DNA from: a virus
Lineage: Duplodnaviria > Caudoviricetes
IMG/VR virus record: IMGVR_UViG_3300020172_002590
Coordinates: 17,458-81,457 of that record
Strand: one strand, 5' to 3'
Length of the DNA stretch: 64,000 nucleotides
Below are positions 1 through 64,000 of the stretch, piece after piece. Below the pieces are notes generated by a model that was given only the letters and a program-made list of their open reading frames with translations, was not told the DNA's origin and did not search any database. Every line of letters begins with the position of its first letter. The stretch's first letter is position 1. Made by a program: the position numbers and the translations under genes.

Positions 1-128
1 GGCTATTTATTTGACACGTTCACCGAGTCATTTATCACGATATCGGGGAGAATGGCGAACAACTACCGATAAATAAAAAAATATAAAAAAGATCCATTTC
101 TCAACAAAATACGCGATCTAATCCAGGA

Positions 129-211
129 TGTAATATTACAGGGGTTGTAATATTACACGGATGGGTGTAAGTGAGTCGGTACCCGAACTTACACCCATTT
201 GTAATATTACA
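129..211. repeat. Three copies of the perfect palindrome TGTAATATTACA
   Basis: Copies at 129-140, 146-157 and 200-211; an inverted repeat ATGGGTGTAAGT...ACTTACACCCAT (161-198) lies between copies 2 and 3. Confidence 0.95.
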
Positions 212-374
212 CGATACTATAAAAATATAGTGTGTAATTTAAGAATTGCTACCTTTATTTCCATCTAATCGCGTATCTAATCCTGGATCTAATTCTTTAT
301 CTTTATATACTTTATGGAACCCCCAAACCTTTACAAATTATGTGAACTTCTAAAAAAGCTATTTCCGCACGTTG

Positions 375-410
375 GAAATCTAATTTCTACACGGTAGGAT
401 ATCTATATGG
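375..410 (+). promoter_or_regulatory. Putative promoter: ATCTAA box, 11 nt, then -10 TAGGAT
   Basis: Same architecture as the minus-strand element at 21822-21877; lies upstream of ORF 463. Confidence 0.6.
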
Positions 411-462
411 TGAGAAATATCTCAATAAACCAAATCCAATTCATAACCGAAAGGAAAATCTA

Positions 463-951
463 ATGTCTCCGATTGAAAACTTATTCAATGAACCAACAAA
501 AGCTTTAGCAATTATTGCACATCTTTCAAAAAATCACGAAATTGTTGCTACAACAATTACTGAACTTCATATGCAATTAATTAATGCAACTTCTACTGCA
601 AACCAATTAGATAACTTTTTGCAAAAGTTAAATGATATGCAAATCCCAAAAAATATGTTTAACAATTTGGAGGCTGCTATTTCTGAACGTCAAAAAATGG
701 AAAATCTTTTAGACAATAATGAAATTAGTCGTGCTGATTTAGACCTATACATAATGGAAACCTTTTCTTTAACTGATGACCTTTGTTCAATTGGACAACA
801 ATTTGTAACACTTGTTGGAAAAAATGACCAATTTAATCTTCAAAACATTGTTGTTAACTTTGACACAATTTTTGTAAAACTATATAACCTTTTTCACGAA
901 GTTGCTTTAACCACATTTGAACTTGTTAAAGAATACGGTTCTCTTAACTAA
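463..951 (+). CDS. Hypothetical helical protein, the only plus-strand gene
   Basis: 162 aa ORF with AAAGGA RBS, upstream promoter and downstream terminator. Confidence 0.85.
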   Translation: MSPIENLFNEPTKALAIIAHLSKNHEIVATTITELHMQLINATSTANQLDNFLQKLNDMQIPKNMFNNLEAAISERQKMENLLDNNEISRADLDLYIMETFSLTDDLCSIGQQFVTLVGKNDQFNLQNIVVNFDTIFVKLYNLFHEVALTTFELVKEYGSLN

Positions 952-967
952 TAACTAATAAATAACT

Positions 968-999
968 AAAAGGGTAGACGTTTGTCTACCCTTTTTTTA
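968..999 (+). terminator. Intrinsic terminator, possibly bidirectional
   Basis: AAAAGGGTAGAC-GTTT-GTCTACCCTTTTTTT directly after ORF 463-951. Confidence 0.9.
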
Positions 1000-1016
1000 T
1001 GCCCAAATGCCGGGCG

Positions 1017-1079
1017 TGTAATATTACACCATTTGTAATATTACACGGTGATGGACAAATTGTAGTATGTAATATTACA
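1017..1079. repeat. Three more copies of TGTAATATTACA
   Basis: Copies at 1017-1028, 1034-1045 and 1068-1079 (start-to-start spacing 17 and 34 nt). Confidence 0.95.
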
Positions 1080-1399
1080 GTGCTATCTTTATGAAAAACT
1101 AAAACTAAATTCTAATCTAAATCCAAATCCTAACATCCCGGCACCTTTATGGCGGGGCAATAGGCTTACTAATACTACGTCTGATACCTGATCTATTCCT
1201 AGAGGGTATTGACTACCTATAGATAGGTATTACAGCATTGTAATTTGCACATTTATAGCCTCAAAACACACACTAAAATTCTCACAAATAAAAACCGCCT
1301 GATTTATGAGCATTTTACTGCCTTTTTGATTGATTTTATAAACAATTAGTTTGTTTTTTTATATAATTAGTAACATTTTCTCACCTTTATGGGGGGTAC

Positions 1400-1433
1400 T
1401 TATCCACAATATTATCCACAATTCGGGGGATAA
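1400..1433. promoter_or_regulatory. Tandem DnaA boxes; candidate replication origin element
   Basis: TTATCCACA at 1400-1408 and 1412-1420, degenerate inverted box at 1425-1433, AT-rich tract at about 1320-1380. Confidence 0.55.
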
Positions 1434-1652
1434 GTCTTATTCTGTATAGAGATAGATAGAGTATACAATGTCTGATCGCGCACCAGTTTATCTAATATAT
1501 TTCTACCTTTATTTAGTACGCTAAACAAGCCCATTATACAATTCTGGATATAAATCGGAAGTAATTCCTTAGCACATCTCCGTATGCCTTAAAGGAATCT
1601 ATTTACCTACCTAATCTATATCTAATCTATACTTCTTCTATCTAGGTATCTA

Positions 1653-1793
1653 TTAAATATCTAGACCGGTTTTTTCAGAATCCATTATTTCTTCCAATCC
1701 CCTAGCCATAGAGTTATGGAGAATCTTCCTCAGTTTCCGAACCATTCTCCATGTGTAATACCAGAGTCTTATCCTTCTATAAAGACTTATCAT
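1653..1793 (-). CDS. Small hypothetical protein (46 aa)
   Basis: Manually translated MISLYRRIRLWYYTWRMV..., GGAGGGG RBS. Confidence 0.55.
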   Translation of the reverse strand: MISLYRRIRLWYYTWRMVRKLRKILHNSMARGLEEIMDSEKTGLDI

Positions 1794-1802
1794 AACCCCT
1801 CC

Positions 1803-1979
1803 TTACCCTAGAATCATAAAGATAAGATCGAATATTACCCAACATATAGAAGCTGCCATAAGGCAAGGAATAAGGAAGGCTGTTACATTATCCCTATCCC
1901 TACCATCTCTTACCAGCTCTTTCTCTATCTTCCAAACAATATAAAGGATTAGCACCCCCATAATATTAAGAAAAATCAT
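1803..1979 (-). CDS. Small membrane protein (58 aa)
   Basis: Manually translated MIFLNIMGVLILYIVWK...; two hydrophobic segments; AAAGGA RBS. Confidence 0.6.
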   Translation of the reverse strand: MIFLNIMGVLILYIVWKIEKELVRDGRDRDNVTAFLIPCLMAASICWVIFDLIFMILG

Positions 1980-2034
1980 TTGTCTATCCTTTCCCGATAG
2001 TTTGTATAGTATCTTTTGGCCACTTTTGCTGCCC

Positions 2035-2283
2035 TTACCCTAAGTTAATAATCCGCTCAAATTCAAAGTCATCTCGAATGTCTTCAAGAATGTCATACAT
2101 AAGGTTATAATCCCCCATTGGTAAAGCTATTCCCTGACCTTCAAGTTCCTGAAAAACGCAATGAATATAGTTGAGCTTTTCCACATATGAATCCACAGTC
2201 TTTCCACAACTATGTGTGGATATCTCTTCTAATGAAATCCAAGATCCACATTCTTTACATTTAGTCATTCCCATTGCCATCAT
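2035..2283 (-). CDS. Hypothetical protein with CxxC Zn motif
   Basis: ORF with AAGGAG RBS; CKEC...HSC. Confidence 0.75.
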   Translation of the reverse strand: MMAMGMTKCKECGSWISLEEISTHSCGKTVDSYVEKLNYIHCVFQELEGQGIALPMGDYNLMYDILEDIRDDFEFERIINLG

Positions 2284-2302
2284 TTTCTCCTTGTAAATAA
2301 GA

Positions 2303-2385
2303 AGCCAAAGCCCCCTCCTAATCTCCTCTCATTCGCAAGCCATTTGCCGTGTCTGCTTTTTAAAGATTAGAAAGGGGCAATGACC
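2303..2385 (-). ncRNA. Long stem-loop in an intergenic leader (candidate structured RNA)
   Basis: 15-bp stem plus a 5-bp extension that pairs fully only on the minus strand (G-U pairs); TATAAT at 2407-2412. Confidence 0.45.
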
Positions 2386-2446
2386 GACCTTTTTAATTTC
2401 TTTACAATTATATCCCTGTGTATTATATACCTAAGGATATTTACAT

Positions 2447-2629
2447 TTAAGTGTTAGGGTTATTTGTTGCCTGATTATAATCTTCAAGCGCTTCCATTAG
2501 TCCACAATCTGAACAAATTTCTGTCTTATTATCAACCCTAGACAAAGCCCCAGGATATTGTCCAGCATATTCGTTATTTGGAATATAACTTACTTTGCAA
2601 CGTGGACATTTCTTCAATTCGTCATTCAC
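2447..2629 (-). CDS. Small Zn-finger phage protein
   Basis: CPRC...ALSRVDNKTEICSDCG motif common in phage ORFs. Confidence 0.8.
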   Translation of the reverse strand: MNDELKKCPRCKVSYIPNNEYAGQYPGALSRVDNKTEICSDCGLMEALEDYNQATNNPNT

Positions 2630-2898
2630 GCAGTTTTGCCTTCCTTGATCATTTCATCAGTCAATGGGGAAACAATAATTGCCTCATTTTCCTTAGTCAT
2701 ACCGAAAAGACAACCAGCATCATTTCCTTCAGGATCAGATGAAGCATAAATTTTACCCCCATCTTCAAGTTCTAAGACAACAGGAAAACCACCATAATTT
2801 TCTTCCCAACCTTCAGCTTCAAGCTCAAGTTTTGTCATCATTCTTACATTTACTATTTTCAACCCTATTGGGTATGCTACTTTTTGTTCAATAGTCAT
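2626..2898 (-). CDS. Hypothetical phage protein
   Basis: ORF coupled to its neighbour; SDPEGNDAG motif. Confidence 0.8.
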   Translation of the reverse strand: MTIEQKVAYPIGLKIVNVRMMTKLELEAEGWEENYGGFPVVLELEDGGKIYASSDPEGNDAGCLFGMTKENEAIIVSPLTDEMIKEGKTA

Positions 2899-2908
2899 TT
2901 TATCTTTC

Positions 2909-3415
2909 CTATTCTATTTCTGAAACAAAATCGTTGTACGCATCAAAAGAACCATCTAAATTATTAAGATAAGTTTTCCAGTCTTTTACTTGTTTACCAT
3001 CATGAATACCTTGTAAAACTCTCAACATTCTATATGATTTTTCTGTTATTTTCCAAACAGGATTTGATTTTTGGACAGCATCCATAATGCCATTTTCAAG
3101 TTCAATAACTGTCCCCTCCAAATTCTGATCATAAAATTGATCTAAAATCAGACAACCAACCGCACAAGATGCATCAGGCTTAATCTCAGCCAAAAGGCCA
3201 TAAAAAAGGTCATATGCTTGATCATCATAATCAGAATCGTAATCATTAAAACCAGAGTTTTCTTTGATCATATCCATAGTCTCTTCTTTATAACCTCGGT
3301 ATTGACAATCCTCTCCTAAATTCATAGCCTTTTGTCCTTGATTTAGAAGATGGCTTTTAATAAAGAGAAATGCCTCATAATCATTTGTTATAACTGACAT
3401 TTTAATCCTCATCAT
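2909..3415 (-). CDS. Hypothetical phage protein
   Basis: CQYR...CAVGCLI...QGIHD motifs; true start may be near 3400. Confidence 0.8.
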   Translation of the reverse strand: MMRIKMSVITNDYEAFLFIKSHLLNQGQKAMNLGEDCQYRGYKEETMDMIKENSGFNDYDSDYDDQAYDLFYGLLAEIKPDASCAVGCLILDQFYDQNLEGTVIELENGIMDAVQKSNPVWKITEKSYRMLRVLQGIHDGKQVKDWKTYLNNLDGSFDAYNDFVSEIE

Positions 3416-3599
3416 CCATATCTACTTCAACTTCTTCACCTTCTATGACAGAAAAGAAGCTATCCAAAAATGTTTTTAATGAATTAGCACTTGTTCCTTT
3501 CAAATCAGCCTCCAATTGGGCAAGAATAAATTCACTAATATCCTTGTCCTTAGGGATTTGGGCAATATAATTACCTACTACGAAGTATTGCTTGATCAT
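3402..3599 (-). CDS. Hypothetical acidic protein
   Basis: ORF fitting the gene array. Confidence 0.7.
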   Translation of the reverse strand: MIKQYFVVGNYIAQIPKDKDISEFILAQLEADLKGTSANSLKTFLDSFFSVIEGEEVEVDMDDED

Positions 3600-3614
3600 T
3601 TTTATCTTTCTTTT

Positions 3615-3824
3615 TTATTGTGGTTTAGGGATACAGACACGCGAACAATATGCGGAACTATTTTCTTCATAAATAATTCCCTTAATTAGTTCTCTTTTAC
3701 AAGTTGGGCAAACAAAAGGAGCAGCGTTTTTCAAGCCGAAAAACTTAACAGTTTTTCCTGGCAATGCTTTGCTCATATCTTTACTTTGTCCAGCAATTGG
3801 TTTTGCTGGCTTTTTACCTGCCAT
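3615..3824 (-). CDS. Small basic Zn-finger protein
   Basis: CPTC...YCSRVC; GGAGA RBS. Confidence 0.75.
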   Translation of the reverse strand: MAGKKPAKPIAGQSKDMSKALPGKTVKFFGLKNAAPFVCPTCKRELIKGIIYEENSSAYCSRVCIPKPQ

Positions 3825-3825
3825 A

Positions 3826-4317
3826 TTATTCTCCTATTTTTTCTGTTAATGTGAATGAAGTCTCGAACTCAATCTTTGATTCTCTGAGAAACGCTCTAAT
3901 TTCTTTTTCAGTAACTAAATTGTCTCTATAGCCCTTAGCGTGTTCCTGAGAATAATTCTTAGCAATTCTCTTAGCCCAAACGCTCTCTGATTCAGTAGAG
4001 ACATTTGTAACCAATCCAAAATGCTTTATGACAATCTTAGGAGTGAGATATTCTTTAGTTGATTTCTCACCATCCCAAACGCTGTACAGATAAAAATTGT
4101 CATACTTTTCAAAAAACTTCCAGCGAGCATAAAAGTCAGGTGCATTCTTATAATTAATGCATCCAATACCTAAAGCCATAGAACCAAAGATCAATGCTTT
4201 TGTTTCAGCATTTACATCTTCATATTCTTCTACTGTGCCTTCTCTATACTTAACCCAAAGCGCATCTGGATTATCAGTAAAATACTTTACATTTTCTGTT
4301 GACCAATTAAGGCTCAT
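3826..4317 (-). CDS. Hypothetical phage protein
   Basis: 163 aa ORF, AAGGA RBS. Confidence 0.8.
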   Translation of the reverse strand: MSLNWSTENVKYFTDNPDALWVKYREGTVEEYEDVNAETKALIFGSMALGIGCINYKNAPDFYARWKFFEKYDNFYLYSVWDGEKSTKEYLTPKIVIKHFGLVTNVSTESESVWAKRIAKNYSQEHAKGYRDNLVTEKEIRAFLRESKIEFETSFTLTEKIGE

Positions 4318-4326
4318 TTTATTTCC

Positions 4327-4473
4327 TTACTCTATTTCTTCCGATTCTGTAGAGAAATCTCTATTTCTGATTTCTCCATTGATTAACATATCCCTTGCTG
4401 TTTCCTCAGCAAGAGCATTATTAGCAGCTTCAACATCTACTGATGTCCAAATTGATACTCTGTATTTCTTCAT
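4327..4473 (-). CDS. Small protein with 'VEA..A' motif (48 aa)
   Basis: Manually translated MKKYRVSIWTSVDVEAANNALAEETARD...; ATGA overlap with the upstream gene. Confidence 0.7.
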   Translation of the reverse strand: MKKYRVSIWTSVDVEAANNALAEETARDMLINGEIRNRDFSTESEEIE

Positions 4474-4820
4474 ACAGAAACTTTACTCAAATCCATAAGC
4501 AATGATTGTGGATAATCTGTGTCATTTCCTTCATCATCAATGTTACCGAAAAAGATAACACTTCCAGCAATATAATCTCCAAGCAAAACTACTTGCCCTG
4601 AGTTATACCACAATTCAGTAGCAAACTTATTTTCATCTAATCCAACAAGTTTACCTTCTTCATTGCAATAACAAAAGTATGGTTTATCACCAAAGCTAAC
4701 TGCTTCAATATATCCATCTACAATTGCACACAATTTTTGATAATTGCCTTCATAATTGAATTCTTCAATTTCACCATCTGTATGTAGCACTAATGCTTTA
4801 GGCATAATACTCTCCTTCAT
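4470..4820 (-). CDS. DUF3846-family protein
   Basis: L..IVDGYIEAV...CNEEGKL..L..N..AT...IAG signature. Confidence 0.85.
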   Translation of the reverse strand: MKESIMPKALVLHTDGEIEEFNYEGNYQKLCAIVDGYIEAVSFGDKPYFCYCNEEGKLVGLDENKFATELWYNSGQVVLLGDYIAGSVIFFGNIDDEGNDTDYPQSLLMDLSKVSV

Positions 4821-5220
4821 TCATATAATTTTTTACTTTTTCAAGAATCTCATCAAGAGTTCCTGAAACCATATCTAAATGTTCAAAACTATCCACACCA
4901 TTCTCTGGCTGGTAATCATCAGTAATGTCATAAGCATCAAACCAAGGATTATCAATCCATTCTAATTTGTCTTCATACTTTTTAAGATCTTCATCTGTTT
5001 TAATTCCAACATCAATCAAATCCCAAAAATCCGTAAGCTTATGCTCTTCTCCATCGCTATCAATAAATCGAGCATCCATCTCACCGTCACAGCTAATCAA
5101 TACCTTTTTGTTTTCGCCTTTTACAACGCAAACAGGAGTATGATTATATCCGTCACAATAAAACACATCTGATCTTTGCTCTTTTTCTTCGTGGACAAGC
5201 CATTCAATATCTATAGTCAT
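4798..5220 (-). CDS. Hypothetical acidic protein
   Basis: 140 aa ORF in the array. Confidence 0.8.
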   Translation of the reverse strand: MTIDIEWLVHEEKEQRSDVFYCDGYNHTPVCVVKGENKKVLISCDGEMDARFIDSDGEEHKLTDFWDLIDVGIKTDEDLKKYEDKLEWIDNPWFDAYDITDDYQPENGVDSFEHLDMVSGTLDEILEKVKNYMNEGEYYA

Positions 5221-5627
5221 TAATATAATCCTAACTCTTCTCTTTCTTCTTCTGTAACAATTGTCAATGTTGTACTGCTACCCATTGGGGCATCGTGATG
5301 TGAAAGTGAATAATTAATGTGATCATTAAATACTTCCCCAGACATAACCCATTCACTATTCACAGTCATACCGTGAATTAATTCTTTTACATTATCTGCA
5401 AAGAAATAACCACTGCTTTCTCCATCCCATAAACGAATGTTAGAAACTTTCCACCAATTTGTTTCATTTTCATAAAACAAATCTTTAGTTATTTCTTTAA
5501 AGTCATCAAGAACATATTCCCAACAATCACCCCAACAATCAGATGATGGAATTGATTCACCTGTTTCTTCATCATAATATTCACAAGTACAAGTATTTGT
5601 GTACTCAAACTTAATTCCTGTTTTCAT
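5220..5627 (-). CDS. Hypothetical phage protein
   Basis: C-terminal SHHDAPMG motif; Cys-rich N-terminus. Confidence 0.8.
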   Translation of the reverse strand: MKTGIKFEYTNTCTCEYYDEETGESIPSSDCWGDCWEYVLDDFKEITKDLFYENETNWWKVSNIRLWDGESSGYFFADNVKELIHGMTVNSEWVMSGEVFNDHINYSLSHHDAPMGSSTTLTIVTEEEREELGLY

Positions 5628-5818
5628 TGTTTCTCCATTTTAATTTTACAAGGCTGACACATCATTGGGTGAACAATATGTCCATTTTGATATCCAATAT
5701 AACCAAGATCTTGATTCATAGGCAATTCGCAAAAATAGCATATAAAAAAGTCTGGCTGCATTTCTTCATAAATAACTTCTTCTGTTTTCATTTCATTTCT
5801 CCACTGGTTCGTTAACAT
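5624..5818 (-). CDS. Small Zn-finger protein
   Basis: CYFC...CQPC. Confidence 0.7.
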   Translation of the reverse strand: MLTNQWRNEMKTEEVIYEEMQPDFFICYFCELPMNQDLGYIGYQNGHIVHPMMCQPCKIKMEKQ

Positions 5819-5999
5819 ATATTTCTACCCATTCACCATCTAATGGGAGATTCCAATTTTTATCTTCAAAGACAGTTGCATCTTTTTTAAAGACCCAACC
5901 ATCTTCATTATTCCAATACTCAGACTCAAACTCTGTCCAATGATTTGGCAAAGAGATTTTCGGAGTTCCAACTCTATGGATTGTATATTTAACTAACAT
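5793..5999 (-). CDS. Hypothetical Trp-rich protein
   Basis: YWNNEDGWV...LPLDGEWV. Confidence 0.75.
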   Translation of the reverse strand: MLVKYTIHRVGTPKISLPNHWTEFESEYWNNEDGWVFKKDATVFEDKNWNLPLDGEWVEIYVNEPVEK

Positions 6000-6264
6000 T
6001 ATTATTCCTTATAATTGGTGATATTTGGTTTAAATAATCTAAGCCAGTATTCATCAGTGAATCAATGTGATTTACTAATTCATCCCAACCAGTCTCCTTA
6101 TTGAAAGTACTTTCCCAATCCTGTTCTTCAGAATTCCAAATTGTTTTACTATCAAATTTTACTGACTCAACATCATATTCATGAACCCATTTATTTGTTT
6201 CTGGATTATATGAAATGACATAATGATATTCTTTCATTTCAGTATTCATTCCCATCTTCATCAC
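5989..6264 (-). CDS. Hypothetical protein
   Basis: ORF in the array. Confidence 0.7.
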   Translation of the reverse strand: MMKMGMNTEMKEYHYVISYNPETNKWVHEYDVESVKFDSKTIWNSEEQDWESTFNKETGWDELVNHIDSLMNTGLDYLNQISPIIRNNNVS

Positions 6265-6574
6265 TGAAAATAAAATTTCTTATATTCGCTTCATGACCCC
6301 AACCACAACTAAAGTCATCTTTTGCATAAACTTCAATCATAATTATTACATCTTCAAGAGTAATTTCTATTTCTCCTTCTGCTGCGCGATTATCAGATAA
6401 TAAATTCTGATAAACAGTTTCTACATCATATGAAACAATATGCGTTACATTAATTGTTGAAGGCCAATCTTTTCTGTCAGTATCCATATTATTCATCATC
6501 CTTTTCTTTGTATGCATCATAATGATCAAATTCTTGAATAATGTCATCTGGTTCTTGACCAAATTCAATATCAT
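6239..6574 (-). CDS. Hypothetical acidic protein
   Basis: ORF in the array; true start probably near 6487. Confidence 0.7.
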   Translation of the reverse strand: MILNLVKNQMTLFKNLIIMMHTKKRMMNNMDTDRKDWPSTINVTHIVSYDVETVYQNLLSDNRAAEGEIEITLEDVIIMIEVYAKDDFSCGWGHEANIRNFIFSDEDGNEY

Positions 6575-6677
6575 CTACCATCTCAATTGCAGCTCTTTCA
6601 CTTACTGCATTCACGTAGTAAACTTCAGAGTAATGATAATGTTTAAATACAGCATATTCGCTCATCGATATCCCCAA
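6489..6677 (-). CDS. Small protein with 'VNA..A' motif
   Basis: YYVNAVSERAAIEMV. Confidence 0.7.
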   Translation of the reverse strand: MGISMSEYAVFKHYHYSEVYYVNAVSERAAIEMVDDIEFGQEPDDIIQEFDHYDAYKEKDDE

Positions 6678-6799
6678 TCTATTTTGTATCCTGTTTCTAT
6701 TACTTGTACAATTTGATCAATACATTCACCATCACTAAGGTCTTCACCCGGCGTTTGTAAAATCTCAATAATTCTTTCAATAATAACCCTATCTTCCAT
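6662..6799 (-). CDS. Small hypothetical protein (45 aa)
   Basis: Manually translated MEDRVIIERIIEILQTPGEDLSDGECID...; fills a gap in the array. Confidence 0.65.
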   Translation of the reverse strand: MEDRVIIERIIEILQTPGEDLSDGECIDQIVQVIETGYKIDWGYR

Positions 6800-7042
6800 C
6801 TACTTATCTTTCTTTGTCAAAGCCAATGTTGCAAAGGTTGTTGAAAGTTGAGCGTGAATCTGAGCTTCAACAAAAGTAAAAGGCGTAGTGCTATAAAAAA
6901 CACCTTTCTCTGGCTTTGTTACAAGCATTAACTGACTCGCACATTCAGCGTGAAAAATTGACAATGCTTCATAATTTTCTGTTTCTAAATAATGATCTTG
7001 TATTGCAATGTCATCTTCTGACCAACTCATATTTGTTCTCAT
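6800..7042 (-). CDS. Hypothetical protein
   Basis: ORF in the array. Confidence 0.7.
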   Translation of the reverse strand: MRTNMSWSEDDIAIQDHYLETENYEALSIFHAECASQLMLVTKPEKGVFYSTTPFTFVEAQIHAQLSTTFATLALTKKDK

Positions 7043-7245
7043 TCGTATTCCTCATCTCTAATTGAAGAATGATAGCCTTCTCTTGCTATCATTGTTGTTA
7101 TATGTACTTCGCTATTACCTAAGATATTGTTTTTGTCGTTGCCAAGCAATGCTTCGTAAACAACACTTATTGCCTCATTGTAATCTTCTGCTTCAACAAA
7201 ATTTGTTGTAAAAGCTGTTACTGTATATATTTTCTTTTCTGACAC
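7039..7245 (-). CDS. Small protein with 'VEA..EA' motif
   Basis: GTG start after GGAGG; FVEAEDYNEA. Confidence 0.75.
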   Translation of the reverse strand: MSEKKIYTVTAFTTNFVEAEDYNEAISVVYEALLGNDKNNILGNSEVHITTMIAREGYHSSIRDEEYE

Positions 7246-7253
7246 TTTGCCTC

Positions 7254-7679
7254 CTAGAATTGTCTTGTGTCAAAGTTGTCTTTTGTATGAAATGTTAATG
7301 TAAAACATCCATTATCTTCATCTGGTAGTTGAACTTCATCAATATTTAACCACCAATCTTTGTCCTTATCGCTGACAACAATTTGAATATCATCATCAAC
7401 ATTTTTCAAAATTTCTTTCAATTGTTTTACTGTAATTGTTGGTTGAAAATTGGTTGTTTGTAAAAGGAACTTTTCTGATAGGTTATTCATCCAATTAGCG
7501 TACTCATAAATCCATTCGTCAAAAGAACCAGTGAAAGGATAATCAACAGATGTTTCACCATTATCCTCAGCTGATAGTTGCTCCCAAGCCATAGTTAGTT
7601 TCATAAGCGGAGTCCAAAGACTTCCCGCAGCATCTATGAATTCTTTTCTTGCTATGTAATTATTATATGTTTCTTTCAT
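7254..7679 (-). CDS. Hypothetical protein
   Basis: AAGGAG RBS; C-terminal TVKQLKEILKNVDDD module. Confidence 0.8.
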   Translation of the reverse strand: MKETYNNYIARKEFIDAAGSLWTPLMKLTMAWEQLSAEDNGETSVDYPFTGSFDEWIYEYANWMNNLSEKFLLQTTNFQPTITVKQLKEILKNVDDDIQIVVSDKDKDWWLNIDEVQLPDEDNGCFTLTFHTKDNFDTRQF

Positions 7680-7704
7680 GTTTGTCTCCTTTGTTTGAGA
7701 ATAT

Positions 7705-7760
7705 AAAAAGAGACTAGCTACCGTTAGTAGTATCCAATTTCTAACGGTAACTAGTCTCTT
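7705..7760 (-). terminator. Long hairpin terminator 3' of tRNA-Arg
   Basis: AAGAGACTAGTTACCGTTAG...CTAACGGTAGCTAGTCTCTTTTT on the minus strand. Confidence 0.75.
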
Positions 7761-7762
7761 AG

Positions 7763-7835
7763 CGCTTTCAGTAAGATTCGAACTTACAACCTACTGATTA
7801 GAAGTCAGTTGCTCTATCCATTGAGCTATGAAAGC
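7763..7835 (-). tRNA. tRNA-Arg (anticodon UCU)
   Basis: Cloverleaf GCTTTCA/TGAAAGC, anticodon arm ACTGA-CTTCTAA-TCAGT, T-loop TTCGAAT; CCA not encoded. Confidence 0.95.
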
Positions 7836-7840
7836 ATAAA

Positions 7841-7976
7841 GGTATATAAGTTATTTTTACCCGCATATATACCAGATACGGGGTTATTAGGTAATAACTT
7901 AACCTATTTTAATATAATGATTATTTTTCGGCGCATTTATATTAGAAACGCTTTTCTGTGGTAATAACCTAACCAC
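7841..7976 (-). ncRNA. Two tandem ~67-nt structured RNA units (predicted double pseudoknot)
   Basis: Aligned repeats 7841-7906 and 7910-7976 with compensatory changes in three helices. Confidence 0.6.
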
Positions 7977-7981
7977 TATAT

Positions 7982-8503
7982 TCACACTTTGAAACCCCAG
8001 TTACCAAATCCACCACCATAATACAGAAGATATTTAGCAACTTTAATATTACATCTTGATTTTAGGAGAACTGTCATATCTCCCCAACGCTTTCCACAAA
8101 CTACTTGTGTTACCGTTGTCCAAGATGAATTGATTTGCAATAAACCAGAGTCATAAGAACTAATTGCATTACACTTCTTGTAAATATTAGCTGGGGCTAA
8201 TATACAATTCTTATGTGACTTACCTTTCTTATAATTCCAACCAATTGCTTTAGGTTGACACCTAGATTCTCTCCACATAATGTATGAAAAGATTTGTACA
8301 GGCAATCCTTCATCTTTAATCATTTGATGATATTTAGGACACCTATATTTTTGATCTTTTGGTATTTGTCTTTTTACCAAAGATATTTGTTGTTTTAATT
8401 CCTGTTCACTTATTTGTTCAGCCTGAACAGAATGGGCAGCAATACTGCTACCTAAGCTGATTATCAAAGTAATTGATAATAATCGTTTTATAAACCTAGA
8501 CAT
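7982..8503 (-). CDS. Secreted lytic transglycosylase (SLT/lysozyme-like fold)
   Basis: Signal peptide; WRESRC catalytic Glu motif; DSGLLQIN motif. Confidence 0.85.
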   Translation of the reverse strand: MSRFIKRLLSITLIISLGSSIAAHSVQAEQISEQELKQQISLVKRQIPKDQKYRCPKYHQMIKDEGLPVQIFSYIMWRESRCQPKAIGWNYKKGKSHKNCILAPANIYKKCNAISSYDSGLLQINSSWTTVTQVVCGKRWGDMTVLLKSRCNIKVAKYLLYYGGGFGNWGFKV

Positions 8504-8686
8504 ATTTCGCTCCTTTAGTTGTTGGGTTTACGATTCTGTTATACACAGATAACGCATTAGCATAAGCTAAGGTTGCGAAACGAGGTCATAGCATATTTAT
8601 CTACAATTCAATGCTCACTCGCTTCACTTACATTTATTCATAGGCATCACCTTTCCTTTAAAAAACAGATAAATACAATTATATCA
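8504..8686 (-). promoter_or_regulatory. Promoter (TGnTATAAT) and structured 5' leader with uORF and kink-turn
   Basis: TGATATAAT at about 8678-8686; uORF MNKCK at 8641-8624; hairpin 8575-8627 with k-turn geometry. Confidence 0.55.
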
Positions 8687-8701
8687 CTTAATGCAATATA
8701 G

Positions 8702-8775
8702 TGCCGAATATAGGAATTGAACCTATTCAAAAAACTTATAAGGTTTTCTCCGTCAAACCGTTCGGACCATTCGGC
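8702..8775 (-). tRNA. tRNA-Ile (anticodon UAU), atypical D-arm
   Basis: GCCGAAT/ATTCGGC acceptor, TCCG/CGGA D-stem, AAAAC-CTTATAA-GTTTT anticodon arm, ATAGG-TTCAATT-CCTAT T-arm. Confidence 0.85.
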
Positions 8776-8790
8776 TAATTAATCTACATA

Positions 8791-9168
8791 TTAATCATCT
8801 TCATAATTTTCAAACATTTCGTCAATCTCTTTCATTGCTTCTAACAATTGACTTAATACTTCTCTTGCTTTATGAACATTTAGCAATGGATTATCAAGAA
8901 GTTCTTCTCTAGCAATAGCATAATCTATAGCATAGTCTGAAAGCAATTTATCAACAGGAGTATTAGTTGCGTGTGAAACTAATCTCATAATAGTTGCCAT
9001 ATGATACATTAATCCATAGATCAAACCCGGCATAAACATATCATCAATATTCTTTTCATCATCTTTGAATGACTCCAATATTTTTTCCATTGAATTCATA
9101 TCTTCTGATATGTAAGAAGAAAATATCTGCAATGCGTAATCAGTATATAGATCATTTTTATCAGCCAT
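8791..9168 (-). CDS. Hypothetical acidic helical protein
   Basis: 125 aa ORF. Confidence 0.8.
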   Translation of the reverse strand: MADKNDLYTDYALQIFSSYISEDMNSMEKILESFKDDEKNIDDMFMPGLIYGLMYHMATIMRLVSHATNTPVDKLLSDYAIDYAIAREELLDNPLLNVHKAREVLSQLLEAMKEIDEMFENYEDD

Positions 9169-9236
9169 CTCTAACCCCTAACAAAATAATTGTCATAAAA
9201 GTTATAACAATAGCCATACTGAAAATACGAAACATT

Positions 9237-9803
9237 TTATGCTTGTTCCTTTTCGGCAGCTAATTGCTTTCTGAATGCTTCCATATATATCTTTGATGCA
9301 ATGTCTGCTTCTGTTGGCTTACCAAAATCATACACTTCTGCTGGCTCCCAAGTGATTTTTAAATCTCCATGCCATCTTGACATTTTATCTTCAAAAAATA
9401 CAAATCGGAAATAGTCATCATTCTCTTCACCTTTGAAGGAAATATAATCTCCATCTCTTGTATAACCAGCAAAGCATTGCAAGAAATATTCTTCATTGCC
9501 GACCTTAGTGTAATAAGAAAGATTGATCAAATTACCATCTTCATCGAGTTCCCATTCAAAACCCAACTGTTGCAAAATATCAAACATATTCTTACAAGTT
9601 TCTGGATAGTTATATTCCATCCAAGAGAACCACTTATTTCTTGGATATCTTTCACCTTCAACATTGTCATTATTTGAACCATAAGATCCACCACGCTTCA
9701 ATTCGTGAAAATCATTTAGTTCACACATTTTTTTATAAATAGCATCAAAATGCTTTTTATCTACAAAGATGTTAGCTTCTTCTATGCTTACATAGTATCC
9801 CAT
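9237..9803 (-). CDS. Hypothetical phage protein
   Basis: 188 aa ORF; MGY start and YISFKGE motif seen in actinophage early proteins. Confidence 0.8.
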   Translation of the reverse strand: MGYYVSIEEANIFVDKKHFDAIYKKMCELNDFHELKRGGSYGSNNDNVEGERYPRNKWFSWMEYNYPETCKNMFDILQQLGFEWELDEDGNLINLSYYTKVGNEEYFLQCFAGYTRDGDYISFKGEENDDYFRFVFFEDKMSRWHGDLKITWEPAEVYDFGKPTEADIASKIYMEAFRKQLAAEKEQA

Positions 9804-9940
9804 TTTTATTTCTTTTCCTTTTTTTTATTTTGATAACCCTTTATGGGCGAGCAATTTGGTCACCTAATGCTACACCAGCATTTTTTTTGCTAAATGCAAA
9901 TGAAAATTGAGTATGCGCTAGAGCAACCATTACTTAGTTT

Positions 9941-10381
9941 TTAAATTTTTTGACTTACTATTTCCGTTGTATATTTATTAAATTTGTCCACATATTTCTC
10001 CCATCCATTTTGATGAACAGAAACATGACAGTTATGACATAGCAAAATAAGATTCGTATAATCATCTTCACCACCATTTGATACTGGAACAATATGATGA
10101 ACTTGAGCACGAATTGTTTCTACTTCTTTGTTGCATAGACGACATATTAAGTCATCCCTGTTTCTAATATAATTTCTTAATTCTTCATTTACTCCGTGTC
10201 TAAAAGTTCCTTTTTCAATCTTCTTTTGTGTTTTTTTATAATTATGATGCTTTACTTTTTCATCAATAACTTCTTTACACAAGTTATCCCCACACCATCT
10301 TTTTCTTCTATGAAAAGTTGTTTGTGGAATATAAAATGAATTCAGACAGCCAGCGCAAATAACCTTTCTATTGTTACTCAC
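9941..10381 (-). CDS. HNH endonuclease
   Basis: RDDLICRLC...VHHIVP...GG....NLILLCHNCH. Confidence 0.92.
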   Translation of the reverse strand: MSNNRKVICAGCLNSFYIPQTTFHRRKRWCGDNLCKEVIDEKVKHHNYKKTQKKIEKGTFRHGVNEELRNYIRNRDDLICRLCNKEVETIRAQVHHIVPVSNGGEDDYTNLILLCHNCHVSVHQNGWEKYVDKFNKYTTEIVSQKI

Positions 10382-10665
10382 AATTCTATTCCAATTTTCT
10401 CAAGTGGAGAACCACTCTTAATTTCTCCAATATTTTTGTATGGATACCTTAATTTAATTTCTTTTGAAAAAGCTGATCCAACAGAATCAGCTTTTAAAAC
10501 ACTTAAAATATCAAACATTGATACATCGTTATAAATACACGATTGATCATTATCAAAAATGACTCCAAGTAAACTCTTATCACCATCATTGTGATAATGC
10601 ATATACTTAATCATAGATGAATCAATATCTGACCAAATGATATTTACAACACCACTCTTATTCAA
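10378..10665 (-). CDS. KTSC-domain protein
   Basis: DSSMIK...Y...L.V.F...IYNDV...ADSVGSAF..EIK. Confidence 0.8.
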   Translation of the reverse strand: MNKSGVVNIIWSDIDSSMIKYMHYHNDGDKSLLGVIFDNDQSCIYNDVSMFDILSVLKADSVGSAFSKEIKLRYPYKNIGEIKSGSPLEKIGIEL

Positions 10666-10975
10666 TGTCTTTTCCTTTCTCTATATCTTCTGGCGTTAGC
10701 CCTCTTGCAACCAAATCTGTATGATAAGCAATATTCTTTGTTATCTCTCTAGATGTTGCTGAATTTGGATTGTAAAAGAATTCTTTTACATACCCCGATG
10801 AATTTGAATCAGTTGAATATAAGAATATTCGCGCATTCCAATTGTCAGGTTTAAAACCAAACTGATTTTGAAATACTTGTCCCGCCATTGAAACCGCTTC
10901 TTGAACAGAACCTACAGAATCAATTTTAATTGGGAACCTATATTCAACAATGAAATATTCATTATGCTTAGGCAA
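10658..10975 (-). CDS. Hypothetical protein
   Basis: AGGAG RBS; 105 aa. Confidence 0.75.
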   Translation of the reverse strand: MPKHNEYFIVEYRFPIKIDSVGSVQEAVSMAGQVFQNQFGFKPDNWNARIFLYSTDSNSSGYVKEFFYNPNSATSREITKNIAYHTDLVARGLTPEDIEKGKDIE

Positions 10976-11152
10976 TTAATACTCCTATCATTATTATTGC
11001 GTATGCAATAAGCATAAAAAACAAAATGGGTAATGCAATGATAAATAAAAAGATACATATCATTGCTAAAGCTGAACAGTACAAAAAATGCATAAAGCAA
11101 CTTTCTTCTAGGCTAGAAGAAAGTCTATACCGAACTCAACCAAAATGTCTTG

Positions 11153-12586
11153 TTACTTATTCGTTAGTTTATAAATTTTGCAGATTAGTTTAGCGATTTT
11201 GTCATCTGCTACGTCCCTAAACATTCTACCAACCATATCTCCATCACTAATTCCAGTAGAATAGTGATCCCATTCGTGAACAATAGTACCGATCATTTTT
11301 TCAATACTTGTTTTGAATACTGTCTCTTCGTTAATAAGAACGATTTTCTTCTTATCTCCATCCTCATTAATATCTACAGTCATTGCTAAGACCATATCTT
11401 CTTCATCAAATGGTGTATAAAATCCAACCTTATCTTTGATTTCAATGACTTCTGGAAGTACGGATATTACCATATCTAAAGCTTGAACTACCATCGGATA
11501 ATTTTCAATATTAAAATGGTAGTTATATTTCAGAGATTCCCCAAAAATATCGTCAACACAAGAAATACCTAATCTTCTCATAAAAGAATAAACACCTTCG
11601 TGGTCTACTTTTAGAGATAGGAAACCTTTTGCTTCAATCGTTTTTAGAGCATTAATGGTAGCAAAATGTTCCATAATCATTACACTATTTAAATATTCAC
11701 TATCAAACACTTCTTCCCAAAGGCTATTTTTTGTGTTTATATTTTGATAAGTATAATCAGTAATAGATTCTTTTTCGTAAAGTCTATCACCTTCATTTTC
11801 AAAGAAATATTGAAGAATTGTGCTGATTACTTCTCTATCTTTAACACTTGATAATGATGTAAGAATTTTATAATTCATAGAGAAATTGCCATCTACAGTT
11901 CTATCTTCATTCAGATCAAGATTACTAATATCATAATCAAACATACCTGGAAGATTTTCTCCACCATAATTATTAACTGATTTTTCTGAAGTAAAGACAA
12001 GAATGCCCTTACAATAAACTCTAAATGAATCATCAATAGGTTCGTAAAGTTTAAACCAACTATCTGAATAGATTGGCTTCCTATTTACACAAAAATACTT
12101 ATCAAAGTTTTTATGAATTTCTAGCAGCTCATCAGTAGCAGTAATATAAACAGAAAACTCACCGGAGACTGGAACAAATTCATCAACATCTACTATTTCA
12201 ATATTCCAACCATTGCCATTAAGAGTATCTTCATCAATGGCATTAGATACTACTTCACGATAAATTTGAAACTCATCTTTCCAAGAAAGTACACCTGCAT
12301 CTGCAGAAAAAGATGAAGGCTTTTCATAATCTTGATACTTATAAAATACGGAAGGAATTCCTTCATCATCTTTAATGATGTATTCTAAGACATAATTGCC
12401 CTTACTATCCTCTCCTGTAAATGCCCATCTCATTCCTTTGCGAATTGCAGCAATTGGAGCAAACTTAATTCCAGAACCGAACTGTCCAATTGTCTGATCA
12501 TTATCCCGTTTTGTTGACATACCTAATTTCTCAAGTGATAGTCTGTTTACATTGCTTACATAATTTGTTACTTTAATGTATTTCAT
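11153..12586 (-). CDS. GHKL (HATPase_c/Hsp90-like) ATPase fused to a C-terminal HExxH zincin-like domain
   Basis: LGMSTK...IGQFGSGIK, REVVSNAID and HEWDH motifs. Confidence 0.8.
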   Translation of the reverse strand: MKYIKVTNYVSNVNRLSLEKLGMSTKRDNDQTIGQFGSGIKFAPIAAIRKGMRWAFTGEDSKGNYVLEYIIKDDEGIPSVFYKYQDYEKPSSFSADAGVLSWKDEFQIYREVVSNAIDEDTLNGNGWNIEIVDVDEFVPVSGEFSVYITATDELLEIHKNFDKYFCVNRKPIYSDSWFKLYEPIDDSFRVYCKGILVFTSEKSVNNYGGENLPGMFDYDISNLDLNEDRTVDGNFSMNYKILTSLSSVKDREVISTILQYFFENEGDRLYEKESITDYTYQNINTKNSLWEEVFDSEYLNSVMIMEHFATINALKTIEAKGFLSLKVDHEGVYSFMRRLGISCVDDIFGESLKYNYHFNIENYPMVVQALDMVISVLPEVIEIKDKVGFYTPFDEEDMVLAMTVDINEDGDKKKIVLINEETVFKTSIEKMIGTIVHEWDHYSTGISDGDMVGRMFRDVADDKIAKLICKIYKLTNK

Positions 12587-12611
12587 AATATTTTTCTCTC
12601 TTTATGGTAGC

Positions 12612-12649
12612 GACATTTGGGGATAGATATTTCACTATCCCCAAACGTC
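12612..12649 (-). terminator. Intergenic hairpin (terminator or processing site)
   Basis: GACGTTTGGGGATAG...CTATCCCCAAATGTC; no U-tract on the minus strand. Confidence 0.55.
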
Positions 12650-12658
12650 ATTTTATTT

Positions 12659-13303
12659 TTAAACCAAATCCAATGGCACTGTAGCAGTTACTTCAGTATT
12701 CAAAAGTTTTTTGGCATTCTCAACAGCAGTTGAATACTCATTCAACTCATTGATAAATTCAATACGTAATTCTGAACGAATTGCATCTCTTGTATGAGCA
12801 ATAATAGATTCACGCACTTCTGCAATCAAATCTTTTTGCTCAAGACGAGACAAAGCATCTGCGATATCAGAAACGAATTCATCATCCTTAAGCAAAAAGT
12901 ACCGCATAGCATTTCTAATTGCTTGAGTTGCAAGTTCAGCAGTTGTACAACCACTTAATGGACTGTATTGTTCAAGCAATTTTTGAATATCAGACTCAGT
13001 ATCATTTTCAATATAATCACTAAAGTCAATATTACGAATATGGTCTTCAATATCAAAATGATAATCCATCCAGTTGCTAATGCTATCACTGATATCATAA
13101 TCATCTCGAATGTAATCAATCACTTTTTCAGTGACTTCATCTTGAAAGTCATCCTTTACTGCTTCAGCAATTGACTCTTTAATATTTTCTTGAACAAGTG
13201 CAGAAATTTTTTCGACTGCCTGATTGTCAATACCCAATGTTACGTTAAGATGTTCCATTTTATTTATCCTTCTGTGTCTGCAATTTGCATAGCGTAATCC
13301 CAA
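12659..13303 (-). CDS. Hypothetical highly acidic helical protein
   Basis: D/E-rich repeats; start probably near 13258. Confidence 0.75.
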   Translation of the reverse strand: MGLRYANCRHRRINKMEHLNVTLGIDNQAVEKISALVQENIKESIAEAVKDDFQDEVTEKVIDYIRDDYDISDSISNWMDYHFDIEDHIRNIDFSDYIENDTESDIQKLLEQYSPLSGCTTAELATQAIRNAMRYFLLKDDEFVSDIADALSRLEQKDLIAEVRESIIAHTRDAIRSELRIEFINELNEYSTAVENAKKLLNTEVTATVPLDLV

Positions 13304-13626
13304 AGATAGGAATCACTTGGTACTTTAACTTCAGCGTGATCAAACCAATCAGCATAATGATAAGTTAATTCAGAAGGATTTCCATCATCATCAACTTTTA
13401 ATTCAAGCCAATCAGCAGGACCACCTGTTGATAAAAGAATTTTAATTACTTTAAATTTAGAAATTTCGAGAGCCAAATTATTCAACTCTTCCAAAGCTTC
13501 TTCTTGCTTTTCTTCATCAATGTCATCATCTCCAAGAATGTCATTGATTTCTTCAAGCTGTTCGCTACGACTAATCATTTGGTCATAGACAAGTTCTGCA
13601 CAAGTCTTTTTCTCTACTGTACTCAT
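13264..13626 (-). CDS. Hypothetical acidic phage protein
   Basis: LLSTGGPADW...YHYADWFD motif. Confidence 0.8.
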   Translation of the reverse strand: MSTVEKKTCAELVYDQMISRSEQLEEINDILGDDDIDEEKQEEALEELNNLALEISKFKVIKILLSTGGPADWLELKVDDDGNPSELTYHYADWFDHAEVKVPSDSYLWDYAMQIADTEG

Positions 13627-14066
13627 AATTCTGTATACTCCTTGATATACTCATTGAATTGTTCTAAAGATTCAGAATACTCTAGAATTTTTTTTATATT
13701 TTCAAATTGACTTTTAATCAAAATAAAAGCCAATTGGATCTTTTGTTGAACAACATATTCTTCATAATCAATAAAATCATCATTAGGATAATTGATTGTT
13801 CTATTATCTTTGTCAATTGGTTTTAACCAACCTCCAAGTCTGCCATCAATTTCAAACCCCTCAAATCCAAATTCTTTGAGAATATAATTTGTTTGATGAA
13901 AGAATGTTTCACTAGCTTCAACGTAAGCTTTTTCAAATTCTTCATTGCTCATCTTGTAATAATGAGCATAATATTTAATTTTAAAAGCATATGACCCATT
14001 ATGGCTATACTGAACAAAAGTATTTCTACATTTTGGAATAGATAAAAATGTATTAGTCATAGTCAT
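13623..14066 (-). CDS. Hypothetical phage protein
   Basis: DGRLGGWL motif. Confidence 0.75.
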   Translation of the reverse strand: MTMTNTFLSIPKCRNTFVQYSHNGSYAFKIKYYAHYYKMSNEEFEKAYVEASETFFHQTNYILKEFGFEGFEIDGRLGGWLKPIDKDNRTINYPNDDFIDYEEYVVQQKIQLAFILIKSQFENIKKILEYSESLEQFNEYIKEYTEL

Positions 14067-14493
14067 AATCTCTTTCTATTTGCGATTCATAGCTTTTACC
14101 ACATTTTGGACAAGACCAATAAGTTGTTCCACGAAAAGATTCTTTTAATACAACTCCATCAAAGTCGCATTTTTCAACAATAACTTCTGGAGCAATTTCT
14201 GGCATATTAAACAATGAATTTAAATGTGCTAAATGACGGTAGATACCATCTTTAGCTTTTTCTATTTCCTCTGTTCTGTTTACTTTCTTTCCAAATTCGC
14301 TGCAATAATTAAAAGCATATTCTGAAATACGAACATAGCTAAAATTTTCATTCCAACACTCAAATTCTTCTTCAAACTCAGCGTCAGGCCCAGCAATTTC
14401 GTATTCATTACCAGTAACTCCTGGTGGATAATTACTCATATCACTTTTTCTCCTTTTTTGATTTCCTTTTGTTACCCCTTTTGAGGATAACAA
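14053..14493 (-). CDS. Hypothetical protein with C-terminal Zn ribbon
   Basis: SNYPPGVTG...WSCPKCG; start probably near 14439. Confidence 0.75.
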   Translation of the reverse strand: MLSSKGVTKGNQKRRKSDMSNYPPGVTGNEYEIAGPDAEFEEEFECWNENFSYVRISEYAFNYCSEFGKKVNRTEEIEKAKDGIYRHLAHLNSLFNMPEIAPEVIVEKCDFDGVVLKESFRGTTYWSCPKCGKSYESQIERDYDYD

Positions 14494-14709
14494 AAGGAAT
14501 ATTCAAAACTTTTTTTATTTCCGATATTTTAACTGGCACATCAAAGTTAAGATTTTCATCCATTTTCAAACTTTTCAATTTCACTATAAGTGTAAGAAAT
14601 ATTTCCAATAAAATTAGAAATACTGTTTCTTTCTTCTAGCAAGTCAGCAATTTGCTTTGCTTCATTTAATGATTCAAGTTCGAGAATAGTTTCATTAATA
14701 ACTTTAATT

Positions 14710-15006
14710 TTAAATTTTGTTGTTGTCATTAGTTTTTACTACCTTAATAGAAACATCTTTGGCAATAACGCTACGTTGTGCAAGAATTTTACTTCTTTCT
14801 TTTGGAGTTGTGCCTCCCCAAATACCAAAAGCTTCTTCATTTTTTAAAGCATATTCTAGACATTCCGCTCTCACAGAACAAATCTTACAAAAAGCTTTAA
14901 TTTCAGCAGATTGCTTTGCTGAACCTTTTACCCCAGGTTCAGGGTAAAACAATTCTGTATCTTGACCAAAACATGCAGCGTTATTACGCCAAGTTTCATT
15001 ATTCAT
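14710..15006 (-). CDS. whiB: WhiB-family Fe-S transcription factor
   Basis: WRNNAAC...LFYP...CKICSVRAECLEYAL...GIWGGTT..ER. Confidence 0.95.
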   Translation of the reverse strand: MNNETWRNNAACFGQDTELFYPEPGVKGSAKQSAEIKAFCKICSVRAECLEYALKNEEAFGIWGGTTPKERSKILAQRSVIAKDVSIKVVKTNDNNKI

Positions 15007-15391
15007 TTATCTCCCAATATGGTAATGATTTTGATTCTTCTCTCATAACAGGCAAAACCTCAGACATAAGAAAAGAGTAATAGTCTTCAATATTAAAACC
15101 ATCAGCGATTAGATTGCTAATGATATTAGAATAGTTAAAACACAAGGCCAGGATTACTCCAAATACATTGTCTTCAACTAAAATATCTTCACTATTTTCT
15201 CCATCTTCATAGCATAAATTAATACACTGCATCATAAATGTCATTCTATCTTCATCAGATGTAAAATCTGTTGTAGACATAATATTTACAATGTTTTCGA
15301 GAATAAAATGTGAATCTGAACCGTCAGTCATACCGTCTGCCATTTCAGTTCTCATTTTTTCAATATGATCAAAGTCTTCTTTCTTAAACAT
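14999..15391 (-). CDS. Hypothetical acidic protein
   Basis: 130 aa ORF. Confidence 0.75.
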   Translation of the reverse strand: MFKKEDFDHIEKMRTEMADGMTDGSDSHFILENIVNIMSTTDFTSDEDRMTFMMQCINLCYEDGENSEDILVEDNVFGVILALCFNYSNIISNLIADGFNIEDYYSFLMSEVLPVMREESKSLPYWEINE

Positions 15392-15405
15392 TTAAAACTT
15401 TCTAC

Positions 15406-15900
15406 TCAGAACAATTCGTTAATTGCTTCAGCAAGTGAACCTGTAGCATTATTGAAATCATATACCTTTTCATCAGCATCATCAAATTTAATAACGCTAC
15501 CAAAGATATTCTTATTTGCAATGTTAACAGCAATAGCAAGAGCAACTCTACGCCTATCTGGATGCTTACTTGGAGCTCCATCTACTTCTCCATCATCATT
15601 CAAAGGTGCAGCCCAACCTGTTGTTACAACGCTTACATATTCAAATAGCAAATGCTTGTTTTGATTTCCAATCTCTTGAATAAGATCATACACATCTGGA
15701 TTGAAATCAATAAGTACAGACTTAAGTTCTCCTTTTTCATTAGTTGAAATTCCATATGCTTTGGCATCTGTAATCTCAGGGTGAACAGCAGAGATATCAA
15801 AAATCTCATCCAATAGTGTTTCGTTTTTGTCTTTCATTTTTTTTCCTTTGTTATTGTTGTTGTTATTTTTTGTTTGAATCGAATAGATACTCTGTATCAA
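15406..15900 (-). CDS. Hypothetical actinophage protein
   Basis: TTGWAAP...PSKHPDRRRV motif; start probably near 15837. Confidence 0.8.
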   Translation of the reverse strand: MIQSIYSIQTKNNNNNNKGKKMKDKNETLLDEIFDISAVHPEITDAKAYGISTNEKGELKSVLIDFNPDVYDLIQEIGNQNKHLLFEYVSVVTTGWAAPLNDDGEVDGAPSKHPDRRRVALAIAVNIANKNIFGSVIKFDDADEKVYDFNNATGSLAEAINELF

Positions 15901-16450
15901 ATTCGTTTTCGATTAGATCAGCTTGGTATGATTCTTTACATTCGCCATTAATCCAAATGTTCTTTCCACAGAAACCCATTCCTTCTTCTTGATAGTAAAG
16001 ACAGAACAAAAGGTTTGGATAATCCATTGCAATTTTTTCAAATGCTTCAATAGGTGGAGACCAAGCAGTTGAAAAATCAAAATCAATTTCAATACGCCCT
16101 CTTGAAAGCATAGGGGGATTGAAAAACAAATCACTTTCTGGCCATTTAGTTCCCCATTTCTCAATTCGCCATTGATACCAATCAGGATAACCAAATTTTT
16201 CAATATTAGTTTTTTGAGTATCGTTATGCACCATAGGAGCATCACCAATTAACAAATCTGTAGGTGTTGGATAAAGATTTTCCAAAAGACTAACATTAAC
16301 TTCTCCGTGTTGAAATTCTTCAAGAACAACTTCTGTTGTTTCTACTACATTATTGTATTGATCAAGCTTACGAGAAATGATACTAAGAAATTGCATCATA
16401 TCTTTTTCTTCGCCATAAACATATAAATTATTTGAGCACCAATTAGGCAT
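15863..16450 (-). CDS. DUF1281/YubB ferredoxin-like protein
   Basis: MPNWCSN...WYQWRIEKWGTKW...FSTAWSPP...EEGMGFCG. Confidence 0.88.
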   Translation of the reverse strand: MPNWCSNNLYVYGEEKDMMQFLSIISRKLDQYNNVVETTEVVLEEFQHGEVNVSLLENLYPTPTDLLIGDAPMVHNDTQKTNIEKFGYPDWYQWRIEKWGTKWPESDLFFNPPMLSRGRIEIDFDFSTAWSPPIEAFEKIAMDYPNLLFCLYYQEEGMGFCGKNIWINGECKESYQADLIENEFDTEYLFDSNKK

Positions 16451-16708
16451 CTTGTTCTACTTTCTTATTGCTGTTTTTATTTGCACATTCATAACAGATA
16501 TTTGTGATATCATCAAGGCAACCCAAAATCCAAGCATCAATGCCTGACCAAACGATATTTTCTTTGGTATCACATTCTTTACATTTACTCACTATCTTCT
16601 TCTTTCTTGAATAAATCATCCCAAGATGATTTTACATACTTGACATTTCCTTTTTCATCAACATAAGCTGTTAGCACCATTGTTGCACTAAACAGTTCTG
16701 AATTATTT

Positions 16709-16912
16709 TCATTTTCCATTATTTTCTTCCTTCATTAATTGATTAATCAGCCATCTTGCTTTTATAAAATTCGGATGTTCTTGATTATGAATAGCAAGAT
16801 TTCTATTCAACCATCCGATATCTTTTTTCCTACGTTCCGGTATTGTCATACCAATAAGAGCATCTTGAAGTAAATCCATCATTTGCTCTTTATCTAATTT
16901 CTCAGGTTCCAT
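16709..16912 (-). CDS. Hypothetical protein
   Basis: ORF; WLNRNLAIHN..HPNF. Confidence 0.7.
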   Translation of the reverse strand: MEPEKLDKEQMMDLLQDALIGMTIPERRKKDIGWLNRNLAIHNQEHPNFIKARWLINQLMKEENNGK

Positions 16913-16914
16913 TT

Positions 16915-17604
16915 TTAATCCTCAAATAAATTTAATTGATTAGGGTTATATTGTCTTGTAGGAATTGGCTCAAGATTATTACGTTCAATAAACTCAGTCC
17001 AACCCCCAATGTTTTCTTTGTTCCAATATTTAATGTTATAGACAGCCATTAAAATATCTTCATCTTCTGGATAAAGTCCAGCATCTGGAGATAGCTCCAC
17101 ATTCATATTCATCGCTAATTCGTTATAGATAAAATCAGCCCAATTAGAATCAGAAGTATCAATTAAATCTAAAAGATAACTTGGTAGTTCCTTTATGGAT
17201 TCAATTACACTTTCATATTCTTTGTTAAAGTAATCACCTTCATCAGCAACTGAATACTCCATCAATCTTTCTTGCCATTCCATAGCAGCAATAAAAGCAG
17301 GACTAATATTGCTTTCTGTAACGTCACTTTCTGATAAAAGAATACGACAAACTAAACGATCAATTGAACCTACAACCCAATGCTTATATGTTTCAATTCT
17401 AAAATCACCAGGAAATCTTTCCATTAAATCTTTACTGATAACTTCAAAGTTTGACTTTTCAAGAATACTTTGAGCAGTATCATCAATTCCAGAAAAACCC
17501 CAAGTTTTAAACATATCTTCAGACCCCCAATAACCAAAATCTTCTGGTTTTTTCAAAGCCATAGTCGCAAGTTCTTCAATGCTGTAATGCGAAATATCAA
17601 TCAT
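16915..17604 (-). CDS. Hypothetical acidic phage protein
   Basis: LEKSNF...HWVVG...EYSVADE motifs. Confidence 0.8.
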   Translation of the reverse strand: MIDISHYSIEELATMALKKPEDFGYWGSEDMFKTWGFSGIDDTAQSILEKSNFEVISKDLMERFPGDFRIETYKHWVVGSIDRLVCRILLSESDVTESNISPAFIAAMEWQERLMEYSVADEGDYFNKEYESVIESIKELPSYLLDLIDTSDSNWADFIYNELAMNMNVELSPDAGLYPEDEDILMAVYNIKYWNKENIGGWTEFIERNNLEPIPTRQYNPNQLNLFED

Positions 17605-18007
17605 TTTGTTTTTCCAATTCTTTCAATGCTTCTTCATCCCAATTTGAAGGAATAGACTTATCAATTACATAAACATATTCGTCAGCAATAGGATCATCCA
17701 TATCCCAATACATACAAACTTCGCCATATGAACCAAATTCGTGACTAAACCACTTAACTTTAAATCTAATTCCTTTTTCTTCTGCTTCAGGAAAACTTCT
17801 ATTTAACTGATCAATAAAAGCATCCATTTCTTTTTTAGCAAGTTCGCGGTAATTATAAGTACCAACTTGAGCACAATCTTCATCATAAGGCGTTGAGCCA
17901 ATTTCAATATATTCAATATTCATTTTAAATACCTTTCTTCTTAAACATTTTTTTGATTTTGTAATTACGATAATAACGCTTATAATAAGCTGACCATTTA
18001 TTATCAA
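17597..18007 (-). CDS. Hypothetical phage protein
   Basis: IGSTPYDEDCAQVG...HEFGSYGEV; start probably near 17923. Confidence 0.8.
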   Translation of the reverse strand: MIINGQLIISVIIVITKSKKCLRRKVFKMNIEYIEIGSTPYDEDCAQVGTYNYRELAKKEMDAFIDQLNRSFPEAEEKGIRFKVKWFSHEFGSYGEVCMYWDMDDPIADEYVYVIDKSIPSNWDEEALKELEKQND

Positions 18008-18158
18008 GCTTTTCTACAACGCTTGTGTAGTCTTTAATATAAAGATCATTTTCACGAAAAGCGCGATCTTCAAGATAATCAAGAGCTTCAATAATTAACT
18101 CAAGTTCAGGTTTAGTAAAAGAAACTTTAATACTTCTCACTTTACATATACCTTTCAT
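17925..18158 (-). CDS. Hypothetical protein
   Basis: ORF in the array. Confidence 0.65.
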   Translation of the reverse strand: MKGICKVRSIKVSFTKPELELIIEALDYLEDRAFRENDLYIKDYTSVVEKLDNKWSAYYKRYYRNYKIKKMFKKKGI

Positions 18159-18263
18159 TGTAAGCTTTTACTACTTCTTGTTCCATACACTGAGTACAGA
18201 CTGAATCATCAGGCAATTCTTCATAAACAGCTTCACAGTTTTTACAAATATACATTGCTACCT

Positions 18264-18569
18264 CTATTCGTATTTTGTTTCAATACAATGAACACAAGGC
18301 TGACCTTGTTCCATTTCTTCACATTCACACTCATCTTCATCAATAGTAAGAAACATTTCTTCCCAACAATTTGGATGAGTTCCTGAAATCATAACTTCTC
18401 GAATTTCTTTTGGCAAAAAAGGAAAGACATCTTGAATGTATTCATTATTCAGAATCAGTCTTTGATATTCATCAAAAGACAAACAAAATTCACTTTCTTC
18501 TCCGCAATGAAAACACTTTCTGGTAAAACCATAAGCATTTTCATTAATCATATAAATATTTGCTCTCAT
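18264..18569 (-). CDS. Hypothetical Zn-binding phage protein
   Basis: CFHC...IQDVFPFL...RE..ISGTHPNCW. Confidence 0.8.
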   Translation of the reverse strand: MRANIYMINENAYGFTRKCFHCGEESEFCLSFDEYQRLILNNEYIQDVFPFLPKEIREVMISGTHPNCWEEMFLTIDEDECECEEMEQGQPCVHCIETKYE

Positions 18570-18570
18570 T

Positions 18571-18879
18571 TTAATTGTTCCTTTCAGGATAAATAGTTAA
18601 TAATGCTTGATACCTTTTTACAAAAGTTGGATTTTCCCAAGCCAAAGAACCATATTTTGCGCTAGGCAAATCTGGAAGTTCTTCGCGATTAATATGGATT
18701 GACATTCCATTAATAAAAATGGAAAGCCTATAACCAAGATAAGAAGCAAAGTCTTCTAAAGCTTCTTCAATTGTTTGGAAATATTTAATTTCTCCATATT
18801 GATTTCGAGTTGAATAATTAGTTTCTTCTTGAAACATCATTTCATCATCATTCATTTTCATCTTCCATTTCATAATCAC
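18571..18879 (-). CDS. Hypothetical protein
   Basis: ORF in the array. Confidence 0.7.
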   Translation of the reverse strand: MIMKWKMKMNDDEMMFQEETNYSTRNQYGEIKYFQTIEEALEDFASYLGYRLSIFINGMSIHINREELPDLPSAKYGSLAWENPTFVKRYQALLTIYPERNN

Positions 18880-19105
18880 TGTTTACATCTTCATTGACCA
18901 TAACGATTCTTTCTTTCATTTTTTCTTGAATGCAATCATCACAAATCCAAATTTTCATATGAGATAAGTCAAAAATAGAACCATAAGAACCATAAATGTC
19001 AATTTCAATGGCACCTTCAACTAATACAAAATCAGTTTTTATGTTGTTAGTTTGCATATAACTAATTTGTTTTCCACAAGAAAAACAAGGACAGGGTGTA
19101 TACAT
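18848..19105 (-). CDS. Hypothetical Zn-binding protein
   Basis: CFSC...GSYGSIFD...ICDDC. Confidence 0.75.
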   Translation of the reverse strand: MYTPCPCFSCGKQISYMQTNNIKTDFVLVEGAIEIDIYGSYGSIFDLSHMKIWICDDCIQEKMKERIVMVNEDVNSDYEMEDENE

Positions 19106-19473
19106 TATCTCATCTCCAAAAATTGAGGGTATTTCTTATAAAACAAAAATGTTTTGATCTGGTAATTAACCATTTGATGAACATAGTTAGATGCAAGATG
19201 AATTCTTAACTCATCTCCCATCTCGGTTTTACTACCAAGATTTTTCATAACTTGATCTTTAACTCTTGAATGGAAAAAACATTCGCGTCCTTTCTTAATT
19301 TCAAAAGTATTGATCACTTTAACTATCTCTCTACCAATTTTTTTATTAGTAGCAACATCATCAGTGCCATAATCAGCATTGATAAATATTTTTTTCTCTA
19401 CGTCATTTATAGAAAAGCTAACCATTTCTTCAGTCTTCATTTTTTTCACTCCTATATTCGTAAATACATTCAA
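19105..19473 (-). CDS. Hypothetical protein
   Basis: ORF in the array. Confidence 0.7.
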   Translation of the reverse strand: MNVFTNIGVKKMKTEEMVSFSINDVEKKIFINADYGTDDVATNKKIGREIVKVINTFEIKKGRECFFHSRVKDQVMKNLGSKTEMGDELRIHLASNYVHQMVNYQIKTFLFYKKYPQFLEMR

Positions 19474-19532
19474 TAACGGCTACATAACCGAAACAAATAA
19501 AAGGTGTCATTGCGACACCAAATATCAACCAA

Positions 19533-19739
19533 TCAATCATTTTGCAAATCCTTTCCAGATTCAACATTTTTTGTTTTTTGCATTCCGCAACCTTTTGGGC
19601 AATCAGTAAGCTGCCCCTTTTTCAATTGGAAAAACCTCATTGGTAATCCAGTTTCTATCTTATGTTCACAGAATAAAACTTGAATTGCTTCAAATCTACC
19701 CGGAATGTTTTTATTCATTTTGATCTCCATATCCATCAA
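19533..19739 (-). CDS. Small hypothetical protein
   Basis: CEH...CPKGC. Confidence 0.65.
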   Translation of the reverse strand: MMDMEIKMNKNIPGRFEAIQVLFCEHKIETGLPMRFFQLKKGQLTDCPKGCGMQKTKNVESGKDLQND

Positions 19740-19953
19740 TAATGTCTGCTCTTGTATTTAGACTTTTAAGTTCATCTTTCCGAACCCAAAAGTAATTGCA
19801 TTTATGTAGTAAAGCCGGGGTATAAACCTTACGAAATTCTCTTTCTCTTTCGTCAAGTCCCATACGATTACATTTTTCTTCTAAACAATAATCGTAACCA
19901 GCTTCAAATCTTTCTTCAATAAATTCTTGTTCACAAAATTTACAAATTGCCAT
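19711..19953 (-). CDS. DksA/TraR-like C4 Zn-finger protein
   Basis: CKFC..F.EER.EAGYDYCL..C pattern. Confidence 0.55.
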   Translation of the reverse strand: MAICKFCEQEFIEERFEAGYDYCLEEKCNRMGLDEREREFRKVYTPALLHKCNYFWVRKDELKSLNTRADIIDGYGDQNE

Positions 19954-20101
19954 CGATTGTTTCTTTCTGTTTTTTTGCTATGTCAAATAACACATTTATC
20001 AACTTTTTCATTTCATCATTTTTCTTTTGAAGAAGCTTAATTCTTTTTTCTAAGTCTTCTATCATCATTTTAAAAATGACTTCATCTGTATTTGTATTCA
20101 T

Positions 20102-20401
20102 TTATATACCTTCAATAATTAAAGTAATTTTTTTCTTATCTTTTGACCAACGATGATGTACTTCTATGTTGTTATACAAACAAGATTTTTTAACAGCTTT
20201 AAGAATTAATTTTCTATCTTCTTCTTTTGTTCCGTCAATTTCAATGTCAATCTTTTCTCCAACTCGCATAGTTGAAATCTTTTTATGAAACATTTTTTCA
20301 AGTTCTGTTACAAACTTTAGACCAACTTTTTTGTGGTTATAAGCTTCAACTTTGTTTACTTTTTCTATCATTTTTATTCTTTCTTTTTTGTGCCTACTCA
20401 A
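20102..20401 (-). CDS. Basic putative DNA-binding protein
   Basis: Lys-rich; weak similarity to 23030-23440. Confidence 0.65.
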   Translation of the reverse strand: MSRHKKERIKMIEKVNKVEAYNHKKVGLKFVTELEKMFHKKISTMRVGEKIDIEIDGTKEEDRKLILKAVKKSCLYNNIEVHHRWSKDKKKITLIIEGI

Positions 20402-20403
20402 TG

Positions 20404-20433
20404 AAAAATGGGATAGTAAACACTATCCCATTT
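20404..20433 (-). terminator. Intrinsic terminator
   Basis: AAATGGGATAGT-GTTT-ACTATCCCATTTTT. Confidence 0.75.
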
Positions 20434-20470
20434 CCCATCTTTTTCTTATCTTTATGACGTAAGTAATTAC

Positions 20471-20884
20471 TTACTCAGAATCAATTGCTGTATACAGTTC
20501 TTCAACATTTTGATAATGAGGAAGAATAACAATTTCACAATCACCATAATCAAGTTGACGAATTGTGTAATTATCTTGCGTAATCAAAACTTGAAGCATT
20601 TCTAATTGGTAAATGCGTAACTCATCTCTATGTTCTTTACTCAATCTTGCAGCATAATCATAATGCTCAATATTGATCAAACGCAAATTCTTAATACTTT
20701 TACGAATTTCCATTCGAGCAAAAATCATAAGTATTTCTGAACCAGCATCATTACCCCAATAAGTTCTATCTTCCAAAGGAGTATCAAAAATAGAAGGTGT
20801 TTTTTCTACTTTTTCTCCACCAAAACCTCTTGATGGAACAATTTCACTTTCGTCAATAAATTCAAATTCCATTACTTCATCCAA
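20471..20884 (-). CDS. Hypothetical protein
   Basis: 137 aa ORF. Confidence 0.75.
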   Translation of the reverse strand: MDEVMEFEFIDESEIVPSRGFGGEKVEKTPSIFDTPLEDRTYWGNDAGSEILMIFARMEIRKSIKNLRLINIEHYDYAARLSKEHRDELRIYQLEMLQVLITQDNYTIRQLDYGDCEIVILPHYQNVEELYTAIDSE

Positions 20885-21291
20885 TCTTTGTTGTAACCAT
20901 TAATTTCTGAATAATCTCTACCATCAACAATCAGCTTATCGCCATTTTTTGAATAGTAGTAAAACAAACCATTTTCAAATTCAATATTCATTTCTTGTTT
21001 GAGTTTCTGAATAGCAATCAAAACACTACTCTTTAATCCTTCATCAATTATTGAATCAATAAAACACATTGTTCTAATCTGTGTATCAAGATTTTTCGTA
21101 AGAATTCTTACAATATCAAATCTTGCTACATTCATTTTGTCATTATGAACAATTACTTTTTCATTTGCCAAAATACGAAGCTTTTGCTCAAACTCATTCG
21201 CACGATTTTTCCAATACTGAATGTCATCATTATTGCTCATTTTGTTCTTCCTTTTTATTGTTGAAATATTCATTGACGCTAAGATTAGCAC
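20872..21291 (-). CDS. Hypothetical protein
   Basis: ORF; start probably near 21240. Confidence 0.75.
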   Translation of the reverse strand: MLILASMNISTIKRKNKMSNNDDIQYWKNRANEFEQKLRILANEKVIVHNDKMNVARFDIVRILTKNLDTQIRTMCFIDSIIDEGLKSSVLIAIQKLKQEMNIEFENGLFYYYSKNGDKLIVDGRDYSEINGYNKDWMK

Positions 21292-21751
21292 GTTCTAAAA
21301 TCTCGTCAATAGTCAAACCGTTAGGGTTAGTCTTACCTTTAGGTAAAACAAATTCTTCAGGAAAAGCACCAGCAGAAGTTACAGTTGATGTAATATCAAT
21401 ACTTTCATCATTACTTACTTTTGCAGCAGTATGTATTTGTCCACTTGTAAGTGAACGCATACCTGAACGCCTAACTCGCATTTGACGATTACGCAATACC
21501 TTATCTGTACCGTCAGGATAAACAATAGCAGGTCTATTTTCTAACTTGCGGCGATAGTTATTCATAAAACGCATAGCAGAACCTGAATCAATTTTTCTAC
21601 CTGTATCTGTTACAAATACATATCTAACAGCCATATTTTCTGTAATCTTGATGTAATCCACAATCTTACCGAAATCTTTTACGCCATTAGATAATTGAGT
21701 GCCAAGCATAGCGATAACCTTATCTTGATACTCATCTAATTCTGAACCCAT
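21230..21751 (-). CDS. Hypothetical protein, first gene of the early operon
   Basis: GAGG RBS downstream of the promoter at about 21830. Confidence 0.8.
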   Translation of the reverse strand: MGSELDEYQDKVIAMLGTQLSNGVKDFGKIVDYIKITENMAVRYVFVTDTGRKIDSGSAMRFMNNYRRKLENRPAIVYPDGTDKVLRNRQMRVRRSGMRSLTSGQIHTAAKVSNDESIDITSTVTSAGAFPEEFVLPKGKTNPNGLTIDEILERANLSVNEYFNNKKEEQNEQ

Positions 21752-21821
21752 AAGTGAACCTCACTAATAATGTAATAAAATAACACGTACAAATCCTAAC
21801 CTATTTGTACGTCTATTTGTG

Positions 21822-21877
21822 CCATAAAGATAGTCTATCAGTTGGGAATTAGATTCACACGCTAGAAATTAGATTTC
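21822..21877 (-). promoter_or_regulatory. Putative early promoter: ATCTAA boxes plus TGnTAGACT
   Basis: Shares GAAATCTAATTTCTA and the ATCTAA-11nt-TAGnnT-ATCTnTATGG layout with 375-410. Confidence 0.65.
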
Positions 21878-22143
21878 TTTTATATTTCTTTTAGGTGAGA
21901 AAATGACGCGATCAATAGATCGGGATTGTATGTCGAGCAGCTTATTTATAATATTTTTAATTACATTAGCCAGGATCTAAAAAATCAGCTTATTGACGAT
22001 CTATATTGCCCGTGTAATTTTAGGCTATTTTCTCACCTAATTCACACCCTGCAATATTTTAGCAAATAATGCAAAAATTTTAATATATTTTTTTGGGCCT
22101 ACTACATTATTCTTATAAAACCCAAAAAAGTAAACACTTTGAC

Positions 22144-22962
22144 TTATTCTGCTGGCTTAGCATTATCTATAAGGAACTGCATAAGAGTTCCTGTGTATTT
22201 CATTCTACCTAGATGCGTAAGTTCAATAGTTGGGTCTGTCCAAATATCGCCATTCATCTTTTGCCAATAGCGACAGAAACCGTAATCCTCAGATAAGAAT
22301 CTATTATCTTCGTCTACATAAGAATTAAATAATGCATAAGAATAGTTTCTTTCCTCTTCATTAAGCAGCCCGGTATCATCATCATATTTTAATTCCGGAT
22401 ACTGAGCAAACATTTTCTCAAATGCGCTACGCTTAATCATCATAAAACCAGTGCCAGCATCATGAACAGAAATTGCACCATTTTCTACAACAATTTGATC
22501 ACTACCAAAACGAACTGGATTTACAACAAATCTTGTACTCAATGATAAAAGCCTATCTGGATCCACACCTTTTTCTACTGCTTTAGAAATTTTTTCCCAA
22601 TTTATATCCTTTATGGGATAAGCACCAGTTACAATTTCTTTATCGTGCCATAACATCTTCAAAATATCATCAGGGTTAAAACCTAAATCAACATCAATAA
22701 ATACCAAATGAGTAAACTCAGGATTAGCCATAAACTTAGCTACAAGTTGATTTCTAGCTCTTGAAATAAGAGAATCAGATAATGTACTAATAGAAAATTT
22801 TAATCCAATGTCTTTAAACCCAATTGCTGTCTTTATGAAGGACATAAAAAATGGTTCCGTAATTTGTTGATCATAACAAGGCAAAGCAAAAAATGGATGC
22901 CAACCTTTTATTTGATCAGAAGTAATTTCAATTTCTTGTTCTTGTGTTTGAATCATAAACAA
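22144..22962 (-). CDS. GT-A fold glycosyltransferase (family 2-like)
   Basis: SLISRARNQL...THLVFIDVD (DxD)...AGTGFMMI...LSEDYGFC. Confidence 0.88.
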   Translation of the reverse strand: MFMIQTQEQEIEITSDQIKGWHPFFALPCYDQQITEPFFMSFIKTAIGFKDIGLKFSISTLSDSLISRARNQLVAKFMANPEFTHLVFIDVDLGFNPDDILKMLWHDKEIVTGAYPIKDINWEKISKAVEKGVDPDRLLSLSTRFVVNPVRFGSDQIVVENGAISVHDAGTGFMMIKRSAFEKMFAQYPELKYDDDTGLLNEEERNYSYALFNSYVDEDNRFLSEDYGFCRYWQKMNGDIWTDPTIELTHLGRMKYTGTLMQFLIDNAKPAE

Positions 22963-22973
22963 AAGTATACACG

Positions 22974-23010
22974 AAAAAAACCCCCATGTGTTTCCACATG
23001 AGGGTCTTTT
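22974..23010 (-). terminator. Intrinsic terminator
   Basis: ACCCTCATGTG-GAAA-CACATGGGGGTTTTTTT. Confidence 0.8.
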
Positions 23011-23029
23011 CCTAAATATTTTTTAATAT

Positions 23030-23440
23030 TTACTTAGATGCTTTTGTCTTCTCTTTTGCAGTAACAGAAGGCACTGCATTTGCAGTAACAGAAGTCATTG
23101 CATTTGTGTCTTGTGTTGCCTTAAAGTAAAGCTTGCTATCATCTGCATCAAAGCGAATAACAATATTGAAACCCAACTTCTTAGCCTGAGCACGAATACG
23201 CTGCTGCATTGAATTATATGCCTTACCCTTTTCAATACCAGTAATGCAAAACTTTTCTCCAGTCTTTACAGACTCATTGAGTGCATCAATAATCATCTGC
23301 AATTCTTCAGACACTCTACCTGAGCGAGAGATTTCTGGAAAGTTTTCTACTTTTTGAATGCTAATGGACATTTTAATTTCCTTTGTTCTTGTTGTTTGTA
23401 AGTGTTGAAATGGTCTTTCCATTTCGTTGAATGTCATCAT
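23030..23440 (-). CDS. Putative DNA-binding protein
   Basis: Basic; AAGGA RBS suggests a start near 23371. Confidence 0.7.
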   Translation of the reverse strand: MMTFNEMERPFQHLQTTRTKEIKMSISIQKVENFPEISRSGRVSEELQMIIDALNESVKTGEKFCITGIEKGKAYNSMQQRIRAQAKKLGFNIVIRFDADDSKLYFKATQDTNAMTSVTANAVPSVTAKEKTKASK

Positions 23441-23515
23441 AACACCGCCTTTTTCACCGTGTCGGCAGTTTGCGTATCTTTTTTAAAAAAAGTTTTTGTA
23501 ACAATTATTTTGTGA

Positions 23516-23713
23516 TCAAAAGTCTTGAGCAATATTTTTAGACTTTACATCGTCAGTTTCTTCATAAGAAGAAATGATTTTTTGCAGCTTTTGCACAGCC
23601 AATTTGTTTACAGTAAGTTCAAAATTTAAACTACTAATTTGGCGATTCAATTCAGCAATAATTTCATCAACAGTAACTTGTCCGCTATCTTTATTTAGAC
23701 TAGATCTATCCAT
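23516..23713 (-). CDS. Small coiled-coil protein
   Basis: ORF coupled to the terminase gene. Confidence 0.7.
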   Translation of the reverse strand: MDRSSLNKDSGQVTVDEIIAELNRQISSLNFELTVNKLAVQKLQKIISSYEETDDVKSKNIAQDF

Positions 23714-25425
23714 CTCTCAGCCCCTCCAATCTCTTTCTTATCTGTATCTTCAAACATTTGAAGATCTCTATTATACATTTTTACAGAAGAGAATTCTTCA
23801 AATTCATCATCCATTTCAAATATAGGACTAGGTGCTAATACTTCAATTTCAACTTCTGAATCAATAGCAGCCATACTCATAGCATTAAAGACAGACCCGG
23901 CTAATGCATCAGCTAAGTCTTTAGAACCAGTAGCAGGGTGATCAATTTTGTTATTACCAAATAGCTTTAACTTTAATAATTCTTCTTCAACTAATAACTC
24001 ATTCCAATATCCGCGTAATCTTGTATCATACATACAGGACATTAAGGTGTCATAATCTGTTTTCTTAACGCTATGGAAATCTGAATTGATCCCCATACTT
24101 CTAAGGCTCTGAATCATTTCAATAGATTGCCAACGGTCAAATGTAACTAATCCAACATCAAATTTTCTATGTAGATCAACGATCATTTGTCTAATTGATG
24201 CAAAGTTAATTTCTGCACCAACTGAAGCTTCCCAAGAATAAACAAGATCAACATTAATAATAGGTAACTTTTCTACACCCATTGAAGTTTTTACTTCTTT
24301 AAATCCAGCACAATGCGACATACAAAGTGCAGCCCTATCTCGTTTCAAAGCCAAGTCAACATGAATAAATCTTGTATATCCATCTTTATTATTAAACCAG
24401 GGTTTAAACATTCCTTCTTCATCTACTGGGTCTTCTCTATACATAAATGCTTTTCTAACTAGATCAGCATCTCTAAAGTATGCGTCTTCCATATTAGGTG
24501 GTTCACATTCAAATCTAGCTCTAGCCTGAATAGGATTACGAATATATTCCGACTCTAATTGCTCTCTCTTAATCGTAGGATTAACTTCCCAAGTAGCAGC
24601 TTTCATTGACCAAGTTTTTGGTTCATTATTATTTCTAGAATCAAAATATCTTTGCTGAATAAAGTCACCTTTATAACGAGGGAAAGACAAAAGAATAACC
24701 TTACCGACTTCCGGGAAACGAGACATAACAGATAACTTACTCATATTATAAATCGCAGATGCAGAACCTTTTGATCTAGTTTCTCCCTTTAATTCAACAT
24801 CTGTTTTAAAAGCTGCAATTTCGTCAAGAATAATTGTCATAACTTCATAACCTTCCCAACCTTCACTTTCAGAGTGACCAGAGAAACATCTTACAGGTCT
24901 ACTAAAGAAAAATATTTCTGAAACTCTAGGTTCAAATCCTACTTCATTAAAAAATGGAGAACCAAGCAGTAAGTTTTTAAAAGGCTCAAAGAAAACTCTT
25001 TGTGCTTGCTGAGCGTTTACAGCTAAGTTAAGCAAGTCAATATATACACCATTTGCTTTACCATAATAACTTAAAGGATCTCGAAGACAATGCATAAGAT
25101 AAGCTGTATACGCCATTGAAATTCTTGCACAATGGTCTTTACCAGAACCTTTACCTAACATGCATATGACTTCATTATCTGTATACTTATCGTAATAAGC
25201 CGCACCTTCTTCTTCACCCATCAAATTCATTAACGTATGTTTTTTAAAAATTTGTGTAGAATGTCGTACAATCTCTAATTGAATAGGAGATAATGGTGGA
25301 AGCCCAAGATATTTCCTATCCTGAACAAATACTTCAATAGGAACAGGTTCTTGTACAAATTCTTCTTTCTTTAGCAATCTTTCAAAGTCTGCTAATTCTA
25401 AGTTCATACCGATGAAGTCAGACAT
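23695..25425 (-). CDS. terL: Terminase large subunit
   Basis: Walker A LGKGSGKD, Walker B ILDE, RNase H-like nuclease HVDLALKRD...FDRWQS...KDLADA. Confidence 0.92.
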   Translation of the reverse strand: MSDFIGMNLELADFERLLKKEEFVQEPVPIEVFVQDRKYLGLPPLSPIQLEIVRHSTQIFKKHTLMNLMGEEEGAAYYDKYTDNEVICMLGKGSGKDHCARISMAYTAYLMHCLRDPLSYYGKANGVYIDLLNLAVNAQQAQRVFFEPFKNLLLGSPFFNEVGFEPRVSEIFFFSRPVRCFSGHSESEGWEGYEVMTIILDEIAAFKTDVELKGETRSKGSASAIYNMSKLSVMSRFPEVGKVILLSFPRYKGDFIQQRYFDSRNNNEPKTWSMKAATWEVNPTIKREQLESEYIRNPIQARARFECEPPNMEDAYFRDADLVRKAFMYREDPVDEEGMFKPWFNNKDGYTRFIHVDLALKRDRAALCMSHCAGFKEVKTSMGVEKLPIINVDLVYSWEASVGAEINFASIRQMIVDLHRKFDVGLVTFDRWQSIEMIQSLRSMGINSDFHSVKKTDYDTLMSCMYDTRLRGYWNELLVEEELLKLKLFGNNKIDHPATGSKDLADALAGSVFNAMSMAAIDSEVEIEVLAPSPIFEMDDEFEEFSSVKMYNRDLQMFEDTDKKEIGGAERWIDLV

Positions 25426-26048
25426 TATTCTGCTCCTTTATGGGGCGAATTTTCCGTTTCAAATTGTGGAGTTTCTACAATCTCTGCTTCTTCTATAAAT
25501 TCTTCTTGCGTATTCATAATGTCAAAAGCAATAGAAAGCTCTCTACGGACTTCATCAGCAATCTCTGGGTATTTTGAAATAACATCTCTGAGAACTCTGG
25601 ATAGGATTTGATTAACATTCTCAGCCTTTTGCATTCGGGCAATGTAATCAGAATCGCCATTTGTCCCGCCCATAAGTTTATGCAATTGTGCTTTCTTATT
25701 AGCAATGTCTGCTGCCAATTTAAGAGCCTGAATTCTTGCTGGAACCATTCCATGATCAGTTGCTATGTTAACTGTCTCCCAAGCTTCCTTGCTTAATTGA
25801 TCAAACTCTTGAAGAGCTTTAATCGTATTAAATTGAATTCTCTCAAGGAAGTATGGGTCTTCCTCTGCTTGACGGTTGAGTATCTTTTTATACTCGTTTA
25901 TATAATCTTTCGCATCCGCTATCTTTATAGATAATAGCGTTGCTATTTCGTGATAAGAATAACCTTTAACATACAACTGGCCTGCATCTTCTATAGACCT
26001 TAATTTGTCAAAGATATTCTTGTCACCTATTGGTTCAATATTTGACAT
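25425..26048 (-). CDS. Probable terminase small subunit (HTH plus helical region)
   Basis: N-terminal HTH (KGYSYHEIATLL); TAATG-coupled upstream of TerL. Confidence 0.6.
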   Translation of the reverse strand: MSNIEPIGDKNIFDKLRSIEDAGQLYVKGYSYHEIATLLSIKIADAKDYINEYKKILNRQAEEDPYFLERIQFNTIKALQEFDQLSKEAWETVNIATDHGMVPARIQALKLAADIANKKAQLHKLMGGTNGDSDYIARMQKAENVNQILSRVLRDVISKYPEIADEVRRELSIAFDIMNTQEEFIEEAEIVETPQFETENSPHKGAE

Positions 26049-26084
26049 AATATATAGTTTATCATACTAATACAGAAATAAAAG

Positions 26085-26115
26085 CGAAAAGCCCCGCCGA
26101 AGCGAGGCAATTCAC
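26085..26115 (-). terminator. Putative terminator hairpin
   Basis: GCCTCGC-TTCG-GCGGGGCTTTT. Confidence 0.7.
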
Positions 26116-26277
26116 TATTTTTACTTATTAGTTAGAGACAACTCTGTAAATAGTAATCTTGTCGTTTTTTGCAAAAAGGACAAGTTGCTCTTGGACTTTT
26201 ATTGGTGAATTCATATTTCTATAATATCATATTCCGGATCGTTATTTTGTCGTTTGTTTTTGTTTGTATAAAAATTA

Positions 26278-27042
26278 TTATTCTTTCACAAAACCAAGTT
26301 GGTCGCCATCTTTTTCAGCAAAAGTGTGAAGAGTATCATAATCATAACCATGCATCTTAGTAAAAACTAATCTATAGTTATACCATCCTCTTACACCTTC
26401 CCAAAATTTTTGGTCTGTTTCCGCTGCTAGGTCTACCAATTCTTCACTCGTTAACAAGAATGTTAGAACTCCCAAAGGCATATAAACAACACTGTTATAT
26501 GTTGCATCTTTGTCACTTGCATATTCAGCAAGAAGGTCTTGGTATTGCTTAATAACTTTGACTACGCCTTCTCCAGAATAATAATCTACTTGTCCATGTG
26601 CATTTCTAATTCTTGGGCAGTAATCATCAACAGGGGTAATTGTTCCAAAAGTTCTGCAAACCATTGGTCTGTATCTGTAAATGGTACAACCACCTTTGTA
26701 AAATACACAATGACGATCTGTTTCGCCATTCATTTCCCAATTTGGATCATGCATTGCTTCTTTCAAATTAGCAATCGTTTCTTCCATCCAAACATTTGCT
26801 ACATCTTCACCTTCTGATTCCATTTTAAAATAAAAGTCTTGCGTGATGCGAAAAGCAATATTTGCACATTCAGCAAGCGGAATACGCAAGCCAATACGAC
26901 AGCACTTGCCAGAACCCAAGCACTTGTATTCTGTTGTGTTCTGTTTTGATTCAATCACTCTTACCTGATTGTAAACCATATCTAATTTTGAAAATGTGGA
27001 AATGTCTTTTGCTGACACACTCCTTCTCATTTCTTTTTTCAT
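26278..27042 (-). CDS. YkgJ/CxxCxxCC-family cysteine-cluster (Fe-S/Zn) protein
   Basis: KCLGSGKCC...HCVFYKGGCTIYRYRPMVCRTFG. Confidence 0.85.
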   Translation of the reverse strand: MKKEMRRSVSAKDISTFSKLDMVYNQVRVIESKQNTTEYKCLGSGKCCRIGLRIPLAECANIAFRITQDFYFKMESEGEDVANVWMEETIANLKEAMHDPNWEMNGETDRHCVFYKGGCTIYRYRPMVCRTFGTITPVDDYCPRIRNAHGQVDYYSGEGVVKVIKQYQDLLAEYASDKDATYNSVVYMPLGVLTFLLTSEELVDLAAETDQKFWEGVRGWYNYRLVFTKMHGYDYDTLHTFAEKDGDQLGFVKE

Positions 27043-27368
27043 TTTAATTTTCCTTTCTTTTTGAGTTCATTTTGTTTTCTCATTTCTCTTCGTCTTTGCT
27101 CTACCATTTTTTGGGCTGGCGATTTAGGAGCTTTCTGTTTACCAGCAGATAAGTTTCTTCCCTTACCTCTGTACTTAAGCAGATCATATTTTTTACACCA
27201 GTTGTAAACTGTCTGAGGACTTGTTTTAATATTGTAATTCTTATCTAAAAGTTTCACAATATCTGTCAAGTTCATTCTTTTAGCAACATAATGCTCATAT
27301 AAAAATGTTTTATCTTTATAAGGCTCAAGGCCCATCTTTACCACCAGTTTTGTAATACCATAAAGCAA
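27039..27368 (-). CDS. HTH DNA-binding protein
   Basis: YKDKTFLYEHY...SPQTVYNWCKKY. Confidence 0.75.
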   Translation of the reverse strand: MLYGITKLVVKMGLEPYKDKTFLYEHYVAKRMNLTDIVKLLDKNYNIKTSPQTVYNWCKKYDLLKYRGKGRNLSAGKQKAPKSPAQKMVEQRRREMRKQNELKKKGKLK

Positions 27369-27906
27369 TTCCTAATGCGTCAATAATATCATCATCTTCA
27401 AGACCTGGGGTTTCATTTCCATAAGCAATTGAAACAATTTCTCTTACTCTAGTTTTTCTTTCGTTCTTCATTTTAATCTGAATAGACCCTTTGGTGCCAT
27501 TCTTTTCTAAAGAACTCTTATCTTGCTTAGTAACATTTTTGTAGCCAATAGCTGGCTTCCATTTAAGAGGATTAATATCTCTAGTTTTGATACCTGCTTG
27601 ATGGAGTATTCCCCATGTAAAACCTATTACATAAGAAATAATTCTACTTGATTGAAAGTTTTGGACATACACTGATTGCTCAATAGCAGCAACATCTGGC
27701 TTATACATATCTATAACCGAAGACATTTCTTTGTATATCTTTGCAAACTTTTCTGATTCTGTTTTCTCTTTTTTAAGATCTATTTTCCCAGTAGCAATCA
27801 CATCTTTTTCTTTTGTGACGACTGCCCATGCCAAAGAATGAGATGCTGGGTCAATGGCTATGACTTTTTGCCAGTCATTACTACCGACAATATTCTTTAA
27901 ACTCAT
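27325..27906 (-). CDS. ruvC: RuvC-like Holliday junction resolvase
   Basis: IAIDPASHSLAW...AIEQ...DDIIDALGIA. Confidence 0.85.
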   Translation of the reverse strand: MSLKNIVGSNDWQKVIAIDPASHSLAWAVVTKEKDVIATGKIDLKKEKTESEKFAKIYKEMSSVIDMYKPDVAAIEQSVYVQNFQSSRIISYVIGFTWGILHQAGIKTRDINPLKWKPAIGYKNVTKQDKSSLEKNGTKGSIQIKMKNERKTRVREIVSIAYGNETPGLEDDDIIDALGIALWYYKTGGKDGP

Positions 27907-27927
27907 CTATATATTATAGCGTATAGA

Positions 27928-28278
27928 CTAACGCTGTTCATCCCTAAGCTTCTTTTCATCCCATCCCCAACTAATTAATCTTTGTATGTATCGTTCAGTT
28001 TTACACTGCTCGCATATTTCTTCTTCATTATAGGATGAAAGAACAGTATCACAATCTTTTGTTTTACAAATTCTTTTTCGCTTTTTATTCTCTTTTTTTC
28101 TGTAGTAGTTTTCAAGCAGTTTTTTATTTGTTACAACTTTTCTACATTCTGGCGAGCAGTATATAGTGTTGTAAACTTTTGCTATAAAATCTTTTTTACA
28201 TTCCTCGTTTTGACATACTCTTTGTTCGCTATCAAACATTCCCCGACCAGCATTTATCAGCCAAAGCACACTCTGCAC
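27928..28278 (-). CDS. Zn-ribbon protein
   Basis: Several CxxxxC/CxxC pairs; start probably 28239. Confidence 0.75.
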   Translation of the reverse strand: MQSVLWLINAGRGMFDSEQRVCQNEECKKDFIAKVYNTIYCSPECRKVVTNKKLLENYYRKKENKKRKRICKTKDCDTVLSSYNEEEICEQCKTERYIQRLISWGWDEKKLRDEQR

Positions 28279-28951
28279 ATTTAGCAGAACTACGCTTATA
28301 GGGCTGAGCGGGGATTTCTCGCTTTAAGAAAGCATCGTAAATTCCCCTATATTTTTTAAATAATTTATCTATGAATGTGTCATCTCTTTCAATATAAATT
28401 GGAAGAATTTCTTGGTTATTTTTATTCTCGTAAATAACTAAACCAGATGGCAAATCAAGACAGCGCATATAAATTTGTGCTTATCTAAAATGATCGTCTT
28501 TTGGTTTGTTATATAGCTTTCTATAGTGAAAGCCTTCATTTGAGATTGATTTCAACTCTATTAGTTTATGACCATCAAGATCAATTATACCATCTGCAGT
28601 GCCCTCAATTGGGGGATCATCGTGTGTTACTGGAATTTCTTCTGCTACAAGTATGCCAATCTCTCTCAAATAACTGTAAAGTCTGTCATGGACAGCATGA
28701 CCATTATCAAAGATTCTATAAGTTTGAGGATGGAATTTAGTTGTCATTTCAGTACCCTCAAATAGATAATACCAATAACGCGCACATTGATTTGTATAAC
28801 TAGGATGGAACCCGCCAACCTTTTTCTCAGTTGGGGTATTACGCTTTTCTAGATGGGTATCAATTGTTTTTAACAACTCCCCTACAATATCGTCACCGGA
28901 TTTCTGTATCTTTTCCTGTTTTGGGAGTTTTAATGCATTTAATGATTTCAA
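28232..28951 (-). pseudogene. Cas4-like PD-(D/E)XK exonuclease interrupted by an in-frame TAA
   Basis: HPS...CAR, GTADG, ELKS in the first ORF; ...HFR*AQIYM...C..C....C continues in frame (TAA at 28481-28483). Confidence 0.75.
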
Positions 28952-29266
28952 TTAATTTCCTTTTGATGCGATTTTGAGAACATTAATGTTCTCTGCTAGA
29001 GCTTCATACATGGTTTTCCATATATCATTTACCATTTTATCTTGTTCACTCATGAGACTAGATCTTCTCTTAAAAGCCTGAGACTTAATAATCATTTGAG
29101 TTCTATATGCTGCCAAAAGGTTTGCATATTTAATAGCTTGCGCTCCAACATAGTGATTTGGGTTGTCAATAATATCTTGTACAATTGCCATACACTCAAT
29201 AAATTCTTTTGATCTTTCCCCCATGTGTTGGGCGATGAAATCAACATCTACAATAATATCAGCCAT
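28952..29266 (-). CDS. Hypothetical protein
   Basis: 104 aa ORF coupled to its neighbours. Confidence 0.8.
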   Translation of the reverse strand: MADIIVDVDFIAQHMGERSKEFIECMAIVQDIIDNPNHYVGAQAIKYANLLAAYRTQMIIKSQAFKRRSSLMSEQDKMVNDIWKTMYEALAENINVLKIASKGN

Positions 29267-30650
29267 GTGTATCTTCTCTTTCTATTAGGTTCTTCAATTG
29301 TACACCTATCCAATGCGATACAGGGCTTGCAATAGCATTTCCGCACATTTTATATCTATTGGTATCAGCAATCTTTTTGCCGTTGCTATCTAATGCTGTG
29401 TGATTATCAGGGAACCCCATCAACCTTTCGCATTCAACAGGTGTAAGTCTTCTTAAAATAAATTTCTTTTCATCTACTGGAATAGCAATGTGGTCAGCAG
29501 AGTCAACACCAGTTCTGATTGTTCTATAAGTATCTTCTGTTATTTTATTATTATAGCCATCATATGCAAGAACAGGTACTTGACCACCACCTGTCCCCAT
29601 TCTGTGCTTTAAAGTTGGAACAATCCCATCTTCATAGATTCTAATATCATCAACTCTTGTCCCATCAAGCACCATTATATGAGGCATATTATCCCCATTA
29701 TGATGTTCTGCTCTAAGAGTTGGAACTAAATCTTCACTAACTCCATAACCTTGTCTAACCATTACTCCCGGCTGAAAGACAAGGACTGTTGCTCTTGCTT
29801 CTCCAGTGTTATCAAATGCGTTAAGAGTTGGTGATACATTACCACTAATCCAAGACTCTGAATCTTCATTATTCTGCGCCCTCTTTGTCTTAACAAAAGG
29901 CTCTAAAATGAAGTTCATATCTGGTCTTTTATGGTCAGAAGAAGATAGACTTACTCCTCCTTCTTCGTATTTGCTAAATCCTGTTTTTCCATACCAGATA
30001 GGTCCATCAATGCCTGTCTCAGAGGCTCTGGGATTTGATTTCCCTTTCTTTCTCCTCTTCTTAATATCCCCATTGCTGTCTTCGGGGACAGATAATATTT
30101 TTCCATTACTTCTTCTAATGGCTGAAGAGTCCCAGCAAGCGATGACAAATACTCTTCTTCTTCGTTGGGCGACTCCGAACCATTGTGCATCCAAGATATG
30201 CCATTCAATTCCCAATGCCCCGATGTTAGCCATTTGGTTGAGGACTTCCCCGAAGTCTTCTCCTTTATTACTTGTGAGGGCACCTGGGACATTTTCCCAG
30301 ATTGCCCATTTTGGATATTGTCCATTTGTTGCATCACGCATCTCCTTAATTATTCTAATACCTTCAAAAAATAATCCTGATCTATCTCCGTCAAGACCAG
30401 AACGCTTACCTGCTACTGATAAGTCTTGGCATGGTGAGCCAAAAGAAATCAAATCAACAGGTGTTAAATCTGCGCCATTAACATCTCGTACATCTGTGTA
30501 CTTTAATGTATCAGGCCAGTTTCTTTGCAATACTTCTTGGCAATGCTTATCCCATTCAACTTGGAATTTACATTCCCAGCCAGCAGAATCAAAACCAAGA
30601 TCAAATCCACCTACTCCTGCGAATAGGCTTCCATAGGTTAAATTACTCAT
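29259..30650 (-). CDS. dcm: DNA (cytosine-5)-methyltransferase
   Basis: Motifs I FAGVGG, IV GSPCQD, VI WENV, VIII QRRRR, IX RRLTPVECERLMGFP, X GNA. Confidence 0.95.
   Translation of the reverse strand: MSNLTYGSLFAGVGGFDLGFDSAGWECKFQVEWDKHCQEVLQRNWPDTLKYTDVRDVNGADLTPVDLISFGSPCQDLSVAGKRSGLDGDRSGLFFEGIRIIKEMRDATNGQYPKWAIWENVPGALTSNKGEDFGEVLNQMANIGALGIEWHILDAQWFGVAQRRRRVFVIACWDSSAIRRSNGKILSVPEDSNGDIKKRRKKGKSNPRASETGIDGPIWYGKTGFSKYEEGGVSLSSSDHKRPDMNFILEPFVKTKRAQNNEDSESWISGNVSPTLNAFDNTGEARATVLVFQPGVMVRQGYGVSEDLVPTLRAEHHNGDNMPHIMVLDGTRVDDIRIYEDGIVPTLKHRMGTGGGQVPVLAYDGYNNKITEDTYRTIRTGVDSADHIAIPVDEKKFILRRLTPVECERLMGFPDNHTALDSNGKKIADTNRYKMCGNAIASPVSHWIGVQLKNLIEREDTHG
29951..30337 (-). CDS. Nested +1-frame ORF resembling the M.EcoHK31I beta polypeptide
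   Basis: SxKWxTSG...SESP...SSL...KYYLSPK...ILRR.ERKG..IPEPLRQAL pattern. Confidence 0.65.
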   Translation of the reverse strand: MMQQMDNIQNGQSGKMSQVPSQVIKEKTSGKSSTKWLTSGHWELNGISWMHNGSESPNEEEEYLSSLAGTLQPLEEVMEKYYLSPKTAMGILRRGERKGNQIPEPLRQALMDLSGMEKQDLANTKKEE

Positions 30651-31045
30651 CTTTTTCCTTTAAATACTACTATAACTGATGGGAACGGTGCATTATACAC
30701 TGCTCCTTGAAATCTCAGTCTACCTTTGATAAATCTAATTTCATCGGCTTCCATTACATATGTATGCCACCATTTGGTGTCTGTACGGCTCGGTATCAAA
30801 AATACAGATGTTTTTCCTTTCATCTGCTCTTGAACAGCTTTTTCTAACCACTTGGTAATAATATTGCCATAAGGAGGGTTAACAAAATTACATTTACCCC
30901 ATTCAATTTCCAAACCATCAAACTGAGGGCTAGGAGGACAGGGATCAAAGTCAAAGTTAAATTCTTCATTAAGTTTTTCATAAAATGCCTTTGGTGTTTT
31001 CCAATTATCTCTATTGGCTGTGAAGTGGACTTTGCTTTTATTCAT
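30647..31045 (-). CDS. Phage DNA N6-adenine methyltransferase (Dam-like)
   Basis: WKTP...FDFDPC...FVNPPY...LIPSRTDTKWW...RFIKGRLRF. Confidence 0.92.
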   Translation of the reverse strand: MNKSKVHFTANRDNWKTPKAFYEKLNEEFNFDFDPCPPSPQFDGLEIEWGKCNFVNPPYGNIITKWLEKAVQEQMKGKTSVFLIPSRTDTKWWHTYVMEADEIRFIKGRLRFQGAVYNAPFPSVIVVFKGKR

Positions 31046-31730
31046 CAAATTTTCTCCAGTTATAAACAGGCTGTAGACCGAGTGGTTTATTAATTTTATC
31101 TTTATATGTAAGAATAATATCGGAAGCAATACATATTCTTTTTTTATTTAAATCGTAAAATGATTTAACAGGCTCTTCAGGAGTATTTAGAATCTTACCA
31201 TCACCAAAAGTGTCATGAGGGATCCTTGAAGAGAAAACAACAACTTGACCTTGGTATGTGTTTATACTATATGTTCTGGAATTAAACTCATTATAGCCAG
31301 AATTGTTATAATCGTATAAACCAGGAAAAGCTTGTCTTTCCTTATCGAAATAATGCAATCTTAAAAATTGCCCCATATCATCGGGTGTATTTGCATAATA
31401 CACAATTGATATGTGTGCATCACCATGACTATGCAATGGTGTTGTACTTTCACCAAGAATATTAAACCAAGATTTAACAAAATTTATATCAAAATTATCA
31501 GCAATGTTTAATGCTTGTAAATATTTTTTAATGGATTTACTTAAGAAGCAGTATAAATCTTTATACCTAACATCTAAATGTATGTCCAAATTGTTTGTTG
31601 ATTCATTAGAATATCCATTATAAAAATGGTCTTCCCAACTCTTAGATAGTATTTCTAAAAATTTTTTATTATCTTCATAGTAATCTTCAAAGATTAATGT
31701 TGGGAAAGCATAATGAACAGTTTCATTCAT
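31038..31730 (-). CDS. 2OG-Fe(II) oxygenase (TIGR02466-like)
   Basis: SWFN...PLHSH...ISIVYY...VVFSSRIPH...RICIASD. Confidence 0.8.
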   Translation of the reverse strand: MNETVHYAFPTLIFEDYYEDNKKFLEILSKSWEDHFYNGYSNESTNNLDIHLDVRYKDLYCFLSKSIKKYLQALNIADNFDINFVKSWFNILGESTTPLHSHGDAHISIVYYANTPDDMGQFLRLHYFDKERQAFPGLYDYNNSGYNEFNSRTYSINTYQGQVVVFSSRIPHDTFGDGKILNTPEEPVKSFYDLNKKRICIASDIILTYKDKINKPLGLQPVYNWRKFDE

Positions 31731-32034
31731 AATCGCTATCCTTGATCAACTCTTTAAACACATGCCATTCAATAATAGCAACCTTAACATCAGAATCCTC
31801 TCCAAGCACAACAGAAATACATGGGTATTTATGATTGGATTTCCATGCATCCTTACGCATTTTAATCCAAGCAGTTCTTGTTAATGTAAAAGATGCCCCA
31901 TTGTGTTTATAATCTAATAAAAACTCATGGAACTCTGCATCACCCTTCTTGAATCCTCTACCTGAATTCTTCACAGCCTTTGCTTTATCCTTTTTGATTT
32001 CTTCTTTTTCAGTTCTTTTCATAGTAGCGCCCAT
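31723..32034 (-). CDS. PD-(D/E)XK Holliday junction resolvase-like protein
   Basis: NSGRG..KGDA...LDYK motif. Confidence 0.7.
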   Translation of the reverse strand: MGATMKRTEKEEIKKDKAKAVKNSGRGFKKGDAEFHEFLLDYKHNGASFTLTRTAWIKMRKDAWKSNHKYPCISVVLGEDSDVKVAIIEWHVFKELIKDSDYE

Positions 32035-32468
32035 ACATAACTTGGCTCATCAACTGGTCTTTCTGTAACATCGTCAAACTTATCACAATACCAATCCCAG
32101 TGTTTCCATGCTAACTTCAAGCGGTGTGATCGGTGAATGTCTTCACGACCAAACCAATATGGCATTACTAGCTTATCATAATTTATGACTTCAAGCTTCA
32201 TTGTATTGTTATAACCACGATTAATCCATTGCTCAACTGATTCATTAAAGTAAAGTTTCAATGCTTCTTCGTAACCTCTCCACATTCTTGTAACAACATG
32301 GTTTTCCCAGCCATAATAAAATGTCCCATCCTTTTTCATCTTCGGCTGAACTCTTTTCAAAAGAACATTCAAGACCTGATGTGTCTCAACACGCTGTTTC
32401 CCAAGTCTTTTATAATCAAGAACTTGTAGCGATTCTTTGAAATCTGGGTACGGTAAAAATGTTTGCAT
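32019..32468 (-). CDS. Pyrimidine-dimer DNA glycosylase / MSMEG_6728-family protein
   Basis: MQTFLPY..F......LD.KRLGKQRVE...MWRGY...HRSHR. Confidence 0.88.
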   Translation of the reverse strand: MQTFLPYPDFKESLQVLDYKRLGKQRVETHQVLNVLLKRVQPKMKKDGTFYYGWENHVVTRMWRGYEEALKLYFNESVEQWINRGYNNTMKLEVINYDKLVMPYWFGREDIHRSHRLKLAWKHWDWYCDKFDDVTERPVDEPSYVWALL

Positions 32469-32559
32469 AGATGCCTCCTATTTAGACGGTGTGCAGAATA
32501 TAGCACAATGGCAAACGGCAATAGGGGGTAACGAGGATTTTTTATTTTTTATTTTTGGG

Positions 32560-32685
32560 TTATTCCCAAAAAATATCTTCATCAAAGTCCTCTTCAACCT
32601 TCTTTATTAAAGCAATTGTGCCAACAACGAGAAGTCCAGAGGCTACTAAAAATGGTAGTGATACTAATACTAGGAGTCTTTTCAT
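32560..32685 (-). CDS. Small membrane peptide (41 aa)
   Basis: Manually translated MKRLLVLVSLPFLVASGLLVVG...; ATGA overlap with recA. Confidence 0.55.
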   Translation of the reverse strand: MKRLLVLVSLPFLVASGLLVVGTIALIKKVEEDFDEDIFWE

Positions 32686-33596
32686 CCTAATATTTTAGCA
32701 CTAATTTCCTCAATTTGCTTATCAGTAAGCTCAATCTTACCCATACCATTCCACTTCTGATCTCCGTAGAAAAACCAAGCGCCCCTGCGCTCAATGATAT
32801 TCATCTCAATTGCAATATCAAGCATTTCACGATATTTATCAATCATACCCTCTTGAGGAAGAACATAATACTGCCCATGTGTCCCAATGCTTGGGATCTG
32901 TTTTGTCTTTTCAATTGTCCATGTTACTTTTTGAGATGTAATCATATTAACTTCATCTCTTTCCATTTCCTTTGACGACATAGATAGGAACAACTTAACA
33001 ATATTATGCATATTATGATGAACCGTATTACCCATCTTTGCTTTTGTTATTGCGTACATTCCTGACAAGTCAATCGTCTGGTGAGCAACAAAGATCATCA
33101 TATTCCTCTCTTTATGGAGATAGTTTACGAGCTTCTGAAGAAGAAAGCCTTGTGAGCGAGATTGAAGACCCATTGCCTTACCACCTTCAGGCTTGTCATA
33201 AAACTCTTCCTTAATAATATTTGAAAGAGAGTCAAACAAGAAGATATGCTTCTCTTCTTCGTGAGTAAGATATGGATGGATATTCTTCAGAATGTCTTCA
33301 ACAACTGTTGATTGAATAACTACAATGTCATCAATATCAATACCACACTTAGCAGCATACTCTTCGTTAAATGAATACTCTGAGTCAACAATTACTGGTC
33401 TAAAACCCCTACTCTGTGCTTCAGCTAAAATTCTAAAACACATTGTAGATTTGCCTACTGATGGAGTACCCCAAAACAAATGTGTTGCTCCTGTATTTAG
33501 ACCTCCACCTAATGCACGATTAAGTCCAACACTAGGAGTTGGAATAACCTCATGCACTGGCATATGGTCGCCTTTTCTTTTATCTACAATTAACAT
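32682..33596 (-). CDS. recA: RecA-like recombinase
   Basis: LNRALGGG...WGTPSVGKST (Walker A), FLFDS, GAWF. Confidence 0.92.
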   Translation of the reverse strand: MLIVDKRKGDHMPVHEVIPTPSVGLNRALGGGLNTGATHLFWGTPSVGKSTMCFRILAEAQSRGFRPVIVDSEYSFNEEYAAKCGIDIDDIVVIQSTVVEDILKNIHPYLTHEEEKHIFLFDSLSNIIKEEFYDKPEGGKAMGLQSRSQGFLLQKLVNYLHKERNMMIFVAHQTIDLSGMYAITKAKMGNTVHHNMHNIVKLFLSMSSKEMERDEVNMITSQKVTWTIEKTKQIPSIGTHGQYYVLPQEGMIDKYREMLDIAIEMNIIERRGAWFFYGDQKWNGMGKIELTDKQIEEISAKILG

Positions 33597-33643
33597 TTAC
33601 TCTTCTTTCTACTATAGATTTATGCAATAATAACACATGGGAG

Positions 33644-34681
33644 CTACAGAGTTCCCATCCAGTTATAAACTTTTTCCGCATCGTATGCGAAATCAACATT
33701 ATTTTTAAATGTTTCATATGCCTTAATTGACATTGAATTCAATAACTCTTCATCAGATAAAATTTTTCTAACTTTATGAGCAGCATCTTCAATTGAAATG
33801 CCATCAAGATTTATACTGCTTTCATCATTGAATAACTCTTGACCTAAACAATTGTCATACATAGAGTTACGAATAATTACTGGTTTACCACACGCGTAAG
33901 CATTGTATAGAATATGACCGTATCCATCTCCACCGTCTTTTACATGAAAGATCATACTATTACGATTCATAGAATCCGCTAATAGGCTTGCGCCAGCAAT
34001 ACTTCCATCTCTGCATTGACCACCGTAGCTATTAAATTTAACTTCATTGACTAAAAGATTTTCCAAATTAGTAAAATCTCTCCAGCCTTGATTCATATTT
34101 TGCAATATATTAATATAGCTGTTTATACTGTTATCTGTTTTATAGTTTAATGGTTTAAAAATATCTATATCAAATTCTTGATGATAGTAAACAACATTAG
34201 AATTATCCAATAGTCCTGGTTTAACTGATGCTAATACATTCAGCCCTTGTACAATATTTGAAGACCAATTATTTCCAACTTGAACAATCAACTTAGCTTT
34301 TGGCTGGTATTGATTAATGAGTTTTTGATATAAATGTATATGCTGAGGGATAGAAGCAATAACGAAGTCGAACTCCATACTTTTAAATGCATCTAGTGTA
34401 ATAGCTTTATGAGTAGACTCATACCCAGGATCATATATATGATATATACCATTACTTTCATCATTTACGATGTTTAATGGGGCTGTATTGTCAGGAACAA
34501 AAGCAGATTGTGTATCTAAAAATTGTTTTGCAGTATCTGCATTATCATTAATTGCCCAAAAACCCTCATTAAACCATTCTAAACCAGCTGGTCTATAAAT
34601 ATCCATGCTTAGTCTATTTTCAAAAAGTAGAACCAACGAGCGTAATAAAGAATTGTGATGAAAATCAGTTAAGATATTCAT
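33644..34681 (-). CDS. GT-B fold glycosyltransferase
   Basis: FHVKDGGDGYGHILYNAYACGKPVI (GT4-like). Confidence 0.8.
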   Translation of the reverse strand: MNILTDFHHNSLLRSLVLLFENRLSMDIYRPAGLEWFNEGFWAINDNADTAKQFLDTQSAFVPDNTAPLNIVNDESNGIYHIYDPGYESTHKAITLDAFKSMEFDFVIASIPQHIHLYQKLINQYQPKAKLIVQVGNNWSSNIVQGLNVLASVKPGLLDNSNVVYYHQEFDIDIFKPLNYKTDNSINSYINILQNMNQGWRDFTNLENLLVNEVKFNSYGGQCRDGSIAGASLLADSMNRNSMIFHVKDGGDGYGHILYNAYACGKPVIIRNSMYDNCLGQELFNDESSINLDGISIEDAAHKVRKILSDEELLNSMSIKAYETFKNNVDFAYDAEKVYNWMGTL

Positions 34682-35392
34682 TTATTGCCAAGAGTAATCT
34701 TCACTTTTTGGTTTATAAAACATTGTCAATCCTCTTGGAGTCTCATAGTGGAATGGAACTAATTTCTTATTCAAAACTAAGTCGTTAAATTCTTTTGGAA
34801 TCAAACCGTATGGAGAGCCAAAACCGTGTTCTTCATTCGGAATCTGACTCATATGACGATGAAGATCGTGAATAAATAAATAACCGCCTTCTTTAAGGTT
34901 TGGATAAAATCTAACCAATTCATTAAATCGAGTTTGTGGTTCAGTATCTAGGAATATAAAATCATACTGCACATCCAACTTAAGAGTATCAACATTTGTC
35001 AAGCTAGATACAATATGATCATTAAGTTGAAGCCTATTGAACCTTTCATTAGCTATTTTATAATTATCAGGATTGAATTCATGTGTGTGTAGAACTCCAA
35101 AGCCATTATTTTTTAATGCAGAAGCAACAAATGAAGAACTAACTCCTTGATGTGTGCCTGTCTCCAGTACAAAGTCTGGTTTAATCAAGCGCATAAAACT
35201 GTACAAGAATTCTCCAACTTCACATTCCACTCCAGCATCGTTAAAAGCAGAATACTTCTTAGTGTGTTCATCACCTGCACCCCATTTGCTTTCATTGTAA
35301 ATTTCTAAAAGACCATCTAAGTCTTTTAATTGTTCTGATATTGTTTTAATTTTCATATACTTCCTTATATTGTATTTAAAAAGCTTTCCCAT
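34682..35392 (-). CDS. Class I SAM-dependent methyltransferase (Methyltransf_24-like)
   Basis: VLETGTHQGVSS...DFIFLDT...GGYLFIHD. Confidence 0.88.
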   Translation of the reverse strand: MGKLFKYNIRKYMKIKTISEQLKDLDGLLEIYNESKWGAGDEHTKKYSAFNDAGVECEVGEFLYSFMRLIKPDFVLETGTHQGVSSSFVASALKNNGFGVLHTHEFNPDNYKIANERFNRLQLNDHIVSSLTNVDTLKLDVQYDFIFLDTEPQTRFNELVRFYPNLKEGGYLFIHDLHRHMSQIPNEEHGFGSPYGLIPKEFNDLVLNKKLVPFHYETPRGLTMFYKPKSEDYSWQ

Positions 35393-36393
35393 TGCTTTAT
35401 TATTTTCTTTTTACCAAATACATCAATAGCGTAAGCTCTTTGCTTTTCGCTAATGTCTTTAGCGTAGGACTCATTATTAAGTAGCTCTTCGGTTTGGGAA
35501 ATCATTTCTTCAACACTTCCACAAACTATTCCTCCGATACTTCTTAATATTTCTTCAACTTCATAAAAGTCAAAATTATAAATAATATTTGCCATTTGAT
35601 TATTAATTGCGACAATTGGCAATCCCATCATCAAAGCTTCAATAAATGAAAGAGTGTACGAAGCAGGAGCAGTTCCACCATATGGCATAACCCTTGCCTC
35701 TTGCATTCTCTTTATCTGTGCTTCATACGGGATTGCACCACCATTATATTTACCTAAATCATCATTGCCAGGACCATATACTGTTCCATCAAATTTTTCT
35801 ATTACAGCTATTATCTCATCATAATGACAATGACTTCTTCGCCCCTTCAAAGACTGAGCAAAGTTAACAATGCTACGACCACCCCCAGTCCAGCCAGATA
35901 ACTCATCTTCATCTTTATAAAAACGAATGAGAATATCTTCACCAATGTAATTAGACAATCTTCTCTCATTTGGTGAGTATCTAATAATCTTTAAACTATC
36001 ATCACGCATTGGCTTTAAAGATGCTTCAACACCCTCTGTTGATTGACCAATCGTTCGCCAAATTACCTTTTTATGCTTAATCTTATCCCAGTTGTTGATA
36101 ATAACATCAGGTGAATGCATAATTATAATAATATCAAATGGTTCAATTAATTCATTTGGCAAATTTGTCTTAGGGAAATTAGTTGCAAAAGGAATATATT
36201 CTTCATAGTATTTAGCACCCTTAATTCCCGGTCTTGGCAAAGTGATATGGCCTTTAGGATCAATATATGACCCATTAGAAAATACTTCATGTCCTAAGTC
36301 TGTCAGTAGTTGTACCTCATCATATTCTAATATGGAATGACAACTTAAATAATGAATCTTCATTAACTTTTTACCTCTTCTAATATTTCCCAA
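35365..36393 (-). CDS. GT-B fold glycosyltransferase
   Basis: YTLSFIEALMMGLPIV; start probably 36363. Confidence 0.82.
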   Translation of the reverse strand: MGNIRRGKKLMKIHYLSCHSILEYDEVQLLTDLGHEVFSNGSYIDPKGHITLPRPGIKGAKYYEEYIPFATNFPKTNLPNELIEPFDIIIIMHSPDVIINNWDKIKHKKVIWRTIGQSTEGVEASLKPMRDDSLKIIRYSPNERRLSNYIGEDILIRFYKDEDELSGWTGGGRSIVNFAQSLKGRRSHCHYDEIIAVIEKFDGTVYGPGNDDLGKYNGGAIPYEAQIKRMQEARVMPYGGTAPASYTLSFIEALMMGLPIVAINNQMANIIYNFDFYEVEEILRSIGGIVCGSVEEMISQTEELLNNESYAKDISEKQRAYAIDVFGKKKIIKQWESFLNTI

Positions 36394-37445
36394 GCTCTTT
36401 TAATGTATGGTTGAGAAACTTTCTCCCAAGTCATGTGCTCATTGATATACAATGCACTTTCATATGTGCGTTGTGCAACTGATGAATAGTTCTCAGCAAC
36501 ATAAAGCATTTTATCACACAAGTCGTCAAATTCTGGTTCTGCCCATTCACCGCAGTCTTCGTATCTTCCAAACATACGCCATGTGCCCCATCTAAAGTTA
36601 AGCGGTACTGACATATGAGCAAAATCTTTACAAGCCAATACATCTGTGCAGATTGTTGGGATACCTTTAGCAATTGCTTGGAATGGCAAGTTACCCCATC
36701 CTTCTCCGCTAGTCGGATATATAACGCAGTCTGCCATGTCAAAGATTCTTCCCAATTCTTCATGAGATACTTCATCATCAATCACTTCAATTTGGGGGTG
36801 TCTAAGACCATGCATTTCTCCACCTCTATAAATTCTTCCATCAGGTTCACCATTGGATTTATAAATTAAACGGTAGTCATCATTGCCCTCAAACATTCTT
36901 AAAAATGCATCAACCGCCATCTGAGAATTCTTACGACTAGATGGTGATCCAATAGACAAGAATGTAAATGTAGAATGAGGTGTCCTTAACTTAGGGAAAT
37001 AGATATTAGGGTCAACACCTAACTTAAATTCATACACAGGCCGCTGAATTCCTGAAGCAATGAAAACCTTTTGCATGTCCAAACTGCATGTCCAAATCTC
37101 ATCCATTTGATTGCATAGTTTTACCCAATGATCGGGGAGTTTATTTGTTTCCCAGAATGTAAAACCGACAGAGTAAATCTTTGACTTAACAAACCCTTCA
37201 GGAACGGAATGGTTAATTACAATCTCATTTGTGCAATCATCCTTTTGCATATAACCAAGTCCAAGAAATTCTTGCATCGTGGCAAGTTCGGGTGGCACTT
37301 GAATCTTTCCAATCTCATCCCAATTTGTGGGCTTGCTTCTGCGGATTGGCAATCCGCTTGTGCCGATGAAATCCCATAGACGGTCAGGCGTATAGCCATA
37401 GCCTTCACTAAATTTCGGTATTTGGTTATCCGACCATACTAGCAT
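36363..37445 (-). CDS. GT4-like glycosyltransferase
   Basis: FTFWET...RKN...YPTSGEGWGNLPFQAIAKGIPTICT. Confidence 0.88.
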   Translation of the reverse strand: MLVWSDNQIPKFSEGYGYTPDRLWDFIGTSGLPIRRSKPTNWDEIGKIQVPPELATMQEFLGLGYMQKDDCTNEIVINHSVPEGFVKSKIYSVGFTFWETNKLPDHWVKLCNQMDEIWTCSLDMQKVFIASGIQRPVYEFKLGVDPNIYFPKLRTPHSTFTFLSIGSPSSRKNSQMAVDAFLRMFEGNDDYRLIYKSNGEPDGRIYRGGEMHGLRHPQIEVIDDEVSHEELGRIFDMADCVIYPTSGEGWGNLPFQAIAKGIPTICTDVLACKDFAHMSVPLNFRWGTWRMFGRYEDCGEWAEPEFDDLCDKMLYVAENYSSVAQRTYESALYINEHMTWEKVSQPYIKRAWEILEEVKS

Positions 37446-40400
37446 TCTTTAATCCTTTCATGTCTATGTACTGTTCAATTGGAATCATTGATCTCTCATT
37501 CTCAATCTTGTATGAGTCCAATCTTGTTAGAGTTTTCTTGTCCTCAATTTTAGCAAGTTTTGCAGCATACCATGTGTTCTTTTTGATAATATTTTTCAGT
37601 TTTCCGAATACCGAAGGGAACAGAACGATCTTAAAGATTTGTTCTCCATCCCAGCAATACAAGTTAGCCATATCCTTACCAGTTTGTGTGGTGAAGAATC
37701 GTGTGTGAAAAATGTACAACAATGTCTTTTCGTTATTAACGCTCCCCAACCCCGATGGATACAGCCACCCAAAGTCATGCTCTAAGCCTTTGGCTCTCAA
37801 TTTGATAAAGTCATGCAATGGTGTATCAATATAGTTAAAAGCGTCACTAAAGGCATGGAGCGTTCGGTCACCGATAAGGGCATAGAGATAGTCTCTGACG
37901 GCCACCTCGGTATCACGCTCTGCAAACACCGTAGCAGAGCCTGAGGCATCTTCAAATTCAATACGGAGGTATTGGGGGGTTTTCTTAGTAGAACGCACCA
38001 CAGCCTTAACCAGCGTCAATGGAGAGTTGATTTCATGGAAGTTTGCTATGTCCTCTACGAATTCATCCATCTCATTCCTATCCGAAGCCAATGTAATAGG
38101 GAATCCTAGGATTGGTAGATAGTATCTTTCATGCTCATATTGGGATTCAAACCCGATTGATTTGAAAGCACCTACCTTTTCTAAGTTTTCCTTGACATTG
38201 GATCTTACGGCTCTCTTAGAGCATTTGTTTACGAATTCATCGTAAGAGTTAAATGGTCTCTTTGAAGTAATCTCTTCAATGGCTGTCTTGCCACAAGCCT
38301 GAACATTGCTCAACCCAAAACGAATACCCTCTACTCCGTCTTCACTGCCGATAGTAAAGTACTCGTCTGATTCATTGATATCAGGAGGAAGAACCTTAAC
38401 CCCAAGTCTTTGCGCTTCCATAAGATATGCAGTAATCTTATCTGTTGAGTCCTCGTTGCAAAGCAATGCCCAAGTAAACTCAAGAGGATAATAAACTTTC
38501 AACCACATTGTCTGATACGACAACATTGAATATGCAACGGCATGAGATTTGTTAAACATATACAAAGCCGCTAGTTCAAAGTCAGCCCAAATCTTTTCCG
38601 CTTTCTCTCTCGTAATATATTTGTTATTGACGAACTTTTCTCTGTATTCATCAAATCCAGCAGCATCACGCTTCTTACCAATGATCTTACGAAGTTTGTC
38701 TGCTTCTGACCAAGTAAAGTCAGCAAGTAGCACAGCCATTTGCATTAACTGCTCTTGGAAGATAACTGTTCCATAAGTTTCACGAAGAATGTCTTCTACT
38801 AATGGATGAGGATACCTAGGCTTCTTTTCCCCCTTCTTACATTCAATATAAGTTTTACCCTGAGAAAGTAATGCACCTGGTCTTACAAGAGCGTTGCTAA
38901 CAACCAAGTCATTGAAGTCATCAATGCCCATTCGTTCAATGAGATTCCTATAAGCAGCGGCATCAGCTTGGAATACCCCAACTGTGTTACCGTTTGCAAT
39001 GTTTTGGTATACAGCCTTGTCATCAAGCCTGAGTGATTCTTCTGTAACATCTACACCTGTTCTTTCTTTAATCTTTGAAATACAATCTTTAATAACTGAT
39101 ACTGTTTTTAGACCCAATACGTCAATCTTAATTAGACCAACTGCTTCAGCGTCTTCCATATCAAAAGCAGTAACAATAGATCTAACTCCTGAGTTAACAT
39201 CTTTTCTTGTTTCTACAGGACAGATATCAGTTAATGGGATTGAAGAAACAACCATGCCAGCAGCATGAATGCCTGCGTTACGAATTCGACCTTCTAATTG
39301 TTTTGATAACTTTGCAACATCAGGATACTTTTTACAAAAAATCTTACCCTTGTCAGAAGTCTCAAGTTCTTCTAATGTTTCAAAGTATGGAGTAATTGCG
39401 TTAATCTCTTGAAAAGGAACTTGATAAACTCTTGAAACATCCTTAACAGCCGACTTTGGTTTGTAAGTTCCATATGTTGTAATAGCGGCAACATTATCAT
39501 GACCCCATCTTTCACGAAGATAGTTTCTAACTTCATGTCTGCGCTTATCTTCAAAGTCTAAGTCAATGTCGGGATAGTCATTACGGTCTGGGTTAATAAA
39601 ACGCGCAAATAGCAAACTATACTTGATTGGATCAACTTTAGAAATATCCAACAAGAACGCTAAGATGCTTCCACCGACAGAGCCTCGGCCTGTACCACGA
39701 CCAATGTTGTTCTGGTCTGCCCATTTAACCAAGTCCCATACAATCAAGAAGTAGTCAGCAAATCCCAATTGTTTAATGATTGCTAATTCTTCATCAAGAC
39801 GAGTCTTGTATTCTTCACCGTATCCTCTTGATTGCAATTCAAATTCAGTAATCTCACGAAGATAATCATCAGAGTTGAATAACTTAGAATACTTAGGCAA
39901 TAGATTTGCTCTTTTTTGAAGTCTTGCAGTGCATTTGTCTGCAACTTCAATTGTATTCTCTAGAAATGATGCATTAGAATATCCAGCTTCTTGAAACCAA
40001 CTAAATACAGTATCAGCATCAGCAACATAAGGATTGATTTCATCAAATCGCAAGAAACGATTTGGGTACATCTTATTAATCTTGTCAACTACAGAAGCAC
40101 TAGGGTCATTAATAATTGAACTATTTTCTTTAGCCAATCTTTCCTCTGCTGCTCCCATACTTGGATACTGTGAAACCATAAGAAGAACTTCCTCACAACC
40201 TCTATCGTCATGAGTTGGGAAATGACAGTCAGCAGTGCCAACTACTTTCTTATTAAAATGCTCTGCTAAGTTAATTAGACCGTCATTAATATTCTTTGGG
40301 TTCCAAGCCTGTACTTCAAAGTAAAAGTCATCCTTAAAGATTTTAATAAATCTTTCAGACAACTGCTCTGCTCTTGCGTAGTTCTTATTTTCAATAGCCT

Positions 40401-40830
40401 TAGAGATTGCACTACCCATGCAACCTGATAGTGCAATAATGTCATCATCAACTAATGATTCAAGAAGTTCAAAGTCCATTCTTGGTTTGTAATAAAAGTT
40501 ATTAGTCCAACCGATTCTTGATGCTTTAAATAACTTCTGCAAACCCTCGTTGTTCTTAGCCAAAAGAATTAAGTGATATCTTTCGTGCTTTCCATCACCA
40601 TCACTACCTACTGATGGAACAAAGTATGCTTCAATGCCAAATATTGGCTTTACATTTTGCTTATCACAAGCTTCTTGAAATTTTAAAACACCACCCATTG
40701 TCCCATGATCGGTAATAGCAGCAGCATACTGCCCATTCCTACTTGATGTTCTTGCAATTTCTTCTGGTGTTGACATACCATCCAATAATGAATATTCTGA
40801 ATGGCAGTGTAGGTGAACAAAATCAGTCAT
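37426..40830 (-). CDS. dnaE: DNA polymerase III alpha subunit
   Basis: PHP motif HLHCHSEYSLLDG, GRGSVGGS, PDIDLDF, FNKSHA; no intein. Confidence 0.97.
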   Translation of the reverse strand: MTDFVHLHCHSEYSLLDGMSTPEEIARTSSRNGQYAAAITDHGTMGGVLKFQEACDKQNVKPIFGIEAYFVPSVGSDGDGKHERYHLILLAKNNEGLQKLFKASRIGWTNNFYYKPRMDFELLESLVDDDIIALSGCMGSAISKAIENKNYARAEQLSERFIKIFKDDFYFEVQAWNPKNINDGLINLAEHFNKKVVGTADCHFPTHDDRGCEEVLLMVSQYPSMGAAEERLAKENSSIINDPSASVVDKINKMYPNRFLRFDEINPYVADADTVFSWFQEAGYSNASFLENTIEVADKCTARLQKRANLLPKYSKLFNSDDYLREITEFELQSRGYGEEYKTRLDEELAIIKQLGFADYFLIVWDLVKWADQNNIGRGTGRGSVGGSILAFLLDISKVDPIKYSLLFARFINPDRNDYPDIDLDFEDKRRHEVRNYLRERWGHDNVAAITTYGTYKPKSAVKDVSRVYQVPFQEINAITPYFETLEELETSDKGKIFCKKYPDVAKLSKQLEGRIRNAGIHAAGMVVSSIPLTDICPVETRKDVNSGVRSIVTAFDMEDAEAVGLIKIDVLGLKTVSVIKDCISKIKERTGVDVTEESLRLDDKAVYQNIANGNTVGVFQADAAAYRNLIERMGIDDFNDLVVSNALVRPGALLSQGKTYIECKKGEKKPRYPHPLVEDILRETYGTVIFQEQLMQMAVLLADFTWSEADKLRKIIGKKRDAAGFDEYREKFVNNKYITREKAEKIWADFELAALYMFNKSHAVAYSMLSYQTMWLKVYYPLEFTWALLCNEDSTDKITAYLMEAQRLGVKVLPPDINESDEYFTIGSEDGVEGIRFGLSNVQACGKTAIEEITSKRPFNSYDEFVNKCSKRAVRSNVKENLEKVGAFKSIGFESQYEHERYYLPILGFPITLASDRNEMDEFVEDIANFHEINSPLTLVKAVVRSTKKTPQYLRIEFEDASGSATVFAERDTEVAVRDYLYALIGDRTLHAFSDAFNYIDTPLHDFIKLRAKGLEHDFGWLYPSGLGSVNNEKTLLYIFHTRFFTTQTGKDMANLYCWDGEQIFKIVLFPSVFGKLKNIIKKNTWYAAKLAKIEDKKTLTRLDSYKIENERSMIPIEQYIDMKGLKNASMVG

Positions 40831-41347
40831 TGATTTCCAATTCTAGTAGACCGCCGATTGTAGGCAGTTCGTTCCAATATTTGCGATTGTACCATGCTTT
40901 TCTAAGGAAAGCGTTATGACCTTCCTCAAGAAGTGTGATTACTTCATTTGGGTTATCTTCTACAATGAATTCAGGGTTTAATTCCTTAATTACATTGTGC
41001 TTTTCACCCATCTTACAGAAGATAGGCTTCATAGTGTTTATCTTCCACTCATCAAGCCATTGCTCTGTTACTTCAATAGATGCAGGAGTTCGTCTAGCAG
41101 TAACAATATATACATCATTACCGTTAGAAAACCACTTGTTAACTTGATGCCATGCATCTTCAAAAGGTTTTAAATTTCTCCAAAATAAAGATGAACTCAT
41201 TATTTCATCTGATAATTCGCATTCATGATGCGTAGTCAGCCATTCTGTATAATCATAATCAAAATGGCCTCTTTCTTCAAGTTCTATATTTAACGCTTCG
41301 CCAATGTCTGCGATTACGCCATCTAGGTCTAAGGCTATCTTTTTCAT
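40823..41347 (-). CDS. HAD-family 5'(3')-deoxyribonucleotidase
   Basis: IALDLDGVIAD...IVTAR...IVEDNP. Confidence 0.88.
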   Translation of the reverse strand: MKKIALDLDGVIADIGEALNIELEERGHFDYDYTEWLTTHHECELSDEIMSSSLFWRNLKPFEDAWHQVNKWFSNGNDVYIVTARRTPASIEVTEQWLDEWKINTMKPIFCKMGEKHNVIKELNPEFIVEDNPNEVITLLEEGHNAFLRKAWYNRKYWNELPTIGGLLELEIND

Positions 41348-41359
41348 AAAATGAGGATT

Positions 41360-41385
41360 GGGGAGTGGTTTTTACACCACTCCCC
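41360..41385 (-). terminator. Intergenic hairpin
   Basis: GGGGAGTGGT-GTAAAA-ACCACTCCCC. Confidence 0.6.
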
Positions 41386-41406
41386 TCTCGCATCATACCT
41401 TTCTAA

Positions 41407-42054
41407 TTACCACTCTTCTTTGGTGATTTCGCCAGTCGTATAGAAACGCTCTTGCTTATCGTATGGCAATGTCAAATAAGTGTTTTCAAGTTCATGCATA
41501 GGCAATTGCTTAATTTCACTTGTCATTTCTGAGACACTCAATGGAATAAGGCTATAGTTAGTGTCAGATGCTCCTGAACCTTGACGAGAATACTTGTAGT
41601 CACGATCAGTGATTGTCCCAAATTCCTTTGCGTACTCAATCAAGATTGCACCAATATGACGCTGATTGAAAGTAGTGTCAATGATTCGTGGTTCCCAAAC
41701 TCCCGGCTCAACCTCAACTGCAACATTGATAATCAAGTGAGTCTTTGGTCTCCAAGCCTTATCCTTATGAACCTGCTCTGAGGCCCAGCATCTAAAACCA
41801 AACTTTTCAATCTGGGCAGTAGAAGCTGCTCTCCATTTCCAGTTAATTGGAGAAGTAATAACAGGAACCATAATACCTGTCCCAAACTTCTCATCGTAGC
41901 CTTTGCCATCCTCAGTTAGTTCCTGACGGAAACGAACTTTAACGGACTCTCCAGCACCAATTGTTAGATACTTCTTAGTGCCAGTCTTTTGTGCACCTGC
42001 TACTGGTGCTACTGTCTTTTCTAATTCTGATAGTGTTTTTACTGATTTAAACAT
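41407..42054 (-). CDS. Single-stranded DNA-binding protein (gp32-like)
   Basis: GESVKVRF...TITDRDYKYSRQG...DTNYSL; position in the replication module. Confidence 0.75.
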   Translation of the reverse strand: MFKSVKTLSELEKTVAPVAGAQKTGTKKYLTIGAGESVKVRFRQELTEDGKGYDEKFGTGIMVPVITSPINWKWRAASTAQIEKFGFRCWASEQVHKDKAWRPKTHLIINVAVEVEPGVWEPRIIDTTFNQRHIGAILIEYAKEFGTITDRDYKYSRQGSGASDTNYSLIPLSVSEMTSEIKQLPMHELENTYLTLPYDKQERFYTTGEITKEEW

Positions 42055-42069
42055 TTGTTTATACCTTCC

Positions 42070-43014
42070 TTATATGTGTATTTGTTTGTTTGTTAATGTA
42101 AGTTTAATTTCTGTTTCTGTCATATCACCTGCATCCTTGCGGTCCTCAGGTAATGTGACTGTGTAGAGTTCCTTGCCACTACACGCATCCAGTATATCAT
42201 GCTTCATCTGCTCTCCAGCCTCATCATTATCCGAGAAGATAATTATTTTATCAAAATATCTTCTAAGTAATTTGTATTGATACTCTGAAACTTTTGAGCC
42301 GAGTGTAGCAACAACATTGGGAAAACCAGATTGATGAATGAACATTGCATCAACACTACCTTCCACAACTATGCAAGAATCATACTGTTTTGCATTTTGG
42401 ATATTAAACAATACATCGGCTCTTTTAAAGCCTTTGTTGTATAAGTATCTTGGCTCTTGCTCCGTACTGATAGCACGACCAATAAAGCCAACTAACTTAT
42501 ATTGTGCATCCCTTACAGGAATTACAATTCTTTCTTTCTTGGTTGAATAACCAATTTCAAAATATTCAAGTGTTTCAACTAATAGCCCTCTTTCAATGAA
42601 AGTAAATAGATTATTAATTTCATCTTCATTAGAGTAATCAATCTCAACATCAGAAATATTTAATTGTTCTTTTTCTCCCTCTTCATAATTTAAATCTCTA
42701 TCAATAGCATTTTTAAGGGCTAAGTGATCTAGCTTTATATCTTTTGTAAAAGGCTTACCAGTAATCTGTTTGTACAGTTGTCTGAAATTACCCTTTTTAC
42801 CGCAAGACGGATTAAAGCATTGCCAAAGACCAGTTTTTACATTTATATAAAAAGCAGGACTATGTAGATTTTTATGAAATGGGCAAAAGATTGTTACTTC
42901 ATTCATACCCTCATTATGGATATGAATATTATAATTATCAAATAACTCTCTTATGTTTCTTTCAATATTACTTGAAGAAATGTAACTGGAATTTGAAGAT
43001 ATTTGATTTCGCAT
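42070..43014 (-). CDS. dnaG: DNA primase (CHC2 Zn finger plus TOPRIM)
   Basis: CPFH...WQCF...C; VVEGSVDA; FSDNDEAG; KDAGD. Confidence 0.93.
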   Translation of the reverse strand: MRNQISSNSSYISSSNIERNIRELFDNYNIHIHNEGMNEVTIFCPFHKNLHSPAFYINVKTGLWQCFNPSCGKKGNFRQLYKQITGKPFTKDIKLDHLALKNAIDRDLNYEEGEKEQLNISDVEIDYSNEDEINNLFTFIERGLLVETLEYFEIGYSTKKERIVIPVRDAQYKLVGFIGRAISTEQEPRYLYNKGFKRADVLFNIQNAKQYDSCIVVEGSVDAMFIHQSGFPNVVATLGSKVSEYQYKLLRRYFDKIIIFSDNDEAGEQMKHDILDACSGKELYTVTLPEDRKDAGDMTETEIKLTLTNKQIHI

Positions 43015-43189
43015 CGTAGTCTGTTGTTAGCTTAGTCTTCTTAAAATCACCGTATTCGGCCTTCCATTCATCTTCAATCCAAGGTCTCAACCTTACGATT
43101 GTCTCAATGTCTTGAGCCTCACCAGCAATATACTTCTTTGGAATTATAGTTCCCATTCTTCTGTCCACTTTCCTGTCTCTAGGTTCCAT
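42968..43189 (-). CDS. Hypothetical protein
   Basis: Short ORF between helicase and primase. Confidence 0.65.
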   Translation of the reverse strand: MEPRDRKVDRRMGTIIPKKYIAGEAQDIETIVRLRPWIEDEWKAEYGDFKKTKLTTDYDAKSNIFKFQLHFFK

Positions 43190-44361
43190 CTTAGATAAAA
43201 ACCAAAATGTGTTGATCTTCTTACTTTTCTTGATACTACTTGAAATACATCTGAATTATATTCACGATGAATTGCAAGCACTAAGTCTGCATCGTAAGCA
43301 AGTTGCTTACTCCATGCTACCTCTTCCAATTCTGGCGGTCTTTCTGAGTGACCTTCATTCATTGTTACTGCTGCTACGTCAATGATAGGAATACCATTTT
43401 TAACAGCAATTCTCTTGAATGCCTTTGAAAGATTTTTTGCCTTCTCTGTCTCATTTTTTGCACCACTGGCATCATCAAATAATCCGTGGTAATCCAAAAT
43501 AACCATGTCAGGATGATATTGGTCAATCTTTGCTTGAACCATATTTTGATCTGCAGTTTCAAGACCCTCTGATGTTACAAGATAGATAGGATGCTTACCC
43601 TCAAAGGTTGCTTCAGCCCATCTCTCATAACTATCCACAATGCCCCTGTTCGCTTTTACAAGATCGGTATTGGTAAAGTGACCTTCTCCATTGTTTAACA
43701 ATGTATCAAGTCTCTGGCCCTCCTGTTGCTTATTCATTTCTAATGAAATAATCAATGGGCGATAACCTGCTCTCCAAGCATTAGCAGCAAATAGTCTAGC
43801 AATAAAACTTTTACCAACTCCTGTCCAACCTAAAAGAACAACAAAGTCTCCCGGTTGCCAACCACCAAAAGATTTATCAAGAACTTTAATACCACTTGGA
43901 ATCCCAGGAATATCTCTAGCTTCTTGCAAGGATCTTTCTCTTAAGTTGTCTGCTCTATCTTTCCACTCACTTACTAAGTCAGTATCTTTCAAGCTGCTAG
44001 AGAACTTATACAATTGAGATGTTGATTGCATAAGGTAAGCCATTGATTCTTTTGGCCCCATATCTTTGAGTATATTATGTGCCTTAGAAATAATCTGTCT
44101 TGTCTGATAGGACAGAGATTCCCTCTTTGCTTCATCAATATAATAAGTTAATGGCTCAGGTGTGTTAATAAATTCAAAGTCTGGGTAATGATGTTTTACC
44201 GTATCTTTTGATGGTGTCTTTTTATATTCATCGTAGTGTTGCACTACGAAATTCCAAATGTCACGGTATTCAACGAATACATTCTCAATGCCATCGTTTA
44301 CTGCCGTTACATATTCTCCAGAATTAAGTAAGGAGTTTATAACCCTTAACTCATAATTCAT
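43144..44361 (-). CDS. dnaB: Replicative DNA helicase
   Basis: GWTGVGKS, SLEM, ILDY, YDAD. Confidence 0.94.
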   Translation of the reverse strand: MNYELRVINSLLNSGEYVTAVNDGIENVFVEYRDIWNFVVQHYDEYKKTPSKDTVKHHYPDFEFINTPEPLTYYIDEAKRESLSYQTRQIISKAHNILKDMGPKESMAYLMQSTSQLYKFSSSLKDTDLVSEWKDRADNLRERSLQEARDIPGIPSGIKVLDKSFGGWQPGDFVVLLGWTGVGKSFIARLFAANAWRAGYRPLIISLEMNKQQEGQRLDTLLNNGEGHFTNTDLVKANRGIVDSYERWAEATFEGKHPIYLVTSEGLETADQNMVQAKIDQYHPDMVILDYHGLFDDASGAKNETEKAKNLSKAFKRIAVKNGIPIIDVAAVTMNEGHSERPPELEEVAWSKQLAYDADLVLAIHREYNSDVFQVVSRKVRRSTHFGFYLRWNLETGKWTEEWEL

Positions 44362-44722
44362 CTGTCATTCGCTTTCTTGTTTCTTCTAATATTGCCTGAA
44401 ATTTGCTTTCTGATTTATTATCAAATTGCACCTTGTCTATATATGTCTTAGATTCAATTGCAAAATCAAAAACTAAAACTGGCCCTGACTTTGCTTTGAC
44501 AAAAGATTCAATTGCCTTAAACAACAGTTCTGATTCATAGAATTCAGAGATTGCTTTTGCTACTGGCTCTTGTCTTGGTGAATCTGGGATAAACAACTTA
44601 CTGTGCTTTTTGCAACAATCTTGAAAGTGTTGAATTGTCTGTTCTCCAGTTACTTTCATCTTCCTTAGATGCTCTTTTCCAAATCGTGTTGAGGTAATCA
44701 TACTCTGACATACCTGCAACAA
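44351..44722 (-). CDS. Hypothetical protein upstream of the helicase
   Basis: ORF; start probably 44659. Confidence 0.7.
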   Translation of the reverse strand: MLQVCQSMITSTRFGKEHLRKMKVTGEQTIQHFQDCCKKHSKLFIPDSPRQEPVAKAISEFYESELLFKAIESFVKAKSGPVLVFDFAIESKTYIDKVQFDNKSESKFQAILEETRKRMTDEL

Positions 44723-44900
44723 CTCCTACAAAATAATCATTTTCTAATGCCATTATTAGGCATTCTTTTTTAACATTACATCTCGCACAGCCAGATTTTG
44801 CATATTCAACATCGTTAAGATCATAAGACAGCCATTTGTTAGCAAACTTATCGTTAGTACAAACTGCCTCATCTCTCCAACTACTTTGTTGTTGCATCAT
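44598..44900 (-). CDS. Divergent WhiB-family protein
   Basis: WRDEAVC...AKSGCARCNVKKECL..AL...GVVAGMS. Confidence 0.8.
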   Translation of the reverse strand: MMQQQSSWRDEAVCTNDKFANKWLSYDLNDVEYAKSGCARCNVKKECLIMALENDYFVGVVAGMSEYDYLNTIWKRASKEDESNWRTDNSTLSRLLQKAQ

Positions 44901-45084
44901 CCAACTCTTTGAGTTTTGCTTCAATTTGCAAATCAATAGAATCCCAAAGCTTTTTCCAAGCTGCTTCGTCTTCTAAAGATGATGCCATTGTCTTTGCACC
45001 TGCATCCAATCTTAGCGACTCATAGTTGCCAAGATTTTTCGTGATGCCAAGTGATGCCCAAATTTCTACTTTTTCTTCTGCCAT
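44881..45084 (-). CDS. Conserved hypothetical phage protein
   Basis: LGITKNLGNYESLRLDAG. Confidence 0.8.
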   Translation of the reverse strand: MAEEKVEIWASLGITKNLGNYESLRLDAGAKTMASSLEDEAAWKKLWDSIDLQIEAKLKELDDATTK

Positions 45085-45091
45085 AATTACC

Positions 45092-45526
45092 TCAGAATTT
45101 TAATTTTACTTTCTGTTCAATTGATTTAATTTTTGAATTAACATCAATACTTTTACTTTGCGCTGGTCTTCCCGGAATCCTAGTGTTAAAGAATTCAATC
45201 ATCTCATAAATGTCTGATTCTTCATAGTATCTCCAGTTTTCATAGCTTTTATACTTATCCCCAAATTTATTTGGTGAGGGAATAAGATTTTTTTTCTCAT
45301 ACTTTCTTAGGGTATCAGATCTTTTTTCTACAATCTTTGCAACTTCTCCAACAGTATAAAGTCGTGTTAGAAGAATTTCGCATTGCTCGTATGGTATCAG
45401 AATAGATTCTCCATTGTCCAGCCTTTCGGCAAGAATCTTATTAGAATTTTTGCTGATTTTTTTTAATTTCACAATAGTGTTTGCGTATCTATAAAACTTA
45501 TTTAGAACTGGTTTTCTTGTTATCAT
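45092..45526 (-). CDS. MerR-type HTH DNA-binding protein
   Basis: YTVGEVAK...TLRKYEKKNLIP...WRYY. Confidence 0.85.
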   Translation of the reverse strand: MITRKPVLNKFYRYANTIVKLKKISKNSNKILAERLDNGESILIPYEQCEILLTRLYTVGEVAKIVEKRSDTLRKYEKKNLIPSPNKFGDKYKSYENWRYYEESDIYEMIEFFNTRIPGRPAQSKSIDVNSKIKSIEQKVKLKF

Positions 45527-45710
45527 TTACAACCACTTTCTCATGCTTAAGTTTTTCTAAAAATACATTTAATTTTTCAACCTCAATATCTTTGGTATCA
45601 CTACATATTACACATGTAACATCAACATAGTAAGTTCCATATACATAATATGGTTCACCAATAAACTTAGGTCCACTACATACAGCACACTTAAGTCTAA
45701 TTTTATCCAT
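45498..45710 (-). CDS. Small Zn-ribbon protein
   Basis: CAVC...CVIC. Confidence 0.7.
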   Translation of the reverse strand: MDKIRLKCAVCSGPKFIGEPYYVYGTYYVDVTCVICSDTKDIEVEKLNVFLEKLKHEKVVVNDNKKTSSK

Positions 45711-45711
45711 A

Positions 45712-46878
45712 TTAGTCCAACCAGCAAGTATACTCGGCAGTTACTATTCCCTTTTCTGGGTGGATAAACATCAACGGCTGTGATGCTTTACCAATAGCAG
45801 CAAGACTCTCCATTGCGTATGTATTAGTTGATTCAGGGCTTCCTGAGATGCGACATTGAACACTATTAAATGTCATCTTAGTTGGAGTATGGAAGTGTCC
45901 AAAATAAACATCATCAAAATCCTCCTCAATTGCTCCGACCTTCCATCCATAAATCTTCTTTTGGAATGAGTAGAGAGTTGAAAGACTGCCAAACTGATCA
46001 CCATGAATTAACAATGACTTATAGTTGCCAATTGTGTCAATTGCATACCAGTTTCTTTCACCACGACCATCTGGAATAATGAACTTAATCCTCTTTTCAT
46101 TTTCAAACATGAGTTGAACAATGCGATAAAGCATTCTATCTCCGTTTGTTTCGGGATCGTGGTCTCTTCTTGCTCTACCGCCAATTGAACCATGATTACC
46201 AATTACACCGACAAATGTAACTGTTTCAAAATTCTCAAGCATCTTTGTCAAGAAATTCTTAATAATTCTTGGTCCATCAACAGTGATTTGACGATACAAG
46301 CCTCCATCAACTAAGAAGCTCTGACCAGGAAAGATTAATTCTCCTTCAACAATATCTCCTAAAGCCCAAACATGTAGGTGCTTAACTGGATGTTCAGTTC
46401 TCTGAATTTCCGTTAGTCTGATTACAGTATCAGCATACTGTTCAATTCTCTTTTCACAAATTTCAGAATTATAAGTAGGAGTTACTTTTGCTAACTGCCA
46501 GTCTGCAATCACAGCAACAGCAACTTCTTCTGAGTGCTTTCTTTTATCTTTTGCAGGGGCTGGTACACGGATAATCTTGTTATCCTTGATATCTTCCTTG
46601 ACTGCACGATATACAGCATCTGCAATAGCATCTTGCTTTGTCTTAATCTTTTCATACTCTTGCAATAGCTTTGCATATGAAACTTTAAGTTCAGATTCAG
46701 TAGTTGGGGCTTTCCCAATAACTGGATTTACAGGGATTTCTACAAGCCCATTTTCTTTTCTAAACTTGCACAGTCCAAGAGAATCAATTGATTTTCTACA
46801 ACTCGGATCTGCGTATTTTTGGTTTTGTGTATTTGGTTCAAAGGTCTGATTACAACCTTCTGCTCCACATTCTTTCAT
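45712..46878 (-). CDS. Calcineurin-like metallophosphoesterase with N-terminal Zn motif
   Basis: ADWQ, GDIVEG, GNHG, HGD, GHFH. Confidence 0.88.
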   Translation of the reverse strand: MKECGAEGCNQTFEPNTQNQKYADPSCRKSIDSLGLCKFRKENGLVEIPVNPVIGKAPTTESELKVSYAKLLQEYEKIKTKQDAIADAVYRAVKEDIKDNKIIRVPAPAKDKRKHSEEVAVAVIADWQLAKVTPTYNSEICEKRIEQYADTVIRLTEIQRTEHPVKHLHVWALGDIVEGELIFPGQSFLVDGGLYRQITVDGPRIIKNFLTKMLENFETVTFVGVIGNHGSIGGRARRDHDPETNGDRMLYRIVQLMFENEKRIKFIIPDGRGERNWYAIDTIGNYKSLLIHGDQFGSLSTLYSFQKKIYGWKVGAIEEDFDDVYFGHFHTPTKMTFNSVQCRISGSPESTNTYAMESLAAIGKASQPLMFIHPEKGIVTAEYTCWLD

Positions 46879-46919
46879 AGGGACTCCTTCTCAGTCCCGA
46901 ATATCATACCATAGGATAT

Positions 46920-47363
46920 TTAGATGTTTGGTCTTTTTAATCTATTTTCTATTGGTTTATTTTGAGCATGATTTCTTTTCTTTGTATGAGGTTTTGTTTT
47001 CTTCACAGTGTCCCTCATTTTCTCTTTTCGGCTTGCAGAAGGTTTATGACCTTCCTTATGCACAGCACTATGCTCAGAGTGTGTACAAAGAAAAAGATTA
47101 TCTAATCTATTATCAACTTTTATTTCATTAATATGGTGAACAGTTTCCCAAGGTTCTAGATATCTACCAAGATATTCTTCCATAACAAGGCGATGTTCAT
47201 ATGCGTAACCACGAATATTACGCGGGTGATCAGTCTTAAGGACTCTTACATACCCTTTATCGTCAATATATTTTCCGCCGTTATAGTTGGCGCTATCTTC
47301 ACCAGATGGAAGACTATCTGACCACTTAACATCTTTTCTTTTAGACGCAAGCTCTCTTGGCAT
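46920..47363 (-). CDS. HNH homing endonuclease
   Basis: YEHRLVME..LGR.L...ETVHHINE.K.DNRLDNL. Confidence 0.92.
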   Translation of the reverse strand: MPRELASKRKDVKWSDSLPSGEDSANYNGGKYIDDKGYVRVLKTDHPRNIRGYAYEHRLVMEEYLGRYLEPWETVHHINEIKVDNRLDNLFLCTHSEHSAVHKEGHKPSASRKEKMRDTVKKTKPHTKKRNHAQNKPIENRLKRPNI

Positions 47364-47366
47364 ATT

Positions 47367-48038
47367 TTATGCTTGACCAATCCACTCGCCAATATCTTCA
47401 ATATAAAATTGCATTTTACCAGCAGCCCCAAGAACTGTCCAACCAGATGCATTATTTGAGTTTGATTTGTATCTTTCAAGTTCAACAATATGACTTTCAT
47501 TATTAGCATTAGTTCCTTGGAATACATAAGAGTATGTCCCAGCTCCAAAAACAATATCACTTCTTAAGGTTATATTATTAGCATTAGGAGCCTCTGCATC
47601 TGTATTGGTATACAATCCAGCACCAGACGATAAAACAAATGTGCTAAGAATTGTACCAGTGTTGGCAGTATTTCCAGTTCTAAATCTTATATAGTAAACA
47701 CTGTCTTCACCACCAGAGTCAGCTTGCACAATACCTGGGCAAATAAAAGTTAGTCTATAGTATCTTTGTGAAGACAATGTAACTCTATTATCATAAGCGA
47801 CGTTGCCTTCTGTTTCTTGAGTTAGCGAAATAATTTTAGTATGTTTAAAAATATCACCCGCAACTGAGCCATTTGAAACATTTCCAGTTGCCTCTCTTAT
47901 TTTTAAGATCCCCTTTGGCTTACTGTCATTGACAAGTTTTACTTGATCAATATTTGTAGACATTTGGTTAAGTCTTACACTTGTAATGGGGGTAAGATCT
48001 GACCAAGAGACTGTTGAATAATTTGTATAATCAGGCAT
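47367..48038 (-). CDS. Minor tail or structural protein
   Basis: W...TPITSVRLNQM N-terminus; position in the tail module. Confidence 0.7.
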   Translation of the reverse strand: MPDYTNYSTVSWSDLTPITSVRLNQMSTNIDQVKLVNDSKPKGILKIREATGNVSNGSVAGDIFKHTKIISLTQETEGNVAYDNRVTLSSQRYYRLTFICPGIVQADSGGEDSVYYIRFRTGNTANTGTILSTFVLSSGAGLYTNTDAEAPNANNITLRSDIVFGAGTYSYVFQGTNANNESHIVELERYKSNSNNASGWTVLGAAGKMQFYIEDIGEWIGQA

Positions 48039-48046
48039 ACTATCTA

Positions 48047-49339
48047 TTATACACCTTCAAGAGCCTGTAATCTAGACTCTAAATCATTAATCCTTTGCAA
48101 GAGGGTTTTTATGCCAGCAGCAAGAATTGGAGTTATTTTAGAATAATCTACTTGCTGGTACTTTGGATTGCCATTTTCATCAATAGCATCTTTTTCGCCA
48201 ATGACTGCATACGGTGCAACCTCTTGTAACTCATGGGCAATAAAGCCGTGAGACCATTCTTCAGTATTGCCCCAATTAAAGATTACTGGATTTATATTAT
48301 TTATTAAATCTTCAACATTTGATATTATTTTTATGTTTGATTTAAGCCTATAATCAGAACCACTATTATATGCAACCGTTGTGTTTGACACTGTAATACT
48401 GGCAATTGTGCTACCTTTTCTTCTAAAAGTTAAAACATCCTCAGCTCCGTTACCAGCCGATGTTTCGTTTAATACCAAACAAGAACCAGATCTTGTGAAT
48501 GTAGCAAAACCAGCATTGCTTAACCATCCACCGCTACTGCCTTGTCCACCACTTGACTGATTTGTATCTGTGCCAATACCTGCACTTGTTGTAACCAGTA
48601 ATTGATCAATACTTCCTTCACCAGTAATTGACAGACCAGGAGAGTCAACAGATGTTGATGTAATTTGTGTATTAGTAACAGTTCCACCAATATTACCTGA
48701 GACAGTCATACCATCAGAGTCAATTAAAATATCATAATAATATGATGGGGTAACAAAACCTGCTGGAATATACGAATGTAGATTCATTATTCCATTACTA
48801 TATAATGCCGTATAATTTGCATTCAGCGTTGGGGCTTGTCCTGCATAAATCTTATCTGAGCCTAAAGTCCAGCCGCCAATTGTTCCGCTATTTGATATGA
48901 CAGTACCCCTCATTGTCACATTGCTAAACTCAGCGTTACCATTGCTATATATTGCCCAACCAACACTACCGCTTTGGAATCCATTACTTTTAATAGTATT
49001 ATTAACTAAGATTATATTTGATGAAAGTTCATTCGCAGTAATTGTGCCTGCTGCTATCTCATTTGCTGTAATGGCATTTGCCTGAACTCTAATACCTCTT
49101 GGGTTTAAAACTCTTTCCTCAACTGCACTTACAATAAATGTTTTAAAGCTTATAACATTATTCTCCTCAAATGCTCTTCTTGAAGTGCCAACACTTGCAA
49201 CTGGATAGGTAACAAAATCAAAAATGGAGTATTTAGTATAATCAATTAAATTAGATGTTAAGCCATCATGTCGGTGACCAATATCTCTTTTAAAAATAAC
49301 TTGATTTTCATTTATATTAATTTTTGGGTCAATTGCCAT
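48047..49339 (-). CDS. Tail fibre with C-terminal intramolecular chaperone (peptidase S74)
   Basis: SDYRLKSNI...HGFIAHELQEV...VDYSKITPIL plus coiled coil; TAATG overlap gives the start at 49339. Confidence 0.9.
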   Translation of the reverse strand: MAIDPKININENQVIFKRDIGHRHDGLTSNLIDYTKYSIFDFVTYPVASVGTSRRAFEENNVISFKTFIVSAVEERVLNPRGIRVQANAITANEIAAGTITANELSSNIILVNNTIKSNGFQSGSVGWAIYSNGNAEFSNVTMRGTVISNSGTIGGWTLGSDKIYAGQAPTLNANYTALYSNGIMNLHSYIPAGFVTPSYYYDILIDSDGMTVSGNIGGTVTNTQITSTSVDSPGLSITGEGSIDQLLVTTSAGIGTDTNQSSGGQGSSGGWLSNAGFATFTRSGSCLVLNETSAGNGAEDVLTFRRKGSTIASITVSNTTVAYNSGSDYRLKSNIKIISNVEDLINNINPVIFNWGNTEEWSHGFIAHELQEVAPYAVIGEKDAIDENGNPKYQQVDYSKITPILAAGIKTLLQRINDLESRLQALEGV

Positions 49340-52300
49340 TATGTAACCTTCCTTAATGTAAGAGATTGAGTTAAAGATTCGCCATACCCAAATTCTTGTG
49401 ATATTACCCAATAATCTTGATTTGTAAGATCAAATGAATTAAATGATGTAATTCTAATTCTATCACCTAATTGAATTTTTGGGACACACATTGTATTAAT
49501 TGTTATAATTGGAACAGGATCGCTTACTTTTTCAATTATAAAATCAGCCAATTTTTGAGCATGTTCTTCTGATGTGATATAGGGACTTTCAATAGTTAAT
49601 TCTTTCAAACCATACTTACGGATATTTTCAGAAAGTGAATCTTTTTTTTCAGTAATTTGAGCATTGTTCAAAGTAGCAATAACTGGGTTTCCACGAATTT
49701 CAAAAGAAGATATAATTTCGGTTCTTGGGTCTTCTCCCTGCACATAGATATGATTGTCATAATCAACATTTGCTGATGCTGAGAAGATCAATCTAGCTGT
49801 ATACGGACCGCTTTCAAATTTAATTATGTCAACAGTATTTGGTTCATCATAAACAATTCCGGTTGATATAGGATACTTAACCGCAATTGCTGGCTTTTTA
49901 TCATATGTAACTTCATATGATCTAGCCTCTCTTATTTTTGTATTGGCAGCAACATTGCCAAGAATTGGAGTCCCGAACTTCCCTCTTTCCACATTTAAAA
50001 AATAATTATCAGATTTAGAACGATATCTAACAATTTCAGTTTGTCCAGCGCTAGTAAAAGCTAAATAACCAACATTAGGAAATACTGGGCTTGTCGTTGA
50101 AGAAACATGGATTCCATCATGCGATGAGAATATTGGTGATATTAATTTAACAACTCCAAGTGTTGTTTTGTCTTCTACTGCCCATAAAACTTCTGGGAAA
50201 AGTGTAACTTTTGTAACTGCTGATATCTTTACAACAACTTTATTTGTTTGCAATTGAACATTCAAACTGCCATCGATAATATTTGTTGTATCACTAAAGC
50301 TATATTGAATATTTGAATGTTGATCTATTGAAGATTCAAAAAATCTATTATAATGTTCATACCTAGCAAACCCTTCTTCATCTATATAAAATCTTCCTAA
50401 ATCAGCCAGTGTAATTTCATCAATAGCACCTCGTAGATTTTCCTGTTCTGAATAGACATATGGGAAAATTGCGATGTAATCAATTTGTGAAGATATATAT
50501 CTATTTTTAACTTCTTGTGATGTTAGACACTTCTTGTATATTGCAAATTCATCAATAATCAATTCTCTTGCTGTTGATGGAGCTTGCTCTGCACCAGATG
50601 CAACATTGTAATAAGAACCCCTTCCGCCAACTGTGATATCAGATTGACTTAAGACAACATTCCCATTTACTGTACTTGTATTTTTTAAATCACCATTTAT
50701 ATAATACGATAACAAATTACTTGCAGAATCGTAACTTACCAAGATGTGGTAAAATTCAGATTGTAAAAGGTCAGTTGTATCAGAAACAGATGCTGTTGTC
50801 GTTGTTGGTCCTGTTGTTTTAATTTTAAAACCATGACTTGATGTATCATTATAATAGAATTCAAAACCATTATTTGGATTATTATTAGCCCAGCAAGAAA
50901 GATATTCTCCATCACCAGTGGAAAAATGTCCATCATTAAATTTAGCTATTAATTCAATAGTAAAATCTTCTTCTGTAACTGCAATTGATTCATGATTTGG
51001 AATTCTTATGTATGCACTATTTGTTAATAATATGCCAGTATTATCGTTATCAGATACCAATCCAGTTGCATAACTTAATTGAGCATTACTATGAATAAAG
51101 GCATCATTTTGATGATGATTTAAACTAATATCATTTATAGCGTATGTAGTTGGCACAATTCCAGTTAAATTTCTTGATCCAAGACCATCTCTTGCGACAA
51201 CTGAACGGAATTGCGCTGCATTCAGTAATGTTTTTGTTGAAGATATATAGGAATGCAAACTCATTGAAAAATTTGCATTTCCTGGACCATGAAAGAAATC
51301 GATTCTTATCTTATAAGGAACGCCAGCAGTTAAGTTTTGACTAATTGTTGTCAAAGATACAGATGAATTTTCCCCATAGGATTCAGCCAGTAGAATATCG
51401 TCTATGTAAATACGACCTCCACCATTTGAAATATCAAGAATAAGACTTTGTGAGCCTGATGTTTTGGGGAAATAATACCCGTCTACGACTCCGTTAAAAT
51501 ACTTTGTATATGTAACAGAGTTTACATTTCCCAAGAATGAAAAATTAGACAAATTTAGAGCATTTGCATTTGAAACAGATATTTCTGTTGATATTCTAGT
51601 TGAGTCTGGGACTGCATAGACAGCTTCTCCTTTTATTCTTTCTTCAACTGATATATTCTTTTCTAGAATATCTGCTTTAATTGTTTTATAGTCGGCTTCA
51701 AAACCTGGTCTCATACCCCAGAATCTGCATCTTAATCCTGGATTAAGAGTTGTCAGCACTCCATTTTTATCAATAGCATCTTCACTAAAAGAATACCTAA
51801 CAACCCCGCCAAGTTGGGAAATCCCCTTGCTGTACGGAAGATTATGTGAATAGTCTGCTTTTGGAAAGTTTCTTCTCAAAACAAGATTTTGGACAGCCTC
51901 ACTCATTGTTTTATTTTCAACTAGGAAACCATTTGTTAATTTTGTTTCAGATAAAAATTTTGACCAATCAGATCCTGTTACAGATACGGTCATATCGCCA
52001 GTTGAGGTTGTCCATTCATCTACATAAAATGTACCCATAGATACATATTCATAGGGATCAAATTGAACAATAGAGCCAGCTGTATGAGAATTTGCGTCAG
52101 TTTGCTGAATTCCTCTTTCTGAGAGACTGATTGTATTAGTTGATGTTACAGCATTGCATAATATAATTTCTCTATTTTCTTTATTTGGATTTAGTGTAAC
52201 AATAAAATTATTATTTACTCCGCCAGTTGGAAAAATATCAGAATTAATAACGGACATGGTATTTGCAGAGTTGCTTAGATTTGATCTAAGAGTAGTTGTA

Positions 52301-53253
52301 GATACTGTATCGTTTGTTTTTTTAATTCTCCAACCAGTTGATATAGTCAACTTTAAATCTTTTTTCATATATTTACCATAAGTTGAAGATGTGTTAAAAA
52401 CATTCCAATCTTTATTGGTATTATCAAGCTTTAATGTTAACTTAGGTGTTTGTGTACCACCTATTGGCAAGCTGCTTTCATGAATATCTCTAGCTCTTGA
52501 AACACTATAATCAATTACATAATCAGTTATATCTACTTCATATATTGGAGATATTTCATGTATTCTTGCACAATCTAATCCGTTTTTTGTAGAAAGAATT
52601 GTTAATTCAATTCTTTTTGCTAAAAAGTTAGATGAAATAGCGTTATTGCTATTTAAATATATGTCCTTATAATAATCATCATCTCCAAAAACAACAGTTT
52701 GATCAAGGAGGTCAATTAAAGAAGCGTCTTTGACTTTGATTCTAAAAGACTTTACCTGACCATAGAATTCAGATGTTGTTACTCTAATTTTGTTAACTTT
52801 TCTTTCTTCAAAAGCAACGGTTACAACTGGCGATGACGCAAAAACACCGTTTGCTTGACTTCTTGTTTTTGACCACCATCCAAACTCAAAATCACCGTCT
52901 AATTTATTATCTTCATCAAGAGTTGTTGGCATACAGTGCCAACTGCCATCAGCAGTAATAATCTTCCCATTTTTATCTAAAGAGTCAGTTACTGCCCAAG
53001 TAAAAGATTCTCTTTCATATCCATTAATTATTTGTCTTTCTGAAAAGTAGTAGCCAACGGAGCCTTCAGATTTTACAACATGAGCATCAGTATTAGTAAT
53101 ATTTGCATTACCTGTTAAAACATTTTCTAATACTAAATGACGACTATCAAGAAGATCTATAAGAACTTTTGGCTTTACATTTTGAGCAGGCGATTGTATA
53201 GCATTATTAAAGTTACTGGACAGGGTTGTGCCATATATACTTTTTGTTAACAT
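49339..53253 (-). CDS. Large minor tail/hub protein with PA14-like and LamG (ConA-like) domains
   Basis: GRIYIDD...LTAGVPYKIRIDFF (PA14-like); FYHILVSYD...YYINGDL...IDEFAIY (LamG); IQLGDRIRI C-terminus. Confidence 0.8.
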   Translation of the reverse strand: MLTKSIYGTTLSSNFNNAIQSPAQNVKPKVLIDLLDSRHLVLENVLTGNANITNTDAHVVKSEGSVGYYFSERQIINGYERESFTWAVTDSLDKNGKIITADGSWHCMPTTLDEDNKLDGDFEFGWWSKTRSQANGVFASSPVVTVAFEERKVNKIRVTTSEFYGQVKSFRIKVKDASLIDLLDQTVVFGDDDYYKDIYLNSNNAISSNFLAKRIELTILSTKNGLDCARIHEISPIYEVDITDYVIDYSVSRARDIHESSLPIGGTQTPKLTLKLDNTNKDWNVFNTSSTYGKYMKKDLKLTISTGWRIKKTNDTVSTTTLRSNLSNSANTMSVINSDIFPTGGVNNNFIVTLNPNKENREIILCNAVTSTNTISLSERGIQQTDANSHTAGSIVQFDPYEYVSMGTFYVDEWTTSTGDMTVSVTGSDWSKFLSETKLTNGFLVENKTMSEAVQNLVLRRNFPKADYSHNLPYSKGISQLGGVVRYSFSEDAIDKNGVLTTLNPGLRCRFWGMRPGFEADYKTIKADILEKNISVEERIKGEAVYAVPDSTRISTEISVSNANALNLSNFSFLGNVNSVTYTKYFNGVVDGYYFPKTSGSQSLILDISNGGGRIYIDDILLAESYGENSSVSLTTISQNLTAGVPYKIRIDFFHGPGNANFSMSLHSYISSTKTLLNAAQFRSVVARDGLGSRNLTGIVPTTYAINDISLNHHQNDAFIHSNAQLSYATGLVSDNDNTGILLTNSAYIRIPNHESIAVTEEDFTIELIAKFNDGHFSTGDGEYLSCWANNNPNNGFEFYYNDTSSHGFKIKTTGPTTTTASVSDTTDLLQSEFYHILVSYDSASNLLSYYINGDLKNTSTVNGNVVLSQSDITVGGRGSYYNVASGAEQAPSTARELIIDEFAIYKKCLTSQEVKNRYISSQIDYIAIFPYVYSEQENLRGAIDEITLADLGRFYIDEEGFARYEHYNRFFESSIDQHSNIQYSFSDTTNIIDGSLNVQLQTNKVVVKISAVTKVTLFPEVLWAVEDKTTLGVVKLISPIFSSHDGIHVSSTTSPVFPNVGYLAFTSAGQTEIVRYRSKSDNYFLNVERGKFGTPILGNVAANTKIREARSYEVTYDKKPAIAVKYPISTGIVYDEPNTVDIIKFESGPYTARLIFSASANVDYDNHIYVQGEDPRTEIISSFEIRGNPVIATLNNAQITEKKDSLSENIRKYGLKELTIESPYITSEEHAQKLADFIIEKVSDPVPIITINTMCVPKIQLGDRIRITSFNSFDLTNQDYWVISQEFGYGESLTQSLTLRKVT

Positions 53254-54248
53254 TAGACCTCTTCCAAACTTAAATTACACTCATACAAGTATACATCTTC
53301 TGAGATGTATCTTCTAGTCAAAGTTTCACTATAATCTCTTACAAATACTGTATATGTAGATTCCGTATATGGGGTTGTCCCCGACTCATTTTGATTTATA
53401 ATTTTCAACTCATGAGCATCTGGGTCTTCAGCAATGGAATGAAGGAAGTCTCTTCCATGTCTTGAATCAACAGTGTCTTCCATTGCGTTTGGCAAATCAG
53501 TCCAAGCAATTGTGAATTGTTTCCTGCCCGAAGTTGATTCTCTTTTATAATATCTATTTTTTTTATTATTCCAATTAACTGTTTCAACAAAATTTGGAAC
53601 TAAAGATATATCAAGTTTTCTTTGATGATTTGTTAAAGGCTTACCATCTAATATCAATAATGTTCTTATAGAGGTTTCATCAATATATGATGGAGAAAAT
53701 CTAATTGGTGGATTTATTATTGTTCTAGACAATATTGAAAATTGATGCCTTAGTGCTCTAACAGGAGTTGAACCGCCAGGAAAAGATGTTGTTACAGACA
53801 AACTAGATGTAGAAGATGCTTGAGCAATTTTTATTAAGTTAAAAATTCCAGATAGATTAATTGAAATATTAGAATTAGTTTCTGTAATCTTTCTTGCAGA
53901 ACAAGAAATGCTTGACTCAATTGAGACAGAACTTGATGCAAAAGATGTTTTTGATGATGAAATAGATATAGAAGATTCAATTCGGACAATTGCAAGTGGA
54001 ATATATATATCTGCCAATACTGATTCAGTTATTAATTCTATTACAACTTCAGAAGAAGCATTTGTTACCTTGGTAGCAGAAAATGAATTACTTGATTCAA
54101 TTGAGATTGAAGATGAAACATTAATAATTTTTGTTGCAGATGCCGTAACTTCTGTATTAATAAAGGAATTAATATGAATTATTTCAGCACCAATATAAAA
54201 ATCTATATCGCTAAGTTTTGGACCTATTTCATAATATTCTTCGGTCAT
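53253..54248 (-). CDS. Tail protein: Ser/Ile-rich 20-aa repeats plus distal-tail-like domain
   Basis: C-terminus paralogous to 54248-54667. Confidence 0.75.
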   Translation of the reverse strand: MTEEYYEIGPKLSDIDFYIGAEIIHINSFINTEVTASATKIINVSSSISIESSNSFSATKVTNASSEVVIELITESVLADIYIPLAIVRIESSISISSSKTSFASSSVSIESSISCSARKITETNSNISINLSGIFNLIKIAQASSTSSLSVTTSFPGGSTPVRALRHQFSILSRTIINPPIRFSPSYIDETSIRTLLILDGKPLTNHQRKLDISLVPNFVETVNWNNKKNRYYKRESTSGRKQFTIAWTDLPNAMEDTVDSRHGRDFLHSIAEDPDAHELKIINQNESGTTPYTESTYTVFVRDYSETLTRRYISEDVYLYECNLSLEEV

Positions 54249-54667
54249 TATTGCTCACCAAGACCTATTGTAACATCATAGTAAGCACAAGCATTACCAA
54301 TATCCCTTCTAACCAGTTTTTCTGTATAAGAATTAACAAAACATGTATAAGTTTCAAATTCATCCGTTGGCGACATTTTTATAGATATAGTTACTGTACC
54401 TCTGGTGTTAGATATAGAATTAAGGTAGTCTCTTCCTTTTCTGCCATCAACAGTTTTATCAACAGTATTTGGAAGATATGTAAAAGTTAGGTTGAAGTCT
54501 TTTTTATTTTTTCTAATGTATCTTCTAAAAACTCCCCTTCCTAGTTCAACATCCGTTCCTGATTGCACAATAGTCATTGAAAATTTTCTATTATGTTCTG
54601 TTATTTCTTCACCGTTGATTGTAATAAGGTGTGTTAAACCTGTTTGCTGGTTCTGTATTGCTGGCAT
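54248..54667 (-). CDS. Distal tail (Dit)-like protein
   Basis: Directly downstream of the tape measure; beta-rich, 139 aa. Confidence 0.7.
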   Translation of the reverse strand: MPAIQNQQTGLTHLITINGEEITEHNRKFSMTIVQSGTDVELGRGVFRRYIRKNKKDFNLTFTYLPNTVDKTVDGRKGRDYLNSISNTRGTVTISIKMSPTDEFETYTCFVNSYTEKLVRRDIGNACAYYDVTIGLGEQ

Positions 54668-57600
54668 TATAGACCTCTATTAATTCCTCTATAGGTTGAG
54701 ATAGTTGTATTATTCAACCCAGCAGCCTTTTGGTTTTGCGGGGCTACATTAATATTATAGTCTTTCATCATTGACTCAAACCACTGCTTTTCACCAATAA
54801 AGTTATCAACATAAATATGAACAGTTGAAGTAGAAGATGTTTGTGGCTGTACAGGGCCAGCATATGATGGAGATTTTGGAGTATTAAATCTCATATCGTT
54901 AATTGCTTGAAGGGCAGCAATTCCAAGATTTTTTACAGCATTAGAATTTACAACATATTCTCCACCGTGAAGCATTGCTGGAACGCCTTGTGAAGCGAAT
55001 GCATTAACAAATCCACCATTTGCATAACCACCAATTCGATTTGTAATAGAAGATTTTGACTCCCCGGTTACGCCTCTTGCGTTTTCCATAATTCTTCTTA
55101 ACATTAAATGAGTTCTTGTTCTAACATTTGCATCTCTAAAAACATTTCCCTCACCTAAAGTATCTCCCATCATTGAAGTATAACGATTAAGATATGGACC
55201 CAAGTTAAAATCTATATCATTCAAGTTAGTAGGATTATGTTCTCCACCGAAAAGCTCAAGGAATCTTACATTGGGGTCTAATTTTTGAAAAATTTCTTTC
55301 AATTTAATTACTAAAGCTTCAGAATGAACAGAAGTGCTTCCAGGATAGATTGTATCAATATTATTTGGAACCATTATGTCTGAGTAGACATAAGAAAGCA
55401 TTTTCATTACATCAATTGCAGAACCAAAAGAGTTTCCTCTTTGCAGAACGCCAACACTAAGAGTTTTGTATTCTGGATCAATATAAAATGAAAAATCAGA
55501 TGTGTTACCATAACTTCCATCCGAAAGTGGTTGCCAAGTCTTTATCTCGTAACGATTACCCCTTGCACCACCTTTCTCTACATTTAAAATCATTTTATCC
55601 ATGAGTGCTTTATATTCTTCTCTGCTTGATAAAACCCCTTTCATTCTTGCCATTCTAATTGATCTAGATATATGTATGTTTTTTAAAACTCTTTCTCTCA
55701 TTTGGGCTTGTATCTGTCGTTGGCTAATATAAGATGTATATTTAACCATATCAGTAGGAAGTTTTCTATTAACTACTCTACCCGTATATAAAGCATCCAT
55801 AAATCTATCAAAGTCTGAGTACCCATACATACTAGGAAAACTATCATCTATACGAGAAGGAATCTGTGCTAGACTAAATGCATTTTTAATTTGTTCATCA
55901 GAAAAACGCCCAGATGAACGAGCTATACGCCAGAAATCACTTACTGGCAATGATGCTTCTCTGAACGCTGAACTTCCAGGCTGGACAATAGGCATTCCCA
56001 ATGTCCTATACCACATTCTATTAGCTATATCACGGGTTGAATAACTACGATAAGGATCTGTATAAATGCCATAGAATCTTTGGTGTATTGCATGAGCCCT
56101 ACTGCGTATATTCTGCACATGACGAGAATCAAAACTATATGGCAGTGTTTCTCTACGCAGAACATCTCCTGAGTCAGATGCTGTTGCACCGATAAGATTC
56201 AAAATTCTTCCAGTTTCTTGAGATAATGTTGGTCTCAAACCTGCTGGCATTGGAATTCTTGTTCCTGGGAAGAACTGTTCAATATTAGACGCTTCTTGAA
56301 TTGTTTTTTGCAAATTTGAGACACCCTTTATCCCCTTACCAGCACCACCCATATATCCAGCGTTTTTATCAAAAATTGTTGGATTACCTGCAATTGCTGC
56401 ATAGGAGGCAAGACCCCATCCTAAACGGCTAAGATTACTTCTATTCTTATCAGCTGCATTAGCTGCAGACATTATTCCACCACTTGGAGTAAAGTCCATC
56501 CCAGTTCTAATCATGCTCATGCCCTGTCTTAGAGCTTCATTAGCATAAATAGAGCCAGGGGGCGCTTCATAATCTGATATACCACGGGGATTAAAAACAC
56601 TTGCGTTTTTTGTTGCCTCTGCAAAACCTTTGAAATTATCGGTATATGAACCACTTGTGCCAGTTCCTTGACCATACATTGCGCCAAACATTTCTTTTTG
56701 TAATCTATTCTTAACCGCCCTAAATGGAGAAGTAACAGCAGAAGTGAATTTACCCCAAAGACTCTTTTTCTTCTTTTTTACTTCTTCAGTTGCCTTACTT
56801 GTAATTCTTTGAATCTCCCAACCGTCAATAGCATCAGCCATTCTGAACTGTCCAGCAGATGTTTTATTACCTTTAACTAAACCGCCTTTTTCAAAACTTT
56901 GGATAAGACCGCCATTAAACATTTGATCAAGAGGTATTCTTTGAGCAACGCCTGGCACTGATTGTGGCCAAGGACTTGAAGAAATAATGGAAGGTAATTC
57001 TGGATTTGGCATTCTTCTAAACAATTCTAAAAGTGTTTCAATAGGATCTTGAGCATAATTTCCACTTCCTACATTTGGATACATAAATCTAGAATTAGCT
57101 ATATTCCAATAATCACGACGAAGTGCTGGATTTAATAGAGTAGCTGATGGCATTCCAATACCAAATGGCCCATACGGAGAAAAATCTGGATTCAGTTGAC
57201 CTCTTATAAAACCCATTAAGTCATTAAGTTGTCGGATATAATATTGCCCCGCTACTTGTGCCATCTCAAGTTCATCTGGAGAATAGATTTTTTGCCCTTT
57301 CTTTTTAGACCTTGATCTTGCTTTGACTATTTCTTTAACAGATGCTTTTGTTTTTATTGACTTAATAGGGTCTTTAAGCATATTTAATTCATTAAAGTTT
57401 TCAAGAGCTTGTTGCTCTGTAGGAAAATAACTTCTACCTATGCTAGGTTGAAAATCAATGCTGTTAGGTCTCCAGTCAAATATGCTAGGTGTAGCAACTT
57501 CAATTCGGGGATCTAACTCTGCCATCATGTCACTAAGTTGTCTTGATAGCGCATAAGAGTACTTAGAATAAGAACCATTAGTTATTCTTGTAACATTGTT

Positions 57601-60600
57601 TGGCTTTATAACATTCGCATATACATAAGCTAAAAGGTTAGGAACATCTGTTGATGTAAAATCTTTAAGACCGTATAGACCACCAATATTTAAATGTGTA
57701 CTCCCATCAGCCTGTGGATACATTCCAAAATTAAAAGTGCTACTGTTAAATAAAGCATTTTCTGGCACTTGATTTGCTATATCATAAGGGTTGACATTAG
57801 GTGGGAAACCTTTTCTGACCAAACTAACTGTATGACTCATACCGTCAATTTCATGCTGTAGAGATACATCTTTTAGACCAGGAAATTTAACTGCCTTAAC
57901 CTTATCCGCCTGTGACAATTTCCTAAAATAATCACCAGTAGAACCTCCAAATTCTTTTTCCAGTCTTTCTACAATATCAAATACAGTATTGCTAGTTCTA
58001 AAACCACCAGTTCTACCCAATTTTGATTTCTCAATATTTCCAAGAACTCTTTGCCTTAATAATTGTTTTTGAAGTCCTTGAATATATTTATATTTACTAT
58101 ATGCAATTTGATAATATTCTTGCAATGTAGTTGTGCTCATTGCAGAATTATACGGAACTAAATTATTAATATTCCTTTTAAGTGGAATTATATTTGCAAG
58201 AGCATCCAAGCCTCTTTCTTTAATTGCTGGCAGTATTTGTTTTAATGGGCTTCTTACTAGACTATAAGGTTCTTCACCTCTCAACAACCTTACAGCATCT
58301 TCTGCATACGCTTGATTTCTATAATCTTTACTAAAAGCAAGTCTTCCTCTGATGTAGTCAAGCATCGGAACATTCTTTGTAAGTCTTCTTGAGATTATTC
58401 TTGGCAGAGTTGGATAAAGAATCTTATCTTTTAGACCCATTGTATTTCTTGCATATCTATTTGCAAACATTTCTTGAAATATAGAGTTAGAATATAAATT
58501 GTAAGTATCTTTAACACTGCTAATATCACCAAAAACATCAGTTAGAGGATCATTAATTCCAGCTCCTACTAGACGAGTATCTGCTTGTGCACGAGATCTT
58601 CGCCCCTCTGCAAGATCATACCAAGCTTGACGGGCTGGTTTGTATATAATCTCATTAGATCCGCTTGTTATCCTTTTTGAGCCAGCAATTTGTTTTTTAT
58701 TTAGTAATCCCCTCTTAAGATAGAATAATTCTTCACTTATTTTACGGATTGGAGGAAATTTTGCTTTAAGAGGATTACTTATTTTATTCCAATAGAAATC
58801 AGCAATATCTCCTCTTCCAGTTTTTGTAAATACTTTTGGTACAGTCTTTATTCCTTTACCAAAGCCTTTTATAATTTTTGTTAAACTCATCGTTGGGTCT
58901 AGTCCAGCCATTGCAGCAAAGTCTCCACCCAATTGTGTGGCCATGTAGAGTTTGCTTCCTTCTTTGGATAGGCCAGTCTTGTCAAGACCAAAATATGCAA
59001 GCGCTCCACCAGGAGATAGCACTGTTCCCTTGCCAAGAATGTTTCTACTTCTAGATGCCTCTTCCATAGCTTTTTCGCCAGGGGTTGTTGGAAGGAAGCC
59101 AGCAAGCCCGAATGGACCTCTATCAAGACCATAAAGTTCTCTATAATCTTGTCCAGTTGTTATTGTTAACTTAGCTGCTTTAAGTCTCTGTGCAAGAGAT
59201 GTTTGCATCAATGGGCTTGCAACTAATTGGTTAAAGAGATTGCCATTATTTTGTCTTCTGCCAGTGCCTGGGAGGTACCCAGCAAGTGTGCTACCAAGAG
59301 CAACTCCATACTCTGGGATAAAAGATACACCAGAAATAAAAGATGACGTACCAATTTTTGCAGTGTTCGCAACGCCAGTAACTACTTTGCCAAGTGTTCT
59401 GTCCCAAAGACTCTTTTTCTTAGGAGCAGATTTCTTTGCTTCCTTATTGGCATTATCAATAATTTTTTGAAGCGCCCAGCCATCAATAGCATCAGCCATT
59501 CTAAATTGCCCTGCTGATGTTTTATTATTCTTACCTCTTACTAAACCACCAATTGCGTATTCAAATGGGGTGTATGCCTTTTCTCTTGGGTCTTTATATT
59601 GTTCTCCACTTTTTGTCATAAGTTGAGAAATTGGTATAAACTTACGAATTCCTGCAGAACCAGTTCTTGTGAACCCAATACCATCTCGTTCTGATACAAT
59701 CAATCCAACTCCAAAAGGATGATTCTTATTATTGTATCTATCATTCCTGAATGATTGCGGACTACCGAAGTGGAAATCGGATAAAGTGCCTGCATAAGTT
59801 GCCTTAAGTCTTGCGGCAGCAGTGCCTGATTTCTCTTTTACGCCATATTTACCCTTATAGCCAAGAGACCACATTCTATTATATACAACCATTTGTTGAT
59901 ATGGATCTGCATTATATGGAAAATCAGAGAATTCTAAACCTCCCCATTTTTTCCAGTTTTCATAAGAGATACCAAGACCACCGCCTGCATAGTCACCTAT
60001 ATTATTCCAGTCCTTACCTTCTTTTCTCCAGATTTCTCGCATGTAGTTGTAATTCATACCACCCATTGAGACTTGCCATTCATAAAGTGGTTTATATTTA
60101 CTATTTGCATTTTTTCTCAGTGTATTATAAAAATATTTATATTGTTTGCGAATCACAGCTAGTGTTGTATTAAAATTAGGGTCAGTTCCCATATTTAAGC
60201 CAGGGACTTCTAAAGGATCTTTTAATGGGGTAGGAGGTTTTGCTATGTTGTTAGTAGATCTTAATTCTCCACCTTTTGCAAAGGAATCAATCATTCCACC
60301 GTTTGCGTATGGTTTTGGCTTATATGTACCCTTATTGATCTTGTCCATCATTCCCCAACCGTATTTTTTAACGGCTGAGTTTCTTACTACATATTCACCA
60401 CCATGCAAGATTGCTGGAATTCCTTGTTGTGTTGGACCTTCTGTTGCACCACCCATTGCATATGGCATACCACCTTTAAAATAACTAGATGGAGTTAAAT
60501 TATAAGTACTATCATTTAACAAATACTTTGTTTTATCAAGAACCATTCTTGCAACCGCTCTCGCTTTATTTGCAACAGTTCCAGACTTATTCCAATTATC

Positions 60601-63600
60601 ATTTGTATTTTTAAAAGCAATGTCTAGATCACGAATTGATATATTTTCATTTGTTTTTCTTGGAAGGAAATATCCCAAAGTCTTTGACAAAAGAACACTT
60701 TGATTAGATTGAGGATATGCCCTCCTTGCTGCTGTTAGAATCGCTGTTCTTAAAGAGACAGCATCTGCAACTGTTGGAGCCGCAGTTACAGGAGTACTGC
60801 TATCTGCCCTCATTCCAGCATTATATAGACCTGTACCAAGTGCTATTGACTCTTGGCGAGTAAGTGCCCTGCCCCCTGTTGCTCCCCCAAGACCGGGACC
60901 TGTTGCGCCAGAAGTGCCTGCAGTACCAGCCCCACCAGCAGGATCACCTGTATCAACAAGTGACTGATATTTCTTGTAGATTTCAAAAAGCTTCTTAAAA
61001 GATTCAGATTTAGTATCAATAATTGTTGTTAGCGTATTTGTAAGTCCTTGATACTTTCTTGTTAGTGCATCAATACTTGCATCAATTGTTTTATTCCAAA
61101 CACCAGTTGGACCAAAGGGGTTATTGTCTGCAAGAGTTTTACCAATTGCCTCAAGAGAAGAAGTCAATGGTCCTGATGCATTAACTCCAAGTTGCGATAA
61201 AGCACCGCCAAAAGAGTCCGAGAAGACAGTCCCCATACTATTAGCAATCGCTCTTGCTCCAACAAAACCATTACCACCTTCAATAAGTTGGTTAAGCATT
61301 GTATTGAATTCTTCTGCAGTTGTTGGAGGGAATTCTGTAATCTTTTTGGCAGCATCGGTAAATGACTTAATCATGTCATCAAAATACTTACTTGCTTCTT
61401 GCTTTGCTAACTTAATAGAATCAATTAAGTCTGCTCTATTTTGCTCAGCGACTTCTTTTGCTCTATCTTGATTAATGTCATTAATCTTTTCGGTATCTTG
61501 TGTTTCTTGTCGGGCTGCTTGATCTGCAATATTTCTTGCTTCATCAATATTTCCAGCGTATACAGCCATAGCATAACTGCGTCTGCTATTTATTCTATTA
61601 AGGGATCTTTCAGCCTCTGCTTCTCTTAATCTATTCTGATATTCTTGTTCTTTTGTTAATCTGCCCTCTGCCTTAGCAACATCTTCAATTTTCTTTATTT
61701 GTTCATCATAAATTGCAAGTGCAGATTCTTTTTGATTTTTTAGTACATCTTGTATACTTTCAACAACACCTTGCATTGTGTCTTTAATACGATCTGCAAT
61801 TTCTTGTTGAAGTTCTTTCTTTAAGCCCTTAAGAACAGCAGCAATCCTTTTTGCACCATCTTCTGCTCCATCTTCAAACCCTTGGCCAGATTGATTAGCA
61901 ATTGTTTCTTGAGCATCGTCTGCATCTACATCAACGCTATTTTCATCTTTACCGCCAAAGAGATCAAGTTTGCCTTTACTCTTTTTGATACCACCTTTAG
62001 CAAGTTTATCAACAGCGCCTTTTGCTTTCTCAACTCCAGAATCAATGCCTCTTTTAAGCGTGTCACCAGCTGAGTTAACAGCATTTGCAACTGTTCTTAC
62101 AGTGCCTACATATGCATCTCTAGCATTTTTTAAACCACCTAAAACAGCACCACCTGCTGCTCCTAAGAATCTTCCAAGGATTGGTATTCTTTTAACTTGA
62201 CCTAAAACCCATTCAACAAAACCAAAAAATAAATCTGTTGCTTTTTCAATACCCCATGCCCATGCTTTCATAAAAGCAGTTGGAATTTCAAAAATCAAAT
62301 TAATAATTTGCTTAACAAGGAAACCCATTATTGTAATTCCAAGTTTTACAACACCTCCAAAGACATTAGCAAAAGCTGCTGCTAATGCTTTTAGGGCATC
62401 ACCCCATTTTCCTTGGAAAATATTAACAACAAATTTAACAAGATTTACAATTCCATAAAGATATGGTTGAATTATATTCTCTACCAACCACTTAAACATG
62501 TTTGCAACAAATTCGAGTACTTTTGTTAATCCATTAAAAGCGCTTCCAAGACCGCCAATAGCGCCTTCTGCGCCATCTGCACCACTGCCGAAGGAACTAA
62601 ACAAATCGACAATAGGTCTGACCAAAGATTCAAATGTTGTTTTTAATGTGCCAAGAACTTTTTTAATAGTTGCAAACCCAGAAGCGCCAGCTTGCTTGAA
62701 CTTGTCCATGTTTTTCATAACAAGCATTATTGCAACGCCAAGTGAAAGAATTATAACGCCTATACCAGATGCTATGAGAGTTACCTTAGTAAGTTTAATT
62801 GCATTATTGACTAATCCAAATGATTTTGCAAAACCACCAACACTTGCTTTCATTCTTGCAAAAGCGCCGGGGCCTGTGCCAGTAAAGGCTAGAGTTTCAA
62901 TTCGCAATAATCTTTGTGCTTCTTTTGCTCCTAATAATCCTTTTTGATACATACCAACAGCAGCAGTTGGAGCACCTTTGATCGCAGAAAGACTACTTGT
63001 TAATGCAGAAGATGATCTAGCACCAATTGTGTCATATGCTTGAAGAGCTCTACCTCTTATACCACCACCAGCAATTGAGAGCGCTCTTTCTTCTGAGATT
63101 TCTCTTCCGAGTCTCATAATTCTTCCACCGCCAAGAGAGGAAGATGGAGATGTTCTTGTTATTCCAGTTCTTTCAAAGGCTTGCTGTCTAAGGTTAATTG
63201 CTTCACCAACATCAGCTGCTGATATTGATCTAAAACCAGTTCTTCTTCCACGAAGACCAAATCCTTGTTCAATGTTATATCGTGTACCAGAGGCACCAGA
63301 TCTTCTTAAACCCATTTGCTCCATTGAAAACTCTTCTTCTGCAAATGCTTTACGAGCAGCAGAAGGGATTCTTGCGGTAGGGTCTAGGGGATCAATAATG
63401 CCAGCAGATGTTCTGACGAGTCTTCTTAGTCTAGCAGCAGGAGTTGCCCCACCGCTAAGCATTGGGTCAAGAGTAGGGTCTCCAGATAATGCTCCCCTCA
63501 CAGGCTTTTGAGACATTACTTCGCTTACTAAAGGAAGAGGGGCAGTTGTTGTTTTTTGAAGAACACCTGTCATCTCTCCAAGTTTTTTAGCCATGTTTGA

Positions 63601-63999
63601 GACTGGCCCATCACCACTTGATAATGTTGCAATAAATGTTGCAAATTTACCATTGGTATTTACAACAGTATCGCCCATAACAGTTAATGGCTTTGTTAAT
63701 TTAAGAAGACCATCTCTTGCTGCAAGGGATTCAATTGTCATTGTTTTAAGACTTGGCAGGAAACCAAACAAAACTTTTCCAATGCTACCCATCGCAAGTC
63801 TAAACTGACCAAATACGAAAATCAACGGACCAATTGCAGCAGTTGCTCCTGCACCTATAAGTGCCATTGTAGAAATTAACTTTTTAGTTCTATCATCAAG
63901 ACTGGACCATTTTTCAATAAGAGTCGTTGAAATGTCTGCAATTTTTTCTATTGCTGGCTTTACACTTTTTAGTATGTCGGAAGCAAAAGCTTTAAAGTT
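54667..63999 (-). CDS. Tape measure protein with C-terminal cargo domains (5' end outside the window)
   Basis: Frame open to the window edge; Ala/Gly-rich amphipathic and hydrophobic segments, coiled coil, two PAxLHGGEYVV motifs, Rpf-like domain. Confidence 0.9.
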   Translation of the reverse strand, partial: NFKAFASDILKSVKPAIEKIADISTTLIEKWSSLDDRTKKLISTMALIGAGATAAIGPLIFVFGQFRLAMGSIGKVLFGFLPSLKTMTIESLAARDGLLKLTKPLTVMGDTVVNTNGKFATFIATLSSGDGPVSNMAKKLGEMTGVLQKTTTAPLPLVSEVMSQKPVRGALSGDPTLDPMLSGGATPAARLRRLVRTSAGIIDPLDPTARIPSAARKAFAEEEFSMEQMGLRRSGASGTRYNIEQGFGLRGRRTGFRSISAADVGEAINLRQQAFERTGITRTSPSSSLGGGRIMRLGREISEERALSIAGGGIRGRALQAYDTIGARSSSALTSSLSAIKGAPTAAVGMYQKGLLGAKEAQRLLRIETLAFTGTGPGAFARMKASVGGFAKSFGLVNNAIKLTKVTLIASGIGVIILSLGVAIMLVMKNMDKFKQAGASGFATIKKVLGTLKTTFESLVRPIVDLFSSFGSGADGAEGAIGGLGSAFNGLTKVLEFVANMFKWLVENIIQPYLYGIVNLVKFVVNIFQGKWGDALKALAAAFANVFGGVVKLGITIMGFLVKQIINLIFEIPTAFMKAWAWGIEKATDLFFGFVEWVLGQVKRIPILGRFLGAAGGAVLGGLKNARDAYVGTVRTVANAVNSAGDTLKRGIDSGVEKAKGAVDKLAKGGIKKSKGKLDLFGGKDENSVDVDADDAQETIANQSGQGFEDGAEDGAKRIAAVLKGLKKELQQEIADRIKDTMQGVVESIQDVLKNQKESALAIYDEQIKKIEDVAKAEGRLTKEQEYQNRLREAEAERSLNRINSRRSYAMAVYAGNIDEARNIADQAARQETQDTEKINDINQDRAKEVAEQNRADLIDSIKLAKQEASKYFDDMIKSFTDAAKKITEFPPTTAEEFNTMLNQLIEGGNGFVGARAIANSMGTVFSDSFGGALSQLGVNASGPLTSSLEAIGKTLADNNPFGPTGVWNKTIDASIDALTRKYQGLTNTLTTIIDTKSESFKKLFEIYKKYQSLVDTGDPAGGAGTAGTSGATGPGLGGATGGRALTRQESIALGTGLYNAGMRADSSTPVTAAPTVADAVSLRTAILTAARRAYPQSNQSVLLSKTLGYFLPRKTNENISIRDLDIAFKNTNDNWNKSGTVANKARAVARMVLDKTKYLLNDSTYNLTPSSYFKGGMPYAMGGATEGPTQQGIPAILHGGEYVVRNSAVKKYGWGMMDKINKGTYKPKPYANGGMIDSFAKGGELRSTNNIAKPPTPLKDPLEVPGLNMGTDPNFNTTLAVIRKQYKYFYNTLRKNANSKYKPLYEWQVSMGGMNYNYMREIWRKEGKDWNNIGDYAGGGLGISYENWKKWGGLEFSDFPYNADPYQQMVVYNRMWSLGYKGKYGVKEKSGTAAARLKATYAGTLSDFHFGSPQSFRNDRYNNKNHPFGVGLIVSERDGIGFTRTGSAGIRKFIPISQLMTKSGEQYKDPREKAYTPFEYAIGGLVRGKNNKTSAGQFRMADAIDGWALQKIIDNANKEAKKSAPKKKSLWDRTLGKVVTGVANTAKIGTSSFISGVSFIPEYGVALGSTLAGYLPGTGRRQNNGNLFNQLVASPLMQTSLAQRLKAAKLTITTGQDYRELYGLDRGPFGLAGFLPTTPGEKAMEEASRSRNILGKGTVLSPGGALAYFGLDKTGLSKEGSKLYMATQLGGDFAAMAGLDPTMSLTKIIKGFGKGIKTVPKVFTKTGRGDIADFYWNKISNPLKAKFPPIRKISEELFYLKRGLLNKKQIAGSKRITSGSNEIIYKPARQAWYDLAEGRRSRAQADTRLVGAGINDPLTDVFGDISSVKDTYNLYSNSIFQEMFANRYARNTMGLKDKILYPTLPRIISRRLTKNVPMLDYIRGRLAFSKDYRNQAYAEDAVRLLRGEEPYSLVRSPLKQILPAIKERGLDALANIIPLKRNINNLVPYNSAMSTTTLQEYYQIAYSKYKYIQGLQKQLLRQRVLGNIEKSKLGRTGGFRTSNTVFDIVERLEKEFGGSTGDYFRKLSQADKVKAVKFPGLKDVSLQHEIDGMSHTVSLVRKGFPPNVNPYDIANQVPENALFNSSTFNFGMYPQADGSTHLNIGGLYGLKDFTSTDVPNLLAYVYANVIKPNNVTRITNGSYSKYSYALSRQLSDMMAELDPRIEVATPSIFDWRPNSIDFQPSIGRSYFPTEQQALENFNELNMLKDPIKSIKTKASVKEIVKARSRSKKKGQKIYSPDELEMAQVAGQYYIRQLNDLMGFIRGQLNPDFSPYGPFGIGMPSATLLNPALRRDYWNIANSRFMYPNVGSGNYAQDPIETLLELFRRMPNPELPSIISSSPWPQSVPGVAQRIPLDQMFNGGLIQSFEKGGLVKGNKTSAGQFRMADAIDGWEIQRITSKATEEVKKKKKSLWGKFTSAVTSPFRAVKNRLQKEMFGAMYGQGTGTSGSYTDNFKGFAEATKNASVFNPRGISDYEAPPGSIYANEALRQGMSMIRTGMDFTPSGGIMSAANAADKNRSNLSRLGWGLASYAAIAGNPTIFDKNAGYMGGAGKGIKGVSNLQKTIQEASNIEQFFPGTRIPMPAGLRPTLSQETGRILNLIGATASDSGDVLRRETLPYSFDSRHVQNIRSRAHAIHQRFYGIYTDPYRSYSTRDIANRMWYRTLGMPIVQPGSSAFREASLPVSDFWRIARSSGRFSDEQIKNAFSLAQIPSRIDDSFPSMYGYSDFDRFMDALYTGRVVNRKLPTDMVKYTSYISQRQIQAQMRERVLKNIHISRSIRMARMKGVLSSREEYKALMDKMILNVEKGGARGNRYEIKTWQPLSDGSYGNTSDFSFYIDPEYKTLSVGVLQRGNSFGSAIDVMKMLSYVYSDIMVPNNIDTIYPGSTSVHSEALVIKLKEIFQKLDPNVRFLELFGGEHNPTNLNDIDFNLGPYLNRYTSMMGDTLGEGNVFRDANVRTRTHLMLRRIMENARGVTGESKSSITNRIGGYANGGFVNAFASQGVPAMLHGGEYVVNSNAVKNLGIAALQAINDMRFNTPKSPSYAGPVQPQTSSTSTVHIYVDNFIGEKQWFESMMKDYNINVAPQNQKAAGLNNTTISTYRGINRGL

Positions 64000-64000
64000 A

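Follow-up and report, generated by a model that had tools for sequence, protein, structure and literature searches.

Phage tRNA clusters are usually annotated as tRNAs separated by junk spacers. Does the spacer between a 173-aa ORF and the tRNA-Arg(UCU) gene that follows it in this phage hold a functional RNA and, if so, what might that RNA do? The window, that is, the whole 64-kb stretch of DNA that we analyzed, belongs to an 81-kb IMG/VR virus record estimated to be 78% complete. It is AT-rich (about 32–39% GC), and carries nearly all of its genes on the minus strand. Its gene products include a DnaB-like helicase, a tail-fibre protein, and a C5 methylase. Freshwater and lake metagenomes of several studies contain near-identical DNA. 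The initial annotation placed two double-pseudoknot units directly upstream of the tRNA-Arg, and we find all four helices in each of them. Taken together, the evidence set out below makes it very probable that the element is a transcribed, conserved RNA module with a small H-type pseudoknot as its core.

The two tandem units, each of about 68 nt, lie head to tail on the minus strand (7976–7841) between the ORF and the tRNA-Arg(UCU) gene (Table 1). The TGA stop codon of the ORF (7984–7982) is 5 nt before unit A, and unit B, as had been noted, ends 5 nt before the tRNA, with UUUAU at 7840–7836 and the tRNA starting at 7835. Each unit consists of two hairpins and a two-part 3′ tail; part 1 of the tail pairs with the loop of hairpin 1, and part 2 with that of hairpin 2. 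This complementarity of one tail to both loops in succession, part of the original description, is seen in both A and B and is supported by shuffling of the tails (below). Aligned over 76 columns, the units are identical at 49 positions (about 66% identity), and where they differ, pairs are preserved: loop GG faces tail CC in unit B, AA faces UU in unit A, and three pairs between loop 2 and tail part 2 are changed on both sides in unit A relative to unit B. A pair-by-pair comparison of the helices finds the pairs kept, and the reading of these differences as compensatory therefore stands. Neither motif searches nor the covariance model gave any other match to the units in the 64-kb window.

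Table 1. Features of the locus, with positions counted along the window; RNA sequences are given 5′ to 3′ on the minus strand.
Feature	Positions	Strand	Details
Upstream ORF, 173 aa	7982..8503	−	N-terminal hydrophobic signal-like segment; no Pfam match
Unit A (distal copy)	7910..7976	−	Covariance model R1 63.2 bits, E 1.5e-12; order: hairpin 1, AGAAAA, hairpin 2, CGAAA, AAUAAUC, A, UUAUAUUA
Unit A hairpin 1	7958..7976	−	GUGGU (7976-7972), loop UAGGUUAUU (7971-7963), ACCAC (7962-7958)
Unit A hairpin 2, corrected register	7931..7951	−	GCGUUU (7951-7946), loop CUAAUAUAA (7945-7937), AUGCGC (7936-7931)
Unit A tail part 1, AAUAAUC	7919..7925	−	Pairs with hairpin 1 loop
Unit A tail part 2, UUAUAUUA	7910..7917	−	Pairs with hairpin 2 loop
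Unit B (tRNA-proximal copy)	7841..7906	−	Covariance model R1 86.8 bits, E 2.9e-18; order: hairpin 1, AUAAC, hairpin 2, UAAA, AAUAACUU, AUAUACC, UUUAU, tRNA
Unit B hairpin 1	7888..7906	−	UAGGU (7906-7902), loop UAAGUUAUU (7901-7893), ACCUA (7892-7888)
Unit B hairpin 2	7860..7882	−	CCCGUAU (7882-7876), loop CUGGUAUAU (7875-7867), AUGCGGG (7866-7860)
Unit B tail part 1, AAUAACUU	7848..7855	−	Pairs with hairpin 1 loop
Unit B tail part 2, AUAUACC	7841..7847	−	Pairs with GGUAUAU in hairpin 2 loop
Spacer UUUAU, single-stranded	7836..7840	−	Between unit B pseudoknot and tRNA +1
tRNA-Arg, anticodon UCU	7762..7835	−	ARAGORN; Rfam tRNA 76.5 bits; CCA not encoded
Intrinsic terminator, 20-bp hairpin and U tract	7700..7760	−	Directly after tRNA-Arg

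The layout of the units holds as it was drawn at first, with one amendment. Hairpin 2 of unit A had been given the register GCGUUU/AAAUGC and is better paired as GCGUUU/AUGCGC, closing a 9-nt loop; this register is preferred because it is homologous to that of unit B. It gains further support from contigs of near-identical DNA in runs X3 and X6, which carry both units with a single change, U7947→G. The change turns the only mismatch of the corrected register, U·U, into a G–U pair, and it would break the GCGUUU/AAAUGC pairing, which disfavors the register drawn earlier.

As a control for chance, the 3′ tail of each unit was shuffled 20,000 times, and a success was scored when the shuffled tail was complementary to both loops, in order, over at least the observed length. 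Successes numbered 5/20,000 for unit B and 0/20,000 for unit A. Nested-only folding energy was ordinary (z = −1.13 for the sense strand and −0.40 for the antisense strand), and the signal thus resides in the pseudoknot pairings and their covariation rather than in the minimum free energy (MFE). A nested alternative, the MFE fold in which the 5′ strand of hairpin 1 pairs with the tail ACC(U), was rejected; its pairing is not kept in the relatives L160 or L120. G–U pairs are frequent, for example U–G at alignment columns 53/63 in 6 of 14 sequences. As such pairs become C·A on the other strand at many positions, the fold is possible only on the strand of the tRNA. The early remark that mismatches resolve as G–U on the transcribed strand alone is borne out: G–U pairs exist solely on the tRNA strand.

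About 22 distinct relatives were accepted in IMG/VR phage contigs. With the upstream ORF as query, two related phage contigs were recovered (L119 and L120), each with a single unit between the ORF stop codon and a tRNA-Arg gene, and a motif scan of IMG/VR added four more contigs, including L173, L183, and L160, the last with two near-identical contigs. A further scan was anchored solely on the 5′ half of the tRNA-Arg gene and was hence blind to the sequence of the element itself. It returned 16 distinct upstream regions of tRNA-Arg(UCU), 13 of which carry the core fold with a spacer of 3 to 5 nt (the spacer-parsing script missed unit B, whose 5-nt spacer was read from the sequence); the remaining three (L397/L409, L403, and L407) have a different leader. 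New loop/tail combinations among the tRNA-Arg relatives were CUGACAUAU with AUAUGUCA, CUAACAUAU with AUAUGUUA, CUAGCAUAU and CUGGCAUAU each with AUAUGCUA, and CUGAGUAU with UACUCA or GUGCUCA. New loop-1/tail pairs were UGAUUGUU with AACAAUCA, UGAUUGAU with AUCAAUCA, and UGGUUAAA with UUUAACCA. The last IMG/VR scan used the CUGACAUAU variant with no tRNA required, and seven of its stretches were chance matches with 0 to 1 stem pairs. The two scans that did not require a tRNA gave, when pooled, 16 distinct accepted members, and 13 of these lie no more than 8 nt from a tRNA or tRNA-like gene. Three stretches from the motif scan (L148, L171, and L181) have 4 to 6 stem-2-type pairs and no tRNA; they may be chance matches or unrecognized members and were kept out of the accepted set.

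Further searches yielded few or no additional members. The first IMG/VR scan, with the loop-1 motif GGTTARGTTATTACC, gave chance matches only, and its sole two-match locus (L068) is without a tRNA. Among GenBank phages, a search for close DNA relatives matched the tRNAs alone. P0002, the next ORF beyond the tRNA and terminator, belongs to no Pfam family; it returned nothing as a sole query, and its alignment held known relatives only. A metagenome scan with one loop variant gave 91 stretches, the real ones being only copies of L173, L120, and L183 and most of the others belonging to an unrelated palindromic repeat family. When 185,579 prokaryote species genomes were scanned with the GGUAUAU variant only, none of the 51 stretches returned was convincing: no tRNA follows in any of the 51, and L367 alone has more than three stem-2 pairs. 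A lineage-1 pattern without loop 2 gave no new members, and a generic structural scan was far too permissive, its useful yield being the second copy in L421. Model searches found one strong match per phage record (two tandem copies in the window); G004 has three weak matches (E 0.1–0.6), and covariance model R2 misses the L406/L408 type. Contigs of the RNA run X18 contain tRNA-like words and part of the upstream ORF only, leaving the element uncovered, and are uninformative on expression.

Covariation was scored in two alignments. In A4, which comprises the first 7 sequences and all four helices, 87.2% of cells pair versus 72.7% in shuffles, both sides change in 13 of 27 pairs, and 0 of 500 shuffles reach any of the measures. 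Alignment A7 comprises 14 distinct sequences and counts 308 cells in three helices, hairpin 1 being left out because MAFFT sets it in two registers. A7 also omits L406 and L408, which are misaligned, the three regions with a different leader, the duplicates L401, L177, L207, L410, and L409, and all members from the last CUGACAUAU scan. Here 89.9% of the 308 cells pair, against 73.8 ± 1.4% after shuffling, and 16 of 22 pairs are changed on both sides (loop 1/tail, 5/7; stem 2, 7/7; loop 2/tail, 4/8). Four of the five measures are reached by 0/500 shuffles and the fifth, further pair types, by 1/500, a control that overstates significance because the sequences are related. The stronger argument for covariation is the number of independent pair types together with slid controls, in which moving the partners by 1 to 3 columns lowers pairing to 27–50%. 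RNAalifold, which works without pseudoknots and was blind to the drawn model, picks the loop-2/tail helix as its consensus. Hairpin 1 pairs in one of its two registers in 11 of 14 rows, with five pairs in nine of them and four in L120 and L398, and its outer pairs vary among U–A, G–C, A–U, and G–U. When loop bases change, their tail partners change with them (GG/CC, AA/UU, GAC/GUC, and AGC/GCU). Homologues, called for as a check in the first description of the units, have helices that covary beyond both shuffles and slid controls.

The conserved core consists of a stem of 4 to 10 bp, a loop C-U-NNN-AUAU (that of hairpin 2), and a tail AUAU-NNN-A, which pairs with this loop. One or two bases (C, U) cross the deep groove, and the second helix, of 7 to 8 bp, is made of three variable pairs followed by a nearly invariant AUAU/AUAU block that stacks on the stem. 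The linker measures 4 to 18 nt and is usually A-rich. In the lineages of the window, L396, and L398, an added 5′ hairpin forms a second, interleaved pseudoknot; its loop pairs with the A-rich linker, so that one 15-nt tail zips two hairpin loops. The helix strands of the element follow the order a b a′ c d c′ b′ d′, a connectivity from which two coaxial stacks lying side by side are expected. L120 has an extra hairpin between the two hairpins, the first pseudoknot is absent in L404, L406, L408, and the L419 type, and L173, L183, and L420 have a short 5′ hairpin only. Tandem copies are peculiar to the phage lineage of the window; the other examined loci carry a single unit.

The element usually lies 3 to 8 nt upstream of a tRNA, be it Arg, Trp, Tyr, Gly, or a tRNA with a CUA anticodon, and across the tRNA-linked members its end falls 0 to 8 nt before the tRNA. 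The spacer is 8 nt in L173 (tRNA-Trp) and in L183, where the CUA-anticodon tRNA is atypical (Rfam tRNA 30.4 bits; ARAGORN makes no call). A member is found 7 nt before tRNA-Tyr in L416, a 239-kb contig, and another between tRNA-Met and tRNA-Gly in L429, with a 5-nt spacer to the tRNA-Gly. In L419, L424, and L432, the member follows a tRNA and directly precedes a tRNA-like structure with a 17-bp leader-trailer stem; L422 and L431 are two further tRNA-Arg cases. Two members (L420 and L425) have a promoter-like site upstream, their own terminator, and no tRNA, and one phage (L421) has two separate copies between ORFs. The element occupies untranslated spacers, beginning 1 to 10 nt past a stop codon (window, L119, L120, L398, L404, L392, and the second L421 copy) or past a tRNA 3′ end, and in L429 and L408, the module fills the whole inter-tRNA spacer. 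A role as stimulator of stop-codon readthrough or frameshifting was rejected, as a TAG follows two codons after the TGA.

The surrounding genes provide further constraints. Homologues of the upstream ORF precede the element in L119, L120, L398, and L404; flanking ORFs differ between lineages, and there is no conserved neighboring protein gene. As in the window, a terminator stands directly 3′ of the tRNA in eight relatives (L119, L120, L160, L396, L398, L399, L400, and L404). In L173, a sigma-70-like promoter (TTGACA-17-TATATT) is located about 180 nt upstream of the element, which places the element inside a transcript there. Other tRNAs in the same phages (Leu, Lys, and Ile in L119) follow ORFs without such a fold, and the element is therefore not a general need of mRNA–tRNA junctions.

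We compared the locus with known RNA families. At gathering thresholds, Rfam 15 matched the two tRNAs alone in the window, and a cmscan of 7500–9000 at E ≤ 10 gave no match overlapping 7836–7981, in keeping with the earlier failure to match the units to pistol, twister, or HDV/theta ribozymes or to a riboswitch. In the relatives L391, L392, L402, and L405, Rfam 15 at E ≤ 1 matched tRNAs only. The literature, in the texts available, holds no description of the motif; a 2023 catalogue of 8,495 candidate structured RNAs from IMG/VR, of which part was accessible (PMC10690425), may contain it. The proposal of an undescribed structured RNA is sustained by the lack of an Rfam 15 match, the covariation in homologues, the restriction to the tRNA strand, and the placement at tRNA 5′ ends. 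We rate the element as a new RNA family among the small pseudoknotted cis-elements of phage transcripts. A knotted RNA fold supported by covariation recurs in such spacers across phages of 38–240 kb, and the standard RNA catalogue is without it.

What might the fold do? Of the functions listed when the units were first described, a nuclease-resistant or processing-linked element fits the context best. Our preferred reading, held tentatively, is that the element may be a compact end-cap or decay barrier at an RNA 3′ end made by RNase P; for this we infer that the parts are transcribed together, that RNase P cuts at the tRNA, and that the fold resists nucleases. Bacterial pre-tRNAs are known to be cut by RNase P at tRNA +1, and the junction of the spacer (7836–7840) with tRNA +1 is the expected site. 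The ORF, element, tRNA, and terminator would be transcribed as one RNA, in which RNase P would cut at tRNA +1. Because the terminator comes directly after the tRNA, the upstream RNA would lose its terminator hairpin through this cut, and the new 3′ end would consist of the pseudoknot and an overhang of 3 to 8 nt. With so short an overhang and so compact a fold, 3′→5′ exonucleases would fail to engage, and the element would act as an end-cap for the upstream RNA. As a side benefit, the pseudoknot would also insulate the folding of the neighboring tRNA, and in ORF–ORF and stand-alone contexts the same fold would serve as an intercistronic barrier. According to the accessible part of PMC5714204, a 3′ overhang is required for RNase R to enter structured RNA, and about 3 nt are left by a mutant unable to unwind. 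It is this overhang need, combined with the logic of the MALAT1 3′ end as given in the accessible part of PMC8457004, that leads us to favor the end-cap.

Several observations argue against an end-cap. The element is missing from the other tRNAs of the same phages. Where members lie between tRNAs (L429, L408, and the L419 type), a 3′ barrier would make the tRNA upstream of it harder to trim. Members without a tRNA, namely L420 with its own terminator and L421 with its two ORF–ORF copies, are likewise unfavorable to it, and a plain hairpin would also block exonucleases. RNase P, for its part, might be slowed by a bulky fold 3 to 5 nt away from where it cuts, and not simply tolerate it. Finally, the invariant C-U and the nearly invariant AUAU/AUAU block are unexplained by an end-cap and point to recognition by a factor or to a specific tertiary fold.

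These same observations bear on a second reading, which we regard as possible and somewhat doubtful: that the element is a self-contained small RNA, a stable pseudoknot of 45 to 75 nt released by tRNA-processing enzymes. RNase P would free its 3′ side and either tRNA 3′-end processing or RNase E its 5′ side; the product would either work in trans or be bound by a host or phage protein, and tandem copies would raise its dose. A protein-binding small RNA is nearly as likely as the end-cap, and the inter-tRNA, ORF–ORF, and stand-alone copies, together with the lack of the element at other tRNAs of these phages and the otherwise unexplained C-U and AUAU, favor a self-contained RNA that binds a factor. 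The module takes up entire inter-tRNA spacers in L429 and L408. In L420 it stands by itself, with a promoter-like site on one side and a terminator on the other; L421 has two copies between ORFs, and the window two in tandem. Its C-U and AUAU are invariant and its other paired positions covary, as expected of a recognition surface, and T4 provides a precedent in the stable rnaC and rnaD made from its tRNA-Arg transcript. Against a small RNA, however, the conserved bases are themselves paired, leaving little exposed surface, and the flanking ORFs vary by lineage, with no protein gene conserved beside the element.

It is rather unlikely that the fold serves as a gate or insulator of tRNA maturation, tuning the access of RNase P or preventing the tRNA from misfolding with upstream RNA. 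An element of this kind would determine when, or in what amount, one tRNA (AGA-reading Arg, Trp, or a possible amber suppressor) becomes available, and might respond to a ligand or protein. Its distance from tRNA +1 is very small and varies little, it stands before one particular tRNA at one copy per phage record (two in tandem in the window), with neighboring tRNAs lacking it, and one member precedes the atypical CUA-anticodon tRNA. The members without a tRNA (L420 and L421) do not fit a gate, however; no alternative, mutually exclusive fold is conserved, and no riboswitch family in Rfam 15 matches. More speculative still, and in our judgment improbable, is that the element represents a new functional RNA class, either a switch or catalytic gate on one tRNA or a protein-capturing knot that phages mass-produce by means of the tRNA-processing enzymes of the host. 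If its gate version were true, the element would time the translation programme of the phage.

The remaining readings are unlikely. A new self-cleaving ribozyme, trimming the tRNA leader or releasing itself, is suggested by the double-pseudoknot architecture with few invariant bases and by the proximity to phage tRNAs, which HDV-like theta ribozymes share (PMC10879173, accessible part). We consider it very unlikely, as no Rfam ribozyme model matches even at E ≤ 10, the strand order (a b a′ c d c′ b′ d′) is not that of HDV or pistol, the invariant bases lie mostly within Watson–Crick helices rather than in junctions, and the tRNA 5′ end is already supplied by RNase P. Even less credence attaches to a DNA-level signal, such as a tRNA promoter or operator, or to a chance inverted repeat in AT-rich DNA. 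The loop CTGACA or TGGTATAT and the tail TAATAT or CAATAT do resemble −35, extended −10, and −10 elements, and the tail stands 8–9 bp before tRNA +1. Yet a consensus scan of 7000–9500 found no sigma-70-like site inside 7836–7981, the −35-like and −10-like elements are 20–21 bp apart in L396 and L419 (the sigma-70 criterion being 16–18 bp), the motif is not repeated elsewhere in the window, and L173 has its consensus promoter about 180 nt upstream instead. A promoter would have no need of concerted loop/tail changes, the G–U pairs would be C·A on the other strand, and the tail shuffles argue against chance. Least credible is a pseudoknot repeat of the type III antitoxin kind, or a decoy for such a repeat, an early suggestion with which the tandem pseudoknot-forming repeats agree. 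The locus has just two units, about 66% identical, and every other examined locus has one; no repeat array precedes a toxin gene, the units being followed by a tRNA, a terminator, and then P0002, an ORF without a Pfam family; and no ToxN/AbiQ-type endoribonuclease gene lies beside members in the examined loci.

The element can be set beside several known systems. Type III antitoxins (ToxI) are arrays of near-identical pseudoknot repeats of ∼36 nt before a ToxN-type toxin gene. The window resembles them in its short tandem repeats that fold into pseudoknots, and the element differs in comprising one or two diverged units before a tRNA, with no toxin gene. In the pistol ribozyme, a hairpin loop pairs with a downstream strand, after which comes an A-rich junction. 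Loop/downstream-strand pairing and an A-rich junction recur here, but cmscan gave no pistol match in the element at E ≤ 10, and the helix order is another one. Theta ribozymes are found on the 3′ side of tRNAs and have the nested double-pseudoknot topology of HDV, P1-P1.1-P2-P3-P4, so placed that they cleave at their own 5′ end. The phage element is on the tRNA 5′ side, has a different strand order, and gives no match to the Rfam HDV model. What the two share is a pseudoknotted RNA immediately beside phage tRNA genes, which for theta ribozymes include suppressor tRNAs (PMC10879173, in the part available).

Phage T4 offers two further comparisons. The gene 32 leader pseudoknot, absent from Rfam according to the accessible part of PMC10690425, is likewise a small H-type pseudoknot in a phage non-coding leader, and the L421 members also precede ORFs. 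The leader differs in being a binding site for the phage SSB upstream of that protein's own gene; model R2 gave no match on it (L433 2355–2430, minus strand), and the element loci have no SSB context. T4 rnaC and rnaD (species 1 and 2) are small non-coding RNAs of unknown function that come from a tRNA-Arg transcript and are released by tRNA processing. They differ in lying downstream of the tRNA-Arg in the T4 annotation and in being 119–139 nt long, and R2 gave no match in L411, which covers the rnaC/rnaD region. The size of the phage module puts it within reach of direct biochemical and structural tests. Should it bind a factor or gate tRNA maturation, phage-encoded tRNAs, suppressor-like ones among them, would be subject to a new level of control.

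The comparison that motivates the end-cap is with the ENE and mascRNA of MALAT1 and MEN-β. According to the accessible part of PMC8457004, RNase P produces the MALAT1 3′ end by cutting at a tRNA-like structure, and a neighboring triple helix protects that end. In that system, as in the phage element, whose pseudoknot stands 5 nt before the tRNA-Arg, a compact fold lies directly upstream of an RNase P substrate, and an A-rich 3′ segment is sequestered, by upstream loops in the phage case. In both, an RNase P cut would yield a capped 3′ end that is not made by a terminator, the protection being putative for the phage element. MALAT1, by contrast, is a eukaryotic lncRNA with a U·A–U triple helix, whereas the phage element is built of Watson–Crick pseudoknots with a real tRNA downstream; it has no ENE-type U-rich internal loop, and its covarying contacts are Watson–Crick or G–U loop/tail pairs. 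If an end-cap coupled to RNase P is the right explanation, the element would be a very small (45–70 nt), portable RNA-stabilizing part and the bacterial-virus counterpart of the MALAT1 strategy.

Further structural features, some of them putative, occur at or near the pseudoknot element in related phage loci. Upstream of the core pseudoknot, which comprises hairpin 2 and the 3′ tail, one relative carries GGAG...CUCC (L406, 3433-3480), whereas another carries GGGG...CCCC (L408, 9749-9796). This exchange suggests an additional covarying contact in this lineage. In a third relative (L120, 3550-3575), an additional hairpin, UGACA-CGGCAAA-UGUCA, separates the element's hairpin 1 from its hairpin 2; the junction of the two hairpins thus tolerates insertions. 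The phage with two separate intergenic copies of the element (L421) has a further small hairpin, GUGG-AGCUAUAG-CCAC, upstream of its first copy; the complement of the hairpin loop, AUAGC, occurs downstream. The segment (3655-3800, minus strand) could be a series of small pseudoknots within an ORF leader.

The RNAs adjoining the element also vary. The L419 pseudoknot is followed immediately by a segment of approximately 70 nt that includes a T arm of tRNA type and is closed by a 17-bp leader-trailer stem (UCUUUCUAAAACAUGCU / AGCAUGUUUUAGAAAGA). ARAGORN called no tRNA in this segment; the arrangement recurs in L424 and L432. The L419 pseudoknot and tRNA-like structure are located within a large phage tRNA cluster. 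The atypical tRNA gene that follows the element in L392/L183 likewise received no ARAGORN call, and it scored 30.4 bits with the Rfam tRNA model. Its T loop is noncanonical, and its anticodon loop, CUCUAAA, presents a CUA anticodon that reads amber; this gene may encode a suppressor tRNA.

Features associated with tRNA genes in the window and related loci.
Feature	Location	Context
Differing leader between two tRNAs	L397/L409, L403, L407	76 nt upstream of tRNA-Arg
tRNA-like structure with leader-trailer stem	L419 5330-5440; also in L424, L432	Immediately 3′ of pseudoknot
Atypical tRNA gene 3′ of element	L392 1583-1653 (L183 about 898-968)	80-kb phage contig
Second phage tRNA, tRNA-Ile (anticodon UAU)	Window 8701-8775	Minus strand

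The differing leader contains a long-range helix (CCUAUAU...AUAUAGG), and its ACUCAG is the shared target of two competing segments, UUGAGU upstream and UGAGU downstream. It may be a rearranged relative of the element or an alternative-pairing element. The tRNA-Ile gene begins approximately 15 nt after the stop codon of the preceding ORF, without a structured leader. tRNA-Leu(UAA) and tRNA-Lys(UUU) are also present in relatives, with small ORFs in between.

Near-perfect palindromic repeats (...CAUCUGGUAUAUGUCAC...GUGACAUAUACCAGAUG...) with longer inverted repeats on their flanks form a large family that recurred across many short metagenome contigs (L226-L316; e.g., L226 452-492). These repeats are not related to the phage element; they have the appearance of a miniature inverted-repeat mobile element.

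The ORF preceding the element in L160 (5946-6656) encodes a different secreted protein, of 236 amino acids, with a motif that may resemble the Rpf/transglycosylase-like domain.

Follow-up and report, generated by a model that had tools for sequence, protein, structure and literature searches.

The gene at 54667..63999 (minus strand, as are all features below) of the analysed stretch of 64,000 nucleotides, hereafter the window, encodes a giant tape measure protein (TMP) of the TP901 type, probably with a slot that is fenced by two copies of a conserved joint; the slot would hold an Rpf-like domain and two large modules, A and B, as recombining passengers that serve in the ruler and are expelled. 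The proposed layout of the full-length protein would be: a ruler/channel N part (residues 1-1782), the internal joint J1, the Rpf-like domain, module A, module B, the terminal joint J4 and a hub plug of about 50 residues.

Identity of the gene and its family

The TMP frame is open over 9.3 kb up to the contig end, which cuts off its 5' end, and has its stop codon at 54667-54669. The encoded sequence corresponds to residues 613-3722 (the C-terminal 3,110 residues) of P0002, an identical full-length protein of 3,722 aa that is found on two contigs and whose numbering is used below. The precomputed annotation of P0002 includes the PF10145 (PhageMin_Tail) domain, which identifies it as a TP901-type TMP; the window ORF has no such match because the domain falls outside the window. 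PF10145 was likewise matched by all eight full-length members of alignment A3 (best E 1.2e-15). The gene lies within a tail module, upstream of the tip and fibre genes: the downstream ORFs match the PHROG families 'minor tail protein' and 'tail fiber' and the Pfam families Peptidase_S74, PA14, Laminin_G_3 and, below its cut-off, Phage_Tail_Tip.

We recovered 227 relatives at E ≤ 0.001 and examined 120 of these, sampled at lengths of 1,710-5,443 aa. A tblastn search of 50,697 phage records with the insert and with the N part yielded no match. P0002 contains no cysteine in its 3,722 aa and the same holds for 118 of the 122 family proteins, while 12 other proteins of the window have 0-2.2% Cys (11 of the 12 have some). 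That a misassembly or a false fusion with downstream genes created the frame might be suspected from the contig end within the gene and from the doubled C-terminal motif, as two fused genes might yield, but we consider such an artefact extremely improbable in view of the long stop-free frame, the identical protein on two contigs, an architecture shared by over 100 relatives from several sources, the two joints inside one annotated gene of the cultured phage Douge and a Cys-free composition that is uniform over all parts of the TMP.

The joint and its copies

The original prediction held that the C-terminal motif of the TMP occurs twice, and this was borne out: the core LHGGEYVV is present at both ends of the insert (60408-60385 and 54972-54949, about 1,800 residues apart) and an alignment of the two long motifs shows them to be homologous (43 aa, 51% identity, E 7e-10). 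All GG motifs that had been listed were present as well: YFKGG (60483-60469) and YAMGG (60462-60448) ahead of the first core, YANGG (60309-60295) and FAKGG (60282-60268) behind it, YAIGG (59559-59545), MFNGG (56922-56908), FEKGG (56895-56881) and the last YANGG (55026-55012), which lies about 1,790 residues from the first core. The general pattern [FYM]xxGG was counted 11 times in the ORF of 3,066 aa, as compared to 3.5 ± 1.8 times per shuffled sequence (maximum 10 among 1,000 shuffles).

In a long joint the core, PAxLHGGE[YF]V, is flanked by one GG unit on either side, and the whole measures some 60-75 aa. J1 (residues 1783-1856; 60268..60489) comprises YFKGG/YAMGG, the core and the trailing YANGG/FAKGG, and J4 (residues 3604-3672; 54820..55026) comprises the last YANGG and the second core; they score 99.7 and 111.2 bits, respectively, with joint profile A1. 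The core was found in all 120 family proteins (regular expression; 0.027 matches per shuffled protein) and its last copy lies 95-110 aa before the C-terminal end in 114 of them. One joint was present in 11, two in 96 and three in 12 of 119 relatives, with joint-to-joint spans of 296-3,073 aa. The internal joints of different phages are closer to each other than to the terminal joints, which implies that the duplication is old and that both copies are under selection. Around 45 of the first 65 positions of alignment A3 are invariant, and invariants are sparse elsewhere. A tblastn search with the joint matched 28 phage records, in TMP genes or in unannotated or otherwise-labelled ORFs, from phages of Vibrio, Stenotrophomonas, Gordonia, Rhodococcus, Mycobacterium and Streptomyces. 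The joint is an old, conserved end-piece of the TMP. The 50 residues that follow J4 (54670..54819), a putative hub plug, are probably seated in the baseplate hub, by analogy with Douge, lambda and T5.

Content of the insert

The fenced insert of about 1,750 aa makes up roughly half of the protein. It begins with D1, a putative Rpf-like lytic transglycosylase domain (residues 1857-2092; 59560..60267). Within D1 the Pfam match, to PF06737, covers 59872-60003 and reaches 18.1 bits, below the cut-off of 27, and the homologous segments of three relatives score 37 (P0016), 27.7 (P0029) and 26.4 bits (P0028); four of the nine members of alignment A3 match the family. The glutamate at residue 1939 (60019-60021) is invariant in all nine rows of that alignment and is a candidate for the acidic catalytic residue of Rpf domains. 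A search of the PDB with D1 alone gave nothing useful, including no alignment to a solved Rpf, and a PDB profile search with alignment A3 returned the Douge TMP as sole match. A further motif, YAGGG (59991-59977), lies within the transglycosylase-like domain and is no joint.

The remainder is taken up by two paralogues, each with a conserved head segment. Module A (residues 2093-2971, 879 aa; 56923..59559) starts with the short joint YAIGG (59545-59559) and its head segment (59377-59550), and module B (residues 2972-3603, 632 aa; 55027..56922) starts with the short joint MFNGG..FEKGG (56881-56922) and its head segment (56728-56886); module B also contains a strongly conserved stretch at 56185-56277. 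A conserved beta/alpha sub-domain, 'c', with a weak GNAT-like fold match is present twice (around 57478-57840 in A and around 55231-55602 in B). Invariant in alignment A4, of only five rows, are a G-S-x-S-x-x-S stretch and a D-P pair. GNAT folds carry an acetyl-CoA-binding loop motif, of which no conserved copy was seen in these five rows (sequences only).

We searched for homologues of the modules outside the TMP family. Pfam and NCBIfam searches with six pieces of the TMP gave nothing for J1, A, B and the C piece, sub-threshold rows at chance level for the N piece, and for D1 no more than the sub-threshold PF06737 match. Module B had six matches in 1.84 billion representatives, namely four giant TMPs and two short proteins, one of which (P0122) spans the C-terminal part of module B through the C-terminal end of the TMP (the other is P0123). 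Module A had no match among proteins of 483-1,539 aa, and a free-standing homologue of A or B was not found in these searches. The search for related loci with A and B together found nothing, and that with the alignment of sub-domain 'c' found two loci, neither of them new to the family set. In the ESM Atlas module B had no usable match, and the best matches of module A (0.79-0.81), which included a PT-TG cluster, were rejected as being at chance level.

These results leave two of the predicted properties of the insert only partly in place. With respect to its being globular and unlike a tape measure, the composition does differ from that of the N part (aromatic residues 10-15% versus 6%, Ala 5-7% versus 12.5%), but the AlphaFold models are poor (mean pLDDT 38 and 36; built on alignments only 6 and 9 rows deep) and depict most of A and B, at low confidence, as helical. 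With respect to its delivering enzymes, the Rpf-like domain fits the claim, but no enzyme family was recognisable in the rest of the insert.

Variation among relatives

The expectation that the flanks are conserved and the cargo variable agreed with the alignment of the TMP relatives, in which the N part and the C-terminal end are kept and the middle differs. The N part (in the window residues 613-1782; 60490..63999), a conserved ruler/channel region that is helical and Ala-rich and has hydrophobic segments, is 43-85% identical in collinear relatives over residues ~1-1630. In most close relatives conservation peaks in J4 and the last 50 residues, which are 68-93% identical where the N part is 43-76% identical. 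The slot between the joints is empty or otherwise filled in relatives: the insert is absent from 10 of the 11 single-joint relatives (1,814-2,056 aa), whose sole joint lies about 100 aa from the C-terminal end. Among collinear relatives the content of the insert, beyond its mere length, is conserved.

The GG motifs were found to mark a modular architecture, with several module borders in relatives located at short GG motifs (residues 2093 and 2972/2981); many sub-domain borders have no GG motif (e.g. residues 1993-1996, 2151, 2644 and 2856). As to their predicted role as recombination joints, 18 of the 46 breakpoints between close pairs lie within 20 aa of a motif, where chance would give 6.9 (at most 15 across 1,000 random sets), but about half of the breakpoints in the insert region lie elsewhere: past the first joint 17 of 33 are within 20 aa of a motif and 14 are more than 40 aa away from any. 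A statistic on HSP ends was discarded as circular because the conserved joint itself produces these ends, and the close-pair breakpoints were used instead. Indels immediately following J1 distinguish P0055 from P0058 (113 aa) and P0069 from P0074 (109 aa), and P0019 is P0029 with a module and a joint added. A survey reported being unable to confirm recent TMP mosaicism (PMC10684548); the close pairs described here are, as judged from their sequences, cases of it. Duplication of the joint opens the fenced slot, in which lineages have gained, lost, duplicated and swapped sub-domains via recombination, often immediately past the trailing GG unit of the joint.

Possible contribution of the insert to tail length

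TMPs are usually regarded as rulers, sometimes with one small hydrolase motif. The insert might be chiefly extra length for a very long tail (~560-600 nm); the joints would then be repeats for structural register or docking, and the domain-like pieces minor passengers, such as occur in the TMPs of mycobacteriophages. The Douge TMP points in this direction, as dividing the 269.6-nm tube by all of its 1,699 aa, with the joints and the insert counted, yields 0.159 nm per residue, and so do the TM4 tails, which became ~20 nm shorter upon deletion of a 114-aa hydrolase motif (PMC1796659), the 500-nm tails of Gordonia phages with 9-kb TMP genes, and the mostly helical low-confidence models of A and B. 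Four properties of the insert speak against so passive a role: its composition differs from that of the ruler part, an enzyme-family domain whose Glu is invariant lies within it, the conserved beta/alpha sub-domain occurs in it twice, and its content is kept among collinear relatives. We regard it as quite unlikely that the insert is mostly ruler. The predicted correspondence of tail length to the helical portion alone is, by analogy, at odds with Douge, where a joint-bracketed insert counts toward tail length. In the reading that we favour, of passengers in a joint-fenced slot, we infer that the passenger region would be unfolded or loosely folded within the tail lumen, would probably still count as ruler, and would leave ahead of the DNA on opening of the hub, upon which the Rpf-like domain could cleave peptidoglycan locally (a putative activity).

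Possible processing of the tape measure protein

The joints may be sites of maturation cuts, by analogy with two well-studied TMPs. Lambda gpH is matured to gpH* and gpHC by a cut in its glycine-rich C-terminal region, and its extreme C-terminus binds the tip complex (PMC12617516; PDB 8IYK). Like the protein described here, gpH has, near its C-terminal end, an HxGE[FY]V core between two GG units, with a borderline profile match at 731-774 (E 0.13) that lies inside gpHC; it has one copy and no insert. According to the same source the cleavage site and the catalyst of gpH are unknown, and for that reason the lambda case cannot tell whether the cut falls in the joint; if it does, the joint would address this question of the lambda literature. 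T5 pb2 is cut after R1127 into pb2* and pb2C, and the C-terminal muralytic, hub-binding piece is retained in the tail; its expulsion into the periplasm has been proposed (PMC10038345). A GG lies two residues past the cut and an HGTE motif 16 residues past it, a GG plus HxxE arrangement that resembles the joint; the last 258 residues of pb2 yielded no score against the joint profile, for which the best of 500 shuffles had 8.5 bits. Other than in the present protein, the T5 cargo is a single piece of 92 residues and the host is Gram-negative.

These parallels can be extended to a true polyprotein, in which every joint, long or short, is a cleavage site and in which TMP*, lysin, A, B and plug fragment are freed at tail assembly or ejection as injected effectors. 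The cut that separates and retains the muralytic piece of T5 before its expulsion, the proximity of that cut to a GG, the location of the lambda cut and of the weak joint match in gpHC, and a conservation of the joint that is stronger than a mere linker needs all favour this. We nonetheless hold it to be rather unlikely, since no protease was recognised in the five downstream tail genes or in the insert, the core His is replaced in the Douge joint, T5 pb2 does not score on the joint profile, and the tail length of Douge fits a TMP that is still full-length and uncut when the tail is assembled. The replaced His makes a universal His-based autocatalytic site unlikely. The idea that lambda gpK-type peptidases process tail proteins at GG is unsupported here because no protease family was found in the five ORFs downstream of the TMP. 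It also seems unlikely to us that the joint is a self-contained maturation module, shared from lambda to actinophage-like phages, of which each copy directs a cut so that a lysin and at least two further proteins (A and B, with their GNAT-like domains) enter the host ahead of the DNA. If that were true it would place the gpH cleavage site, and phages at large would use the slot between the joints to exchange injected enzymes directed against the host or its defences.

The predicted analogy with polymorphic toxin cassettes did not hold. Polymorphic toxins and polyvalent proteins are, like this TMP, large multidomain proteins with recombining domains that are delivered into a target cell (PMC5512222), but here the variation is internal, conservation is highest at the C-terminus, and no processing peptidase was found. 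The record contains no stand-alone cassettes, and no additional copy of A, B or the joint was found in its 81,457 bases (78% complete). In the accessible text of the polyvalent-protein paper (Iyer et al. 2017, PMC5512222) the term 'tape measure' has 0 occurrences.

Relation to known embedded hydrolases

The joint-fenced slot is a variant of the known TMP-embedded hydrolases. In mycobacteriophages, too, a peptidoglycan-hydrolase domain lies inside the TMP: motif 3 of TM4 gp17 and the Rpf motif of Barnyard are cell-wall hydrolase motifs embedded in it (Piuri and Hatfull 2006, PMC1796659). The present protein differs in that ~1,750 aa are fenced, with an Rpf-like domain and two large modules without known family, and in that the slot is empty or otherwise filled among relatives. 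No description of a joint-fenced slot was found in our literature search, nor one of the joint pair in the accessible parts of PMC1796659 and PMC13033339. The conserved fence motif defines a slot of up to ~3,000 changeable residues in more than 100 uncultured phages of ~100 kb each, and the slot sequence is Cys-free and found only inside TMPs; should the passengers act in the host, they would constitute a large, unexplored set of virion-delivered proteins.

The closest parallel is Douge gp16 (PDB 8ZDO; PMC13033339), which has the joint twice (963-1028 and 1409-1470, E 5.3e-9), with the pair bracketing an NlpC/P60 domain, and which is almost Cys-free, its one Cys being located in the NlpC/P60 motif. 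Douge is a cultured phage (host: a laboratory M. smegmatis strain) with the same joint pair, which makes these ideas testable at the bench.

Tape measure gene and neighbourhood

The giant TP901-type tape measure protein (TMP) of the window is best explained as a tape measure protein with a fenced passenger slot, and this slot in turn as the known TMP-embedded hydrolase in an enlarged and diversified form; the passenger would probably still be part of the ruler length and be expelled ahead of the DNA. The window covers bases 17458-81457 of a virus record of 81,457 bases (78% complete) and almost all of its genes lie on the minus strand. The TMP frame (54667..63999, minus strand) is open as far as the contig end. 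The full-length version, P0002 (3,722 aa, on record in two contigs of up to 103,491 bases), is identical to it over the encoded stretch and carries Pfam domain PF10145; P0002 residues correspond to window ORF residue n + 656. Downstream follow ORFs of 139, 331, 1,304 and 454 aa and then replication genes. The 1,304-aa tail protein (49339-53253, minus strand), with PA14 and concanavalin-A-like lectin domains, is probably a receptor-binding hub or central fibre, and the 454-aa tail fibre (48047-49411, minus strand) has a C-terminal Peptidase_S74 intramolecular chaperone domain. The minus strand also encodes tRNA-Arg(TCT) (7762-7835), tRNA-Ile(TAT) (8701-8775) and a DnaE-type DNA polymerase III alpha (37426-40830) that is 38% identical to its best cultured relatives, from Streptomyces phages of roughly 125 kb. 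The TMP had no match in cultured phages (tblastn of the insert and the N part, 50,697 phage records).

Architecture and distribution of the joint

All motifs listed in the original prediction were found, each at its given position, and the window TMP ORF contains 11 [FYM]xxGG motifs vs. 3.5 ± 1.8 in shuffled sequences. The C-terminal motif is indeed present twice, in two long homologous copies that share 51% of 43 aa (E 7e-10). The alignment of 27 copies, drawn from the window and 15 related loci, defines an element of 60-75 aa, the joint, with three parts: i) a GG unit, [FY]xxGG; ii) a core, PA[IM]LHGGE[YF]V...AV...G...L..[IM]N, in which P, A, H, G, G, E and G are invariant; and iii) often, another pair of GG units. 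In P0002 the insert lies between an internal joint, J1 (1783-1856), and a terminal joint, J4 (3604-3672). The short joints at 2093 and 2972/2981 resemble core-less trailing GG units, and residues 1845-1856 and 2974-2985 share 75% identity over 12 aa.

The joint profile gave two matches in mycobacteriophage Douge, both in its TMP (963-1028 and 1409-1470, E 5e-9), and a weak one in lambda gpH (731-774, E 0.13), and single-sequence tblastn recovered the joint in 28 phage records (Vibrio, Stenotrophomonas, Gordonia, Rhodococcus, Mycobacterium and Streptomyces phages), where it lies in TMP genes or in ORFs with another label or no annotation. The joint is therefore an old and widespread element that is not peculiar to the window phage.

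With the C-terminal 1,971 residues as query, 227 proteins of 1,710-5,443 aa were retrieved (E ≤ 0.001), the best 120 of which, P0002 included, were studied. The core is present in all 120; in 114 of them its last copy is 95-110 aa away from the C-end (0.027 hits of the core expression per shuffled protein). The 119 relatives comprise 11 proteins with one core, 96 with two and 12 with three; ten of the 11 single-core proteins measure 1,814-2,056 aa and lack an insert. From core to core the relatives span 296-3,073 aa (median 1,350). Conserved flanks around a variable cargo, as originally proposed, were recovered: relatives of P0002 keep its N part (1 to ~1630) and its final 120 residues, and the sequence between them gives a full, partial or no match, depending on the relative. 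Both joint copies rank among the best-conserved parts of the TMP. Internal joints of different phages are closer to each other than to terminal joints, and the joint duplication is thus old.

Joints as module borders

Homology blocks shared with several relatives begin or end at P0002 2078-2101 (YAIGG at 2093) and at 2964-2989 (MFNGG/FEKGG). Breakpoints were defined as internal ends of stretches of at least 400 aa shared at ≥ 85% identity by pairs of family members, pairs that are not independent. After de-duplication, 18 of 46 have a GG unit or core no more than 20 aa away vs. 6.9 expected, and the maximum in 1,000 random sets was 15. Indels of 113 aa (P0055/P0058) and 109 aa (P0069/P0074) occur immediately past J1, and the relative P0019 corresponds to P0029 with an additional module and joint, inserted at the end of a core. 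The GG motifs had been predicted to be recombination joints, and the enrichment bears this out in part; however, of the 33 breakpoints past the first joint, the distance to a motif is at most 20 aa in 17, at most 40 aa in two more and greater in 14, and other borders (P0002 1993-1996, 2151, 2644 and 2856) have no GG motif. Borders therefore fall preferentially, but not exclusively, at the joints. Joint DNA is 65-78% identical among diverged relatives, with exact runs of 8-44 nt, and the two cores of the window have 44 nt in common at 82% identity, a similarity that could provide a recombination substrate. A second breakpoint hot spot, with about 10 of the 46 breakpoints and no joint, is found in the N part (window ~63300-63530, P0002 ~780-835).

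Content of the insert

The first domain, D1 (P0002 1857-2092), scores 18.1 bits with PF06737 (Rpf-like transglycosylase), under the cut-off, and its counterparts in P0016 and P0029 score above it; in alignment A3, which includes D1, four of nine members match PF06737 and one Glu is invariant in all nine rows. Modules A (2093-2971, 879 aa) and B (2972-3603, 632 aa) are an internal duplication (57% identity in a head segment of 58 aa and 28% across 165 aa of a later region, E 4e-10), without a match in Pfam, NCBIfam, PDB sequences or Atlas. Among 1.84 billion representatives B had six matches: four were giant TMPs, and the other two were short proteins, P0122, which spans the C-terminal part of B through the TMP C-end, and P0123. 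No relative of A was found among proteins of 483-1,539 aa, and the virus record (81,457 bases, 78% complete) holds no further copies of A, B or the joint. Two structure models were poor (pLDDT 38 and 36); the part common to A and B, sub-domain c, alone reached pLDDT 50-79 in them, and its predicted structure is a lead only. The analogy to polymorphic toxin cassettes applies only loosely.

Cysteine is absent from the whole 3,722-aa TMP and from 118 of 122 family proteins; among the four exceptions one has a precomputed sortase domain and one metallopeptidase domains. Of 12 other window proteins (0-2.2% Cys) 11 contain at least one. This argues that the inserts would long have been subject to TMP constraints, and against a recent capture from cytoplasmic genes.

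Residues 216-246 of B (window 56185-56277) are almost wholly invariant in all six rows of alignment A2, vs. 44-77% identity of these rows overall. The G+C content is 0.337 at window 54001-56000 (module B and C-end) vs. 0.372-0.392 across the remaining TMP gene.

Comparison with known tape measure proteins

According to the respective papers, T5 pb2 is cut after R1127, at a point that separates its hydrophobic segment from a muralytic metallopeptidase motif, and the 92-residue pb2C remains on the hub, with expulsion into the periplasm proposed (PMC10038345); lambda gpH is cut within a Gly-rich C-terminal region, and its residues 818-849 bind gpI (PMC12617516); and TM4 tails are ~20 nm shorter once a 114-aa hydrolase motif is deleted (PMC1796659). 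In the pb2 sequence the cut lies two residues ahead of GG and 16 ahead of HGTE, and the last 258 residues of pb2 gave no score with the joint profile. Cleavage at the joints, also part of the original prediction, is by analogy a plausible candidate only, with some evidence against it. Recent mosaicism in TMPs could not be confirmed in a survey of phage protein mosaicism (PMC10684548), and tape measures are never mentioned in the polyvalent-protein paper (PMC5512222). For Douge, TMP residues 1658-1699 alone are resolved, in the hub, and its 269.6-nm tube and 1,699-aa TMP give 0.159 nm per residue (PMC13033339). The two joints of this TMP (L047 1112-6211) bracket an NlpC/P60 domain (residues 1295-1331; PF00877, 26.7 bits), in which its sole cysteine is located.
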